Notes under the pieces: generated by a model
The model's input: the letters and a program-made list of their open reading frames with translations, nothing else
Databases searched by the model: none
What the model was told of the DNA's origin: nothing
Made by a program: the position numbers and the translations under genes
Part shown: positions 1 to 64,000 of the stretch, one piece after another
How the letters are laid out: each line of letters starts with the position of its first letter
Numbering within the stretch: position 1 is the first letter of the stretch
Source: an uncultured bacterium
GTDB taxonomy: Bacteria > Actinomycetota > Acidimicrobiia > Spongiisociales > UBA5794
Assembly: GCA_963801165.1 (NCBI GenBank)
Contig: CAWDDT010000005.1
Span: 320,001-384,000 of the forward strand
DNA: 64,000 nucleotides
Direction of reading: 5' to 3'

Positions 1-2
1 GA

Positions 3-944
3 GCCCGCGACATCGACGTCGTCATGTTCGACAAGACCGGGACGCTGACCAGAGGAGCGATGACCCTCAGCGACGTCATAACCACCGCAGACGAGACCAC
101 CTTCTTGCGCAGGATCGGTAGCGTCGAGGCCGCCAGCGGACATCCCATCGGCATGGCTGTTGCACTTGGCGCCGAGGAACGCGGCGTCGAGCTGACCGAC
201 CCGGCCGAGGTCAACGTCGAGACCGGGTCCGGTGTTGTCGGCGAGGTCGACGGCGTCAAGGTGATCGCCGGCAAGCCCACGCTGCTGGCTGACCACGGTC
301 TCACCATTACCGATGAACTCGCTTCAGCGCTCTCCCGGCTCGAGCAGCAGGGAAAGACCACATTCATGGTCGGTTGGGAAGGTGAGGCCCGCGGCGTCGT
401 CGCGGTCGCCGACACGATCCGATCTACCTCAGCCGGGGCCATCTCGGGTCTTGCTGCGCTGGGCACACAGACCACCATGATCACCGGAGACAACCGGACC
501 ACGGCACAGGTCATCGGCGACCAGCTCGGTATCGACAACATCATCGCCGAGGTACTCCCCGGTGATAAGTCCGCCGAGGTATCCCGGGTCCAGAGCTCCG
601 GAGCGAGGGTCGCCTTTGTCGGTGACGGGATAAACGACGCCCCCGCGCTGACCCAGGCCGACCTCGGCATGGCCATCGGCAGCGGCACCGACGTCGCCAT
701 CGAAGCCGGCGACCTGGTGCTCGTCTCCGGCGACCCGGAACTCGTCCCCACCGCGCTCAAACTCGCCAGGGCAACGTTCCGGACGATCAGGCAGAACCTC
801 GGCTGGGCATTCGGCTACAACGTCGCCGCCATCCCGCTGGCCGCGTCCGGGCTGCTCAACCCGATGATCGCCGCCGCTGCTATGGCCTTCTCCAGCGTCT
901 CGGTGGTGAGCAACTCGCTGCGGCTTCGCCGCTTCGGCCGCTGA
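3..944 (+). CDS. copA: Heavy-metal (Cu-type, P1B) translocating P-type ATPase, 5'-truncated by window edge
   Basis: DKTGTLT phosphorylation motif, SGHP, GDGINDAPAL, YN..AIPLA and MAFSS transmembrane motifs. Confidence 0.85.
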   Translation, partial: ARDIDVVMFDKTGTLTRGAMTLSDVITTADETTFLRRIGSVEAASGHPIGMAVALGAEERGVELTDPAEVNVETGSGVVGEVDGVKVIAGKPTLLADHGLTITDELASALSRLEQQGKTTFMVGWEGEARGVVAVADTIRSTSAGAISGLAALGTQTTMITGDNRTTAQVIGDQLGIDNIIAEVLPGDKSAEVSRVQSSGARVAFVGDGINDAPALTQADLGMAIGSGTDVAIEAGDLVLVSGDPELVPTALKLARATFRTIRQNLGWAFGYNVAAIPLAASGLLNPMIAAAAMAFSSVSVVSNSLRLRRFGR

Positions 945-1984
945 TGATGAAGCAGACGCAACTGGGCAATAGCGATCTCACGGTGAGCGACCTGGCTCTC
1001 GGCACGATGACGTTCGGCGTGGAGACACCCGCCGCCGAGGCCATGAGGCAGCTCGAAATGTTCGTCACCGCAGGCGGCACTCTCGTCGACACCGCCGATG
1101 TGTACGGATCAGGGGCCTCCGAACAGATCATCGGCGACTGGCTCGCCCGGGGACGACCGGACGGTTTGGTGCTGGCGACCAAGGGCCGGTTTGGCCGGGG
1201 TGAAGCGGCGGGGGCCTCTCGCGTAGCCCTCCGGGCGGCCGTCCGGGCCAGCCTTGCCAGGCTCCGTATCGATACGATTGATCTGTACTACGTACATGGT
1301 TGGGACGAGAGCGTCCCGGTCGCAGAGACGGTCGGTGTGCTCGCCGAACTTGTGGACGACGGAGTCATTCGACACGTGGGATGGTCCAACACCACGGGCT
1401 GGCAGCTACAGCGCATCGTCGACGCAGCCGGTGACGGCCCGGCGCGGCCGATCGTCTTCCAGCCGCAGTACAACCTGCTGGACCGTGTCATCGAGTGGGA
1501 GATAGTCCCGGCGTGTCTCGCCAACGGTCTCGGTATCGCTCCGTGGTCACCGCTGGGCGGCGGCTGGCTGACGGGAAAGTACAGCCGCACCGAACGCCCC
1601 ACCGGCGCAACCCGCCTGGGGGACAACCCGGCTCGCGGTGTGGAAGCCTACGACGGTCGCAACGTCGACCGGACCTGGCGAATCCTCGACGTGGTGACCG
1701 ACATCGCCCGCGCCCACGACGCCTTGCCCGGCCATGTGGCGATCGCCTGGCTGCTCTCGAGACCACACGTGACCTCGGTACTGCTCGGAGCCAGGACCGT
1801 CGCCCAGCTCGAGCAGAACCTCGAGAGCAGCGACATGGCGCTGACGGACGGCGAGATCGAACGTCTCACCAGCGTCTCGGCACCCGGTCTGCCGCAGTAC
1901 CCCTATGGCATGATCGAACGGTTCAGCGGCATCAGCCTGTGGCGGGAGATGGGCACGACCACATCACCCCCGACCGGGAGTTGA
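944..1984 (+). CDS. Aldo/keto reductase
   Basis: LGTMTFG, DTADVYG, LATK, IDLYYVH, WSPLGGGWLTGKY motifs; start overlaps ATPase stop. Confidence 0.9.
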   Translation: MMKQTQLGNSDLTVSDLALGTMTFGVETPAAEAMRQLEMFVTAGGTLVDTADVYGSGASEQIIGDWLARGRPDGLVLATKGRFGRGEAAGASRVALRAAVRASLARLRIDTIDLYYVHGWDESVPVAETVGVLAELVDDGVIRHVGWSNTTGWQLQRIVDAAGDGPARPIVFQPQYNLLDRVIEWEIVPACLANGLGIAPWSPLGGGWLTGKYSRTERPTGATRLGDNPARGVEAYDGRNVDRTWRILDVVTDIARAHDALPGHVAIAWLLSRPHVTSVLLGARTVAQLEQNLESSDMALTDGEIERLTSVSAPGLPQYPYGMIERFSGISLWREMGTTTSPPTGS

Positions 1985-2063
1985 CCCGGTCTGTCGAGAA
2001 CGTCGTGCTGTGTGGAGCCTGCCTGAGACAGGTGTGCTGCGGGCGACCTACTACCGTTGCGGT

Positions 2064-2570
2064 ATGTCTTCTCTCTCTGACCGCCGCCGGGAACGTCTCA
2101 TCCAGCAACTCGACGGAGATTCGCGACTCGGTAAGACCAAGGTGCTTTCGGCCGTTCCGATGATCCGCGGCAGCTTTGTCATGCTGGTGATGTCGGGAGT
2201 CGTCGCCGCGATTGTTGCTCAGGTTGTGTTCGGCAACGGCGGCCTCCAGTTCGGGATCGGTCTCTTTGTGGGCTACGCCGCATACATCACGTATCTGCTG
2301 ATCACCATGGGAGCACCGCGAGTGATCGGGGCGATGGCGGTGCTCACCAAGAACAAGCTGGTGCTCCTGGGAACGCGTCGAGTCGGGGTCGTCGCCGAGT
2401 GGCAGCGCAAGGACATCGACGACATAGACGTGCTCCGCAACGGCAATATGCTCGTCATGGGCAAGATCCGGATCCGCCCCAGCGGTGAGGACGGCATGGT
2501 CTTCTACCTCTCGAACCGCGACCTCGGCCGGCACTTCGTCGATACGTACCGCGAGGGGCGCCGGAGCTGA
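2064..2570 (+). CDS. Hypothetical 2-TM protein with beta-rich (PH-like) C-terminus
   Basis: Two hydrophobic segments then AVLTKNKLVLL; TACCGT -10 lies 6 nt before ATG 2064. Confidence 0.65.
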   Translation: MSSLSDRRRERLIQQLDGDSRLGKTKVLSAVPMIRGSFVMLVMSGVVAAIVAQVVFGNGGLQFGIGLFVGYAAYITYLLITMGAPRVIGAMAVLTKNKLVLLGTRRVGVVAEWQRKDIDDIDVLRNGNMLVMGKIRIRPSGEDGMVFYLSNRDLGRHFVDTYREGRRS

Positions 2571-2572
2571 CT

Positions 2573-3073
2573 GTGGAGCGGCTGCTGCGCAGAGCCAGAA
2601 GGTTCTACGGGCCCCATCTCCGCTCCGACGAGCAAATCGAGGACGTGGTAGTTGGGTACGCCACGGGCATCGCGACCCACGTTGTCCAGGGCATGATCTT
2701 CGGTGGGTTTGTCGGCTGGTTCTCCGCCATCTTTCTCGACGCCGCACCACTTCCCATGATCGTGCTGGGTGGATGCGTCAGTATCGTCGCCGGATTCTTC
2801 ATCTCCGAACGGGCGGCAGGGACGGGCGCGACCGACTTCCTGGTGGCTCTCACCAACACCCGGCTATTGATTGCAAGGCGAAGCCTCTCCGGACGTCTGA
2901 GGATCCTGCGCTCCTGCGAGATCACCGCGATCCGGGAGGCGACCACGCACCGCTACCCGATCGGGCATCTGTGCCGACAGCTGATTGTCATGAGCGACGG
3001 CACCACCGTCGAATTCGCCGCGATGCGGGAGCTCCGGCTCGAACCTGTAAACAGAGGCCCAACTTCGGGGTAG
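2573..3073 (+). CDS. Hypothetical 2-TM protein, PH-like, similar layout to upstream gene
   Basis: Two TM segments then LVALTNTRLLI; starts 2 nt after upstream stop. Confidence 0.6.
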   Translation: MERLLRRARRFYGPHLRSDEQIEDVVVGYATGIATHVVQGMIFGGFVGWFSAIFLDAAPLPMIVLGGCVSIVAGFFISERAAGTGATDFLVALTNTRLLIARRSLSGRLRILRSCEITAIREATTHRYPIGHLCRQLIVMSDGTTVEFAAMRELRLEPVNRGPTSG

Positions 3074-3082
3074 ATTGAAACT

Positions 3083-3931
3083 ATGGACGCGATCCACCGT
3101 TTCTCGAAACCGATGCTGCGGCGGCCCCGCGCCATCATCGCGTTCGAGGGTTGGGGGGACGCCTGTGAAGCTGCCTCAGGAGCCGCGACCTACCTGATGG
3201 GGGCGCTCGATGCGGACGAGCCATTTGCCGTCATCGAGCCTGAGGAGTTCTTTGACTTTCAGGCGCACCGGCCCACGGTGTCGATCGACGAGGGGGAAAC
3301 CAGACGCTTGGTGTGGCCGGCCACGCTGTTTCACCGGGTGTTGCTCCCGGCAGACGACCAGGACCTCATCATCGTTGCAGGCGACGAGCCCTCCTACCGC
3401 TGGAAGACCTTTGCCAGGCATGTGACCCAGGTGCTGTGTGAGAGCGACGTTGAGCAGGTTGTGCTGCTCGGAGCGTTCATCGGGCAAGTAGCACACACGC
3501 AGACCGTCCCGGTGATCGGGGTCGCCACCGACCCGGCGTTGGTGGTTCGCAACGGGCTGATGCCATCCGAGTACGAGGGACCGACCGGAATCCTCAGCGT
3601 CGTGCTCGAGGCCTGTCGCGAGGCCGGTATCCAGGCGCTGGCGCTGTGGGCGGCGACACCGCACTACCTCGCCGCCAACCCCAATCCGAAGGCGATGCTG
3701 GCGCTCGCCAGACGTGCCGCATCGATTCTCGGGTTCGAAGTCGACCTGACCGAGCTGGAGATGGTCACAGATGAGTACCTGGGCAGGGTCAACTCGGCCC
3801 TCGCCTCATCGGACGAGTTCTCCACGTACGTCTCCGAGCTGGAGCACGCCGACGGGACCCTCGACGGGATCGACCCGGACCAGACTGCGGGGCTCCTCAG
3901 CGAGATCGAGGACTACCTCCGGCGCGGCTGA
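3083..3931 (+). CDS. PAC2 (proteasome assembly chaperone) family protein
   Basis: AFEGWGDACEAAS, FFDFQAHRP, EPSYRW, YEGPTGI, WAATPHY motifs. Confidence 0.85.
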   Translation: MDAIHRFSKPMLRRPRAIIAFEGWGDACEAASGAATYLMGALDADEPFAVIEPEEFFDFQAHRPTVSIDEGETRRLVWPATLFHRVLLPADDQDLIIVAGDEPSYRWKTFARHVTQVLCESDVEQVVLLGAFIGQVAHTQTVPVIGVATDPALVVRNGLMPSEYEGPTGILSVVLEACREAGIQALALWAATPHYLAANPNPKAMLALARRAASILGFEVDLTELEMVTDEYLGRVNSALASSDEFSTYVSELEHADGTLDGIDPDQTAGLLSEIEDYLRRG

Positions 3932-4089
3932 GCGGCCTTCCTCAGGCCCTCCTGAGCGCGAAAACCGGGCACCGGCGATATGCAAAAAGCACGTCCAGCC
4001 GTTAGCCTCCAGCTATAGAGAGAGGCGACGACGTGGGGGTGCCACGGTGCGTCGCCAATTTTTCCAGACTACAAGTGGGAGAGAATCAC

Positions 4090-5124
4090 ATGCGCAAGCA
4101 GCTAGCAGTGCTGTTCAGCGTCGTGTTGGCTTTTGCTCTGATCACCACCGCCTGTGGCGGCGATGATTCGGGTGGAGGCGCAGACGTAAACGTCGGTATG
4201 GTCTTCGATATCGGAGGCCGCGGCGACCAGTCGTTCAACGATGCCGCAGCCGCCGGGTTCGACAAGGCTGTCACGGATTTCGGTATCGGGCATTCCGAGG
4301 CATCTGCAAACCAGGACGGCTCCAACCGTGAGGAGCTGCTCAACCTGCAGGCCGACCAGTCCGACCTGGTGATCGGTGTCGGGTTCCTGTTCGCAGAACC
4401 GATGACGAACGCAGCAACCGCAAACCCTGACGTCAACTTCGCCATCGTCGACGACGAGTCGATCGACCTGCCCAACGTGGCCGGTCTGGTGTTCTCCGAA
4501 GAGCAGGGCTCATTCCTCGTCGGCGCGGCGGCGGCGTTGAAGAGCACGAGCGGTCACATCGGGTTCATCGGTGGCGTCAACATGGAGTTGATCCAGAAGT
4601 TCGAGGCCGGCTATGTCGCCGGTGCCCGGGCGGTCAACCCCGACATCGTGATCGATCGTCAGTACATCAGCGAGCCGCCGGACTTCGCCGGCTTCAACGA
4701 CCCGGCGTCGGGCAAGGTCATCGCCCAGTCGATGTTCCAGAGCGGTGCCGACATCGTCTATCACGCCGCCGGCGGATCGGGTGCTGGTCTGTTCCAGGCC
4801 GCCAAGGAATACTCCGACGCTAACGGAACCAAGGTCTGGGCGATTGGCGTCGACTCCGATCAGTACCTCACTGCGGGTACCGACGTGCAGGATTACATCC
4901 TCACTTCGATGCTCAAGCGAGTCGATGTCGCGGTCTACAACACCATTCAGGCTCAGGTCGACGGCAAGTTCACCGCAGGCTCGAACCGATTCGACCTGGC
5001 GGTCGACGGTGTCGGCTACTCCACCAGCGGTGGGTTCATCGATGACATCAAGAGCCAACTCGAGGACTACAAGGCGAAGATCATTTCTGGGGAGATCGTG
5101 GTCCCGACCACGCCCGCCCCGTAA
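4090..5124 (+). CDS. BMP-family ABC substrate-binding lipoprotein (nucleoside/purine type)
   Basis: Lipobox ITTAC, GGRGDQSFND, AIGVDSDQ, SMLKRVD; RBS GGGAGA before ATG 4090. Confidence 0.9.
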   Translation: MRKQLAVLFSVVLAFALITTACGGDDSGGGADVNVGMVFDIGGRGDQSFNDAAAAGFDKAVTDFGIGHSEASANQDGSNREELLNLQADQSDLVIGVGFLFAEPMTNAATANPDVNFAIVDDESIDLPNVAGLVFSEEQGSFLVGAAAALKSTSGHIGFIGGVNMELIQKFEAGYVAGARAVNPDIVIDRQYISEPPDFAGFNDPASGKVIAQSMFQSGADIVYHAAGGSGAGLFQAAKEYSDANGTKVWAIGVDSDQYLTAGTDVQDYILTSMLKRVDVAVYNTIQAQVDGKFTAGSNRFDLAVDGVGYSTSGGFIDDIKSQLEDYKAKIISGEIVVPTTPAP

Positions 5125-5154
5125 CCAGGGTCTTCATAGACAGAATCGAAACCT

Positions 5155-5193
5155 GTGTGGGATCGGACTAATGTCCGGTCCCACACCTTTTTT
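5155..5193 (+). terminator. Stem-loop/intrinsic terminator after binding-protein gene
   Basis: GTGTGGGATCGGAC-TAAT-GTCCGGTCCCACAC followed by CTTTTTT. Confidence 0.75.
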
Positions 5194-5211
5194 CTGTTGT
5201 AAGGCGGGCGA

Positions 5212-6738
5212 ATGGCATCGGCAGTCCTACTCGAGGGGATCACCAAGCGGTTCCCCGGGGTGATCGCCAACGATGGGGTGAACCTGGCTGTAGCCGAAGG
5301 TGAGATCCACGCCATCTGCGGGGAAAACGGCGCAGGCAAGTCCACGCTGATGAAGATCCTCTACGGCATGCAACCGGCCGATGAGGGCCGGATGGAGGTG
5401 AACGGCCGGGAGGTGGCCTTCTCCTCCCCAAAGGAAGCCATCGACCTCGGCATCGGGATGGTCCACCAGCACTTCATGCTCGCCGACAACCTCACGGTCT
5501 TGGAGAACGTCATACTCGGCGACGAACCGACCAACCGTGGGGTGATCGACTTCGACGAAGCACGCCGCCACATCGTCGAGGTCGGCGAGAGCTACGGGCT
5601 GACCATCGACCCCGACGATCTCGTCGAGACCCTGGAAGTCGGTGAGCGACAGCGGGTCGAGATCATCAAGGTTCTGTTCCGCGGGGCGAAGATCCTCATC
5701 CTCGACGAGCCGACCGCAGTCCTCGTACCCCAGGAAGTCGAGGAGCTGTTCCGCAACATGCGAGAGCTGAAGGCGGAAGGGCACACCATCCTGTTCATCG
5801 ACCACAAGCTCGACGAGGTACTCGAGATCGCAGACACCATCACCGTGCTGCGCGCCGGCAAGACCGTCGACACGGTGAAGCCCGATCAGGTCACCGCCCG
5901 CGACCTGGCCGAGCTCATGGTTGGTTCCGAGTTGCCGACGCCGGAGACGCGGGAATCAACCGTCACCAGCCACGTCGCTCTCGAAGTGCGAGATCTGGCA
6001 GCAGACGACGACGCCGGCAGCCCCAAGCTGCGCGGGATCAGTCTGAAAGTCCACAAGGGCGAGATCCTCGGGGTCGCCGGAGTGGAGGGCAACGGTCAGA
6101 GCGAGATGGTCGAGGCGGTCCTCGGGATGCGATCGGTCACGCACGGGTCGGTGCTGCTCGAAGGTGAGGACATGGCGAACTGGAATGTCCGCAAACGTCG
6201 TGAGGCCGGAATCGGCTATATCCCCGAAGACCGTACCCGGCGAGGTCTGCTGGCAGGATTCCCGCTCTGGGAAAACGACATGCTCGGGCATCAGAGTATG
6301 GAGCCGTTTGTCCGCAACGGATTCTGGATCACCAAAGATCTGGCGAGGGAGCACACCAAAAAGGTCGTGGAGCAGTTCGACGTCCGCACCCCCAGCGTCG
6401 ATGTCGCCGCCCACGCCCTGTCCGGTGGGAATCAGCAGAAACTGATCGTTGGCAAGGAGATGTCGGCGAATCTGGTGGCTCTCGTGGCCGCCCACCCGAC
6501 CCGGGGCATCGACGTCGGCGCCCAGGCGGCGGTGTGGGAGGAGCTGCGTCACGCGCGCGCTTTGGGCCTCGCCGTCATCCTGATCTCAGCCGATCTGGAG
6601 GAGCTGATCGGGTTGTCCGATCGGCTGGTGGTGATGCTCCGCGGCAACATCGTCGCTGAGCTCGACCCCGCCACGGTGACGCCGCGCGATCTTGGGGCGT
6701 ACATGACAGGGGCGTCGACCCAGGGAGCCGCCGAATGA
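5212..6738 (+). CDS. ABC transporter ATP-binding protein (tandem NBD, nucleoside/sugar type)
   Basis: GENGAGKST, LILDEPT, LSGGNQQK, PTRGIDVG. Confidence 0.92.
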   Translation: MASAVLLEGITKRFPGVIANDGVNLAVAEGEIHAICGENGAGKSTLMKILYGMQPADEGRMEVNGREVAFSSPKEAIDLGIGMVHQHFMLADNLTVLENVILGDEPTNRGVIDFDEARRHIVEVGESYGLTIDPDDLVETLEVGERQRVEIIKVLFRGAKILILDEPTAVLVPQEVEELFRNMRELKAEGHTILFIDHKLDEVLEIADTITVLRAGKTVDTVKPDQVTARDLAELMVGSELPTPETRESTVTSHVALEVRDLAADDDAGSPKLRGISLKVHKGEILGVAGVEGNGQSEMVEAVLGMRSVTHGSVLLEGEDMANWNVRKRREAGIGYIPEDRTRRGLLAGFPLWENDMLGHQSMEPFVRNGFWITKDLAREHTKKVVEQFDVRTPSVDVAAHALSGGNQQKLIVGKEMSANLVALVAAHPTRGIDVGAQAAVWEELRHARALGLAVILISADLEELIGLSDRLVVMLRGNIVAELDPATVTPRDLGAYMTGASTQGAAE

Positions 6739-7865
6739 GAAGGAAGATCTTCTACGTCATGGCTGCCCCGGTCGCCGCAGTCGTAGTGGCGGTCGTCATC
6801 TCCTCGATCGTGCTGCTCGTTGCCGGCGCCAACCCGCTCAGCGCATACGGCAACATGTGGGAGTACGGGACCAGGCTCGAAACCCTCATCGAGACACTCA
6901 ACCGCGCGACTCCGTACTATCTCTCTGGCATCGCTGTTGCGATCGGGTTCCGGATGAACCTGTTCAACATCGGGGTCGAAGGCCAGTACATCCTGGCAGG
7001 AATCGTCGCCGCCAAGGTCGGGGCTTCGATTGATCTGCCGCCGGTGCTCCATGTCACGGTGATCGTCGTGACCGCCATGGCGGTTGGGGCGTTCTGGTCG
7101 GGGTTGGCCGGCTTTCTCAAGGTGACCCGCAACGTCCACGAGGTCATCTCAACCATCATGCTCAACGCCATTGCCGTCGCCGGCATAGTGTCCTACTTGC
7201 TCAGCGTCTGGGACATACCCGACCCGGGTCTCGACACGGCACTCCCCGAGATCCCGAAGAGCGGATGGATGCCGTCGCTCAACCGTTTCGTTGAGCTTTT
7301 CACCCGGGACATCAAGCGGGTCGACCTGTGGGGCTTCATCCTCGTTGCGATCGTTGTCGGCGTTGCCTATCACATCTTGCTCAACCGCACCCGTATCGGA
7401 TACGACCTGCGCGCCTCGGGAGAGAACGCCACCGCAGCACAGGCCGGCGGGGTCGACCCCAAGAGGATGGTCATGACCGCCATGATCGCCGGTGGCGCCG
7501 TCGCCGGACTCGTCGGTCTCCCTGAGTTGCTCGGCAGCTCCCACGCCTACAACCTGCGGTTCACACAGGGTCTCGGATTCGCCGGGATCGCGGTCGCATT
7601 GCTCGGTCGTAACCATGCGGTTGGCGTCGCCATCGGCGCCTTCGTCTTTGCCTGGCTCGACCGAGCATCCGGGGTGTTGGAGGTCCGCGGTGACGCCCCG
7701 CGCGAAATCGTCGCCATCATGCAGGGTGTGATCATCCTGGCGGCCGTTGTCGCCTATGCAGTTGTCGAACGTAAGCGTCGTGCCGAGGAGGCGAGCGCTG
7801 CGGCTGAGGCGACCGCGGCAGCACTTGCCGCCAAGGAGGAGGCCGCAATGGGAGGTGCGACGTGA
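6735..7865 (+). CDS. ABC transporter permease (nucleoside type)
   Basis: LFNIGVEGQ, EVISTIMLN, GIAVALLG; ATGA overlap. Confidence 0.9.
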   Translation: MRRKIFYVMAAPVAAVVVAVVISSIVLLVAGANPLSAYGNMWEYGTRLETLIETLNRATPYYLSGIAVAIGFRMNLFNIGVEGQYILAGIVAAKVGASIDLPPVLHVTVIVVTAMAVGAFWSGLAGFLKVTRNVHEVISTIMLNAIAVAGIVSYLLSVWDIPDPGLDTALPEIPKSGWMPSLNRFVELFTRDIKRVDLWGFILVAIVVGVAYHILLNRTRIGYDLRASGENATAAQAGGVDPKRMVMTAMIAGGAVAGLVGLPELLGSSHAYNLRFTQGLGFAGIAVALLGRNHAVGVAIGAFVFAWLDRASGVLEVRGDAPREIVAIMQGVIILAAVVAYAVVERKRRAEEASAAAEATAAALAAKEEAAMGGAT

Positions 7866-9178
7866 GCGACCGTAACCCCGTGCTCCCCGATCTCACCGGC
7901 GCGTACCGCCGTGTGGTTGGTACCCCTGGCAATGGCAACGGCGCTCCCCGGTGGCGCATCTGGGTGCTCGGCGCCTTCGGCATCGTGATGATGCTGTCGA
8001 TCACACAGCAGCTCGCCAAGCTCCCGACATCCGACCTCACTTCCAGCGGCACCTGGTCGATCGCCCTTGGCTGGTCGGTGCCGATCCTCATGGCCGGTCT
8101 GTGCGGCATCTTCTCCGAGCGTACCGGGATCGTCAACATCGGGCTCGAGGGTATGTTGGTGCTCGGCACCTGGTTCGGCGCTTTCGGTACTCTGGTAGGG
8201 GGACCCTGGTGGGGGATGGTCCTTGCCGCAATCGCCGGGGCGTTCGGAGGTCTGCTTCTTGCCCTGGCAACCGTGACGTTCAACGTCGATCACATCATCG
8301 CCGGTGTCGCTATCAACATCATGGCGCCCGGTCTCGCCCGTTTCCTTTCGAGCATCAACTTCCCTGATCGGGGCGGCTCGATCACCCAGTCGCCCACGAT
8401 CGTGGGTGTGAGTAGCTTCAGTGTTCCGGTGCTGGCGGGCGGCACCATCTTTGGCTGGCAAAGCCCTGATGTGCTCGGTCGCATCGAGCGCTGGAATTGG
8501 TTCTTTGTCTCCGACCTGGCCGGGATCCTGCGTGGAATGGTCTCCAATATGTCATGGCTCACCTTCATCGCCATCCTGATCGTCCCCGCAGCCACCTACC
8601 TGCTGTGGAAGACCCGGTTTGGTCTCCGACTACGGAGCTGCGGCGAGAACCCGCACGCCGCCGACTCCCTGGGCGTCAACGTCATCAAGTACAAGTTCCT
8701 CGGTGTGACCATCGGTGGCGCCCTCGCCGGCTTTGGCGGTGGCTTCCTCGCTGTCCAACTCTCCGGCCTCTACCGCGAAGGCCAGACTCTGGGCAAGGGC
8801 TTCATCGGTTTGGCGACGATGATCTTTGGCAACTGGCGCCCCGTGGGAACCGCGCTCGGCGGTCTCCTCTTCGGCTTTGCCGACTCGCTGCGGCTGCGTG
8901 ACCCCCACGCCGTCCATGGTCTGCTGCTGCTCGTGACTCTCGGGTTAGCGATCCTGCTGCTGCGGGCGCTCTACCGGCGCCGGTTCCAGGTCAGCGCCTG
9001 GCTCGCAGGCACGGCCGCGGTGATTCTCACCATCTACCTGAGCACCAACTCGGTCCCCAACCAGCTGCCCAAGATCACACCACACATCGCTGTGCTCGTG
9101 CTGCTGATCTTCGCCAGCCAGCGCCTCCGCATGCCGGCCGCCGACGGCCAGCCTTATCGCAAAGGGGAAGACGCCTGA
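7862..9178 (+). CDS. ABC transporter permease (nucleoside type)
   Basis: SERTGIVNIGLEG, GLRLRSCGENP, IFGNWRP; GTGA overlap. Confidence 0.9.
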   Translation: MSDRNPVLPDLTGAYRRVVGTPGNGNGAPRWRIWVLGAFGIVMMLSITQQLAKLPTSDLTSSGTWSIALGWSVPILMAGLCGIFSERTGIVNIGLEGMLVLGTWFGAFGTLVGGPWWGMVLAAIAGAFGGLLLALATVTFNVDHIIAGVAINIMAPGLARFLSSINFPDRGGSITQSPTIVGVSSFSVPVLAGGTIFGWQSPDVLGRIERWNWFFVSDLAGILRGMVSNMSWLTFIAILIVPAATYLLWKTRFGLRLRSCGENPHAADSLGVNVIKYKFLGVTIGGALAGFGGGFLAVQLSGLYREGQTLGKGFIGLATMIFGNWRPVGTALGGLLFGFADSLRLRDPHAVHGLLLLVTLGLAILLLRALYRRRFQVSAWLAGTAAVILTIYLSTNSVPNQLPKITPHIAVLVLLIFASQRLRMPAADGQPYRKGEDA

Positions 9179-9179
9179 C

Positions 9180-9288
9180 CGCCTTCGGAGGTCAGGTTTG
9201 AGTTCGGCCCATGGCCGAACTCAGCCACGGATCGGACTCTTCGCCTTCGGCGGTCAGGTTTGAGTTCGGTCTACGACCGAACTCAGCC
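9180..9288 (+). repeat. Two tandem copies of a 47-bp REP-like palindrome (family A)
   Basis: CGCCTTCGG(A/C)GGTCAGGTT-TGAGTTCGG(C/T)C-nnn-G(G/A)CCGAACTCA-GCC at 9180-9226 and 9242-9288. Confidence 0.85.
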
Positions 9289-9322
9289 GCGAGGACGTTT
9301 GGGTCAACTGGTTCGATCTCTC

Positions 9323-10513
9323 CTACAAACGGCTACCACTTGGTGACGGCTCGTGATGAGCCCGGGCCCACCCGCCGACGACGGCCACCGCGGCAATTGC
9401 AGCGACCGCCGACAACAGCCACATGAGGTCGTACGAGCCCGTCCGGTCGATGAGAGCACCAAAGATGGCGGGTCCAATACCGAGTCCGCCGAGGAAGCCG
9501 AGCAACACATAACCCGACGCTTTCCCGGTGGATTCGAGACCGGTCTCCACCATCACCGCCAACATCCCAACCGAGATCCACGAGTTGGACCCGGCGGCTA
9601 CCAGTACCGCGGCCGGCCACAGCAGCCAGGCGGCGAACTCACGCGCCCCATAGAACAAACCGGCCGCGATCACCGACAGCAGGCCCATCACCACCAGGGA
9701 CGTACGGAAGGCATCCGTGCGCTCGGCGTACCGACTCCACAGGATCCGGCCGAAGACAGCGACGAAGGCGATGGTCGCCGCGGCGAACCCGCCCGCTACC
9801 GGGCCCCGCCCGAGCGCTTCTTCGGTGAACAGCGGCACCAGAAAGGTGATGGAGCTGGAGAACCCCATCAAGAACCCGTATGCGGTCAGCCACCAGATCG
9901 CCGCAGGCAGGGCCGACGGCCCGGCGGCGCGCACCTCGGCTTCTTCGGTGCTCGCCCGGGGCGGAATGAGTCTTGTGATCGCCACGGCCAGCAGCAACGG
10001 TGCCACAGCAACTATGAGGTAGGCGACCCGCCACCCAAGCGCGATCGCCAGAGAAGGGATGGTCGCCCCACCGAGAAAGATGCCGGCCTGGACGCCCGAC
10101 TGCTTGACGCCGGTGATCACGCCCCTGCGGCCGAGGGGTACGACCTCGGCGATCAGCTTGTTGGTCGCGGGGTTCCCCGAGGCCTGTGAGAAGGCTCCCC
10201 CGATCGCTGCGAGCAGCAGCATGGGATAGGCAAACGCGGTGCCGAGCAACACGTAGGTGACCGAGGCAGTGGCAAAGAGCACCACTAGTGCTGCTCTCCC
10301 CCCGATCCGATCGGTGACTCGACCGGCGATCGGCGACAGCAACGCCGACGCGACGTTGACCACGGCAACGACTATGCCCAATTGGGTGCGGCTGATGCCG
10401 AGGTCGTCGATGATGAACGAGGCGAGGATGCCAAGCGAGGCCGCGGTGAACGTCGCCATCGCCATGGCGGTGAGCATCAACGAGCTGAACAGGATGCGGC
10501 GGTCGCCCCGCAT
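9323..10513 (-). CDS. MFS transporter
   Basis: About 12 TM segments, motif A GRVTDRIGGR; RBS GGAGGGG. Confidence 0.85.
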   Translation of the reverse strand: MRGDRRILFSSLMLTAMAMATFTAASLGILASFIIDDLGISRTQLGIVVAVVNVASALLSPIAGRVTDRIGGRAALVVLFATASVTYVLLGTAFAYPMLLLAAIGGAFSQASGNPATNKLIAEVVPLGRRGVITGVKQSGVQAGIFLGGATIPSLAIALGWRVAYLIVAVAPLLLAVAITRLIPPRASTEEAEVRAAGPSALPAAIWWLTAYGFLMGFSSSITFLVPLFTEEALGRGPVAGGFAAATIAFVAVFGRILWSRYAERTDAFRTSLVVMGLLSVIAAGLFYGAREFAAWLLWPAAVLVAAGSNSWISVGMLAVMVETGLESTGKASGYVLLGFLGGLGIGPAIFGALIDRTGSYDLMWLLSAVAAIAAVAVVGGWARAHHEPSPSGSRL

Positions 10514-10581
10514 TGTCCCCTCCGAACCGAGGTCGGCCTCACACTACGGGATGCCGAGCGCCGCGACGTCCGGTCCGGAAG

Positions 10582-10609
10582 AAACCCCCGGTCTTCGGAC
10601 CGGGGGTTT
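10582..10609 (-). terminator. Terminator hairpin after bS22 gene
   Basis: Perfect 12-bp stem AAACCCCCGGTC-TTCG-GACCGGGGGTTT immediately after the stop. Confidence 0.8.
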
Positions 10610-10612
10610 ACA

Positions 10613-10702
10613 TCACTTCTTCTTATGCCTATTGGCCTTCTGCCGCTTGCGGTATTTGTGCTTCGACATCTTCTTGCGGCGTTTTTTGATCAAAGAACCC
10701 AA
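10613..10702 (-). CDS. 30S ribosomal protein bS22 (AURKAIP1/COX24 domain), 29 aa, not in ORF track
   Basis: Hand translation from TTG: MGSLIKKRRKKMSKHKYRKRQKANRHKKK*; GAGG upstream, terminator downstream. Confidence 0.9.
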   Translation of the reverse strand: MGSLIKKRRKKMSKHKYRKRQKANRHKKK

Positions 10703-10874
10703 TTGAACCCTCGGATTTGGCGTGGCGATGAAAGGGGCCGCGGGCGAACCCGACGACTGCAGACCACCATAGGTTCGCAACTTACGCCCAAAATCGCAAG
10801 CTGGACTTGCATTCTGCCGACCAGAGGCCGGCGATCGGCATCAGATCGCGGTAGCCATCGGTCCCCTAGGTAGC

Positions 10875-11714
10875 TCAGCTCCAGCCGGTTTGGGCTACGT
10901 CTAGGACCGTGGCGATCCCTCTTTCGCCCAGGGTCTCCTTCATTGCCGCCACCACCGGCTCGGGATCGGCGGTGACCGCCAGAGCGGTAGGACCGGCGCC
11001 GCTCCAGGCGACGTGAAGCGCTCCGGCCCCACTGGCGGCTTGCATCAGCTCACCTGTGATCGGCGACAACTGCGAGCGGTACTGCTCGTGGATCTCGTCG
11101 CCACCGGCCCGCACCAGGGCTTCCGGATCACCGGTACGGAGCCCCTCGATCAGAAACGCAACCCGGGCGACGTTGCGGGCGGCGGCCTGTCTCGAGATCA
11201 TGTCGGGAAGTGCGGTCCGGGCCTGGGCCGTCTTGAGAGTCTGGTTCGGGATTCCGAACACGAAGGAGAGGTTCGGAGACAACTCGAGCCGGCGCCACAC
11301 TCCATCGGCCGCTGCCACAAGACCGCCGTAGACAGTTGCGGCGGCATTGTCCCCGTGACCCTCGATGCTTGCGACCAGCTCGTAGAGATGCTCCGACCGA
11401 GGCTCCTCCCCGACGGCGCGGAGGGCGGCTGCGGCCGCCGCCACCATCACTGCCGAGCTCGAACCGAGCCCGCGTGATCTCGGGACATCGTTCGTGATGG
11501 TGAGATGCATCGGTCTCCCCACGGCCTCGGAGACCGCGAGACGCACGAAGTCCTCCGGTTTCGGCTCGAATTCGGTGCCGAGCTCGGCGACTATCCACTC
11601 CTCGGAAGGGGTGGCAACAACCCGACAGCGCAACTCGAAGGCGAGCCCGAGACAGTCGAAACCCGGACCGAGATTGGCCGATGATCCGGGGGCGTTCGCC
11701 ATTCCGCTGTTCAT
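10875..11714 (-). CDS. thrB: Homoserine kinase
   Basis: SSANLGPGFD, PRSRGLGSSS, EGHGDN, SGAGPT; start placed at ATG 11714 (TAGAAT 7 nt upstream). Confidence 0.92.
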   Translation of the reverse strand: MNSGMANAPGSSANLGPGFDCLGLAFELRCRVVATPSEEWIVAELGTEFEPKPEDFVRLAVSEAVGRPMHLTITNDVPRSRGLGSSSAVMVAAAAAALRAVGEEPRSEHLYELVASIEGHGDNAAATVYGGLVAAADGVWRRLELSPNLSFVFGIPNQTLKTAQARTALPDMISRQAAARNVARVAFLIEGLRTGDPEALVRAGGDEIHEQYRSQLSPITGELMQAASGAGALHVAWSGAGPTALAVTADPEPVVAAMKETLGERGIATVLDVAQTGWS

Positions 11715-11807
11715 CGGGAGGATTCTAGGAGACGGTCGGTCCCCTTTAGCTATCGCTCGCCTCGACGGCCATTCCACAGCAGCCCGTGCGGTTAGCCTTG
11801 ACCAACC

Positions 11808-12698
11808 ATGACACCGGCAATCGTCCTCGATGGGCTCACCAAGTACTACGGCTCCACGCTTGGCGTCGAGGACCTCCATCTCGAGGTCAACGAGGGTGAG
11901 ATCTTCGGGTTCCTCGGGCCAAATGGTGCCGGCAAGAGCACCACGATCTCGACCATCCTCGACTTCATCCGGCCTACACGGGGCACGGCGACGGTACTTG
12001 GTTTCGACAGCAGGCGTGACAGCGTCGCCGTCCACCGTGAGATCGGATATCTGTCGGGCGAGCCGGTGCTGTACGAGAGGATGACCGGCCGCGAGCTCCT
12101 CGGCTATCTGGCGGCTCTGCGCCGTGTCGACGCCGACGCCGAGATCGCGGCACTGGCTGAACGCCTCGACCTCGACCTCGATCGCAGGATCCGGGCCTAC
12201 AGCAGCGGCAACAGACAGAAGGTCGGTCTCATCCAGGCGTTTCTGCACAGACCGCGCCTACTCATCCTCGACGAGCCCACCAATGGTCTAGACCCGATCG
12301 TCCAACACGAGTTCTATGCGCTGCTGCGTGAGGTGCGCGACGAAGGTCGCACCGTGTTTCTATCGTCACACGTCCTTCCCGAGGTCGAGCGGATCACCGA
12401 TAGGGCAGCCATCATCCGCAAGGGCAGGCTCATGGTCGTAGCCGAGATCGAAGAGCTGAAGAGACAGACGCAACGGCGGTTGGAGCTCACGTTCGCCGCA
12501 GCAGTCGATCCGGCGGTGTTCGCCGCACTCGAGACCGTCGGCGCCATTGAGGCGGGCGATCGCACAATCACAGTCACCGTCACCGGTTCGGTCGACCCTG
12601 TGGTGAAACTGGCGGCGAACTACGAGGTTGAAACCATCGTCAGCCACGAGGGCGATCTCGAGTCGGCCTTCCTCGCCTACTACACGGACGGTGATTGA
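11808..12698 (+). CDS. ABC-2 type transporter ATP-binding protein
   Basis: GPNGAGKST, YSSGNRQK, LILDEPT, SSH. Confidence 0.9.
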   Translation: MTPAIVLDGLTKYYGSTLGVEDLHLEVNEGEIFGFLGPNGAGKSTTISTILDFIRPTRGTATVLGFDSRRDSVAVHREIGYLSGEPVLYERMTGRELLGYLAALRRVDADAEIAALAERLDLDLDRRIRAYSSGNRQKVGLIQAFLHRPRLLILDEPTNGLDPIVQHEFYALLREVRDEGRTVFLSSHVLPEVERITDRAAIIRKGRLMVVAEIEELKRQTQRRLELTFAAAVDPAVFAALETVGAIEAGDRTITVTVTGSVDPVVKLAANYEVETIVSHEGDLESAFLAYYTDGD

Positions 12699-13504
12699 TG
12701 CTACGAAGCATCTACGAAGAGACGATCTGGAGCCGCAGAGCCAGCCTGTTGCTGTACGGGCTGGGGATGGCCGCACTGGTCGGCATCACCGTCGGGGTGT
12801 ACCCCACCGTGCGCAGAGACAGCGCCGCCTTCACCCAGCTTCTGCAATCGATGCCCCGGGGCATGCTGTCGTTTCTCGGCAGTTCCGACGTCACCCAGCT
12901 GCTCAGCCCTTCAGGTTTCATCAACAGCCGCGTCAACGCCTCTCTCGGAGCGGTGGTGCTGGCGGTGTTTGCGATCAGCCTGGGCACCGCGGCCATCGCC
13001 GGCGAGGAAGACCGACGTACGATGGATCTGGTCCTGGCGACCCCGACCCCGCGCCGTGCCGTCGTGCTGTCACGCTTCGGCGCCATGGCGACGCTTGTCG
13101 GCATCGTGGCGGGAGTCATCGGGTTGGTGATGGCCGCCGCCAACCCCATCGCCGACCTCGGGTTACCGGTGACTCACATCGTCGCATCCAATCTGGAGTT
13201 GGCGCTGTTGGCGATGGTGTTCGGAGCGCTGGCTCTTGCGGTGGGCGGGCTCACCGGTCGGCGCGGCCTAACCATCGGCGTGAGCGCCGGCGTTACGGTG
13301 GCCGCGTTCTTCGTCAACGGTCTCGCTCCCCTCGTCGACTGGCTCCAGGGTCCGCAGAAGCTGATGCCCTTCTACTGGCTGCAACGCTCCGACCCCCTCG
13401 GTGCAGGTCTGTCGATCCCGGATACCACGATCATGCTGGCCGTCATCGCCGCGTTCGTCCTCCTCGCTCTGTGGGGCTTCGAACGCCGTGACATCTCGGT
13501 GTAG
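12698..13504 (+). CDS. ABC-2 type permease
   Basis: AIAGEEDRRTMDL, about 6 TM segments, C-terminal FERRDI; TGATG overlap. Confidence 0.85.
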   Translation: MLRSIYEETIWSRRASLLLYGLGMAALVGITVGVYPTVRRDSAAFTQLLQSMPRGMLSFLGSSDVTQLLSPSGFINSRVNASLGAVVLAVFAISLGTAAIAGEEDRRTMDLVLATPTPRRAVVLSRFGAMATLVGIVAGVIGLVMAAANPIADLGLPVTHIVASNLELALLAMVFGALALAVGGLTGRRGLTIGVSAGVTVAAFFVNGLAPLVDWLQGPQKLMPFYWLQRSDPLGAGLSIPDTTIMLAVIAAFVLLALWGFERRDISV

Positions 13505-13589
13505 GGCTGGCTTCGGGGGAAGGTCCCTGCGGCGCAGCCGGAAGCAGGGGCGAGCAGTGGTTTCACAGGTTTGGGTGCGGGTAATCCAG

Positions 13590-13633
13590 AAGGCCCTCAC
13601 CGGCTTCTCTTCGCTCAGCGCCCTCTCCCAGAG
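13590..13633. repeat. Intergenic repeat family B, copy 1
   Basis: AAGGCCCTCACCGGCTTCTCTTCGCTCAGCGCCCTCTCCCAGAG aligns by eye (about three quarters identical) with 30620-30662. Confidence 0.6.
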
Positions 13634-13653
13634 CTAGACGTCACAGGTGGCTC

Positions 13654-14893
13654 TCAGAAGTCCCAGTCGGGTTTTGGGCTGGGGACGAGGAGGAAGCGGT
13701 CGAGAGCGGCGAGCAGGTCCGGTGGCCCGCTGAGGTCGTCGGTCACGGCCAGCCCGGAAGCGGGACGTACCCCGAGCCACATGCGGGTGAACGCACCAAC
13801 GCTCGCGACCAGAGTCGGCAGGCCGGGTGCGGTTCCCGGATCGACCCCCGGCTCCGGCCCAAGTGTCACGACGTACTCGCCACCGACACCCCGCCACGGC
13901 GAGTCGGTGTCGATCAAGCCCTCTATTGGATCTGACAGCTCCAGGTTGAATGACACCGGCACGCCTTCGAGGCCAACAGCGGCGACACAAGCCTCGACGT
14001 TGCAGATCCGCATCTGCCAGTAGGCGGAAGCCCTCGCGCGGGTCTCGTACTGCGACTTCTCGGTCATTCTCTGCTTGCGAAACGGTCGCTCGATCAGGTC
14101 CTGAATCTGGATCGTGGCGGGCTCGCGCAGCCTGACCAGCTGCACGTTGTCACCCAGATGCACCAGCAGCGCCATCAGCTCGAGGAACTGCTCTGGGGTC
14201 TGATAGGCCATCCACCAGACCGACAGAGGCCCGTGCTCCATCGACTTGCCGCTGAACCAAAGATGGTGGGTGAGCTCGCCGTTCGGACCATCGGTGTAAC
14301 CGAGCCCGAATCCATTGTCTGCCCAAAGCATCTCGGCGTGGGTGGCGGCCGGGGCTTCCAGGTTGCACGACGCCGTGACCACGAGCCCGGCTCAGCCGCG
14401 AGGCGTGTACCGCTGCGAAGTCGTCCGCCGAGAGCCGCTTGGGCGACCGGGCCTCGACGGGCACCCGTAGCGATGCCGGGTCGAGGGAATGCCAGTACTC
14501 ATACGGCCCGCTGCCAAAACCGAGCCGGTTGTAGTAGCCCTGATCGAACATGCCAAGGGCACTCACCGCGGCGCCGGCGGCGGCGTCGCGAGCGACGGAA
14601 AGGGCCGCCAGGCGCTTCGCCAGACCTTGACGGCGGGCGATGTGGCTGGTCGTCACCGCGGTCACCACCGAGAGCGGCAAGTCATCATCCAGGTAGCGGA
14701 CCCGACCCGCTCCGGTCGCCACGTAGCACTCCGGCGACCCGTCTACATCGGCAACCAGACCGTCGAACTGTTCGGCGAACATCCCAAGCGCCTTCTCGTG
14801 ATCGTCGTTCCCGGCGTCGATCCAGCCGATCTCACGCCAGATGCGAGCGACGCCTGCGAAGTCGGCCTCATGGTCGTAAGCGCGTATCTCCAT
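13654..14893 (-). pseudogene. Eis-like GNAT acetyltransferase with SCP2-like tail, frameshifted near 14371
   Basis: N-half (VTTSHIARRQGLA, GYYNRLGFG) and C-half (SCNL...PKPDWDF) in different frames, joined at GGT CAC GGC g TCG TGC AAC. Confidence 0.75.
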
Positions 14894-15022
14894 AGTGTCC
14901 CTTCGTACGGGCGGCGGTGATTTCATGTCCCCAAGAAGTACAGGACCGAGATCCGCGATAATGAACCCTGGCGGATCGCCCTGCGATGCGACATCATATC
15001 CGTGTCTACCCCGGGAGGCCCG

Positions 15023-15463
15023 ATGACAACCGATCAACGTCTTGCCGGAGTCGTTCGGCGACGGTCAGAGCTGGGGAGGGCGATGCAGCAGGTCGAGCTT
15101 GCCGCCGCGGCTGCCGCGGGCAAGGAGGCCTGGGCAAACGAGCTGGAGATCAGTCTCCGCAAGCTCGAGATCGCCTGGCGGCACCATGTCAGAGAGGCCG
15201 AGTCCCCCGCCGGTCTGCACGACCGCATCCTCGATCAGGCTCCCCGGATGCAACGGACGGTAGAGTCTATCCAGGCGGATCACCGCGCCATTGCCCGCTC
15301 CGTCGAAGCCGCGCTCACCGAGGTACACGAAGCGGGTGACGACACGGACAAGGGAGCGCTGCGGGACACGGCGCTGGATATTCTCGTGGCGCTGGCACGG
15401 CACAGGCAACATGGCGCCGACCTCATCTACGACGCCTACAGCATCGATATCGGCGGTTATTAG
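15023..15463 (+). CDS. Hypothetical helical protein, hemerythrin-like
   Basis: RBS GGGAGG; His motifs HHVREAE, ADH, RHRQH. Confidence 0.6.
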   Translation: MTTDQRLAGVVRRRSELGRAMQQVELAAAAAAGKEAWANELEISLRKLEIAWRHHVREAESPAGLHDRILDQAPRMQRTVESIQADHRAIARSVEAALTEVHEAGDDTDKGALRDTALDILVALARHRQHGADLIYDAYSIDIGGY

Positions 15464-15477
15464 CCGTTTCCTCAGCG

Positions 15478-15519
15478 TGAGTTCCGGGCGCAGCTGAAGC
15501 TCAGGCAGAACTCAAACCT
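15478..15519 (-). repeat. Divergent family A palindrome copy
   Basis: Minus strand AGGTT-TGAGTTC...GAACTCA with longer interior; contains the stop codon of the adjacent gene. Confidence 0.55.
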
Positions 15520-16573
15520 CAACGCCGTCGAGAGCCTCGGAGAGATCGCCTCGGAGCGCGGCAAAATCCTCGAGCCCGATCGAGAGCCGGATCAACCCGG
15601 GGGACGCATGCGGATCGCTTCGCAGTCTGTGCTCCGCCAGTGACTCGACACCACCCAGCGAAGTCGCGTTGGTGAAGACCTGCAGCCGGTCGACGACCGC
15701 CGCCGCATCCGCGGGATCGGCGAGCTCGAACGACAGCACCCCACCGAAAGCGGACATCTGTCGCCCGGCGATGTCATGGCCGGGATGGGTCGGCAACCCC
15801 GGGTACCACACCCGCAGACCCCGATCCGCGAGATACGAAGCGAGCTGAAGGGCGGTCTCGCTCTGACGGGCGACCCGCAGCGGCAACGTGCGGACCCCAC
15901 GCAACGTGAGCCACGTTTCGAGGGTGCCGGGGATGGCGCCATCGAGGACCCGTGCCTGCCGCAAATCCGCAGCAGCACCGGCGTCCTGCGAAGAGACCAC
16001 GCCGCCCATCGCATCAGAGTGCCCGGCGATGAACTTCGTCGACGCATGCACCGAGTAGTCGATGCCTAGCCCGAGCGTGTCCTGGAGCACGGGGGTGGCG
16101 AATGTTGCGTCGGCCACCGTGACCACCCCTCGCTCCTGAGCCATCCCGGCGACCCCGGCCAGATCGGTGATCAGGCACTTCGGATTGGATGGTGTCTCCA
16201 GCCACCACACGTCGCCGCGACCCAGATCGGCCGTCTTGACCACCTCCCAGGTCCCGCGCTCCGCCTCTGCGGCGACAAACCCGGTGACCCCGTGATACAC
16301 ATCGTCGGGGAGGGCTATCCGTTGCGGCCGCAGGTGCCGTAACACCGCAGCCACCGCAGCCATCCCGGAAGGGAAGGCAACGGCGTGACCACCCTCCAGT
16401 GCTCCAATGACCGCCTCTAACCGCTCGGTCGTCTCGTCACCCATCCGCTTGTAGACCCGACCGCCCTCGCGGTGTTCAAAGGTAGTGCTGGGACGGAGCG
16501 GAGGAGCCACATCCGGCAGCTCCGCCAGCCCATCGTCTGCGTGGAGCGCTGTTGTGTACGGGTCCCGGTGCAT
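15512..16573 (-). CDS. Cys/Met metabolism PLP enzyme (cystathionine gamma-synthase/lyase family)
   Basis: [41 protein letters not shown]. Confidence 0.88.
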
Positions 16574-16654
16574 GTGGGCACTGTACCGAGTGTCTATAGT
16601 GCGCGCAGCCACCCTTTAAAGACCGGTCCCGTGAGGCCGGAAAGGACGGTAAAC

Positions 16655-17769
16655 ATGGCACCCCAGAAAGTCCGCGGCGCCCTGGTACTCGCCGACGGGA
16701 CATTTTTCAACGGTACCGCGATCGGGGCTGAGGGCGCCGGCATCGGCGAGGTGGTGTTCAACACCTCGATGACGGGCTACCAGGAGATCCTCACCGACCC
16801 CTCCTACGCCAGGCAGATCGTCACCCTGACCACCCCCCACATCGGCAACTACGGGATGGCCGCAGCCGACGATCAGGCCGACCGACCGCACTGCACCGGC
16901 TTGATCGTCCGATCCGCCACCCGCAGACCCTCCAACTGGCGGGCCGAGGGACCACTGGGCGAGTGGCTCCGCGACCGGGCCGTGGTCGCTCTCGCCGATG
17001 TCGACACCCGCCGGCTGACTCGCCACCTGCGTGACCATGGCGCCATGCCGGGGGTGGTGGCCACCGACGGCACCGCCGCCGAGCTGAGGCATCTTGCTGC
17101 CACGGCACCCCATATGACCGGTCTCGACCTCGCCTCCAGCGTTAGCACGCCGGTTCCGTATGTGGTCGACGCAACACACGATCGTGTCGGCACGGTCGTC
17201 GCCATCGACCTCGGCATGAAGCGGCGAATCGTCGAGGAGCTAACGAGACGGGGGCTCGAGACCCACGTCGTCCCGGCCACGGCCACTGCGGAGGAGATCC
17301 TCGCCATGAACCCCGGCGGCGTGTTCGTCTCCAACGGGCCGGGGGACCCCGAACCGCTCACCGGCGTCACGGCCACGCTCCGGGACCTCCTGGGCGAGAC
17401 GCCCGTCTTCGGCATCTGTCTCGGGCATCAGGTGCTCGGGCTGGCTCTGGGTGCCCGCACCTACAAGCTGCCGTTTGGTCACCATGGTGGCAACCATCCA
17501 GTGCGCCGCGAGTCAGACGGCGCCGTCCACATCACCGCTCAGAACCACGGCTTCGCCGTCGACCTCACGCCCGGCGAGGTATTCGACGGCGAATTCGGGC
17601 CGGTCGACGTCACCCACGTCAACCTCAACGATGGGACCGTGGAGGGTCTCGCCTGTCGCGACATCACGGCCTTCTCGGTGCAGTATCACCCGGAGGCGGC
17701 GCCCGGGCCCAACGACGCCAAGCACCTCTTCGACCGGTTCGCCGAACTGGTGATCGCGGGGACCCACTG

Positions 17770-17770
<1 letters not shown>
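16655..17770 (+). CDS. carA: Carbamoyl-phosphate synthase small subunit
   Basis: [34 protein letters not shown]; RBS AAGGA. Confidence 0.97.
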
Positions 17771-21027
<3,257 letters not shown>

Positions 21028-21045
21028 GCCTTCTGGCGACAGGCA

Positions 21046-22008
21046 TTATGCGGCGGGCCAGCCCCCGAGGTCGGCGAGCGTCGGTGGGTCCGCCCCAGCG
21101 CGGGTGCACACGGCCGCCGAAGCGCGCACGGCGAACCGAACTGCGCGCAGGATCGACCCGGCGTCGTCCAGGTCGGACGGCCCGACGCCATGGTGAACAA
21201 GGCAGGCTAGGAAGGCCCCACCGAATGTGTCCCCCGCCCCGACCGTGTCAACTACGTCGACCGCCGGCGCCGCCACGAGTTCCGTGCCCGCTGCGGTCAG
21301 GACGCGGACGGGGTGCGATCCATCGGTCACGAGCACAACGCGCGGGCCCCGAGCCCACACCCAGGCCGCAGCGTCATCGAGTGGCTCGCCCGGTCGCAGG
21401 AACTCGAGGTCCTCAGTGCTCGCTTTGACGATGTCGGCGCGCCCCATGATCCGAGTCATCCGAGCCCGCCACGCCTCCGGGTTGGTCGTCATCGAAGGAC
21501 GTGCGTTGGGATCGAGCTGGAGGAGACACTGCTCCGGCACGTCAACCGCAAACGCCTCGAGGGTCGATCCTATGGGCTCGAGGACGAGGCCGATCGATCC
21601 GGTGGCAACGGCGCGGACCGAGTTTGCGATGACACCGCTGAGTGGCCCGGACTGGACTGCCGGAGCGGACGTCTGAGCCGTGTAGAACCGATACGAAGCG
21701 CTGCCGTCGGCGCCCAGTTCGGCCAGCGAGAGCGTGGTGGGCAGGTCCGTCCGCTGGACGGCTCGCAAATCGACGCCGTCGCCTGCGAGCCCGGCTTCGA
21801 GCATCCGCCCAAACCGATCCGTGGACAGCCCGCCGACAAAGGCGGTAGGCATGTCCAGACGTGCGATGGCGCGGGCGGTGTTGTACGGGCTGCCACCCGT
21901 TACCGGCACGATCTCGCCGTCGGCCCGCACGATCAGGTCGACGAGCGCCTCGCCGGCGACAATGATGGAGGGCCGGGCGGGCTCGGTGGGATCGGTTCCG
22001 CTAGTCAC
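21046..22008 (-). CDS. PfkB-family carbohydrate kinase (fructokinase-like)
   Basis: GEALVD, GGSPYN, DPNARP, DTVGAGDTF; start placed at GTG 22008. Confidence 0.88.
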   Translation of the reverse strand: MTSGTDPTEPARPSIIVAGEALVDLIVRADGEIVPVTGGSPYNTARAIARLDMPTAFVGGLSTDRFGRMLEAGLAGDGVDLRAVQRTDLPTTLSLAELGADGSASYRFYTAQTSAPAVQSGPLSGVIANSVRAVATGSIGLVLEPIGSTLEAFAVDVPEQCLLQLDPNARPSMTTNPEAWRARMTRIMGRADIVKASTEDLEFLRPGEPLDDAAAWVWARGPRVVLVTDGSHPVRVLTAAGTELVAAPAVDVVDTVGAGDTFGGAFLACLVHHGVGPSDLDDAGSILRAVRFAVRASAAVCTRAGADPPTLADLGGWPAA

Positions 22009-22141
22009 GCCGACGATTATCGCAGCGACGCAGCCCGCCGCAGTCACCGCTCTGGCGTTGGAGACCGGAACATTTTCCGGTCTGCGACGCCAGAAGGGGG
22101 AGAATGGGGGTGTCACCCGGGAAGGGCTCCGGTGACGTCTC

Positions 22142-22600
22142 ATGGGTGTGATGACCGAGGAAGAGATCTACCGGAAGTACGCAGACGACCTGGTGCGATT
22201 CGCTACGGGCCTGGTCGGCCCGTTCGATGCGCCAGACGTCGTCACCGACGCGTGTTTGCGTGCGTTTCGCACCAGTGGCTGGGACCAGGTTGCCAACCAC
22301 CGGGCATATCTCTATCGCACGGTCCTCAACCAAGCGCGGTCGCAGCATCGCTCCACACTCCGCCGCAGGCTCCGTGAGATGCGGGCAGCAACGCCCGATA
22401 TTGCGGTATCTGCCGAGGTGGACGTTGATGTGCTGGCGGCCGTCGACAAGTTGAGCGTGCAACAGCGCGCCAGCGTCGTGCTCACCTATTGGGAAGACCT
22501 CACGCCGGCCGAGGTCGCGACCCGTCTCGGAATCTCCGAGGGATCGGTGAAACGCCACCTGGCGCGTGCGCGCGCACGTCTCAAGGAGCTTCTGCAATGA
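22142..22600 (+). CDS. ECF RNA polymerase sigma factor
   Basis: Region 2 (DVVTDA...AYLYRTVLN) and region 4 (LSVQQR...EVATRLGISEGSVKRHLARAR). Confidence 0.88.
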   Translation: MGVMTEEEIYRKYADDLVRFATGLVGPFDAPDVVTDACLRAFRTSGWDQVANHRAYLYRTVLNQARSQHRSTLRRRLREMRAATPDIAVSAEVDVDVLAAVDKLSVQQRASVVLTYWEDLTPAEVATRLGISEGSVKRHLARARARLKELLQ

Positions 22601-24414
22601 GCGAACCAATGGACAGCAAGCTGCGCGAGCTGACGTACCGGCTCATGGCGATGACCCCTGAGGCGCCACCATTCCCGGAGGAAGAAATGGTCCAGCTCAA
22701 GCCCTCACCCGTGCCGGCACCCCCGACCCGGCACCGCAACCCGCTCGTTTGGGTCGGTGTCACCGCCGTTGCCGCTCTACTCATCGTCGGCCTACCACTG
22801 ATCCTGCTCCATGGCGGCTCTGCGCCGAATCCCAGCTCAACAGTGCCCCCGGCGACACAGACGACGGAGACACCTACGACGGCACCGGTATCCACTGCGT
22901 CGTTTGACGTGACCCTGTATTTCCTCGCCGACTATGTCGAAAACTCAACCATCGCGGGACCACACCTCGTGGCGGTTCGCCGCCAGGTCACGGCCGCCGT
23001 CGCAAACGGTCAGCCTGACGCGTTCGACTCGCTGAATGCAGCCTTATCCGCCCTTCTCGAGGGCCCCACGACAACCGACGACGAGGTGCGTCCCGGCGTA
23101 TCGTCGGGCATCCCCGACGGCACCCAGCTGCTCGGAGTGACCGCCGACCAGACCGGTGAGGAATCCCGGGTCACCATCGACTTCAACACGACATTCGAGT
23201 CTGGAGGCGGCACGTTCTCCATGGGCGCCCGGCTTGCCCAGGTCGTCTACACGGCGACGCAGTTCGGATATCCGTCGGTCGAATTCGAGATCAACGGCGA
23301 GCCAGTCGACGTGTTCTCCTCGGAGGGCCTCGTTCTCGACGGCCCACAGACCCGCGACGACTACCGGGACTTCCTGCCGTCGATCTTCGTCGAGCAGCCA
23401 CTCCAGGGTGATACGGTGACGTCACCGGTCGAGATCACCGGTGTGGCCAACACGTTCGAGGCGGGTCTTCTGTTTCGCATCGAACTCGAAAACGGCGACG
23501 TTCTTGCCGAAGGCAATTCGATGGCGAGTTGTGGCACCGGCTGCTGGGGCGATTTCACAATTACACCCGAATACACACTGGCGGAGCCGGCGACGGGCTA
23601 CGTAGTGGTGTACGACGCTTCGGCGAAGGACGGCAGCTCGATCGACATCGTGCGCATCCCGGTGAACCTGGAGGCAGCGGAAGCTACCAAGGCAGCGGCT
23701 CCCGCGATCGTCAATCTCGAGGGGGTGGTCGACGGCATGACCATTGTCGAGCCGACCGTGAACGTAGGGGTCACCGCCTCCGGTGTCGACACCGTCACCA
23801 TCAATGGCACGGACGCAGAGATATTCGAAGGCGGACTGGTCGACGGGGTTCAGACGTACTACACCAACGCCGACGTCGACCTCACCGAGGGGCCCAACAC
23901 GATCGAGGTGGTGCTCACCGGTCCCGGCGGTACCACGTCCGAAACGATCAACGTCACCTACGCCCCAAACGCCGAGCGGCAGATCGCCTACCTGACCCAG
24001 GTCGGGGCCAACGAGATCGTCGCCGACTACATCCAGTGGCTCACCGGAGATGCGGCCAACCAGGCCGCCTTCGAGGATGGCGTGATCGGCTCGGTCGACG
24101 AGGGCGTGCCCAACGACTACTACATCCGGAACACCAACCCCCAGCTTCGCACCCTTCCGCTCGGCGACAACCCGCTGGTGATCCTCCAGACGTCCGCGGT
24201 CGGCTCGGTCTCCGGAGTCACCGTGCCCATCGACGAGTGGCTAGGACTGTTCAAGGACGACGGAACACCGTGGAACTACGAGACGGATGCGGTCCCCGAT
24301 TGGCCTGCCCCCAACTACGGATTCGTCGGCGCCAGCACCGTCTATGCCCCCTACTGGCTGACCCTGGACGGCAACGGCAACGTCATGCAAATCGAGCAGC
24401 AATACATCCCGTAG
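22597..24414 (+). CDS. Membrane-anchored GerMN + Gmad2 Ig-like multidomain protein, putative anti-sigma factor
   Basis: ATGA overlap with sigma gene; one TM, Pro/Thr linker, LLEGPT/LAQVVYTATQF (GerMN), GVANTFEA (Gmad2). Confidence 0.78.
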   Translation: MSEPMDSKLRELTYRLMAMTPEAPPFPEEEMVQLKPSPVPAPPTRHRNPLVWVGVTAVAALLIVGLPLILLHGGSAPNPSSTVPPATQTTETPTTAPVSTASFDVTLYFLADYVENSTIAGPHLVAVRRQVTAAVANGQPDAFDSLNAALSALLEGPTTTDDEVRPGVSSGIPDGTQLLGVTADQTGEESRVTIDFNTTFESGGGTFSMGARLAQVVYTATQFGYPSVEFEINGEPVDVFSSEGLVLDGPQTRDDYRDFLPSIFVEQPLQGDTVTSPVEITGVANTFEAGLLFRIELENGDVLAEGNSMASCGTGCWGDFTITPEYTLAEPATGYVVVYDASAKDGSSIDIVRIPVNLEAAEATKAAAPAIVNLEGVVDGMTIVEPTVNVGVTASGVDTVTINGTDAEIFEGGLVDGVQTYYTNADVDLTEGPNTIEVVLTGPGGTTSETINVTYAPNAERQIAYLTQVGANEIVADYIQWLTGDAANQAAFEDGVIGSVDEGVPNDYYIRNTNPQLRTLPLGDNPLVILQTSAVGSVSGVTVPIDEWLGLFKDDGTPWNYETDAVPDWPAPNYGFVGASTVYAPYWLTLDGNGNVMQIEQQYIP

Positions 24415-24428
24415 TGGCCTCCGCGCTT

Positions 24429-24491
24429 CCTCCCGCTTCCGGCGTAGCGGGTGCCGTCATACCGGCACGGTCTACGCAAGAAGCGGGGAGG
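24429..24491. terminator. Long imperfect hairpin between convergent genes
   Basis: CCTCCCGCTTC..GCGTAG..GTGCCG/CGGCAC..CTACGC..GAAGCGGGGAGG nested arms. Confidence 0.55.
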
Positions 24492-27185
<2,694 letters not shown>

Positions 27186-27217
27186 GAGAAAACGTTACAC
27201 GGCGGGGAGAACGACCC

Positions 27218-27727
27218 TCAATTCACCAGCTCGAATGCTTCCGGGTAGGTCGCCGGCCCGATCGGCGCCGTAGCCGGATCGCCGAGGATGAGGGCGAGGA
27301 AGTGCGGGCCGCTCTGCCGGCCCGGGTATCGCTTTCCAACCGCGCAAGAGAACCCGAATCGGGAGTAGTACGCGGGATTGCCTACCACCAGGATCACCTG
27401 CTCTTCCCGCTCCCGGAGCACCTCGATCCCGGTGCTTATCAGCTTCGACCCAACCCCTTTGCCCTGACGGTCCGGATCAACAGCAACCGGCGCCAGCGCC
27501 ACTCCGCCGACAGGACCATCGGCCGTGTCGACCGTCAGACGTGAGAACGCCGCGTGCCCGACGACCTCGCCATTCACCGTAGCCACCAGGGAGAGCAGCA
27601 GGTCGCCTGCGGAGCGCAGAGCATCCACCAGCTCGGCCTCCTCGTTGCGACCATCGAAGGCCCGGGTGTTCACCCGATAGATCCACTCGTGCTGATCGGG
27701 CTGCTCCGGTGATACCTGGATCGTCAC
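27218..27727 (-). CDS. GNAT N-acetyltransferase (YhbS-like)
   Basis: EAELVDALR, LAPVAVDPDRQGKGVG, GNPAYYSRFGF; GTG start overlaps upstream stop. Confidence 0.85.
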   Translation of the reverse strand: MTIQVSPEQPDQHEWIYRVNTRAFDGRNEEAELVDALRSAGDLLLSLVATVNGEVVGHAAFSRLTVDTADGPVGGVALAPVAVDPDRQGKGVGSKLISTGIEVLREREEQVILVVGNPAYYSRFGFSCAVGKRYPGRQSGPHFLALILGDPATAPIGPATYPEAFELVN

Positions 27728-27894
27728 CAGGACAACTCCCGGGACCCGGCGGCCGCAACCGTGCCTCCGATGGAGGCGCTCTTGCCCTCCCAAACCAACT
27801 CGATCCGGCTGGGATGGCCGATCTCCTCGCCCTGGTCGATCGTGGTGCCGCCGTCGCGGGTGAAGACGCGGAGTACCGAGCAGGGTCGTGACAT
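27724..27894 (-). pseudogene. phzF: PhzF-family gene with large in-frame internal deletion (56 aa), not in ORF track
   Basis: MSRPCSVLRVFTRDGG-TTIDQGEEIGHPSRIELVWEGKSASIGGTV...: PhzF-like N-terminus joined directly to PhzF-like C-terminus. Confidence 0.7.
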
Positions 27895-27943
27895 GGCCCA
27901 AGAGTACCGGAAAGACGCTGCTAAGAGCCCTCAGGGCGTCTGC

Positions 27944-28762
27944 TCACGGGGCGCCGGTGGGATCCCATCCAGTGGCCAGGCCCTCGTCGAGAGCATCAAG
28001 CCGTTCCATGTCGTCATCGTCGAGCGTGAAGTCGAACACGGCAAAGTTCTCGGCAATGCGGCTGGCATGCACCGACTTGGGGAGCGCTACGAACCCCTTG
28101 TCGAGTGACCAGCGGATCAGTACCTGCGCCGGCGTCTTGTCGTAGCGGTTGCCGATTTCAGCGAGCACGGGATCGGCGAGCTTACGACCCTTGGTCAACG
28201 GGCTGTACGCCTCGACGACAACACCGAGCTCCCGGCACAGCGCGACGATATCGCGCCTGCTCCGATAGTTATAGGGAGACAGCTCGATCTGGTTGACGGC
28301 GGGGGTCACGGCAGCGTTCTCGACTATCTCCTCGAGATGCTGTGTCATGTAGTTGCACACACCGATGTCACGTACCCGACCGTCGAGGGTCAGCCGCTCG
28401 AGGGCACGCCACGTGTCCAGCCGTCGCTCCGGCACGGGCCAGTGGATCAGGTAGAGATCAACGTAGTCGAGACCGAGTGTTTCGAGGGAGCGATCGAACG
28501 CAGCGAGAGCGTTGTCGTAGCCGTGGTCGTCGTTCCACAGTTTCGTGGTCACAAAGACATCGCTTCTGTCGAGGCCACTCGCCGCGATGGCATCGCCGAC
28601 GTCTGCCTCGTTGTTGTAGATCGATGCCGTGTCAATGAGCCGATACCCGATCCGCAGCGCTTCCAGGACCGCATCCCTGGTGACCACTCCCGGCTCGCTC
28701 TTGTAGACGCCCAGACCGATGGCCGGAATCGAGCGCCGGGACCGCATGGTCAAGGTAGCCAT
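27944..28762 (-). CDS. Aldo/keto reductase (2,5-diketo-gluconate reductase-like)
   Basis: IDTASIYNNE, FVTTKLWN, DLYLIHWP, LPKSVHASRIAEN. Confidence 0.92.
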   Translation of the reverse strand: MATLTMRSRRSIPAIGLGVYKSEPGVVTRDAVLEALRIGYRLIDTASIYNNEADVGDAIAASGLDRSDVFVTTKLWNDDHGYDNALAAFDRSLETLGLDYVDLYLIHWPVPERRLDTWRALERLTLDGRVRDIGVCNYMTQHLEEIVENAAVTPAVNQIELSPYNYRSRRDIVALCRELGVVVEAYSPLTKGRKLADPVLAEIGNRYDKTPAQVLIRWSLDKGFVALPKSVHASRIAENFAVFDFTLDDDDMERLDALDEGLATGWDPTGAP

Positions 28763-28838
28763 GACTCACCCCTTTGTGTTGCCTCCACGCATGACTCTAT
28801 CGAAATGTGCTCCCGGACAGGTGGTAGCGTCACCGACA

Positions 28839-29063
28839 ATGTCAATGACCGAACTGCTCGGGCTGGATGATCTCATGGCGGAGCTGATCGTCGCGGTCGG
28901 TGCGGCCATGGTGCTCGGCAGCGGTTTAGCGATCATCCAGCACGCTCGCGGCAAGCGCCCCGAAGGCGCCGACGGAGAGTTTCGCGCCGGTCGCGTCTCC
29001 TGGCTGCTCACCGTCGGGATGGTCATCACCGTGTGGGGTCTCGCCAGCTTGCTGTCCACCTGA
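28839..29063 (+). CDS. Small 2-TM hypothetical protein
   Basis: Two hydrophobic helices; TAGCGT just upstream of ATG. Confidence 0.6.
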   Translation: MSMTELLGLDDLMAELIVAVGAAMVLGSGLAIIQHARGKRPEGADGEFRAGRVSWLLTVGMVITVWGLASLLST

Positions 29064-29085
29064 TGCGGTTACACTTGTGGCTCCC

Positions 29086-29159
29086 GCGGGTGTAGTTCAA
29101 TGGTAGAACATCAGCTTCCCAAGCTGAATACGGGAGTTCGATTCTCCTCACCCGCTCCA
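29086..29159 (+). tRNA. tRNA-Gly(CCC)
   Basis: GCGGGTG/CACCCGC acceptor stem, TCAGC-TTCCCAA-GCTGA anticodon arm, GTTCGATT T-loop, encoded CCA. Confidence 0.97.
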
Positions 29160-29203
29160 GGTCGAGGCATTCAGGCGGTTTGGTCGAGGCATTCAGGCGG
29201 TTT
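29160..29203. repeat. Perfect 22-bp tandem duplication
   Basis: GGTCGAGGCATTCAGGCGGTTT x2 directly after the tRNA CCA. Confidence 0.9.
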
Positions 29204-29204
29204 G

Positions 29205-29606
29205 ATGGACACCATTGCCACTGTGCGTCACGTCGGCGGAGCCAGGTTCGACGCCACCACCGCCACCGGTCACACGGTGAGGCTCGAGGGTGGTGCCCAT
29301 GAGACCGGGGGCAGCCCGATGGAGATGGTTCTTGCCGCCCTCGGTGGGTGCAGCGCGGTCACCGCCGTCGAGTTCCTGGAAAAGATGCGCCAACCATTCA
29401 CATCGCTCGAGGTCGAGGTGTCGGCGGAGCGGGCAGAGACGACGCCGCGGGTCTACACGAAGATCCATCTGCACTACCGGGTCGGCGGCGAGGTCGACGA
29501 GGACAGGGTGGCGCACGCCATCGCGCTCACCGAGAACAAGTATTGCTCGGTGTACACCATGCTCGAGAAGTCCGCGGAGATGAGCCACGCAATCGAGTTC
29601 GTGTGA
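29205..29606 (+). CDS. OsmC-family protein
   Basis: SPMEMVLAALGGCS and KYCSV cysteine motifs. Confidence 0.9.
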   Translation: MDTIATVRHVGGARFDATTATGHTVRLEGGAHETGGSPMEMVLAALGGCSAVTAVEFLEKMRQPFTSLEVEVSAERAETTPRVYTKIHLHYRVGGEVDEDRVAHAIALTENKYCSVYTMLEKSAEMSHAIEFV

Positions 29607-29636
29607 CCGAGTTCTTGTGACCGAGTTCTTGTGACC
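29603..29636. repeat. 14-bp tandem duplication
   Basis: GTGACCGAGTTCTT x2 + GTGACC spanning the OsmC stop. Confidence 0.85.
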
Positions 29637-29675
29637 ACCGGCCCCGGCCGGAGCGGTCTTACTACCATCCCGGAC

Positions 29676-30248
29676 ATGGTTTTCTCGGACCGCACCATCA
29701 AGGAAGCAGTCGCCGCCGGCCGAATCTTCATCGACCCCTACGACGAGAGCATGGTCCAGCCGTCGAGCATCGACCTCCGTTGCGATTCGACTTTCCTGGT
29801 ATTCGAGAACCATCGGTACCCGCTCATCGATCCCAAGGCACCACAGGACGACTTGACGCATGCGGTCGGGGCCACGGAGGATCACCCTTTCATCCTCCAT
29901 CCCGGCGAGTTCGTGCTGGGGTCGACCATGGAGGTGGTCGGTCTGGCAGCCGACGTCGTCGCCCGGCTGGAAGGCAAGTCCAGCCTGGGGAGAATTGGAT
30001 TGCTCATCCACTCGACAGCCGGCTTTATCGACCCAGGGTTCCGGGGTCAGGTGACCCTCGAACTGTCCAACGTCGCCAACCTACCCATCGCCATTTACCC
30101 GGGGATGAAGATCGGGCAGATCTCGTTCTACCAGCTGAGCACCCCTGCGGAACATCCGTACGGATCACCGGGTGCAGGCTCGAAGTACCAGGGTCAGAGC
30201 GGACCCACTCCATCACGCATCCACCGCGATTTCGGAGGCAGGGAATGA
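29676..30248 (+). CDS. dcd: dCTP deaminase
   Basis: [40 protein letters not shown]. Confidence 0.95.
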
Positions 30249-30601
30249 CCGTCCCGGCACACGTCGGTGCGGTCATGATCGACTGCAACGATCTCGATTC
30301 CATGGTCGCGTTCTGGGGAGAGATCCTGGGACTAGAGCCGAAGGTCCGCTACCCGGGCTACGTCTTCATGAGCAGGGTCAGCGCTGGAGGACCGGCGCTG
30401 GCGTTTCAGAAGGTCGCTGAGCCGCGGGTCGGCAAGAACCGGATCCACCTTGATCTCACCGCAGCCGACCTGGCCGCGCTCATCACCAGGATCATCGAGC
30501 TGGGTGGCAGCCGGGTCGAAGACCACGAGATGGAAGGCTTCCACTGGACGGTCCTCTCCGACCCGGAGGGCAACGTCTTCTGCGTCAGTGCAGCGGAGTG
30601 A
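30245..30601 (+). CDS. VOC/glyoxalase-family protein
   Basis: [28 protein letters not shown]; ATGA overlap. Confidence 0.88.
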
Positions 30602-30619
30602 GCCGGCGCCGCGGTTCAC

Positions 30620-30662
30620 AAGGCCCCCATCGCCTTCGCTTCGCTCGGCACTTCCCCCATAG
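30620..30662. repeat. Intergenic repeat family B, copy 2
   Basis: AAGGCCCCCATCGCCTTCGCTTCGCTCGGCACTTCCCCCATAG, similar to 13590-13633. Confidence 0.6.
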
Positions 30663-30684
30663 CAGGAAGGAATTGCAGACCCCC

Positions 30685-30730
30685 GCTGAGTTCGGCCGAA
30701 GGCCGAACTCCAACCTGAACGGCCCCAGGC
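30685..30730 (-). repeat. Family A REP-like palindrome, inverted copy
   Basis: Minus strand TCAGGTT-GGAGTTCGGCC-TTC-GGCCGAACTCAGC matches the 9180/9242 copies. Confidence 0.8.
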
Positions 30731-30733
30731 CGT

Positions 30734-31987
30734 TCAGGCGTCGTCCCCCGCCAGCAGCTGGCTCCGACCGTGGGTCCACGGTCGCTCCGGGTCGCTGAGC
30801 AGCAGCTGGTAGACACTGATCGCTGCTCGATCGAAAGCAACCGCCGAACCCGCCATGTACAACCTCCAGATCCGATAGGTCTGCTCCGACGTCGCCGCCA
30901 GGGCCGCGTCACGGGTCTTCTCGAGGTTGCTCACCCAATGCTGGAGCGTGAGTGCATAGCTCGCCCGCAGCGACTCGAGGTCACGCAGCTCGAACCCGGC
31001 GTCCTCGGCGGCGCTGATCACCTCGTCGATCGTGGTCAACTCACTATCCGGAAACACGTAGGTGCTGACGAATGTGGGCTTAGTCCGTCCTCGTTTTCGG
31101 CCGCGGGTCACGATCCCGTGGTTCAACAGCTGCCCGCCGGGAACGAGCGACTTGCGGAGGATGCCGAAGTACCGCGGCAGCTCCTTGAGACCTACATGCT
31201 CGACCATCCCCACTGAGGCGATGGCGTCGTATCTCTCCTTGATGTCCCGGTAGTCCTTGACCTCGATCGATGCCCGCCCCTGGAAACCCTCGGCATCGAT
31301 ACGCTGTCTGGCGATCGCCGCCTGCTCTGCGCTCAACGTGAGCCCGGTGGCGGTGACGCCGTACTCGCGCACCGCGTGCATCACGAGGGCGCCCCATCCA
31401 CACCCGACGTCGAGCAACCGCATCCCGGGAGCGAGACGGAGCTTGCGACATATGAGGTCGAGCTTGCGTCGCTGTGCCTCATCGAGAGTGTCCATCGGGC
31501 TCAGGAAGGCGGCGCTCGAGTACACCATCTCCTTGCCTAGAAACAGGCGGAAGAACTCGTTTCCCGTGTCGTAGTGGTGGGTGACCGCCGCTCGATCACG
31601 ACGTTTCGAATGCAGCATCCCCCGGAACCGCGGCTGTTCGGCATCCGCACGCTTGACGTCCTCCGGTAGCCGGCGCAGAAGACTCAGCAAGCGGGCGATG
31701 GTGACGGGGCCTTTCCTGGCCTCGGAAAGGGTCGCCCCCCACCGCAGCAGCGAGTACAGATCTCCCTCGAAATCGACGTCGCCATAGATATAGGCCTCCG
31801 CGGCCGACAGATCGTTTGGTGGCAGCAGCATTGACCGCAAGGCCCCGGGCCTGTTGAGCGCGATGGTCGCCGGCGCGTGCCGCGGGCCCCACTCCTCACC
31901 GGTCCATGCTCGCATCCTGGGGACGGGAGCACCGCCCACTCTGGCGAGGAGGCCGTAGACACGACGCGAGATCTCCAGCTCGTCCAT
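30734..31987 (-). CDS. cfa: Cyclopropane-fatty-acyl-phospholipid synthase family methyltransferase
   Basis: HHYDTGNEFF, LLDVGCGWG, SVGMVEHVG, YVFPD, WRLYMA. Confidence 0.9.
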   Translation of the reverse strand: MDELEISRRVYGLLARVGGAPVPRMRAWTGEEWGPRHAPATIALNRPGALRSMLLPPNDLSAAEAYIYGDVDFEGDLYSLLRWGATLSEARKGPVTIARLLSLLRRLPEDVKRADAEQPRFRGMLHSKRRDRAAVTHHYDTGNEFFRLFLGKEMVYSSAAFLSPMDTLDEAQRRKLDLICRKLRLAPGMRLLDVGCGWGALVMHAVREYGVTATGLTLSAEQAAIARQRIDAEGFQGRASIEVKDYRDIKERYDAIASVGMVEHVGLKELPRYFGILRKSLVPGGQLLNHGIVTRGRKRGRTKPTFVSTYVFPDSELTTIDEVISAAEDAGFELRDLESLRASYALTLQHWVSNLEKTRDAALAATSEQTYRIWRLYMAGSAVAFDRAAISVYQLLLSDPERPWTHGRSQLLAGDDA

Positions 31988-32129
31988 GACAACCCAGCAT
32001 ATCGCCTTGTAGCACGCATATGGCACGAGAGCGATAGTCCCGGGAAACACCGGCGACGCTACGATCGGTCGTCATGCCATCATCGCTACCGGTTCCCTCC
32101 ATCCCGATCGGTTCCCCGAGGTCCCGGCT

Positions 32130-32846
32130 GTGATCTGGCTCGTCGCAGTGGCGGCTCTCCTGCTCGGCTTCAACAAGGCCGGTTTCGCCGGAACACTCGG
32201 ACCGTTCGTCACGGTGATCATGGTCCTGGCGATGCCGGCCGACCAAGCGGTCGGTCTGCTGCTACCGATGCTGATTGCGGCCGACAGCTTCTCGGTGGCC
32301 GCCTACTGGCGACAGTGGGAGACCAAACTGTTGTGGCCATTATTGGCAGCCGCGGCTGTCGGCATCGCGGCGGGCACGTTCGTCATCTCTCACATCAGCG
32401 AGGACGCGCTACGACGTCTCATTGCCATCGCTCTCCTGCTGTTCGCCGTCATCTACGTCAAACAGCGAGGGGTGCGCATTCCCCAGCACCACCATCGTCA
32501 GTGGGCGATGGTTGCCGGCACCACCGCCGGCTTCACCTCGTCGATTGCCCATGCCGGGGGCCCGCCGATAATCGTGTACCTGATGGGCGTGGGTCTCGAG
32601 CCGAAGCGGTTTGTCGGCACGACAGTTGCGTTGTTCGCGATGATCAACCTTCTCAAGGTGCCGGGCTATCTGCTTGCCGGACTCATCGATGGGCACCTGA
32701 TCCTGACGACGATCTGGGGATGGCTGCTGATCCCCGTCGGTGTCGCCCTGGGTCGGCTGCTCATAGGCCGCATCGATCGAACCCGGTTCGAGCGGATCAC
32801 TTTCGGGTTGCTCGTCGTCGGGGCGCTTGCGCTACTCGTGTTCTAA
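32130..32846 (+). CDS. TauE/SafE sulfite exporter family membrane protein
   Basis: GFNKAGFAG, GLLLPML, HAGGPP, FVGT motifs; about 8 TM segments. Confidence 0.85.
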   Translation: MIWLVAVAALLLGFNKAGFAGTLGPFVTVIMVLAMPADQAVGLLLPMLIAADSFSVAAYWRQWETKLLWPLLAAAAVGIAAGTFVISHISEDALRRLIAIALLLFAVIYVKQRGVRIPQHHHRQWAMVAGTTAGFTSSIAHAGGPPIIVYLMGVGLEPKRFVGTTVALFAMINLLKVPGYLLAGLIDGHLILTTIWGWLLIPVGVALGRLLIGRIDRTRFERITFGLLVVGALALLVF

Positions 32847-32936
32847 CCCAATGCCGGCGAGCCCGCGTACTGTGATCAGCCGACGGTGGAGGATCAGCTT
32901 CCTGAAGCCCGGGGCAAATCGAGCGATGCGCACGTC

Positions 32937-33767
32937 TCATTGCGGGCTCAGACTATGCGCTTCTCGTGTTGCGACGGCATCGCCGAGCGTCAAGGTCTCT
33001 CCTTGCCGGGCGACCACAGCCCAACCGGGGAGCGATCTCCCGATCTCATCGAGCTCGTCGTCTGTCCTGGCAGGGTCGTGGTGGAAGACGACGAGACGCC
33101 TGACTTCCATCGACGCGGCGAGCCGGACCGCACGCTCGACTGTCGTGTGGCCGAGGTACGCGGTCGTCGGGAATTCTGCGTCGCGATGCTGCCCGTCATG
33201 AATAAGCAGGTCAACGCCGCGGCACAGCTCGCCGACTTCCCGGGTCGGCGAGCTGTCGAAGGCGTGATCGGGCAAATACGCGATCGCCTGCCCGTCGGCC
33301 TCAACGCGGTAACCGAGCGTGAGCCCTCCCTTGTGCGGCACGGGCAGCGCCAGTATCTCGAAACCCTCGCGGCGACACAGTCTCTCTCTTGCCTCGAACT
33401 CCCACGCGCCGCGGAGACCTCCCGGTCCGATAGGGAAATGGGGTGGCCCGAGGATTTGCCGTAGAACGCTGCGGACCGGGATACCCTCGGTCGGTGCTAC
33501 CAGGGTCACCCGGGCCTCAGGGTGGTCGAGCTGGGTAGCAAACGGGATCCCATGGGTGTGGTCCCAATGCCAATGGGTCAGCAGCACCGTACCGTGGAAC
33601 GGGCGGCTTCTCTCGAGGTTGCGTAGACCCGTGCCGGCGTCGAGCAGCAGCGATGGTTCTTCCCCGTCGCGAGCGATCGCGACCGCCGCGGTATCACCGC
33701 CGTAGCGACTGAACGCGGCCCCCGTCGCCGGGAATGAGCCCCGGCAACCGAGAAGACCGACCTTCAT
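32937..33767 (-). CDS. MBL-fold metallo-hydrolase (RNase Z/phosphodiesterase-like)
   Basis: LGCRGSFP, YGGDT, LDAGTG, THWHWDHTHG, LIHDGQ, GHTT, FHHDP; ATGA overlap with upstream gene. Confidence 0.88.
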   Translation of the reverse strand: MKVGLLGCRGSFPATGAAFSRYGGDTAAVAIARDGEEPSLLLDAGTGLRNLERSRPFHGTVLLTHWHWDHTHGIPFATQLDHPEARVTLVAPTEGIPVRSVLRQILGPPHFPIGPGGLRGAWEFEARERLCRREGFEILALPVPHKGGLTLGYRVEADGQAIAYLPDHAFDSSPTREVGELCRGVDLLIHDGQHRDAEFPTTAYLGHTTVERAVRLAASMEVRRLVVFHHDPARTDDELDEIGRSLPGWAVVARQGETLTLGDAVATREAHSLSPQ

Positions 33768-34747
33768 GGGTGTTCCCGGTGGTGACCGGCAGCCACATGG
33801 CCCAATGCCTCCGGATCGAGGCGGCCCGGTCTTGCCACCGCCACCTTGACCTCCGTGGTGGCTCGGACCGTCGAGGTACGGAACCCTCTCTCGAGCGCTG
33901 CCCGCTCGCCGATGATTGCTCCCGGAGCGACTGCACCCACCACCACCCCGTCGACGGACACGTCGACCATCCCGTCGAGCAGCAAGAACACCTCGTCGGC
34001 CCGCTCGCCCTGGGTCGTCAATGCCGTGCCCGCAGGATGGGTTCTGATCTCGCACCCGCCGCTCATTATCTCGACCGAAAGCCCGCGTTCAACCGCCGTC
34101 TCGACGCCACCCACCAGCACCGGCCGATCACCCCCGCCCCACGGGGTGTGCTCGTTGTTGGTACCGGACCATGCGGAGAAGTCGATGAGCCCGCTTTTGG
34201 CAACCAACTCGCCCACCTCGTCGTAGACCCAATGCCGGGGGAACGGGGAGGCCCCAACGATCTCGTGGCTCACTGCACCATCGCGTCCGATGGTCAACGC
34301 CAGAGTCGTCCATGCGGTGGGAGCGATGATCCTGAGAAATGGCGCCTCGCTGGACCGGCGAGGAAACGGCGCTCCGGTGCGTCCACCGGCGGACTGGACG
34401 AAGCGAACACCGTTTGGTGTGATCTCGGGCTCGGCCCGCAGATCGGGGAAAGCAGTGGCCTTGACGGTCAACGCCACCGGACCGACCTTCAGCTTGGTCA
34501 CACCGATGATCCCTCCTCCGGTGTAGCCGGCGTCGCTGACCCGATCGCCATCCATCTCGACGTATGCGGACAAGCGGTTGGCGAAGCGGAAGCGGTCGGT
34601 TCGAGCCAGCTCGTCGAGATCGGTCAATCGTGCCGGTGGTGCCTCGTCGTAGTGGCCGATACCGATGTCCATGGGGATCCGCATCGGACCGCTCACGGCC
34701 TCAGACGGGATCCACGAGATCGTGGTAACCGATGCCTCGTATCTCAT
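33764..34747 (-). CDS. Cyclic-nucleotide-binding domain protein with unknown N-terminal domain
   Basis: C-terminal QGE..D.VFLLLDG...GERAALERGFRTSTVRA; RBS GGAGG before ATG 34747. Confidence 0.85.
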   Translation of the reverse strand: MRYEASVTTISWIPSEAVSGPMRIPMDIGIGHYDEAPPARLTDLDELARTDRFRFANRLSAYVEMDGDRVSDAGYTGGGIIGVTKLKVGPVALTVKATAFPDLRAEPEITPNGVRFVQSAGGRTGAPFPRRSSEAPFLRIIAPTAWTTLALTIGRDGAVSHEIVGASPFPRHWVYDEVGELVAKSGLIDFSAWSGTNNEHTPWGGGDRPVLVGGVETAVERGLSVEIMSGGCEIRTHPAGTALTTQGERADEVFLLLDGMVDVSVDGVVVGAVAPGAIIGERAALERGFRTSTVRATTEVKVAVARPGRLDPEALGHVAAGHHREHP

Positions 34748-34767
34748 TGCACCTCCAGATCCTCCTC

Positions 34768-34809
34768 CGATCGCAGTTCCTCGCGCGATCGCAATTCCTC
34801 CGGCGATCG
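34768..34809. repeat. 18-bp periodic repeat upstream of cNMP-binding gene
   Basis: CGATCGCAGTTCCTC (34768), CGATCGCAATTCCTC (34786), CGATCG (34804). Confidence 0.7.
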
Positions 34810-34855
34810 TCGAGCACATGGCCCTTTGCCGTAACCGTGGTGGCCACAAGAGGAG

Positions 34856-34873
34856 GGTGTGGGATTCCTCACC
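34856..34873. promoter_or_regulatory. Putative response-regulator operator GGTGTGG-N4-CCTCACC
   Basis: Near-palindrome in the divergent promoter region, matching 44066-44083. Confidence 0.55.
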
Positions 34874-34955
34874 ATTCGATTCGAGGTGCCACGGTTCCCG
34901 CGCCCCGGCGGCGTCGGCATGGTGAGGAGGTGTCGAGTAGTCGAAGGAGGTTTTC

Positions 34956-35744
34956 ATGGCACATGCGATTGAAGCAACAGCCGAATCGTCGATCCGGTCC
35001 CTGGTCACGCGCATCGCCGCCGGATTGATCGCGATGTTGGTTCTGGTCGGTCTCGGGTCGGCACCTGCGCTCATCGCCGGGTTCACCGACAGATCGGACG
35101 TTCATGCGTTTCACGGGTTTGAGTGGGGTACGCTGGCGGGTGTTCTGTTCGGTGGTTCGCTGCTCATCGTCGCAGTGAGCGCCGACCACTCGCAGGCTGC
35201 CGTGCGGGCGGCGCTGGCAATCGGCGTCACCTTCCTGGTGGTGGCCGTACTGGCCCGGGTCGTAGGACCCGACACGTTGAGCCCGCTGGTGCTGGCAACT
35301 GTCGTCGCGCTGCTCGGCGGTCTTCCTCTTCTCGCCGGGAACTGGCGGCCCCGCTCGCTCCCCCTCGCTCTGATGTCGCTGGCAGCGTTCGTCGCAGGGG
35401 TGATCAACGCCGCTGTCGAGATCGGCTTCCAACTGGACCGTGTCGATGTGCACTCCGCCGAGCTCCACTACGCCGGCTCCGCTGTGGTCCTTCTGGCCAT
35501 CCCCATCGTCGCATACATCGTGGCGACTCTGCCTGACGGCTACCGGCCGGTGACGTGGCTGGTCGGCTCTGCGGCGACCCTGCTTGGTCTGGGATCGTTG
35601 CTGATCCAGCGCACCGGTGCTTTTGCGGCACTACCTGCCGTGCTCATGATCGTGTGGGGGGTGGCGTTCGTCGCCATCGCCCACTCCGTGCATACGAACG
35701 CCGCGGCCGCTGCCGCCGGCTGGGGGGAGTCCCACAATGCATGA
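34956..35744 (+). CDS. Hypothetical multi-TM protein with His motifs
   Basis: RBS AAGGAGG; about 8 TM segments; HAFH and HSAELH. Confidence 0.75.
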   Translation: MAHAIEATAESSIRSLVTRIAAGLIAMLVLVGLGSAPALIAGFTDRSDVHAFHGFEWGTLAGVLFGGSLLIVAVSADHSQAAVRAALAIGVTFLVVAVLARVVGPDTLSPLVLATVVALLGGLPLLAGNWRPRSLPLALMSLAAFVAGVINAAVEIGFQLDRVDVHSAELHYAGSAVVLLAIPIVAYIVATLPDGYRPVTWLVGSAATLLGLGSLLIQRTGAFAALPAVLMIVWGVAFVAIAHSVHTNAAAAAAGWGESHNA

Positions 35745-36186
35745 ATTGCTCGTAGTCATCCACGTAATCGCCGCCATGGCGTGGGTCGGTGGAGGTCTTT
35801 ACTCGACGGTGATGTCACAGAAGGCGCTCAGCACCGGTGAGGGATTCGACTTTGTCGCCGCCCAAGCAGAACGCGCTGGTACTCGTCTATTCGCCCCGGC
35901 TTCCGTCCTGGTATTGCTGAGCGGGATCTCGATCGTGCTCACCACCGAATCGTGGCGATTCGGGCAGACATTTGTATGGTCCAGCCTCATACTCGCCGCC
36001 GTTTCATTCATCATCGGAGGCGCGTTCTACGGCCCCACCTGGAAGAAAGTCCGCCATCTCCAGCTCGAGAAGCCCGATAGCCCACAGCTCGTGGCGCTGC
36101 GCCGTCGGGTCATGAGCGTGACCCGGCTCGACACGGCGATCCTGGTCACCGTCGTCGTGCTGATGGTGACCAAGCCGGGGCTGTGA
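35737..36186 (+). CDS. DUF2269-like membrane protein
   Basis: HVIAAMAWVGG N-terminus, LMVTKP C-terminus, 4 TM segments. Confidence 0.75.
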   Translation: MHELLVVIHVIAAMAWVGGGLYSTVMSQKALSTGEGFDFVAAQAERAGTRLFAPASVLVLLSGISIVLTTESWRFGQTFVWSSLILAAVSFIIGGAFYGPTWKKVRHLQLEKPDSPQLVALRRRVMSVTRLDTAILVTVVVLMVTKPGL

Positions 36187-37499
36187 CCATGACCGAGTCG
36201 ATCTCCGTGTTCCTCGCCGACGACAATCTCCTCGTCAGAGAAGGCGTGAGGACGCTGATCGACATGGCTGGAGACTTCGAGATCGTCGGCATGGCCGGTG
36301 ACTTCGACGACCTCGTCGCCGGGGCTACCGCGACCGCGCCGCAGGTGGTGGTGACCGACATCCGTATGCCACCGGACTTCCGGCGGGAGGGCATCGAGGC
36401 GGCCAAGCTGATCCGCAGGCTGCATCCGGGAACCGGGGTCGTCGTGCTCAGCCAGTACGACGACCCCGAGTATGCCGTTTCTCTCCTCTCCGAGGGTGCC
36501 GCCGGTTATGCCTACCTGCTCAAGGACCGCGTTGCCGAGGGGGACCAACTCGCCCGCGCCATCCGTGAGGTGGCAGCGGGGGGATCACTTATCGACCCCA
36601 CCATCGTTGCCGCGCTCACCCGACCGGTGCAACCTGCTGCCGGGCTGGATCCGGAGAGCGAGCGTCTGCTCCATCTGATTGCCGAGGGCACCCCGGTGAA
36701 GGCGATCGCTCTCGCCATCGGCGCTCCCCCGGCCGATGTGGACCGTCGCATCGAGAAGCTGTTCGTGAGTCTGGCCGAGGATGTCTCCACGGGAAGCCTC
36801 GCCGCCATCGACCGTCTCAAGCTTCTCCACCGCGCCATCGTCGACCGAAAGGAGCAGGGCGAAGTGCTGTCGCGGTTGCTGCCAGGCGGTTTGGCGGACA
36901 AACTACGCAACGAGGGAAGAGCCATCGGCGAGACGGAGGAACTGGAGGTGACGGTGCTGATGTCCGACGTACGGGGATACACCACCATCGCCGAGCGCAC
37001 CCACCCCACCGTTCTCGCCGGCCAGCTCAACCGGCATCGTGCCGAGATGAACCGGGCGATCCTCGATCATGGCGGCACCGTCATGCAGTTCGTTGGAGAC
37101 GCCGTGATGGGCGTGTTCGGCGCACCCGATTCGATCCCCGACCACGCCGATTGTGCCCTGGCGGCTGCCCATGCCATGCATGCGGGCCAGCGCTCGGTCA
37201 ACCAGAACTGGCAGGCTGAAGGCCTCGAGCCTTTCGGCCTCGGGATCGGGCTCTCCTCCGGGATGGTCGCCGCCGCGCTCCTCGGCTCCGAGGAGCGAGT
37301 CGAATACAGCGTTGTCGGCGACATCGTGAACCTGACCCAACGGCTGCAGCAATGGGCCGAGCCGGGAGAAACGGTCCTCAGTGAGCCGACCTGGCGTCTG
37401 CTCGCCGGCCGACCCGACGCCGATGAGCTGGAACCGGCCACCGTCAAGGGTCGAGCCGCACCGGTGCGCGCATTTCGGGTTCCCAGGAGGGCCCGATGA
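36183..37499 (+). CDS. Receiver - degenerate LuxR HTH - class III nucleotide cyclase fusion
   Basis: LADD..VTDIRMPP..LSQY..YLLK; SDVRGYT, QFVGD, GIGL, YSVVGDIVNLTQRL; start may be ATG 36189. Confidence 0.9.
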   Translation: MTMTESISVFLADDNLLVREGVRTLIDMAGDFEIVGMAGDFDDLVAGATATAPQVVVTDIRMPPDFRREGIEAAKLIRRLHPGTGVVVLSQYDDPEYAVSLLSEGAAGYAYLLKDRVAEGDQLARAIREVAAGGSLIDPTIVAALTRPVQPAAGLDPESERLLHLIAEGTPVKAIALAIGAPPADVDRRIEKLFVSLAEDVSTGSLAAIDRLKLLHRAIVDRKEQGEVLSRLLPGGLADKLRNEGRAIGETEELEVTVLMSDVRGYTTIAERTHPTVLAGQLNRHRAEMNRAILDHGGTVMQFVGDAVMGVFGAPDSIPDHADCALAAAHAMHAGQRSVNQNWQAEGLEPFGLGIGLSSGMVAAALLGSEERVEYSVVGDIVNLTQRLQQWAEPGETVLSEPTWRLLAGRPDADELEPATVKGRAAPVRAFRVPRRAR

Positions 37500-39538
37500 T
37501 CGACAGACCTCGTGTCGCCGTAGCGCGGACCATGGCGGTCTTCAGCGTCGCCTCTGCAGCCGTAGGACTCGGCTGGCTGGTCGTCATCGGAGACGGCGGT
37601 GCGGCGTGGCACGACTGGATCGTCCACAGCGCGGTCGTCGCCATCTGCGCCGGCGTGATCACATGGCTCGTCGCCCCATCTCAGCCTCGCAACGGCGCCA
37701 TCTGGGTATTGGCATGGGCGGGTCTGCTCACCGGTTTCGAGACCCTCTCCTATGCCGTCGTGGTGGAATTACAACGGATACACGGGATAGGAGGTTCGGC
37801 CCTTGACCTCGTGCCGGCCGACGTTCCCGTCTCGATGGCGCTGGTCATGCAGCAGACGAACTGGCTCTGGATCGGGGTGCTGCTGACTCTGACGTTGCTC
37901 CCGCTGTTTCCCGATGGGCATCTGCCGTCTGCCAAGTGGCGACCCGTAGTGGCGGCGCAGCTCTTCCTCATTGGTATAACCTCGCTGGGTCTCTTCTGGG
38001 AGGCGCGACCGTCGGGAACATTCGCCCTGCGTCAGACTCAGGATCTCGCCGGTGGCTTCCGCAGCGTCTCTGCCGCCTTTGTGACACTCGGCTACCCGCT
38101 CATCTTCGCCGCCGGCATCGCCGGGGTACCAGCTCTGCTGGTTCGCTACCGACACAGCACTGCGGAGGAACGCCAGCAGTTCCGGTGGGTGGCCTGGGGC
38201 GCATCGTTTCTCGGAGTCTCGCTGGTCGTCGCTCTCCTCGGAGCTGAGGTAGCGGGCCGGCTCGATGTCGCCCTCATAGCCGCGGCGATTGCCCTGGCCG
38301 CCTTCCTTGCTTCCCTTGGCATCGCCATCGGCAGGTACAGGCTCTACGACGTCGACGTCCTCATCTCGCGGTCGTTCGTGTTCGGGACGCTGGCGCTTTT
38401 CATCACGGGCGCTTACGTCGGGGTCGTCGTCGGGGTGGGAGCACTGCTCAACCTGGATCAGTCCAGCGCGGGGCTCGAGATCGTGGCCACCGCCCTGGTG
38501 GCTATCGCGTTCCAGCCGCTGCGCCGCAGGCTGCAACGCATCGCAAACCGGATCGCGTTCGGGAAACGAGCCACTCCCTATGAGGTCCTCTCGGAGTTCT
38601 CCCGCAGAGTCGCCGCGGCAGACGAGACTGCGCTGGCCGACATAGCCAGATCGCTCGTGGAAGGGACCAGTGCCACCCAGGCCGCGGTGTGGGTGGGCCG
38701 GCCCGGGAACCGGCACGCCGCCGCCAGCTGGCCGGATGCGGCCGTCGCCGAGGTGACGCTGGAGCGACCCATAGTCCACGGCGGTGAGGAGCTCGGAGCG
38801 GTGACACTGACCGCGGCTCGCGGTCTCCGGCCGGGGCCGGCCGATGCGCAATTGCTCGAGGAGGTCGCCGCCGGACTGGGGCTGGTGCTGCGAAACCTCC
38901 GGTTGAGCGACACCCTGCAGGATCGGATCGACGAGCTTCGCGCCTCGCGGCGCCGTATTGTGGCCGTGCGCGATCAGACGAGGCGCACTCTGGAGCGGGA
39001 CCTCCACGACGGCGCTCAGCAGCAACTCGTCGCCATCAAGGTGAAGCTCGGGCTCGCTCGCCAGCTGGCGGCGAAATCAGGCGCCACCGAGACAGCACAG
39101 CTCGTCGAGTCCATCGCGGCCGGAACCAATGACGCCATCGATGCTATGCGCGACTTTGCTCGCGGCATCTATCCGCCCTTGCTCGAGGCGGAAGGGCTGG
39201 CGGCGGCCCTGTCGGCGCAGATCCGAAAGCTGCAGCTCGAGGTCTCTCTGGTGGCCGATGGTTTCGGACGCAGGCGCAGCGACGTCGAGTCGACGCTGTA
39301 CTTCTGCGCCGTCGACCTGCTGACGAGTGCCAGACAAGGTGGTGCTCAGGTCCAGTTGCGCCTCGTCGCCGACGGCGAGACGGCCGGCTTCGAGCTAACC
39401 CACCCCGATGGCATGTGGTGGAATGCGTCCACCCTGACCGATCTCGCCGACCGTATCGACGCCGCAGGAGGCTCTTTTCTCGTCGATCAGACAGGCACCG
39501 GTGCCGTCGAGGTTGCGATTCCGGAGGTGGTCGGATGA
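37496..39538 (+). CDS. Membrane HisKA_3 sensor kinase: intact H-box, degenerate ATPase domain
   Basis: Multi-TM, GAF-like region, ERDLHDGAQQ; N, G1 and G2 boxes read DLLTSARQG, THPDGMW, ASTL. Confidence 0.85.
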   Translation: MIDRPRVAVARTMAVFSVASAAVGLGWLVVIGDGGAAWHDWIVHSAVVAICAGVITWLVAPSQPRNGAIWVLAWAGLLTGFETLSYAVVVELQRIHGIGGSALDLVPADVPVSMALVMQQTNWLWIGVLLTLTLLPLFPDGHLPSAKWRPVVAAQLFLIGITSLGLFWEARPSGTFALRQTQDLAGGFRSVSAAFVTLGYPLIFAAGIAGVPALLVRYRHSTAEERQQFRWVAWGASFLGVSLVVALLGAEVAGRLDVALIAAAIALAAFLASLGIAIGRYRLYDVDVLISRSFVFGTLALFITGAYVGVVVGVGALLNLDQSSAGLEIVATALVAIAFQPLRRRLQRIANRIAFGKRATPYEVLSEFSRRVAAADETALADIARSLVEGTSATQAAVWVGRPGNRHAAASWPDAAVAEVTLERPIVHGGEELGAVTLTAARGLRPGPADAQLLEEVAAGLGLVLRNLRLSDTLQDRIDELRASRRRIVAVRDQTRRTLERDLHDGAQQQLVAIKVKLGLARQLAAKSGATETAQLVESIAAGTNDAIDAMRDFARGIYPPLLEAEGLAAALSAQIRKLQLEVSLVADGFGRRRSDVESTLYFCAVDLLTSARQGGAQVQLRLVADGETAGFELTHPDGMWWNASTLTDLADRIDAAGGSFLVDQTGTGAVEVAIPEVVG

Positions 39539-41577
39539 AGCGCCTGACGTGGATCGCGACGGCCACCATCGTCATCGCCAGCGTTGCGGCCGGGCTTCTC
39601 TGGAGCGACGGGACCCCGCTGCGTTCGCCATGGATGCTGCCCGCGGCGACCATGACGATCGTCGGGGCAGTGCTCACGTCGAGGGTCCCGGGCAACCCCA
39701 TCGGTCCTCTGTGCCTGTGGTTCGGTCTCGGTGCCGGTGCCACCGCGATCGTTCCTTACAGCCTCCCCTTCTCGTCTGAGAATCAGGCAGCGTGGGCAGA
39801 AGGAATAGGTAGCCTCCTCAACACAGCCTTGGTCGTGCTCACTCTGATCCCCCTCGTGATGCGTTTCCCCGACGGCCATCTGCTCGACCGTCGCTGGCGC
39901 CATGTCGAGCGGGTTGCCGTGCTGGCCGCACTACTCGGTGGGATGGCCGCCCTGATCAACAACGGTTGGGGCGGAGCGCTCGATCAGGCCGTTCGCCAGT
40001 CACCATTGCGCCCGGCATTCGGCGGATTCGCCGACACGGTCGTACCGGTCTTCTATGCGATCCTGAGCCTTCTATTCGCCATCGCCGCTCTGGCCGTGGT
40101 TCTCCGTTTTCGCCGCGCCGACGGTGACGAGCGCGAGCAATTGCGATGGCTCATGTCTGCGGCGGTGATCCTGGTCGTGGCCATCGTCGTCGCCGGACTC
40201 GGCGGCGCCAGCTCGAATGTCGATGCACTCGTGGTAGGTGGGGCGATGTCCCTCGTGCCGGTCGCCATCGCAGTTGCGGTGTTGCGCTACCGGCTCTACG
40301 ACCTCGACCTCGTCATCTCACGCACCCTCCTGTTCGGAATGCTTGTCGTCTTCATCACCGGCGTGTACGCCATTGTCGTTGTCGGGTTGGGGTCGCTTGT
40401 CGGGGGACAGAGGAATCTCGTCCTCTCGATCGGCTCGACCGCTCTTGTGGCGGTTCTCTTCGAGCCGGTTCGCACCAGAACCCAGCGTTGGGCCAACCGG
40501 CTGGTCTTTGGGCGGAAGGCGACCCCATATGAGGTATTGGCCGACCTGACGACCCGGCTGGCCGCGGCCGAGTCATACGAGGGCCTGCTCGAACGGATGG
40601 CGGCGCGCCTGGCAGATGGCATTGGGGCGGCACGCGCAGCAGTCTGGGTCGCCGAGGATGGCGGCTACCGGGCTCTTGCCGCCCATCCGCCGCTTGCGAC
40701 ACGGGAGGTTCTCGCATCGACCATCCCGGGTTGGGTCGTACCGATAGAGCACGACGAAGACACCGTGGGCGTGCTCAGTGTCGAGACCCGGCGAGGCGAG
40801 ATGCTGAGCCCTACCGAGCGCCGCCTCACTGAGGATCTGGCCGGCTCGGCTGGACTCGTCCTCAACAAAGCGAGGCTCGATGCGGCACTGGCGGCAAGGG
40901 CCGCCGATCTGGCGGAGTCGCGACGCCGTCTCGTCGGGGCTGAGGACGCCGAGCGCCGCCACCACGAACAGATTCTCGAAGGCGGGGTGCAGCAGCAACT
41001 GGTCGCCATCAAGCTGCGGCTCGGGATGGCCTCCAGGACCGCGATCGAGGAAGGGGCCGATGCGGTCGGGCAACTACTTCAGGGGATAACCGGTGACGCG
41101 CAGGCCGCTATCGACCAGGTGCGAACGCTGGCCCGAGGCATCTTCCCCCCGCTGCTCGAGACCGAGGGCCTCCGGGCGGCGCTCATCGCGGCCATCGAGC
41201 AGGCTCCGGTCGAGGCTCGGGCCAACATCGACGATGTGGACAGGTTGCCCCGGGATATCGAGGGTGCCGTGTACTTCACCATGTTGGAGGCGATCACCAA
41301 CGCGGTCAAACACGCCGTCGGCCCGATCCACGTGGATCTTCATCGCCGCAAAGACGTTATCGAGTTTGCCGTGGCGGACACCGGCCCCGGTTTCGACCCC
41401 GCGCTCGCTTCGCCCGGTTCGGGCATGGCCAACCTCGCCGACCGGGTCGAGACCGCGGGAGGTGTGTTGCGCATCGAAGCCGCCCCGGGATCACCAACGG
41501 TGATCGCCGGGCGGATCCCCGTCGCCGAGACCACACATATCGCGGCGGCCTCGTACCAGGCCACGGCTCTTGAGTAG
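39535..41577 (+). CDS. Membrane HisKA_3-like sensor kinase: no phospho-His, intact ATPase domain
   Basis: H-box reads EQILEGGVQQ; EAITNAVKHA, DTGPGF, GSGM intact; RBS GGAGG and ATGA overlap. Confidence 0.85.
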   Translation: MKRLTWIATATIVIASVAAGLLWSDGTPLRSPWMLPAATMTIVGAVLTSRVPGNPIGPLCLWFGLGAGATAIVPYSLPFSSENQAAWAEGIGSLLNTALVVLTLIPLVMRFPDGHLLDRRWRHVERVAVLAALLGGMAALINNGWGGALDQAVRQSPLRPAFGGFADTVVPVFYAILSLLFAIAALAVVLRFRRADGDEREQLRWLMSAAVILVVAIVVAGLGGASSNVDALVVGGAMSLVPVAIAVAVLRYRLYDLDLVISRTLLFGMLVVFITGVYAIVVVGLGSLVGGQRNLVLSIGSTALVAVLFEPVRTRTQRWANRLVFGRKATPYEVLADLTTRLAAAESYEGLLERMAARLADGIGAARAAVWVAEDGGYRALAAHPPLATREVLASTIPGWVVPIEHDEDTVGVLSVETRRGEMLSPTERRLTEDLAGSAGLVLNKARLDAALAARAADLAESRRRLVGAEDAERRHHEQILEGGVQQQLVAIKLRLGMASRTAIEEGADAVGQLLQGITGDAQAAIDQVRTLARGIFPPLLETEGLRAALIAAIEQAPVEARANIDDVDRLPRDIEGAVYFTMLEAITNAVKHAVGPIHVDLHRRKDVIEFAVADTGPGFDPALASPGSGMANLADRVETAGGVLRIEAAPGSPTVIAGRIPVAETTHIAAASYQATALE

Positions 41578-41606
41578 GCTTCCCGGTTAGTCACCCTGGG
41601 AATCCG

Positions 41607-42323
41607 ATGAGCACCCACGACAAGCACGTAGTAGCCGAAGAGCCCGCGACCGGGGCCAATGCCACCTCCGAGAGTGAGGAGATGTTCCTCATCACGGTGG
41701 CGCGGGCCATCGAAGACGGACATCCCAGCCCGGTGCCGGTTCCGCTCCTCGCCGACAAGCTGTCCATATCGCGGGTGTCGGCAAACGAGATGACCAAGAA
41801 GCTGGTTGGTAGGGGCTTTGTCGAGTACGAGCCCTATCGCGGGGTCACGCTCACCGCTACGGGAACCGCCGTAGCCAACCGGGTCCTGCGCCGCCGCAGG
41901 CTCTGGGCACTGTTTCTCGCCGAGCATCTTGGTCTGTCCCCTACGGCGGCCGACACCGTTGCCTGCGAGTTCGAGCACATCACGCCGGCGGAGGTAGCCA
42001 CCCGTCTTGCGGGCTTTCTCGGCGACCCTTCGGTCGATCCCGAAGGCAAACCGATACCGGCCGCCGGCAGCTCGATGGGCAACGGCCCGCTCGATCTGGC
42101 TCTTGCCGACCTCGGGGTGGGTCGTCAGAGCGTGGTCACCCGCATCGCCGCTGATTCGGCGATCCGCTCGTTTCTCGAGGATGAGGGAATAGCCGAAGGA
42201 ACCGTGATCACCCTCCTGGCCGTTGGCTCGGACCATGGTTGTCTGGTCGATGGCGGCAACGGCCACGTGCATATGTCGGCCGGGGTTGCAGCCCACGTGC
42301 TCGTCGCTCCGGTGGCCAACTGA
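41607..42323 (+). CDS. DtxR/MntR-family metal-dependent regulator with FeoA domain
   Basis: SANEMTKKL, YEPYRGVTLT, RRRRLWALFL, ACEFEH, DPEGKPIP. Confidence 0.88.
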   Translation: MSTHDKHVVAEEPATGANATSESEEMFLITVARAIEDGHPSPVPVPLLADKLSISRVSANEMTKKLVGRGFVEYEPYRGVTLTATGTAVANRVLRRRRLWALFLAEHLGLSPTAADTVACEFEHITPAEVATRLAGFLGDPSVDPEGKPIPAAGSSMGNGPLDLALADLGVGRQSVVTRIAADSAIRSFLEDEGIAEGTVITLLAVGSDHGCLVDGGNGHVHMSAGVAAHVLVAPVAN

Positions 42324-42331
42324 CCCTCGAC

Positions 42332-42371
42332 TTGACAACATCTCCACCCCGCCTAGATTAGGGCGCCTTAA
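42332..42371 (+). promoter_or_regulatory. Sigma-A promoter with overlapping DtxR-family box
   Basis: TTGACA(42332)-N16-TAGATT(42354); near-palindrome TTAGGGCGCCTTAA at 42358-42371. Confidence 0.75.
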
Positions 42372-42407
42372 ACAATCGTGTAAGTGTGAGTTAATAACCG
42401 GGTAGGC

Positions 42408-43265
42408 ATGTTCTCCAACTTCCTGATCGGCCTCCGCGAAGGTCTCGAGGCGGTCCTCGTCGTCAGCATCCTGGTTGCGTACCTCGTCAAATCGGGCCGG
42501 GGCGACCAACTGACACGCGTCTGGACCGGAGCAGGTATCGCCGTCGCCGTTTCCCTCGCGACCGGCGCCCTCCTCACCTTCGGCCCGCGCGGTCTGACCT
42601 TCGAAGCCCAGGAGGCCATCGGTGGGTTTCTGTCGCTCCTTGCAGTCGGCTTCATCACGTGGATGATCTTCTGGATGGCCCGGACCGCCCGCAATCTGAA
42701 GGGCGAACTCGAGGAGCAAGCCGGCCTGGCCATCAGTGCCGGCAAATGGGGACTCGTGCTGGTGGCGGCACTGGCCGTCGGTAGGGAGGGTCTGGAGACT
42801 GCTCTGTTCCTATGGACCGCTACTAAGGCGGCGGGGTCCACGCTCGAACCCCTGGTGGGTGCTTTCTTCGGCCTGGCCACTGCGGTAATCCTCGGGCTGC
42901 TCATACACCGTGGTGCGGTGCGGATAGATCTGCGGCGGTTCTTCTCGGTAACCGGAGCCCTGCTGATCATCGTCGCTGCCGGTGTGCTGTCCTACGGGAT
43001 CCACGACCTGCAAGAAGCGGGAATACTCCCCGGTCTCGGTGCGGTGGCGTTCGATGTCTCTGGCGCGATTCCACCGTCGTCGTGGTACGGCACGCTGCTC
43101 AAGGGAACGATCAACTTCTCGCCCCGGTCCACATGGCTCGAGACGGTCACCTGGCTGGCCTACACCATCCCGGTGCTCACCGCATTCATCCGCAAGGTGC
43201 GCCCAACACGACCGGTGCCGGGACGATCTGCCGTGCCGGCGGCGACCTCAGGAGCCGCCCGATGA
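42408..43265 (+). CDS. efeU: FTR1-family iron permease
   Basis: Two REGLE motifs, HDLQEAG. Confidence 0.92.
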   Translation: MFSNFLIGLREGLEAVLVVSILVAYLVKSGRGDQLTRVWTGAGIAVAVSLATGALLTFGPRGLTFEAQEAIGGFLSLLAVGFITWMIFWMARTARNLKGELEEQAGLAISAGKWGLVLVAALAVGREGLETALFLWTATKAAGSTLEPLVGAFFGLATAVILGLLIHRGAVRIDLRRFFSVTGALLIIVAAGVLSYGIHDLQEAGILPGLGAVAFDVSGAIPPSSWYGTLLKGTINFSPRSTWLETVTWLAYTIPVLTAFIRKVRPTRPVPGRSAVPAATSGAAR

Positions 43266-43630
43266 CGCGTCGCACCCTGCTCGCTGCCCTCGCCGTCATG
43301 TCCCTTGCGGTGAGTGGTTGCACCAGCAACGGCGACGCGACCACCACCGTCGAGGTGGTCAGCACCGATAAGGAGTGCCGGGTCGCCGCGACGCAAGCAC
43401 CGGTGGGAACGATCACCTTCGATGTGCGCAATGATGGCAACGACGTAACGGAGTTCTACCTGTATGACGAAGATGGTGCGAAGGTGGTCGGTGAGGTGGA
43501 GAACATCGGCCCCGGCGTCACTCGATCGATGGTCGTCGAAGCGGTGGTGGGCTCCTATGAGACCGCATGCAAGCCGGGGATGGCCGGAGACGGGATAAGA
43601 GCCGCGTTCGAGGTGGTGGACACCGGGTGA
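43262..43630 (+). CDS. Cupredoxin-like lipoprotein (EfeO N-terminal domain only)
   Basis: Lipobox VSGC, VTEFY, GEVENIGPG, ACKPGM; stops at 122 aa. Confidence 0.8.
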   Translation: MTRRTLLAALAVMSLAVSGCTSNGDATTTVEVVSTDKECRVAATQAPVGTITFDVRNDGNDVTEFYLYDEDGAKVVGEVENIGPGVTRSMVVEAVVGSYETACKPGMAGDGIRAAFEVVDTG

Positions 43631-43642
43631 CATCTGGCCGGG

Positions 43643-44008
43643 TCAGTCGAATATGAGGCTCCACGGGCCAAACTCGGCTTTCGACACAAAGCCGACCGCC
43701 CCGGCCTCGAGAGCGCGCGACTCGTACTCGGCGCTTTCATAAGTCGAGACCACGAGCACCGCAATATCGGGAAACTCGCTGACGATGCGTCTGGTTGCCT
43801 CGAGCCCGTCGATGCCGGGCAGGTTTATGTCCATCAGAACCAGGTCGGGGGCCGTAGCCGCGATCTTGTCGAGCGCCTCTTCAGCCGAGCCCGCCTCGCC
43901 GGCGAACTCAACTCCGTCCGCCAGCTCGACGACGAGTGCCGCCGCCTGACGGAAGGGAGCCTGGTCATCTACGATCAGGACTCGACGCACCTGCTGATCC
44001 AACTTCAT
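43643..44008 (-). CDS. Single-domain response regulator
   Basis: LIVDD, LMDINLPG, VST, FVSK; no output domain. Confidence 0.85.
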   Translation of the reverse strand: MKLDQQVRRVLIVDDQAPFRQAAALVVELADGVEFAGEAGSAEEALDKIAATAPDLVLMDINLPGIDGLEATRRIVSEFPDIAVLVVSTYESAEYESRALEAGAVGFVSKAEFGPWSLIFD

Positions 44009-44043
44009 ACCCCCATTGTCATCCAAGCCCGGCGGCTCACCAA

Positions 44044-44084
44044 GGGCACAGGCACCACACCGGCCGGTGTGGTTTTCCACACCG
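44044..44084. promoter_or_regulatory. Tandem putative response-regulator operators
   Basis: CGGTGTGG-TTTT-CCACACCG (44065-44084) plus a degenerate copy 22 bp away ending CCACACC (44055-44061). Confidence 0.55.
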
Positions 44085-44087
44085 CTG

Positions 44088-44750
44088 TCACGTCGTCTCG
44101 CCCAGAAATAGAAGCACCGCCTTGACCCGCCGGTTGCCGTCGACGTTTGCTAGTAGATCGAGCTTGGTGAAGATCGAGTTGATGTGCTTCTCCACTGCCC
44201 GCTCCGAGAGGAATAGATCGGCGGCGATGCCGGCATTGGTGCCGCCGGCGGCGACGTGCTCGAGCACTTCCCGCTCCCGGCCCGTCAGCCGTTCCAACTT
44301 GGAACGGCGTCCGGCACTCCGTCCCGCCAGCAACGCGTCGACGACCTTCGGGTCGATCCTCGAACCACCAACCGCAACCCGCTCGATGGCGTCCACCAGC
44401 TCGTTCGCATCACCGAGGCGCTCCTTGAGCAGGTAGGCGAAACCGGAAGACCCGTCCTCCAGCAGGCGGATCGCATACTCCGGCTCGACGTACTGACTCA
44501 GCACGACAACACCGATGTCGGGGTGCAGAGCCCGAATCTCCCGCGCCGCCTTGATGCCCTCGTCGGTACGGCTCGGCGGCATCCTGATGTCGGTAACGAC
44601 AACGTCAGGATGGTGCATCTCGACCGCTTCCAGCAGCTCGTAGTAATTCTCGGCAGTAGCCAGCAGCTCGTACCCGGCGCTTTCCAGCACCAGCTTCTCC
44701 CCCTCGCGTACGATGTAGCTGTCTTCGGCGAGCACCAGCTTGAGACCCAT
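44088..44750 (-). CDS. NarL/LuxR-family DNA-binding response regulator
   Basis: LAEDS, VTDIRMPP, LTGREREVL, LFLSERAVEKHINSIFTKL. Confidence 0.93.
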   Translation of the reverse strand: MGLKLVLAEDSYIVREGEKLVLESAGYELLATAENYYELLEAVEMHHPDVVVTDIRMPPSRTDEGIKAAREIRALHPDIGVVVLSQYVEPEYAIRLLEDGSSGFAYLLKERLGDANELVDAIERVAVGGSRIDPKVVDALLAGRSAGRRSKLERLTGREREVLEHVAAGGTNAGIAADLFLSERAVEKHINSIFTKLDLLANVDGNRRVKAVLLFLGETT

Positions 44751-44815
44751 CAGGTCACACTACACAACGGGCGGTCCGCCCGAAGTGGTTAAGGGAGCGC
44801 CTAGTCTTGCTCGCC

Positions 44816-45346
44816 ATGGCCGTACACATCGCGCTACTACGCGGAATCAACGTCGGTGGCAAGAACCGGCTGGCGATGTCACTGCTGCGCACGATCGCCT
44901 CCGACCTCGGCTACACCGACGTTGTCACGTACATACAGAGCGGGAACATCGTGCTGACGAGCCGTGAGGCGAGCCGCACGGTCGCCGGGAAACTCGAAGG
45001 CGCCATTACCGCGACGACCGGTCTCGACGTCCCTGTGATTGCCCGTACGGCCGCGGAATGGTCCACGATGATGGCGGCGAACCCGTTTCCCGTCGCCGAC
45101 GGCAAGAAGCTGCACGTTGTGTTCCTGCCCGGTCCGGCGGGCGACGCATATAGCCGAATCGATTCAGCCGCCCACGGGCCCGAGGACTTCTCCGTCTCGG
45201 GCAGCCACGTCTTCCTGTGGCTCCCCAACGGGATCGGGCGCAGCAAGCTGGCGGCGGCGATCGGCAGGGCCGGTCAACCCGGTACGGCCCGCAACTGGAA
45301 CACCGTGGTGAAGCTGGCGCAGCTGAGCGGCGCCGAGCAACCGTAG
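44816..45346 (+). CDS. DUF1697 family protein
   Basis: ALLRGINVGG, TYIQSGN, TARNWNTV. Confidence 0.88.
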   Translation: MAVHIALLRGINVGGKNRLAMSLLRTIASDLGYTDVVTYIQSGNIVLTSREASRTVAGKLEGAITATTGLDVPVIARTAAEWSTMMAANPFPVADGKKLHVVFLPGPAGDAYSRIDSAAHGPEDFSVSGSHVFLWLPNGIGRSKLAAAIGRAGQPGTARNWNTVVKLAQLSGAEQP

Positions 45347-45466
45347 GTCGTTGCCAAGCCGCACGCCGTCGGGTGTGGCTTGCTCTCTCTCGGTGGGCTT
45401 CGAGTTCACGAAATGTTCCCCGGCAACCCGGCAACAAGCCGGGTGTTGCCTGCCAGGATGCCAACC

Positions 45467-46045
45467 ATGAAAGCCATCACGATGCTCTTGACCGCGCTGC
45501 TGCTAGCCGCATGCGGTAGCTCGAGCGATCAGCACGCGGCCACTGCCACCCCCACCGACGTACAGACACGACTCGACGAGATATCCGGCTACGTCACAGA
45601 CTGGCAACAAGCCGGTGACCTGGCCGCAGCGACCAGCGCAGCCGAGGCCGCCGCCAACCTGGTGGTTGGCCCCAACGGACCCGGTTATGGCGACCGCAAC
45701 GGGGACGGCGAGATCAGTGGAGCCGGCGATGTAGGCCTACTCCCCGGTAGCGACGGCACCCCGACCGGTCTGGTGCTCGACGTCATAGGCGACGTCGAGT
45801 GTGTCCACCAGGACGTTCTCGGTGGCGCGTGGGACGACCCTGCAGCAAGGTGGGGCGAGCTGGCAGCGGCGATCGCAGACTGGGCAGCCGACAACAACAC
45901 ATTCCCGTCGCTGGCGGCGCATCCCATGCGTCTCGTCGGCTGGGCAACCCTGACCCAGACCGCCACTCTCGACGAAGCCCACCAGTACGCAGGCCACGCC
46001 GCGCTCCATGTGAGCGTGGCCGAACAGGCGCTCGCCAACTGCTGA
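45467..46045 (+). CDS. Hypothetical lipoprotein
   Basis: Signal peptide with LAAC lipobox; DRNGDGEIS EF-hand-like loop. Confidence 0.65.
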   Translation: MKAITMLLTALLLAACGSSSDQHAATATPTDVQTRLDEISGYVTDWQQAGDLAAATSAAEAAANLVVGPNGPGYGDRNGDGEISGAGDVGLLPGSDGTPTGLVLDVIGDVECVHQDVLGGAWDDPAARWGELAAAIADWAADNNTFPSLAAHPMRLVGWATLTQTATLDEAHQYAGHAALHVSVAEQALANC

Positions 46046-46114
46046 AACACGTACACGCCGGGACCCCGTAGCGTGATCACTCGATACCTGCCGTATTGCG
46101 ACCTGCGGGGCCGG

Positions 46115-46984
46115 TTATGCGCTGGTGAGTGGCAGCCGGGGATCAACCGGCTTGCCGTCCCAGGTACCGCGCACCCAGGCGTGAGTGGGATCGTCGCAGA
46201 TCCGCCACGCTCGCTCGGCGCCGGGACCTGCCATGACGTTGAGGTAGTAGAGGTGGTACCCGGGAGCGGCCATCGCCGGACCGTGCCACCCGTACGGAAT
46301 CAAGACGACGTCACCGGTGCGTACTTCCTCGAGCACGTCGATCTCAAACCCGGGGTGCCCATAAACCCGCTGGTAGGCGAAGCCTGGATCGCTCGGCCCG
46401 TCGGCTACCTCGAAGTAATAGACCTCCTCGAGAGCCGTCTCGTTCTCATTTTCCTCGTCGTGCTTGTGCGGGGGATACGAGGACCAGTTGCCGGCGGGCG
46501 TGAGCACCTCGACGGCAATGAGACGGTCGGCCTCAAACGTCTCCGGTGTGCAGAAGTTGACGACCTGACGCGAAGCCTGCCCGGCGCCCCGCAGCTCAAC
46601 CGACACCTCATCGGCCGGGCGGTACCGGAACGGATAGCGTCGTGTCGCCTGCGCCCCGGATATCGAGAACCTGCCTCCCCCCACACTGCTGATCGTGACC
46701 GTGGATTCGATCGGGACATAGACGAAATCCGACACTGCGGAGAAGACCCCGGAGCGGCCCACCAGCTCCCGGCGTTCGCCGTCGCACGCGACGATGCACG
46801 ACCCGGATAGCGGCAGCACGACCATCTCCTCCGACCCGGTCTCGAAGGTCTTCGCTTCTTCGGGTCCCAGGCTCAAGACACGGAAACTCGAATAGCCCCA
46901 TCCCGCCAGCTCCGGTGTGACCTCGAGTTCGAAGCCATTAGCCGTGAGCTCCCCTGCGGGGTAGTAGAACCGTCGTTCGCCCAT
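46115..46984 (-). CDS. iolB: 5-deoxy-glucuronate isomerase
   Basis: EVLTPAGNWSSYPPHKHD, LEEVYYF, PYGWHGP, YYLNVMAG. Confidence 0.95.
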   Translation of the reverse strand: MGERRFYYPAGELTANGFELEVTPELAGWGYSSFRVLSLGPEEAKTFETGSEEMVVLPLSGSCIVACDGERRELVGRSGVFSAVSDFVYVPIESTVTISSVGGGRFSISGAQATRRYPFRYRPADEVSVELRGAGQASRQVVNFCTPETFEADRLIAVEVLTPAGNWSSYPPHKHDEENENETALEEVYYFEVADGPSDPGFAYQRVYGHPGFEIDVLEEVRTGDVVLIPYGWHGPAMAAPGYHLYYLNVMAGPGAERAWRICDDPTHAWVRGTWDGKPVDPRLPLTSA

Positions 46985-46990
46985 TTCCGT

Positions 46991-47300
46991 TCAACCTCCG
47001 TGCACAAGCTTCACTGCAACGGAAACCCGTGTGTCTGCTGGTGTTTCCGTGGCCGTTGGCGATTCCTACGGACCGTATCACAGCGTCGCCGCTCGGGTCA
47101 CTTCCAACCGCGCCATCGGTGATGTGCGAAGCTGGTTGTGGACGGACATGCCAAATGGATCGTCCCCGGTTCGGGCCATGACGGCGCCGGAACGCCCGTG
47201 GCGTGCCGCGGCGACCGTTGGTTCGTGCCACTCCCGCCGGATGAACTTGCCGAATGCGGTCGCCGATTCCAAACCCGCCGGGTATCGATTTCTGCCCGCT
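46991..47300 (-). pseudogene. iolC: Decayed iolC 5' fragment plus probable 3' end of the iol aldolase gene
   Basis: YP..LESATAFGKFI....TVAAARHGRSGAVMARTGDDPFG..VHNQLR resembles the IolC N-terminus; VSVAVKLVHGG* ends just before iolB. Confidence 0.65.
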
Positions 47301-47345
47301 GAGTGATAACGTCGAATGTCCGTCACGTGACACGGAGAGGGCGAA

Positions 47346-48101
47346 GTGGGAGCGATAACAATCGATGAGCTGGGGGTGACCGTCAACCCGTCGAGCCCGG
47401 TGCCCCTCTACCACCAGATCGCAGACCAGCTACAAAAGGCCATCGAGACCGGCCAGGTCAACAAGGGCGACTACCTACCGAGCGAAGTGGACCTCGCCGA
47501 ACGATGGAGCGTCTCGAGACCGACGACGCGCCGGGCGATCCAGCATCTCGTGGACCACGGCATGGTCGTCCGAAAGCGTGGGGTGGGAACGCAGGTCGTG
47601 GCCTCTCACATCCGTCGCGGCGTCCGGCTGTCCAGCCTCTACGACGACCTCAGTGCCAGCGGCCGTCGACCTACCACCGCCGTCGTCCATCTCGGTGTCG
47701 TCGATGCCGACGAGGAAGTGTCTCGACTCCTCGAGCTCGAGCGCAGCACGCCCGTTGTGACCATCGAGAGGATTCGCTCCGCCGACGGCAGACCCCTGGC
47801 CGTCATGCACAACTGGCTTCCGTACGACATCGGCAAGGACCTCACGGTGGAGGCGTTGTCGAGCGCCGGGCTCTACGCCTTGATGCGGGCAAGCGGGGTA
47901 CGGCCCATGGAAGCGACGCAGGTCATCGAGGCCCGTGGCGCGAGCGCAGCTGAGGCGAGGACGCTCGCGTTGGAACCCGGGGCGCCGATGCTCACCATCC
48001 AGCGGGTGATGCAGGACGAGACCGGACGAAAGGTCGAGCTCGCCCGTCACGCCTACGACGCCCGGCAGTATTCGATCGAGACCACGATGGTCGAGGGCTG
48101 A
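47346..48101 (+). CDS. GntR (HutC/UTRA) regulator, probable iol regulator
   Basis: PVPLYHQIA, LPSE, VSRPTTRRAI, UTRA-like C-terminus; divergent from iol genes. Confidence 0.88.
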   Translation: MGAITIDELGVTVNPSSPVPLYHQIADQLQKAIETGQVNKGDYLPSEVDLAERWSVSRPTTRRAIQHLVDHGMVVRKRGVGTQVVASHIRRGVRLSSLYDDLSASGRRPTTAVVHLGVVDADEEVSRLLELERSTPVVTIERIRSADGRPLAVMHNWLPYDIGKDLTVEALSSAGLYALMRASGVRPMEATQVIEARGASAAEARTLALEPGAPMLTIQRVMQDETGRKVELARHAYDARQYSIETTMVEG

Positions 48102-48125
48102 GAGTCGCTCGACACCAGGACACTC

Positions 48126-48887
48126 CTATGGCCCGGCCACGCTGGTGCCGCCGGCGAGCCCTGATCCCTGGCTGCGCCCCCTCGTTATCGCTCCCCCCTC
48201 GGTCAGCCAGAGCGTGAGCTCCTGCCTCGTCGGCGTGTGCAACGTCCCGTCGCTGACAAACAGCGCCCTATCGACGTAGTTGATCGCGGCGGGGTCGTGC
48301 GATGCCATCAGGACGGTTGTTCCGCTTCGCGCCGCCTGCTGGAGCAGGGTCAGGATGGCAGCCCCGGTTGTCGAGTCGAGCTCGCCGGTCGGCTCGTCGG
48401 CAAGCAGGTAGCCCGGCTCATGGACCATGGCTCGGGCGATGGACACCCGCTGCTGCTCACCACCCGACAGCTCGTCCGGCCGGTGATTGGCCCGGTCGGC
48501 CATGCCCACCGCATCCAACGCGGCGTCGACCCGATCCCGTGCCTTACGACCCCCGGTGCCCAGCAGCCGAAGCGCCACGCCGACGTTCTCGGATGCCGAC
48601 AGCAGAGAAAGCAGGCTTGCGCTCTGAAAGACGAATCCGAGCCGGGTCCGGCGGATCTCGGCGGTACCCGCCTCGGACAGGTTGTCGACCCGTTCCCCGT
48701 CGATACGGACCTCTCCCCTGTCCGGGTGCAGGAGCAGCCCCGCCATCTGCAGCAACGACGTCTTCCCGGAGCCGGAGGGGCCGAACAGGGCTACGAACTC
48801 GCCCGGCTCGGTAACGAGGTTGACGTCTGCTGCCCCAACAGCACCGTTGGGATAGACCTTCGAGACGCTTCTCAGCTCAATGGCCAT
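48126..48887 (-). CDS. LolD/MacB-type ABC ATP-binding protein
   Basis: GPSGSGKT, LSGGEQQR, LADEPTGELD. Confidence 0.9.
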   Translation of the reverse strand: MAIELRSVSKVYPNGAVGAADVNLVTEPGEFVALFGPSGSGKTSLLQMAGLLLHPDRGEVRIDGERVDNLSEAGTAEIRRTRLGFVFQSASLLSLLSASENVGVALRLLGTGGRKARDRVDAALDAVGMADRANHRPDELSGGEQQRVSIARAMVHEPGYLLADEPTGELDSTTGAAILTLLQQAARSGTTVLMASHDPAAINYVDRALFVSDGTLHTPTRQELTLWLTEGGAITRGRSQGSGLAGGTSVAGP

Positions 48888-49719
48888 GGTCTTCCCCGGA
48901 CGGCTCGAGCAGTATTCCCTCGTCAACGACACGAGCCGAAACCCGGTCTTCGATCCCGGCTTCGATCAGCAGGTCACGTGGTATCTGAATCATGCCGCGC
49001 CGGTCGACGGCCAACAGCTCGTGCGTCTCGAATCTGCCCTGGGTCGCCATGCGCCCATCGGCGAGACGCACCACCCGGTCCGTCCGTTGGGCGAGGGCGA
49101 CATCGTGGGTGACCACCAGCACGCTGAGACCTCCCTCGTGGGCCATACGGCGCAGCAACTCGTAGATTCCGAGCGATGTCTCCGTATCGAGCTCCCCGGT
49201 CGGCTCGTCGGCCAGCAGCAGCTGCGGGCCGAGTGCCAGCGCCACACAGAGCGCCAGACGCTGCTGCTCACCGCCGGAGAGGGTGTTCACCTTGGCGTAG
49301 GCGCTGCTGCGCAGGCCAACGGCTTCGAGCAACGCCATCGCTCGCTTCTTCCGCTTACGGGTGGGAACTCCGGCAAGCAGCATGGGCAGCTCGATGTTGT
49401 TGAGCGTCTTGAGGTAGGGCAGCAAGTTGCGGGTGAAGTCCTGCCACAGGAACCCGACTCCCCGGCGGTAATAGGCGACGCGCTGGCGTGCGGTGAGATC
49501 GGACAGGTCGGCACCGGCGACCTCCACCCGGCCCGCCGAGGGCGTCTCGAGACCTGCCAGGATCTGCAACAGTGTCGACTTGCCGGCGCCGGACTTGCCC
49601 ACGATCGAGATGAACTCGCCCTTGTTCATGGCGAAGTCGAGACCCTGGAGGGCCACCACCTCCAGGTTGCCCTGCTTGTGGATCTTGATGAGGTTGTCAC
49701 ATTCGATGATCCGGGTCAT
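48877..49719 (-). CDS. LolD-type ABC ATP-binding protein with AbrB-like tail
   Basis: GKSGAGKST, LSGGEQQR, ADEPTGELD; C-terminal VDRRGMIQIP. Confidence 0.88.
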   Translation of the reverse strand: MTRIIECDNLIKIHKQGNLEVVALQGLDFAMNKGEFISIVGKSGAGKSTLLQILAGLETPSAGRVEVAGADLSDLTARQRVAYYRRGVGFLWQDFTRNLLPYLKTLNNIELPMLLAGVPTRKRKKRAMALLEAVGLRSSAYAKVNTLSGGEQQRLALCVALALGPQLLLADEPTGELDTETSLGIYELLRRMAHEGGLSVLVVTHDVALAQRTDRVVRLADGRMATQGRFETHELLAVDRRGMIQIPRDLLIEAGIEDRVSARVVDEGILLEPSGEDHGH

Positions 49720-52700
49720 CAGCGATCCACCTCTCGCAACACCTCGCTCATCCGTCTCACCGAGACCCTCCGCGTGGCCCACACTACGGAGAACACCAGC
49801 AGCACGCTGACTATGGCGATGTATCCGAGCAGCACGCTCCAGTTGACCGAGATGAGGATGGGCGGTTCGATGTCGGTGGCGGTCTCTCCGAGCTGGAGGA
49901 AGGGCAGCATCGCCCACATCAGCGCGATGCCGCCATATGTGCCGATCACCGCACCGAGTCCCAGCACCGCGATCTGCTCGACGGTGAAGGTGGCGGCAAC
50001 CCCGCGGCGCGGGAAACCGAGCGCCCGGAGCACGCCCATCTCCCGGGCACGCCGTGCCACCGCCAGCAGTACGTACCCGGTCACTCCGGCCAGGGCCAGA
50101 ACCACCGACACTGCCGCACCGACAAAGAGCACCGCGACCAGACCCACCTGGACCGGTCGGCTGGAGAACTCACCTACAGACTTCTTGAGTGTCACGATGT
50201 CGTCGGGCTCGTGACCGGCGGGGAACTGCGCCTCGATCTGCCGGACGGTGGCGTCGGTGTCGTCGGTCTCGAGCCACAGCTCCTGCGGCGCCTCCACCCG
50301 TGCCAGAGCTGATTGGTAGCTCCAGCTCGGGGTGCCGTTGAGCCAACCGTTCATAGCATCGAGATCGACGATCATGCGGCCCTCGCGACGTGAGTCGAGC
50401 ATGGCCGGAACCCGTCCGACGAAGCCTGCCACTTCCCCGTCGATCAGCTGGGAACCGACTGAGAAAGACGAGTGCTCGCCAACGTCGAGACCGGCGAACG
50501 CGGCAAGATCTTCGTCGACGAGCACTTCGAGATCGGCCAGCGGAGCCCGCAGCGCAGGCACGGATTCGTCGAGAACGTTCCTGACTCCAGGGCCGACCCA
50601 CAGCGTCGCCGTTCCATCCGCATAGAGAGGCGAGCTCCGGATCGTTGCATCGTCGGGGAACCCGACGTCATCGGGCACCTCTTTGTAATACGCATCGGCC
50701 GCTTGCGAGGCGGGGACGTCGGAGCGAAGCTCTAGATCGCCCGTCGGCTCCAACTCATCCACAGCGAACGGAACTTCCGACTGCCCGACCAACCGGAAGT
50801 TGCGGAGCAGCATCGACTCGCCGTTCAGAACCGTGCTGCCTCCGAATTGTGATCGCTCCACCCACAGAGCGTGGACGGTCAACGGCGGCGCCGGATCGGA
50901 CAGGTAGTCGTTGAGACCTTTGGTGAGGTCGAACTCAACGGTGGTCCACTTCGAGTCGACGAAGTCGTTCTCGGCCTGGATGGTCCATGGCCTGCCTTTG
51001 GCATCGAAGGCTTTCATCATCATCCGCAAGCTCGCATCGGGCTTCTCGTCTCCGAGCTCCGCCTGTTCTCGCCAGCTCTTTGGGATTACGACACCGTCCA
51101 CCAACAACCTGGTGGCGTCTGCTGGCAGCTCGACCCCGAGGTCCGGGGCTACCCCGTCGGGCCGCAGCGCCGAGAAGACTTCGCCGGGGCTATCGGCTCC
51201 GAAATCGGAACGCCAGGACACGACGGCGGAAAACTCGTCCGGCCGGATAGCCAGAACTTCGGCCCGGCGGTTGCTCTGACGTGGGGCGCCGTCGGTGCGG
51301 TATACCGCGGCTCCGAGCGCACCCTCAGGCACGTCGAGAAAGCCGGCCTGATCGGCGACGACCCTGACGTCGCTGCCGGAGACGAAGGCGGCCCTGTCCT
51401 GGAACGACTGATTTAGCGTGCCGGCATAGGTGAGCGCGAAAGCGCCCAGCCCCGTGGTCAGCCACACGAGAAGCGCCAACCGACCGTAAGGAACCGGGTT
51501 GCGACCCAGGTGCCACCCGGGGAGGGCCAGCGACAGACCGCGCACCCTGGTCATCAGCCAGCCCACGACCCGCAGGACGAACGGCAGCAGCCGCAGCAAG
51601 ACGAGTGCCCCGGTGAACAGCAACAGCACGGGGAACACGACGGCAAGGGCATCGAGCCGCACCTCTCCTCCCGTTGTGTTGATGAACCCTCGTTGTGCCA
51701 GCTGGAACAGGATGACGAGAGACATTGCGATGGCGAATAGATCGAGGTTGTAACGCTGCCAGATCGAGCTCCCGGATGGTCTCGCCGCCAACGACCGCAG
51801 CTCGAGCACGGGACGTCTGGCGACGGGGAGTATGGCCAGACCCATCGAGAGGAATGTCACGACTGCTCCCCCGAGCACATACGGCGTGATCGAGGCAACC
51901 TGGGAGACTTGTAGCGCCTGCTGTCCAGTCAGGTCCGAAAGCGGCGGCACCCGGCCGGTGACCTCGACGAGCAACCTGGCCACGTAGGGTGCGACCGCGG
52001 CGGCGATGGCGGCGACAACTGCCGACTGTGCGAGGTGGATCCCGGTGGTCTGCCAGGTGCTGGCGCCGCGGGTCTTGAGGAGGGCTATCTCAGGCCCCTC
52101 ACGCTCCAGTGTCAAGGCGGCGGTGTAGATCAGGAAGTAGAGGGCGCCGCCCACAACGAGCGCGAGGATCGCCAGGATCGGAGCACCAACCGTTACCGAC
52201 CGAACGTCGAAGGCATCGAGCAACGAGATCAGCAGGGTCTGGGCCGCCACCTCGCCCCCGCTTTCCTGGCTGATTTTCGCTCGAAACGCGCCCGCCGCTC
52301 CCCGCAGGGCGTCGACCTCCTCCAGCTGGAGCGCATCCGGGTCGAAGTCGATAATCCAGCGCTGGCCCGCGGAAATATCGGGAAAACCGCGGGAGTTACG
52401 CAGCCACGGGTCCTGGGACGATGCAATCGCTACCGGTGCCATCCAGGCGTCGAAAGTCTGTTGGGGTAGGTAGACCATCCGCAAGGGGTCGTCGAGACCC
52501 CAGATCTTCTCTCCTCTGTCGACCGGTGCCACGATGGCTGCGATCTCGACCACTTCGAAAGTGTCGGGGTGTCCTGAAAACGGCTTCATGATGAACACGT
52601 CCCCCACCCCGAGACCGGTGAGTCTCGCCACGTCCTGCCCGACCATGATCGGGAGCGGTGCGGCATTGTCGCCACCCGGGGCTTCGAGCGCCGTCTCGGG

Positions 52701-53252
52701 CCACGCGCCCTCTACGACCTGAACATGCTGGTCGAGGGTCGGGCTGGTGAACAGCCGGATCTGGAGCGCCTCCTGGGGTGGTGTGGGGTAGGGAGGAGGC
52801 GGCACCTCCTGCGGCTCCTCCGTCAGGTTGAGCTTGGAGTTGGCCAGCTCGATCTCGGCCTTCTGCTTCTTCCACTCATTGGCGCGGCCTATCCAATCAA
52901 CTGCTCCCCCGGTGGGGATGACGACGAACTCGCGGGTCTGGGTGCGCTCGACATAGGTCGGGTACCACTCGGAGATGGTCGAGGACTGCAGATTGGTTAC
53001 TAGCTTGCGGTTGGCGGCGGCGTCGGTGGAGAGGTAGTCGGTGGTCCGCCACCCGACCTCGAAGTCGACCTGATCGGCGAGCGCGCTATGAGTGGAGAAG
53101 CGCAGATCAACGGCTCTGACCGAATCCTGGTAGAGGGGAACGACAACGAGCAGGGCGATGACCAGAGTTGCCCCAAGCAACGACCCGATGAGTATCCCGC
53201 GCTTGGCCCACAAGCGCCGCGCCACAAGCCCAATGTAGGTGACGAGCTTCAC
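49719..53252 (-). CDS. Large FtsX-like ABC permease (two modules)
   Basis: EIALLKTRGAS and EMGVLRALG motifs, two large extracytoplasmic domains. Confidence 0.88.
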   Translation of the reverse strand: MKLVTYIGLVARRLWAKRGILIGSLLGATLVIALLVVVPLYQDSVRAVDLRFSTHSALADQVDFEVGWRTTDYLSTDAAANRKLVTNLQSSTISEWYPTYVERTQTREFVVIPTGGAVDWIGRANEWKKQKAEIELANSKLNLTEEPQEVPPPPYPTPPQEALQIRLFTSPTLDQHVQVVEGAWPETALEAPGGDNAAPLPIMVGQDVARLTGLGVGDVFIMKPFSGHPDTFEVVEIAAIVAPVDRGEKIWGLDDPLRMVYLPQQTFDAWMAPVAIASSQDPWLRNSRGFPDISAGQRWIIDFDPDALQLEEVDALRGAAGAFRAKISQESGGEVAAQTLLISLLDAFDVRSVTVGAPILAILALVVGGALYFLIYTAALTLEREGPEIALLKTRGASTWQTTGIHLAQSAVVAAIAAAVAPYVARLLVEVTGRVPPLSDLTGQQALQVSQVASITPYVLGGAVVTFLSMGLAILPVARRPVLELRSLAARPSGSSIWQRYNLDLFAIAMSLVILFQLAQRGFINTTGGEVRLDALAVVFPVLLLFTGALVLLRLLPFVLRVVGWLMTRVRGLSLALPGWHLGRNPVPYGRLALLVWLTTGLGAFALTYAGTLNQSFQDRAAFVSGSDVRVVADQAGFLDVPEGALGAAVYRTDGAPRQSNRRAEVLAIRPDEFSAVVSWRSDFGADSPGEVFSALRPDGVAPDLGVELPADATRLLVDGVVIPKSWREQAELGDEKPDASLRMMMKAFDAKGRPWTIQAENDFVDSKWTTVEFDLTKGLNDYLSDPAPPLTVHALWVERSQFGGSTVLNGESMLLRNFRLVGQSEVPFAVDELEPTGDLELRSDVPASQAADAYYKEVPDDVGFPDDATIRSSPLYADGTATLWVGPGVRNVLDESVPALRAPLADLEVLVDEDLAAFAGLDVGEHSSFSVGSQLIDGEVAGFVGRVPAMLDSRREGRMIVDLDAMNGWLNGTPSWSYQSALARVEAPQELWLETDDTDATVRQIEAQFPAGHEPDDIVTLKKSVGEFSSRPVQVGLVAVLFVGAAVSVVLALAGVTGYVLLAVARRAREMGVLRALGFPRRGVAATFTVEQIAVLGLGAVIGTYGGIALMWAMLPFLQLGETATDIEPPILISVNWSVLLGYIAIVSVLLVFSVVWATRRVSVRRMSEVLREVDR

Positions 53253-53316
53253 GTCATGACGTCCCTTGCCTCCGGACCGGCATCACCTTAGTCCCGACCC
53301 CGTCCGGGGAACCAGG

Positions 53317-54435
53317 TCATACGCCCTGGAGATCGAGCTCGACCGCACGCACACAGGCAACCTCGCCGGGAGGGGCGGGCAGCAACGGCGGAGCGGCCTC
53401 CGAGCAGCCGGCGACGGCGTAGGGGCAGCGGGGCACGAGGGTGCATTCGCCCTCGGGAACGTCTGTGAGCTTGGGCACGTCACCGGCGATGGGACGAAGC
53501 CGGCTGACCCCGGGCCGGGGCAGAGCACCGAGCAAACCTTCGGTATACGGATGCTGCGGGTTACGGAACACCGCGTCCACCGGACCGGTCTCCACGATCC
53601 TGCCCCCGTACATGATCGCGACCCTGGTGGCCAGTGATGCCACCCGGGCGAGGTCGTGGGTGATGAAGATCATCGCCATTCCCCGCTCCCGGGTCATGTC
53701 TCGGATGAGATCGAGCACCGCGGCCGCAACGGCCGAGTCGAGACCGGTCAGCGGCTCGTCGGCCACGAGCAACCGGGGACCTTTCACGAGCGCCGCAGCC
53801 AGCATCGCCCGCTGTGCCTGCCCACGGCTCAGCTCATTGGGGAACGCCAGGTATTTCGACGTCTTGGGCAGCTTCACCTGACCGAGCGCATCGAGAACCC
53901 GCTCTTCGATCTCACCCAAGGACAGCTCGGTGTGGGCATCGAGCGCCTCTCCCGCCTGCTCACCGATGATCTCCACCGGGTTCCAGCCGCCGATGGCATC
54001 CTGGAACAGAACGCCCACCTCGGTCCCCATGATCCGCCGCCAATCGTCGTCAAGCAGCTCCTCCAAGAACCTCTCCCGCTTGCGTGGCCTGCGCCGGCGC
54101 CACCGCCTGGAGGCGCGCTGATCCTCAGTTGCGGTAGGACGGATGCGCGTCCCATCGAAGGACACCTCACCGCGAACCACCTTCGCTCCCACACCGAGTA
54201 GCCCGAGACTCCCCATCGCCGCCAGCGTCTTGCCGCTGCCCGACTCGCCGACGATGGCGAGCACCTCCTCCGGGTAGACGGAAAAGCTGACGTCTTTGAT
54301 CGCATCGACCCACCCGTATGGGAGCATCGGTCCGTACGGCTCCACCATCACGCCTCTCTGGCTGCGCCGCCGGGCGGCCTCGAGGTCGTACACGGCGACC
54401 CCCAGGTTCTGTACCTCAAAGATTGGCCGGGGCAC
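53317..54435 (-). CDS. OppD/DppD-like ABC ATP-binding protein
   Basis: GESGSGKT, LSRGQAQR, ADEPLT, PQHPYTEGL, C-terminal Cys motif; RBS GAGGAGG. Confidence 0.88.
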   Translation of the reverse strand: MPRPIFEVQNLGVAVYDLEAARRRSQRGVMVEPYGPMLPYGWVDAIKDVSFSVYPEEVLAIVGESGSGKTLAAMGSLGLLGVGAKVVRGEVSFDGTRIRPTATEDQRASRRWRRRRPRKRERFLEELLDDDWRRIMGTEVGVLFQDAIGGWNPVEIIGEQAGEALDAHTELSLGEIEERVLDALGQVKLPKTSKYLAFPNELSRGQAQRAMLAAALVKGPRLLVADEPLTGLDSAVAAAVLDLIRDMTRERGMAMIFITHDLARVASLATRVAIMYGGRIVETGPVDAVFRNPQHPYTEGLLGALPRPGVSRLRPIAGDVPKLTDVPEGECTLVPRCPYAVAGCSEAAPPLLPAPPGEVACVRAVELDLQGV

Positions 54436-55294
54436 CAAGCACCTCCTCATCCGCCCGGTCACCGGCAGCCAGAAGGCCACCGGCGATCACCAACCCTATA
54501 CCGAGCCACTGCCATCGCGAAGGTGTCTCGTCGAGAAACACCAGTGCCAGTACGACGGCAGACGCAGGCTCCACGTGCATCAGCACGCTCACCACCGCAA
54601 CTGGAAGCTCGCTCGTGGCCGTCCAGAAGATGAGGAACCCGAGCCCGGTCAGCACGATTCCCAGGATCAGCAACGGCACGGGATCGTCTCTGAGCCCCCC
54701 GACGGCCGAGCCGAGAAACGGGGAGAGAACGATCGACGCGGTGATCATCTCTCCTGTAGTGACGGGAAGTGGACCGACAGCATCGACCGCGGCCTTTGAT
54801 ACGAGTAACAGCGCGGCGACTGTTAGCGCCGAGACGATGGCTACCACGACCCCGCGTCCGGTGGTTGCGGTGGCGTCGCCACCTTCGGAGGCCACGACGA
54901 AAACGACGCCGGTGAACGCCACGGCAAGGGCCCCGTAGACCCGCGGGCGAACGCGCTCGCTGAGGAAGTACGGAGCCAGGACCGCGGCGGAAACCGGACC
55001 CAGGTAGACAACGGCAAGAGTCACCGCGACCGACGTCAGCTTCAACGCCCAGAAGAAGGTCGCCCAATGAACCGCAAGAAGAACACCGGCGACGGCGATC
55101 TGTGGCCGGTGGGTGGCCGGCAGCCGCAGACGCCTCCGTGCGATCATGATCGCCAGCAGGGTCATCGCCCCCAACCAGACCCGAACGGTCACCAGCCCTT
55201 GCCAGGGAACGTCTTCGCGAACGATCAGCGGGATCGCTCCCCAACCGACGGCAAGCGCCGACAGGGCGATCATGGCAAGCGAGCGTCGCGACAT
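54416..55294 (-). CDS. DMT/EamA family transporter
   Basis: About 10 TM segments, FLSER and FLDETP repeats; TAGTCT 6 nt before ATG. Confidence 0.88.
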   Translation of the reverse strand: MSRRSLAMIALSALAVGWGAIPLIVREDVPWQGLVTVRVWLGAMTLLAIMIARRRLRLPATHRPQIAVAGVLLAVHWATFFWALKLTSVAVTLAVVYLGPVSAAVLAPYFLSERVRPRVYGALAVAFTGVVFVVASEGGDATATTGRGVVVAIVSALTVAALLLVSKAAVDAVGPLPVTTGEMITASIVLSPFLGSAVGGLRDDPVPLLILGIVLTGLGFLIFWTATSELPVAVVSVLMHVEPASAVVLALVFLDETPSRWQWLGIGLVIAGGLLAAGDRADEEVLGAPANL

Positions 55295-55409
55295 CGCCTC
55301 AGACTAGGAGCGAGACCAGAACCGGTGTTGTCGCACGGACCAGTCACTTCAGAAAGAAGAGAAATGGTCCTTTCGCGGAACGGCATACCTGCCGACAGAA
55401 GGGGTACAT

Positions 55410-55535
55410 AACCCGGGCGGTTTGTTCCAACTCCACGGGAACAACTTAGGAGGTCCCCTTCCCTCCGACTCATCCTCAGAGCGGCCGTCGGGGTATTGCG
55501 CAGATGCAGCCCCCCTCGTGGGGGCTGCATTTTTC
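55410..55535 (+). ncRNA. Candidate small RNA with C/U-rich loops
   Basis: GGGTAC (55402) upstream, three hairpins, strong terminator; no credible ORF. Confidence 0.5.
55504..55534 (+). terminator. Intrinsic terminator
   Basis: ATGCAGCCCCC-CTCGT-GGGGGCTGCAT followed by TTTT on + strand. Confidence 0.8.
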
Positions 55536-55629
55536 TCAGCCCTACTCAGGTACCCATTCGCAATCCGCAAGCAGGCATCGTTGCCGGAGTTATGCCGTTG
55601 AGCGTGTTTCTAGAAGTAACTGCGTGAGT

Positions 55630-55648
55630 ATTCGCCCGCAGGGCGAAT
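55630..55648 (-). terminator. Hairpin after ROK gene
   Basis: ATTCGCCC-GCA-GGGCGAAT 6 nt beyond the stop. Confidence 0.5.
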
Positions 55649-55654
55649 GCGCGT

Positions 55655-56788
55655 CTAGCCCCAGACGACACCGAGCTCGCCGCTCAGGACCATGGCGGCG
55701 GCTCCGAGAACAACTCCCGACGATCCCAGGCGTGTCGTGGTCACCTCGGGACACCAACCGGCTCGCGACGCGATGCCCTTTGCGACATGATCGGGAACCG
55801 ACGCCCACTCGCCCATCTGGCCACCGACCACCACCCGGTCGGCATCGACCGCCATGACAATCGGCGCCAGCGCCTCCCCCAGGTACTCGGCTGCCCGATC
55901 GATCCCGGGTGTCGTCTCGACCGCCAGCCGTTTCCTGGCCTCGGTGCTGATATCGAGTTGATCCGCGCCCAGAATCTCGATCATGGACACCCGTGACCCG
56001 AGGCAGCCTTCTTGCCCACAGCCGCACGCATCTCGCCACCCGGGCATACGCAGGTGGGTGAGATCGCCACCATGGGTCGGAGTGGGGTTGAGCCGATCGT
56101 TGGTGACGAGCGCCACCGAGATCCGATCGTCCACTTTCACATACACCATCCGGCCGAGAGGGTCCGACCCGGTGCGGCCAACTTCAGCTGCGGCGGCAGC
56201 CTCGGCGTCGCCCACGACATAGCAGGGCAGGCCGTACACGTCCTCGAGCTCGTCACGTAGGGGGGCGTCGAACCATTCCAGCTGTGCGGCAGCGACGATG
56301 TGACCATCGGCGGCGACGGTGCCCGGCACACCCAATCCGATGCCGAGCGCCGGCGTGGTCGCCGTCCCCATCAGGTCGGCAATGACACGGTGCAGCTCCT
56401 GCATTGCGACCCGGCCGACCGCGGCAAGGGTCTTACCGGTAGCCCGCGCCTCGATCCGACCCCGCAGGTTCAGCAGTGCCGCCTCGATCGGATGTCGCGA
56501 CAGATCAACGGCCAGAGTGACCCGACCGGCCGGGTCGAGCTCGAGCATCGTGGGGGGCTTACCACCGGTCGATTGTCCTGGCCCGGACTCCACTATGAGT
56601 CCCTGACCAATCAGGTCGGCAGCGATCTCCGAGACGGTTGCCCGGCCCAGCCCCGTAGCCCGGGCGAGATCGGCCCGACTGATCGGTCCCGCGTCGAACA
56701 CGCTCTGCAGCAGCAGCCGGCGATTGCTGCGTCTGGTTTCCTCGTGCAGGGTCTTGCCCTGCGGGTGGAGCCCCGGAGTGAGAGTCAT
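55655..56788 (-). CDS. ROK-family transcriptional regulator
   Basis: ISRADLARATGL HTH, GGKPP, GLGVPG, CGCGQEGCL. Confidence 0.9.
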   Translation of the reverse strand: MTLTPGLHPQGKTLHEETRRSNRRLLLQSVFDAGPISRADLARATGLGRATVSEIAADLIGQGLIVESGPGQSTGGKPPTMLELDPAGRVTLAVDLSRHPIEAALLNLRGRIEARATGKTLAAVGRVAMQELHRVIADLMGTATTPALGIGLGVPGTVAADGHIVAAAQLEWFDAPLRDELEDVYGLPCYVVGDAEAAAAAEVGRTGSDPLGRMVYVKVDDRISVALVTNDRLNPTPTHGGDLTHLRMPGWRDACGCGQEGCLGSRVSMIEILGADQLDISTEARKRLAVETTPGIDRAAEYLGEALAPIVMAVDADRVVVGGQMGEWASVPDHVAKGIASRAGWCPEVTTTRLGSSGVVLGAAAMVLSGELGVVWG

Positions 56789-56806
56789 TGTCTTGGGTCG
56801 ACAAGC

Positions 56807-56835
56807 AAACGGCGCCCGGATTCCGGGCGCCGTTT
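56807..56835 (-). terminator. Terminator hairpin after msiK
   Basis: Perfect 13-bp stem AAACGGCGCCCGG-ATT-CCGGGCGCCGTTT. Confidence 0.75.
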
Positions 56836-56852
56836 CTCATCGTGACCGTTGG

Positions 56853-58064
56853 CTACGCTTTGGCGCCTATCCGCGTGCCTGTGGACGGATCGAAGAAGTG
56901 CATCTTCGAAGTGTCCACGGTGACCGTGATCTGCTCTCCGAGCGACACCGGCACATCCGAGCTGACACGGGCCGTGAACTTGGTCGTGTTACCCAGCGAG
57001 GACACGTCGGCACCGGTGTCGGCGAGGAGTTCCTCGATATCGGGGGTCACCACAGGGGTAACTTCGAGCTCGAAGTGCACGTACGTCTCGGAACCGAGAA
57101 TCTCCGCAACGGTCACCGTGGCGGTGATGGTCCGGTCCTGGGCGGGGCCGGTGATGGACTCGGCCTCGAAGTTGCCCGGACGAATGCCCATGACGAGCGG
57201 CTTGCCTACCCAGTCGCGGAGACCGGGGTGCCGTTCGATGGCGGCTGCGTCGACAACGACACGCTCGTTGGCGAACTTCACGTATAGGCCGGTGGCATCG
57301 GTTTCGAGAGTCGCGTTGGCCATGTTCATGGCAGGGCTGCCGATGAAACCTGCGACGAACATGTTCACCGGATTGGAATACAGCTCGGTCGGTGAGGCAA
57401 CCTGCTGGAGGTTGTCCGGTCGGGCCGCGCTGACCGGCTTGAGAACAGCAACCCTGTGACCGAGGGTCATTGCCTCGATCTGATCGTGGGTCACATAGAC
57501 GGTGGTGGTGCGGAGACGATTGTGTAGCTCGCTCAGTTCGGTCCGCATCTGGACGCGCAGCTTCGCATCGAGGTTCGACAAGGGCTCGTCCATGAGAAAA
57601 GCCTTTGGCTCGCGAACGATGGCGCGGCCCATCGCGACACGCTGCCGCTGCCCTCCGGAAAGAGCCTTCGGCTTGCGGTCGAGGAAGTCGGTGATCTCGA
57701 GTACCTGGGCGGCTTCCTTGACACGACGATCGATCTCGTCCTTGTCCATCTTCCGCAGCTTCAGACCGAATGCCATGTTGTCGTACACCGTCATGTGCGG
57801 GTACAGGGCATAGTTCTGGAACACCATGGCGATGTCGCGGTCCTTAGGCTGAACGTCATTGACGAGGGTCTCGCCGATGTACATCTCGCCTTCCGAGATC
57901 TCCTCGAGCCCGGCGATCATCCGCAGGATCGTGGACTTGCCACAACCCGACGGGCCCACCAGCACGAGGAACTCACCGTCTTTGATCTCGAGATCGACGT
58001 CACCGACGGCGCGGGTGCCGTCCGGATAGATCTTTCCGAGATCCTTCATCGTGATACTTGCCAT
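56853..58064 (-). CDS. msiK: Shared sugar ABC ATP-binding protein (MsiK/MalK)
   Basis: [47 protein letters not shown]; no adjacent permeases. Confidence 0.9.
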
Positions 58065-58245
58065 AACCCCTCTCTAGGTCGACGGCTTTGATCGGAACCC
58101 ATACTAAGTCCTTTGCACCAAGATTGCACATCGATTGTCGTGGGGCGCCCGAGGACCAATCGACCCCACCGGACGTCGCCTCGCCGAACCATCTTCGGGA
58201 CGAATGCCCCTATGAGGGGGACCGGCTGGGGGAGAAGATTCTGGT

Positions 58246-59091
58246 ATGCAACGCCGTTTTTACGACTGTCACACTCATCTGTTCCCGACAGATCGCATGG
58301 ACGGATTGATGCGTTGGGTCCATCGCGCCGTATTGCATTTCGATGTCCCGATAGACATCACTGCCGAACAGGCTGTCACCGATCTCCTCGATGCCGGCGC
58401 TGTCGGCCTGGCGAATCTCCTGTTTCCGCTCAGCCCCGACGAGGCACCCGGTCTCCATGCCTGGGGACGCCAACTGGCGGACCGATTCCCCGAGGTCGTA
58501 CCGTTTGGCGGAGTCCACGTAGACGACCAGAACCCGCTCGGCGTGGTGCAGGAAGCGGTCGAGGTCTACCACATGGCGGGTTTGAAGTTCCACCCGATGG
58601 TGCAGGGTTTCTACCCGTGGCACCCGCGTCTGGCGGCGGTGTTGTCGTATCTGAATAGCCGTGGGCTGCCCATGTACGTGCACACCGGCTATGACAAGTG
58701 GTACGGCTTCGAGTACGACCGAGTCGGGCTCGAGGAAATGCTCGATCGCTATCCGGAGCTGCCGGTGGTGCTGTCCCACGTCGGTTTCCCCGATCTCAAG
58801 TGGGGATTCGCATTGGCGGATCGGTTCCCTCAGGTGTGGCTCGATCTCACCAACCTCCCCGGATCGTTCGATTGGTCGAACTCCCCGTCCGAGCTGGTCA
58901 ACATGTTCCAAACCGGAGTAGGCCTGTTCTCCGACCGAGTATTGCTGGGAACCGACTACCCGGCAGGGATCGGAACACTGGACGAGATCTTCACGCAGCT
59001 CGAGTCGATCGGTCTCGACGACGGCCTCGTAGAGCACGTGCTGGTGACCAGTCCCGAGAGGTTCTTCACCCGCTTTGGGAGTCGGGGCTGA
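58246..59091 (+). CDS. Amidohydrolase family 2 protein
   Basis: DCHTH, GLKFHP, HTG, LSHVG, GTDYP. Confidence 0.88.
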   Translation: MQRRFYDCHTHLFPTDRMDGLMRWVHRAVLHFDVPIDITAEQAVTDLLDAGAVGLANLLFPLSPDEAPGLHAWGRQLADRFPEVVPFGGVHVDDQNPLGVVQEAVEVYHMAGLKFHPMVQGFYPWHPRLAAVLSYLNSRGLPMYVHTGYDKWYGFEYDRVGLEEMLDRYPELPVVLSHVGFPDLKWGFALADRFPQVWLDLTNLPGSFDWSNSPSELVNMFQTGVGLFSDRVLLGTDYPAGIGTLDEIFTQLESIGLDDGLVEHVLVTSPERFFTRFGSRG

Positions 59092-60082
59092 CCGGCATCG
59101 TCGAGGTACGGGCGATCAGCTCCAGGGGAAGCTCGACCTCCTCGGCGGTTCGCACCTTCGTCTGCATCTGCTCGACCAGCATCCGCACCCCTCGTGCCCC
59201 TGATTCGTAAAGTGGCTGACGCACCGTGCTGAGACCGAGATGCTCGGCGATCTCGAGGTCGTCGAATCCGATCACCGATAGATCCTCCGGCACCCGCACC
59301 CCGTGCGCTCTCGCCGTCTCGGCCACGATCATGGCGTGCGAGTCGGCCGAGGCGACGATGGCGGTAGGTGGTTCGGTGAGCGCGAGGAGCGCCTCGGTGG
59401 CTGCCCGGGTCACCATATGGTCGTGCGGGCCGGTTCGCACGTACGCCCCGGGTATCTCGACGCCGGCATCGGCCATCGTCTTCAAGTAGCCGACGCGGCG
59501 TTTTGCGGTTGGCCGGAAACCAATGGTGTCCTCCCAGTCACCGACAAACGCAATCCGTTTGTGCCCGAGCGCGAGCAGATGCTCGGTCGCCATCCTCCCG
59601 CCCCGCTCATCGTCGACGTAGAGCCCTGAGATGCCCGGTAGCCGGCCGTCGACTACAACAACAGGCACCGGATTGTCGGCCAGGGTGGCAATTTCCTCAT
59701 CGTCCGGCTTGATCGACACGAGAAGACCGCCGGCGCATCGGTCGGGCCGGAGCAGACCACGGACCTGATCGCGATAGTCGTCGACGCTGTTGACATTGTG
59801 CAGGATCACGTCGAACCCGGCCTGGGAAGCAACATCGAGGATGCCCCTGAGCCGTTGCAGGGCAGACGCCGACGTCATGCGCTGTACGACCGCGGCGAGC
59901 ACGCCCGCAGTTCCGATGGAGAGACCGCGCGCAAGCGCGCTGGGGCGGTAGTTCATCTCCTCGATGACGGCGAGCACCCGGGCACGGGTGCGGTCGCTGA
60001 CGAGGGGGCTGTTGTTGAGGACCCGGGATACGGTCCCCACCCCTACCCCGGCCCTGGCGGCGACATCCGCGATGGTTGCCAT
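59066..60082 (-). CDS. LacI-family transcriptional regulator
   Basis: TIADVAARAGVGVGTVSRVLN, VPEDLSVIGFDD, LSTVRQP; RBS AGGAG. Confidence 0.94.
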   Translation of the reverse strand: MATIADVAARAGVGVGTVSRVLNNSPLVSDRTRARVLAVIEEMNYRPSALARGLSIGTAGVLAAVVQRMTSASALQRLRGILDVASQAGFDVILHNVNSVDDYRDQVRGLLRPDRCAGGLLVSIKPDDEEIATLADNPVPVVVVDGRLPGISGLYVDDERGGRMATEHLLALGHKRIAFVGDWEDTIGFRPTAKRRVGYLKTMADAGVEIPGAYVRTGPHDHMVTRAATEALLALTEPPTAIVASADSHAMIVAETARAHGVRVPEDLSVIGFDDLEIAEHLGLSTVRQPLYESGARGVRMLVEQMQTKVRTAEEVELPLELIARTSTMPVSPDSQSG

Positions 60083-60089
60083 GGCACTC

Positions 60090-60105
60090 CTGGAACTGGT
60101 TCCAG
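60090..60105. promoter_or_regulatory. LacI-type operator (autoregulatory)
   Basis: CTGGAAC-TG-GTTCCAG palindrome abutting the lacI RBS. Confidence 0.7.
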
Positions 60106-60255
60106 CACGGTAGCAGCTATACACTTCTGGCCTTCTGGACGTTCGTGTGGTGGGAGACGCGGCCAAGCCCCCTCTATGGGGTGGAGGAAAGAGGAACGAG
60201 TGAGCGTCACTGCAACCTCAACGTAGACAGTGTCTCCCTCCGGTACAGTCCCGGG

Positions 60256-61107
60256 ATGACCTTGCGCACCCTGGCTCTCGGCGGCATCGCCTGGAACACC
60301 ATGGTCTACCTCGACCGTTTCCCCGAGCCCCGCCCCCAGACCGTGTTCGCCCGCGGCAGTCACACCACGGTGGGGTCGAGCGGTGCCGGCAAGGCCCTCA
60401 ACTTTGCCAGCCTGGGGGCGCACTCGTCACTGTGGGGTCTGGTCGGTGACGACGAGCCGGGCGACCGGGTTCGCGAGTACCTGGCAGCGCACGGCGTCGA
60501 GCTCATCCCCGAGGTCGATCCGCTGGGGACGATGCGTCACGTCAACCTCATGGACACCGCAGGCGAGCGGATCTCGATCTTCGCCAACCCGGGATCGCAT
60601 GAGTTCCCTGTCGACGTCGAGAAGATCAGGCCGGTTGCGCGCACAGCCGATGTTGTCTCCGTCACGATCATGAACTACGGCCGGGCGTTCCTGCCGATGT
60701 TGCAGGGCATGGGCAAGCCCATCTGGATCGACATCCACGACTACGACGGGGTCAACCTCCACCACCAGGAGTTCATCGAGGCGGCCGACTTTCTCTTCAT
60801 GAGCTCCCAGCTTCATCCTGGCTGGCGCGGCTTCCTCGAGGACCGGGTGGGTGCGGGAACGACGGTTGCCGTAGCAACCCACGGTGCCGCAGGCGCCAGC
60901 GGGATCACAGCAAGCGAAGGTTGGATCGAGGTGGAGGCGTTGCCTCCCCGGCAGATGGTCGACACGAACGGAGCCGGTGACGCGTTCTTCGCCGGCTTCG
61001 CCGTCGAGTGGATGGGCCGGGCCAACCTGCGGGCTGCTCTCGAGGCAGGCGCGTTGCACGCCTCTCAGGCCGTAGCCTCACCGGATCTGGCACCGCCGCA
61101 TCCTTAG
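60256..61107 (+). CDS. PfkB-family carbohydrate kinase
   Basis: VGSSGAGKALN, THGAAG, DTNGAGDAF; TACAGT 6 nt before ATG. Confidence 0.88.
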   Translation: MTLRTLALGGIAWNTMVYLDRFPEPRPQTVFARGSHTTVGSSGAGKALNFASLGAHSSLWGLVGDDEPGDRVREYLAAHGVELIPEVDPLGTMRHVNLMDTAGERISIFANPGSHEFPVDVEKIRPVARTADVVSVTIMNYGRAFLPMLQGMGKPIWIDIHDYDGVNLHHQEFIEAADFLFMSSQLHPGWRGFLEDRVGAGTTVAVATHGAAGASGITASEGWIEVEALPPRQMVDTNGAGDAFFAGFAVEWMGRANLRAALEAGALHASQAVASPDLAPPHP

Positions 61108-61444
61108 CTCGAGACACCGGGCTCACCCACACCGCCCCGGTGACGAGGCCGACGGACCGGTCGCCGATGGTCGAGCTCGTTTCAATGTATGTAACGCTGT
61201 GTGGTCGTCTTGCTGCTGACCGAACACGGGTAGTAAGCACCTTCACATGGCCCGTGGCACGTCAGCCGATCGACTGCGGACTGGTCAATCTACAGTATCT
61301 CGCTGTACGTTCAGCAGATTGGACGGGTACGTGGGGGCCGCGATCGGCTCGCCGAATCGTCACCCATCTTCCCGCCCACTGCGCTCAGAGGCGCGCCGGA
61401 TCGGGCAGGGGCTGCCCGATGGGGAATATAGGAAGGTGGGAACG

Positions 61445-64000
61445 ATGAGCATTTCTGCTCTAAGACGTTGGCGAAGCAGTCTCGCTGCAACATGCACGAT
61501 GACGCTGCTCGCCGCCCTAATGGCGTTCGTCGGGGTGAGCCCGGCCAACGCGGCAACTGAGGTGAGCTTCTCGGGCACAGAGCTACTCGGCACGCCAACA
61601 GATACATCGATTGCGATCAACGTGGTGCCCGATGCGAACATCGACCTGTACTACGAGTACGGGACAAGCCCCGGCACATACACGGCCAGCACCTCAACGG
61701 AGTTGGCCGTTGCCGACCAGCCTCACGAGACGACCGTCTCTGGCTTGAGCCCGGACACCCGGTACTACTACAGAATGCAGTACCAGATCCCTGGCGACAG
61801 CGGGTGGGTCGTGCGTGACGAGCACACGTTCCACACTGCCCGTGCCTCGGGGGAGGACTTCGTCTTCACCGTGACATCGGACTCGCACCTCGGGATGATG
61901 GGTTCCTCGGCAACCTACGAGAACACAACGCTGAATGTTGCTGCCGATCAGCCGGACCTCAGTTTCGACCTGGGCGACACGTTCATCACCAACAACACAT
62001 CCAGCCAGGCGGACGTCGACCAGGTCTATCTGACCCAAAGGCCGTACATCGGCAACTACGGCGACTCGACGCCGGTGTTCTTGACGCCGGGAAACCATGA
62101 GAACGAAGAGGGGTGGAACTGGGACGACTCGCCGTTCAGCAAGGCAGTGGCCAGCATTCAGGCTCGCAAGGCGCTCTATCCCACGCCAAACCCAACGACG
62201 CCCGGTAGCTTCTACACCACCGACAGCGTGGTGCATCCGGAGATCGCCGGCGACGGCTATGCAGAGGGCTACTACGCGTTCGAATGGGGCGACGCCCTCT
62301 TCGTCGTGATCAATCCATTCCACTTCACCATGACGAACCCGTATGGCGCAACAGCCGGCGAGGACAACGACGAGGTCGTCTCCGGCGACCAGTGGGTGTG
62401 GACCCTGGGTGCCGACCAGTACAACTGGCTCAAGCAGACACTTCAGAACAGCGATGCCCCGTTCAAGTTCGTGTTCTCACACCAAGTCACCGGCGGTCAG
62501 TTGGTGACCGGCGGGTCGGCGGGTGCCCCTTCGTACGTACGGGGTGGCGCCAACGCCGCCGACTACTGGGAGTGGGGTGGCCACGACGGCACGGGCGCCT
62601 ATACGTTCGACACCGAGCGCCCCGGATGGGGAGAGCCGATCCAGGACCTGTTCGTGGACAATGGCGTGACCGCCTACTTCCACGGCCACGACCACCAGTA
62701 CGCCTATGAGATAGTCGACGGTGTCGTGTACCAGTCGATGCCTTCGGCGAGCATGACCGATAGCAACGGATTCAACCTCTACTCCGAGAGTGATCCGGAG
62801 ACCTACAAGGTGCTCCCGAGCGCCGGTTACTTGCGTGTCACCGTCTCGCCCACAACCGGGCTGGCGACGGCCGACTACGTGCGATCCAGCTCCACAGGTG
62901 GGGGCATCAACGGCACCGTGTCGTACACCTATACGATGGCCGAAGGTGAAGAGTCTGCCAGCCCGATCCTGTACCGGGTCAACGCTGGTGGGTCTACGCT
63001 CACAGGTCTGTCCGGCCCCGACTATGTGGGGATCAGCGCCGACGGCACCACCGGTGGAATCACAGTCAGTGGCACGACCTCGAACTCGACCACCAACGCG
63101 GTAGATCTCTCCGGCGTGTCGCTGGATCTCGGCTCCGCGGCGGCCGAGGATCTGTTCCAGTCCACCCTGTACACCACCAGCTCGATGTCATGGGCATTTG
63201 ATGTACCGGACGGCAACTACGACGTGAAGCTGTACATGATCGAGCAGCAGGCCAACTTCGAACCCGGCGACCGCGTGTTCGACGTGTCATTCGAGGGCGA
63301 CGTCCTGCTCGACGACTTCGATGTGCTGGCAAACAACGGTGGCGTCGCCATGAAGGCGTATACCGAGACCGTCCCGGTCACGGTGAGCGACGGCGAGCTC
63401 AACATCGACTTCACCAACGGCGTGAGCTACGCCAACGTCCGCGGTATCGAGGTCATTCAGACAGAGGGACCGGATGAGACACCGCCTGTGATCACCCTGA
63501 GCGGCGCTGCCGAGATGTGGGTCGAGGTTGGTGGTTCATTCGTCGACCCCGGGGCAACTGCCTACGACGCCGTCGACGGCAGCGTTCTTGTTGTGGTGGG
63601 TGGCGACACCGTCGACACCTCGACCATCGGTGACTATGTGATCACCTACAACGCCGTCGACGCTGCAGACAACCACGCCATCGAGAAGACGCGAACCCTC
63701 CACGTCACGCCCGAGACCGGCATTGTCTATCGCGTCAATGCGGGCGGTTCCACCCTCGCCTCTACCTACGGACCATCGTTCACCGGTATCAGCGGTGACG
63801 GCACGTCCGGTGGCATCACGGTGAGCGGGACCACCTCTAACTCGACCACAGAGGCGGTCAACCTGTCCGCGGTCGACCTCGATCTGACCGACGCCAACGC
63901 CGAGGACCTGTTCCAAAGCACGCTGTACACGACTGACTCCATGTCGTTTGGCTTCGACGTCGCCAACGGGATCTACCAGGTCAAGCTGCACCTCATCGAG
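61445..64000 (+). CDS. Secreted purple-acid-phosphatase-like metallophosphoesterase with malectin-like and DUF5011 Ig-like domains, 3'-truncated, not in ORF track
   Basis: Hand translation: signal peptide (..PANA), FN3-like domain, SDSH/LGD/GNHE/FSH/HGHDH, two YRVNAGG repeats, TPPVITL..DPGATA; open to window end. Confidence 0.85.
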   Translation, partial: MSISALRRWRSSLAATCTMTLLAALMAFVGVSPANAATEVSFSGTELLGTPTDTSIAINVVPDANIDLYYEYGTSPGTYTASTSTELAVADQPHETTVSGLSPDTRYYYRMQYQIPGDSGWVVRDEHTFHTARASGEDFVFTVTSDSHLGMMGSSATYENTTLNVAADQPDLSFDLGDTFITNNTSSQADVDQVYLTQRPYIGNYGDSTPVFLTPGNHENEEGWNWDDSPFSKAVASIQARKALYPTPNPTTPGSFYTTDSVVHPEIAGDGYAEGYYAFEWGDALFVVINPFHFTMTNPYGATAGEDNDEVVSGDQWVWTLGADQYNWLKQTLQNSDAPFKFVFSHQVTGGQLVTGGSAGAPSYVRGGANAADYWEWGGHDGTGAYTFDTERPGWGEPIQDLFVDNGVTAYFHGHDHQYAYEIVDGVVYQSMPSASMTDSNGFNLYSESDPETYKVLPSAGYLRVTVSPTTGLATADYVRSSSTGGGINGTVSYTYTMAEGEESASPILYRVNAGGSTLTGLSGPDYVGISADGTTGGITVSGTTSNSTTNAVDLSGVSLDLGSAAAEDLFQSTLYTTSSMSWAFDVPDGNYDVKLYMIEQQANFEPGDRVFDVSFEGDVLLDDFDVLANNGGVAMKAYTETVPVTVSDGELNIDFTNGVSYANVRGIEVIQTEGPDETPPVITLSGAAEMWVEVGGSFVDPGATAYDAVDGSVLVVVGGDTVDTSTIGDYVITYNAVDAADNHAIEKTRTLHVTPETGIVYRVNAGGSTLASTYGPSFTGISGDGTSGGITVSGTTSNSTTEAVNLSAVDLDLTDANAEDLFQSTLYTTDSMSFGFDVANGIYQVKLHLIE

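Follow-up and report, generated by a model that had tools for sequence, protein, structure and literature searches.

Histidine kinases are usually treated as homodimers. Within a window of 64,000 nucleotides (the whole stretch of DNA that was analysed) from an uncultured member of the Acidimicrobiia, two adjacent genes encode full-length sensor kinases, HK1 and HK2, each lacking a catalytic feature that the other retains. The locus raises the question of whether such proteins work separately, as parts of a larger relay, or only together.

Complementary defects in two coupled sensor kinases

A preliminary description, made from the letters alone, had proposed that HK1 and HK2 carry complementary defects; examination of the open reading frames, Pfam searches and an alignment with relatives bore out both the coordinates and the motifs (Table 1). 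Also as proposed, the two frames are uninterrupted, with 680 stop-free codons each, and are coupled by an ATGA overlap (39535-39538). HK1 and HK2 are paralogues that are 35% identical over their full length. Since the receiver-nucleotide cyclase gene is likewise ATGA-coupled to HK1 (37496-37499), the unit comprises three genes. A GGAGG-type ribosome-binding site precedes each of the two junctions, and a scan for promoters and terminators found nothing inside the operon that scored above shuffled sequences.

Table 1. Positions of the features discussed, in window numbering
Feature	Position	Strand	Basis or remarks
cNMP-binding protein, C-terminal domain	33764..35086	-	Pfam cNMP_binding 49.2 bits; start codon not settled
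Receiver-nucleotide cyclase gene	36183..37499	+	REC + degenerate linker + Guanylate_cyc, 438 aa
HK1, 680 aa	37496..39538	+	Pfam HisKA_3, relatives' alignment, AlphaFold model
HK1 His504 codon CAC	39005..39007	+	Within ERDLHDGAQQQ; predicted phospho-acceptor of the pair
HK1 degenerate CA-like domain	39176..39523	+	Alignment; without HATPase match
HK2, 680 aa	39535..41577	+	Pfam, alignment, AlphaFold model
HK2 Glu482 codon GAA	40978..40980	+	Within EQILEGGVQQQ; phospho-acceptor position
HK2 ATP-binding motifs N-box, G1, G2	41287..41424	+	Alignment
Single-domain receiver protein	43643..44080	-	Pfam Response_reg 85.7 bits
NarL/LuxR-type response regulator, REC + GerE	44088..44750	-	Pfam; conserved position

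HK1 is composed of a membrane sensor (residues ~1-355), a GAF-like region (378-440), a DHp domain (448-558) and a CA-like domain (561-676), and HK2 of a membrane sensor (~1-344), a GAF-like region (351-417), a DHp domain (426-533) and a CA domain (539-662). The multi-transmembrane character ascribed to both sensors is borne out by seven hydrophobic segments in each protein and by helical membrane domains in both AlphaFold models. The GAF-like regions, proposed at the same time, are discernible only weakly by sequence, with GAF_2 matches under the Pfam cut-off in HK1 (E = 0.013) and in HK2 (E = 5e-5); both models have a small alpha/beta domain there.

HK1 has the DHp domain of a HisKA_3 kinase (Pfam HisKA_3 44.7 bits, cut-off 24), with an intact H-box in which His504 is followed by Asp505 and, at Gln509, by the end of a DxxxQ sequence that we take to be a phosphatase motif. 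The LHDGAQQ core is invariant in all 24 aligned first-position kinases. Its ATP-binding domain, on the other hand, has no Pfam HATPase match and no N, G1 and G2 boxes: in the alignment with relatives Asp607 and Ser611 occupy the Glu and Asn positions of the N-box, DxGxG is absent, and the lid is shortened and without GxG. DosS, a kinase without an ATP lid, can reportedly still autophosphorylate; HK1 lacks the Asn and Asp ligands besides having a shortened lid. The dead domain keeps the CA fold, as judged by Foldseek comparison of the model with VraS (4gt8, TM 0.70) and DesK (3ehg, TM 0.64). The HK1 model is structurally closest to DesKC structures, and the DivL structure PDB 4q20 is also among its matches.

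HK2 has the opposite pattern. Glu482-Gly483 stand at the His-Asp positions of the H-box, and the HisKA_3 score of 23.4 bits falls just below the cut-off of 24. All ATP-binding boxes are present (HATPase_c 30.3 bits, cut-off 26.4), namely the N-box E585...N589...K592 H593, G1 as D615-x-G617-x-G619 and G2 as G628-x-G630, and these motif positions are invariant in the relatives' alignment. Because each protein falls short in one of the two domains, neither alone is a complete HisKA_3 kinase; the pair has every feature.

Conservation and origin of the reciprocal pattern

The preliminary description had named recurrence of the pattern in orthologous pairs as a check, and the pattern does recur. The HK1 orthologues P0004-P0007 (99, 71, 57 and 55% identity) all retain the His and have dead CA motifs, while the HK2 orthologues P0124-P0126 (79, 72 and 55% identity) all read Glu-Gly at the His-Asp site and keep their CA domain intact; P0127, which is 52% identical to HK2, has Asp at the acceptor position. 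The longest contigs are equally long for P0005 and P0125 (15777) and for P0007 and P0126 (17808), and this equality is the basis on which each couple is suggested to be neighbours. A metagenome scan with HK1 yielded a single relevant locus, L140, which is 99% identical.

The pattern extends to related Acidimicrobiia loci, many of them derived from metagenome bins. Of the CA-dead sensor kinases whose downstream neighbour can be seen, all 16 are followed by a His-less, CA-intact paralogue, although one partner is split over two reading frames in three of these 16 pairs (L047, L048, L094). A kinase lacking both the His and the ATP motifs was found neither among the 90 kinases from the loci (0 of 24 His-less proteins) nor among 366 database homologues (0 of 76). 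In the 76 database proteins the dead His site is occupied by D (29), N (18), R (14), Q (7), E (5), S (2) or G (1). Five loci (L040, L041, L091, L118, L126) have an intact kinase adjoining a His-less, CA-intact one, whereas a CA-dead kinase adjoining a fully intact one was not seen among the related loci. Both kinases are intact in L062, L064 and P0012/P0129, and L086 is among the loci that share the reciprocal state of the window. The decayed CA domain always belongs to the His-bearing partner, as would be expected if the CA domain of the His-less partner acts in trans. The order of events implied by these sequences, with the His lost in one protein and then the CA motifs in the other, fits trans-phosphorylation.

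Purifying selection continues to act on the degenerate domains: dN/dS is 0.06-0.15 for the His-less DHp domain and 0.25-0.38 for the dead CA domain, and is below 1 in every domain.

We examined in trees whether the dead-CA state arose once. With 67 sensor-only rows, a single dead-CA clade was not rejected (AU p = 0.965); the tree constrained to this clade beat the quick free tree by 50 lnL units, showing that the quick search was poor, and separate IQ-TREE searches were run. A 40-taxon IQ-TREE test put independent origin ahead by 29.6 lnL, which is not significant (AU p = 0.079). In the sensor-only tree enlarged by 12 closer relatives taken from protein searches (44 taxa, 376 columns), joining both dead-CA lineages costs 82 lnL (AU p = 0.0002), a rejection obtained only in this enlarged data set and with a constrained group that was named after trees had been seen. 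In the receiver-cyclase tree the window falls with loci whose first kinases are intact (SH-aLRT 90). Given the rejection of a single origin for the dead-CA state, the reciprocal split is convergent on these trees, having arisen independently in a second lineage. The full-length tree groups the dead-CA protein of the window with the His-less proteins of the other lineage (95), and vice versa (89). The latter grouping, of the window's His-less protein with the dead-CA proteins of the other lineage, is kept in sensor-only trees (93.7), but the former is poorly resolved there, and we claim independent origin rather than a strict role swap between the lineages for this reason.

A proposed joint kinase and its alternatives

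The reciprocal losses and their repeated origin in related bacteria make it most likely that the pair is a team that switches on the cyclic-nucleotide-making enzyme encoded next to it. Specifically, we propose, with a probability of about 0.6, that HK1 and HK2 signal only together, as an obligate hetero-oligomeric kinase that works by trans-phosphorylation and controls the receiver-cyclase. HK2 would contribute the sole working CA domain, and HK1 the sole phospho-acceptor, His504, and the sole DxxxQ motif. The two would meet in a mixed complex whose simplest form is an HK1:HK2 heterodimer built around one common DHp four-helix bundle, and there the CA domain of HK2 would phosphorylate His504 of HK1 in trans. 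From HK1 the phosphoryl group would be handed to the receiver-cyclase, encoded on the same transcript, with two convergently encoded receivers as probable further recipients; phosphorylation of the receiver would set the output of cyclic nucleotide, and the neighbouring cNMP-binding protein would read the product.

The gene upstream of HK1 has all that is expected of a receiver-regulated class III cyclase: a receiver pocket, a cyclase domain, the metal-binding Asp residues and the Asn/Arg pair (Pfam Response_reg 54.6 bits, Guanylate_cyc 72.4 bits). It is found directly upstream of the kinases in 80 loci, with 63-73% identity. D13, D14, D59, S90, K114, D262, D306, N383 and R387 do not vary across 14 sequences; presumably these are, in order, the acidic pocket, the acceptor Asp, the Ser/Thr and the Lys of the receiver, the two Asp that bind metal, and the Asn/Arg pair. 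The substrate-specifying pair, Gln302 and Ser376, looks non-canonical. The receiver-cyclase is likely the cognate output of the kinase pair, and the cNMP-binding protein, a conserved divergent neighbour of the receiver-cyclase with homologues in 75 of the loci examined, is likely the effector of its product. The single-domain receiver and the NarL/LuxR-type regulator are conserved convergent partners of the module, the former adjoining the second kinase on the downstream side in most related loci.

The preliminary description had gone as far as an obligate heterodimer acting as a coincidence detector. That HK1 and HK2 complement each other is, as an inference, well supported by the comparative data. 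Their physical association and trans-phosphorylation are inferred too, as are the cognate regulator and the product of the cyclase; for the heterodimer itself there are indirect arguments and one weak complex prediction. In this prediction the DHp-CA halves of HK1 and HK2 reached an ipSAE of 0.58, against 0.00 for the best of three controls, a weak score that does not separate hetero- from homodimers. Of 80 solved complexes 58 reach the mark applied, as do 2 of 110 mismatched pairs, while values of 0.60 or less were given by only 7 of the 80 solved complexes, plus both passing mismatches. At least 96% of contacts agree between the HK1/HK2 runs and the partner pLDDT is at least 78; the pass may reflect mere likeness to solved kinase homodimers. 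Two-input AND logic is not required by the data; reciprocal degeneration of a pair that was already heteromeric, if neutral, would lead to the same sequences.

The best-surviving alternative, which we nonetheless consider unlikely, is a phosphorelay or phosphatase module in which HK1 moves or removes phosphoryl groups among the three receivers, HK2 is a modulating ATP-binding pseudokinase, and either another kinase or acetyl phosphate supplies the phosphoryl groups. HK1 would then resemble Spo0B and ChpT, which combine a DHp His with a CA-like domain without ATP binding and are soluble, sensor-less and fed by receiver domains. HK1 does share the DHp His and a CA-like domain without ATP-binding residues, but it has a ~355-residue membrane sensor, a GAF-like domain and an adjoining CA-intact paralogue. 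The retained DxxxQ motif and the conservation of three receiver proteins in the module are in keeping with such a relay, and the same genome has a second copy of the module, near which lies an intact HisKA_3 kinase that could serve as another phosphoryl source. Moreover, in L085, L119 and L137 a short sensor-less protein with the His and a dead CA domain directly follows the cyclase, with no ATP-competent kinase nearby; a protein of this kind thus seems able to function with no CA donor beside it, for example as a phosphotransferase or phosphatase. What a relay leaves unexplained is that ATP motifs persist in every His-less kinase from the loci and the databases, that all 16 of the full-length dead-CA kinases assessed have a His-less, CA-intact neighbour, and that loss of the partner's His always comes before CA decay.

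Still less probable are separate homodimers, with HK1 serving only as a signal-controlled phosphatase and HK2 as an ATPase or as a kinase whose target residue or substrate is non-canonical, such as Ser/Thr of another protein. The best Pfam match of HK2 is indeed HATPase_c_2, of the anti-sigma-factor type, but this family is also assigned to many fully intact relatives. A second candidate target, already raised in the preliminary description, was the HH of ERRHHE, five and six positions ahead of Glu482; we rejected it as an alternative acceptor, as P0124 retains only one of these His residues and P0125 and P0126 have none, and partners of the D type carry H, N or R at other nearby positions. 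Separate homodimers would also leave the strict co-occurrence and the translational coupling unexplained.

Finally, decay, a sequencing or assembly artefact, or chance is very improbable as the source of the defects and, as far as sequence evidence reaches, already refuted by the comparative data: although the sequence comes from a metagenome bin whose contamination is estimated at 5.6% and frame breaks occur in some related loci, both long frames are open, the same motif states recur in a second strain (99.2% identical) and are kept in orthologues down to 55% identity, selection acts on the degenerate domains, as had been surmised, and the change from CAC to GAA (His to Glu) takes two base changes.

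Comparison with known systems

Trans-autophosphorylation has its classic proof in engineered His-site and ATP-domain mutants (EnvZ/Taz1, NtrB and others) that complement each other, whereas the hetero-oligomers known from nature are mostly regulators (RetS-GacS) or truncated split kinases. HK1 and HK2 look like a natural version of the engineered pairs, in which only the mixed dimer is active; those, however, are laboratory mutants of a single protein, while HK1 and HK2 are diverged paralogues with their own sensors and with defects that are conserved and evolved repeatedly. In Rv0600c/Rv0601c of M. tuberculosis, as in HK1/HK2, ATP binding and the phospho-acceptor are divided between two proteins that have to cooperate. 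DivL is a pseudo-kinase partner in a multikinase network that acts by contact with a competent kinase, which it only regulates. A natural reciprocal pair of full-length kinases was not found in the literature covered by the PMC open-access subset and bioRxiv.

CheA3/CheA4 of Rhodobacter sphaeroides (PMC3591291) and Hik36/Hik43 of Synechocystis (PMC7656254) resemble HK1/HK2 in having ATP binding and phospho-acceptor on two cooperating, co-encoded polypeptides; Rv0600c/Rv0601c are described as two kinases with the one regulator TcrA (PMC3544749). The known split kinases are truncated or soluble pieces missing the other domain, whereas HK1 and HK2 are full-length, have all domains as folds and keep the degenerate copy under purifying selection. 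AbrC1/AbrC2/AbrC3 of Streptomyces coelicolor (PMC4428217) is likewise an actinobacterial cluster of two paralogous kinases with one regulator, but there both AbrC1 and AbrC2 autophosphorylate, each at a canonical His of its own, and reciprocal defects are absent. In RetS-GacS (PMC12189002 and PMC8498467) a kinase-like protein without signalling of its own acts by contact with a true kinase; that kinase is fully competent and is only regulated by the pseudo-kinase, whereas neither HK1 nor HK2 appears competent alone.

The HisKA_3 structural prototype is DesK of Bacillus subtilis, a homodimer with both functions in each chain; its H188E substitution is an engineered phosphomimetic, and in the asymmetric H188E structure one CA domain touches helix alpha1 of the other protomer (PMC5231405). 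HK2 naturally has Glu at the position of DesK His188, and HK1 belongs to the same H-box family as DesK; unlike DesK H188E, some His-less partners have no acidic residue at this site (N, R, Q, S, G). We put forward only tentatively, and at less than even odds, a hard-wired asymmetric heterodimer with a single ATP domain and a single His, in which the acidic residue at the dead His site (Glu in HK2, Asp in the other lineage) mimics phosphorylation, like that of DesK H188E, and fixes the asymmetry; cyclic nucleotide synthesis would then depend on permissive signals from both sensors, and the arrangement would have evolved repeatedly as tandem paralogues degenerated reciprocally.

If the joint kinase is real, it would be natural evidence that kinase heterodimers can be the functional unit and that the HisKA_3 family autophosphorylates in trans, and that half-of-sites asymmetry can become fixed in genes. 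The clean series from both kinases intact, through loss of the His in one, to loss of the ATP domain in the other would trace how duplicated homomers become obligate heteromers, and HK1/HK2 would offer a simple case in which to ask whether two-input logic in bacteria is built at the level of one kinase. The receiver-controlled cyclase and its cNMP-binding neighbour would tie two-component signalling to cyclic-nucleotide signalling in uncultured Acidimicrobiia.

Motif states in a three-gene operon

The window derives from contig C5 of a 13-contig, 4.55-Mb metagenome bin. ATGA overlaps translationally couple three plus-strand genes, which encode the receiver-cyclase (a response regulator fused to a class III nucleotide cyclase) and the sensor kinases HK1 and HK2. 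The two kinases are paralogues with 35% identity from end to end and approximately seven hydrophobic segments each. In both AlphaFold models (mean pLDDT 83.2 for HK1 and 82.4 for HK2) the membrane domain is helical and is followed by a small GAF-like domain of alpha/beta type, the long hairpin of the DHp domain, which is the site of the phospho-acceptor His, and a C-terminal alpha/beta domain.

Features of the window and of related loci (coordinates refer to the window unless a locus is named)
Feature	Position	Strand	Remarks
MBL-fold (Lactamase_B_2) protein	32937-34055	-	Divergent, upstream of receiver-cyclase
Protein with C-terminal cNMP-binding domain	33764-35086	-	N-terminal ~340 aa without Pfam match
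Two membrane-protein genes, one DUF2269	34956-36186		Inserted into module
Receiver-cyclase, 438 aa	36183-37499	+	Pfam Response_reg + Guanylate_cyc
HK1, 680 aa	37496-39538	+	HisKA_3 kinase, dead CA
HK2, 680 aa	39535-41577	+	HisKA_3-type kinase without His, CA intact
DtxR-like repressor, FTR1 iron permease, cupredoxin-like lipoprotein cluster	41607-43630		Inserted into module
Second module copy, window's genome	L143 (G000:C1:3000-19000) 8776-12499		cNMP-binding protein, receiver-cyclase, single receiver, NarL-type regulator
Short DHp(His) + degenerate CA-like protein, ~200 aa, sensor-less	L085 9299-9913		Directly after receiver-cyclase
Same type	L119 6073-6675		Directly after receiver-cyclase
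Same type	L137 8611-9408	+	Directly after receiver-cyclase

The preliminary description had ascribed to HK1 an H-box His without the N-box Asn, DxGxG and GxG, and to HK2 a Glu in place of the His together with intact ATP motifs; both assignments were borne out in every detail checked. The HisKA_3 H-box of HK1 is complete (ERDLHDGAQQQ, His504 at codon 39005), and Pfam gives no HATPase match for this protein. Asp607 and Ser611 replace the expected Glu and Asn of its N-box, and its C-terminal domain lacks DxGxG and has a lid that is ~7 residues shorter and devoid of GxG. In Foldseek searches the HK1 model matched DesK cytoplasmic structures and isolated ATP-binding (CA) domains, including those of VraS (4gt8; TM 0.70, rmsd 2.5 Å, 125 columns) and DesK (3ehg; TM 0.64). 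Since CA structures are still matched, HK1 retains the CA fold though the ATP-binding ligands are lost. The HK2 H-box reads EQILEGGVQQQ, with Glu482 (GAA, codon 40978) replacing the His and Gly483 the adjoining Asp, while the ATP motifs are kept (E585, N589, K592, H593, D615-x-G617-x-G619 and G628-x-G630) and HATPase_c is matched above the Pfam cut-off.

Recurrence of the reciprocal pattern

Approximately 100 related loci (L numbers) were examined. They come from a search with HK2, which matched 27 of 61 genomes of the same order (the window's own included) at E ≤ 1e-30, and from a scan of 185,579 species genomes with a receiver-cyclase alignment, in which 596 of 599 candidate stretches were relatives and the best 80 were kept. 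The conserved core consists of a divergent cNMP-binding protein, the receiver-cyclase, at least one 7TM-GAF-HisKA_3 kinase, a convergent single receiver and a NarL-type regulator. The 90 distinct full-length kinases at these loci comprise 48 with the His and an intact CA, 15 with the His and a dead CA (a CA without ATP-binding motifs), 3 with the His and a partly dead CA, and 24 without the His. In the last group the His is replaced by Asp (14), Ala (4), Asn (3), Glu, Gly or Arg (1 each), and all 24 keep at least four of the five scored ATP positions.

Wherever a full-length CA-dead sensor kinase had a readable downstream neighbour, that neighbour was a His-less, CA-intact kinase (16/16). With four duplicate loci removed, these pairs are those of the window, L086, L077, L044, L045, L082, L047, L048, L070, L076, L081, L089 (two pairs), L094, L098 and L110, one partner lying in two frames in L047, L048 and L094; the count leaves aside L053, L056, L067, L101 and L052 (contig ends) and L092, L111, L132 and L135 (kinases split over frames). 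An intact kinase stands beside a His-less, CA-intact one at five loci (L040 and L041, Asn; L091, Gly; L118, Ala; L126, Arg), and a CA-dead kinase beside a fully intact one at none of the loci examined. Database homologues with a readable CA numbered 366, of which 267 are intact, 76 His-less and CA-intact, 12 His-bearing and CA-dead, 11 partly dead and none devoid of both His and ATP motifs, although these counts are not independent trials because the proteins are mutual relatives.

Other arrangements were also seen. One cyclase is flanked by two reciprocal pairs at L089 (2992-13590), and one dead-CA kinase precedes two Asp-type partners at L045 (3067-9636). L100 (3871-9358) has two tandem His-to-Ala kinases followed by a third, cut kinase, and L126 (9684-17294) has four tandem kinases, the last with His changed to Arg. 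G013, from the same genus as the window's genome, has an Asp-type pair (L043/L077) and no Glu-type pair; the Glu and Asp versions therefore lack a simple species-tree distribution, suggesting that the loci are paralogous or were transferred horizontally.

Searches of 5.8 billion proteins also recovered the pattern in orthologues, where the preliminary description had proposed looking for it: it is present in P0004-P0007 for HK1 and in P0124-P0126 for HK2. The closest matches to HK1 (P0004, 99%; P0005, 71%; P0006, 57%; P0007, 55%) have only HisKA_3 as precomputed annotation, and their sequences combine the His with dead CA motifs; next in line, P0008-P0023 (46-51%) have HisKA_3 and HATPase_c, with intact motifs in P0008, P0010 and P0012. 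The HK2 matches P0124 (79%), P0125 (72%) and P0126 (55%) all read Leu-Glu-Gly-Gly-Val-Gln-Gln and keep the N, G1 and G2 boxes intact, the His position is Asp in P0127 (52%), and the next relatives P0128, P0129 and P0134 (44-45%) are intact with the His present. Equal longest-contig values for P0005/P0125 (15777) and P0007/P0126 (17808), and likewise for the intact P0012/P0129 (60269) and P0010/P0134 (27591), hint that the members of each pair are neighbouring genes.

The metagenome contig L140, 99.2% identical to the window, has the same HK1 and HK2 states. Across 36641-45535 (8895 bases) there are 70 differences, 58 of them within the two kinase genes: 12 synonymous and 8 non-synonymous in HK1 (6/8 of the latter in the dead CA), and 26 synonymous and 12 non-synonymous base changes in HK2, nearly all in the sensor half. 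The differences cluster in the C-terminal third of HK1 and the sensor half of HK2, with 0-5 in each of six neighbouring genes. Recombination tracts might account for this clustering, as might selection that is locally relaxed or diversifying.

Phylogeny of the pairs and selection on degenerate domains

In the receiver-cyclase tree the window falls inside an 11-row clade (SH-aLRT 90) in which the first kinase is intact wherever visible in other members (L040, L041, L049, L062, L064, L065), and the Asp-type pair loci fall in other clades (99). DHp and CA columns were dropped from the kinase trees because they carry the trait. A quick sensor-only tree grouped HK1 with six intact first-position kinases (95). 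The treekit AU test did not reject a single clade of all dead-CA proteins, the held-together tree beating the quick free tree; in a full IQ-TREE search (40 taxa) separation was better by 29.6 lnL units (AU p = 0.079). For the final data set 12 closer relatives, which break the window's long branches, were added (44 taxa, 376 columns, LG+F+G4). Here HK1, P0005, P0006 and P0007 group together (98.5) and join intact P0008, P0010, P0012 and P0014 (99.7), and HK2 groups with P0125, P0126 and P0127 (95.1), next to the intact P0129 and P0134 and a single kinase from L091 (99.7). A tree constrained to unite the window-lineage dead-CA proteins with six of the other lineage is 82 lnL units worse (AU p = 0.0002), as computed under LG+F+G4 on data from metagenome bins and for a group named after the trees had been seen; with these caveats, the result clearly favours independent origins of the dead-CA state in the two lineages. 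In the second L089 pair each kinase has the other as its closest relative (99), and a third origin is likely there.

Nei-Gojobori dN/dS values from moderately diverged orthologues were 0.05-0.15 for His-bearing and 0.06-0.15 for His-less DHp domains, and 0.12-0.48 for intact and 0.25-0.38 for dead CA domains; the ratios are rough because several dS values exceed 1, and the less saturated pairs (L081/L067, L082/L081, L070/L076) agree. The dead parts of the pairs are relaxed, yet their drift is constrained. Decay or artefact is excluded, within the reach of sequence evidence, as the cause of the HK1 and HK2 defects.

Proposed mechanism and cyclic-nucleotide output

Complementation is well supported, on comparative grounds, as the reason for the reciprocal pattern, and we propose, with a probability of about 0.6, that HK1 and HK2 form a heterodimer and act by trans-phosphorylation. 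In the simplest reading, the CA of HK2 would phosphorylate His504 of HK1 within a hetero-oligomer. Of the indirect arguments, the order of decay weighs most: the CA of the His-less partner is always retained and the CA lost is that of the His-bearing partner, which fits trans-phosphorylation in a mixed dimer, where the latter would have no target. Were phosphorylation in cis, the CA of a His-less paralogue would be useless and expected to decay. The Asp of DxxxQ, the phosphatase motif of the DHp, is present in HK1 and absent from HK2 and the Asp-type partners, so that within the pair both catalytic roles of the DHp would lie on HK1.

The predicted complex of the HK1 and HK2 DHp-CA halves lends this proposal weak support (ipSAE 0.58; best of three controls, 0.00): 58/80 solved complexes and 2/110 mismatches reach the mark, and scores of at most 0.60 were those of 7/80 solved complexes and both passing mismatches. 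Contact agreement between runs was at least 96% and partner pLDDT at least 78, and the score may reflect mere resemblance to solved kinase homodimers. In DesK, the structural prototype of the family and best match to the HK1 model, His188Glu serves as a phosphomimetic and makes the dimer asymmetric, the CA of one protomer touching helix alpha1 of its partner (PMC5231405). Because this position is Glu in HK2 and Asp in the other lineage, an attractive extension by analogy is that the dead protomer would be fixed in a phosphorylated-like conformation, although the idea is not general since Asn, Arg, Gln, Ser, Gly and Ala are also found there.

Under the main rival reading, HK1 would work as a Spo0B/ChpT-type phosphotransferase or phosphatase and HK2 would be a regulatory pseudokinase. 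This reading draws weight from L085, L119 and L137, where the protein after the cyclase is short, sensor-less and His-bearing with a dead CA and no ATP-competent kinase lies nearby, and from the second module in the window's genome (L143), which has no kinase between its genes but an intact HisKA_3 kinase 4 kb from its cyclase, preceded by an FtsX/MacB permease gene. The short proteins, whose cyclases form one clade (100), may be Spo0B/ChpT-like phosphotransferases from the same kinase family. However, this rival leaves unexplained both the strict pairing and the ATP motifs kept in all His-less partners. Autophosphorylation of HK2 on the HH near Glu482 is unlikely because these residues are not conserved.

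The receiver-cyclase, always the first gene of the operon, is 63-73% identical across loci versus ~36-50% for the kinases. Its receiver still has the acidic pocket, Asp59, Ser90 and Lys114, and its cyclase domain the two Asp, the Asn and the Arg. Class III cyclases specify ATP by Lys/Asp and GTP by Glu/Cys; at these positions the window's protein has Gln302 and Ser376, and in its 13 aligned relatives the first is Gln except for two with Thr or Met and the second is Ser or Thr, so that the product (cAMP, cGMP or other) is unpredictable from sequence. Among the loci examined, 75 have a homologue of the divergent cNMP-binding protein beside the cyclase and 35 one of the MBL-fold protein, and the three look like a complete cyclic-nucleotide circuit of maker, reader and perhaps breaker. 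In the window, two inserted gene groups, neither with homologues in the other loci examined, break up an otherwise compact module. The L143 receiver-cyclase is 70% identical to the window's. A 631-aa minus-strand ORF of this actinobacterial bin, at L143 (1827-3722), matches Pfam MATCAP (microtubule-associated tyrosine carboxypeptidase; E = 3.4e-88), a family name unexpected in a bacterium.

Engineered kinase mutants can complement each other, and Rv0600c/Rv0601c reportedly form a split kinase with functions divided over two proteins. CheA3/CheA4 (PMC3591291) and Hik36/Hik43 (PMC7656254) are split kinases, Rv0600c/Rv0601c are two kinases with one regulator (PMC3544749), AbrC1/AbrC2 are a two-kinase system with both kinases active (PMC4428217) and RetS-GacS is a regulatory heteromer (PMC12189002). 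Searches of open-access full texts revealed no description of paralogous sensor kinases, both of full length, whose reciprocal defects are conserved. The principle of trans-phosphorylation and split function is already known; its natural, full-length, two-sensor, repeatedly evolved and cyclase-coupled form appears to be new.
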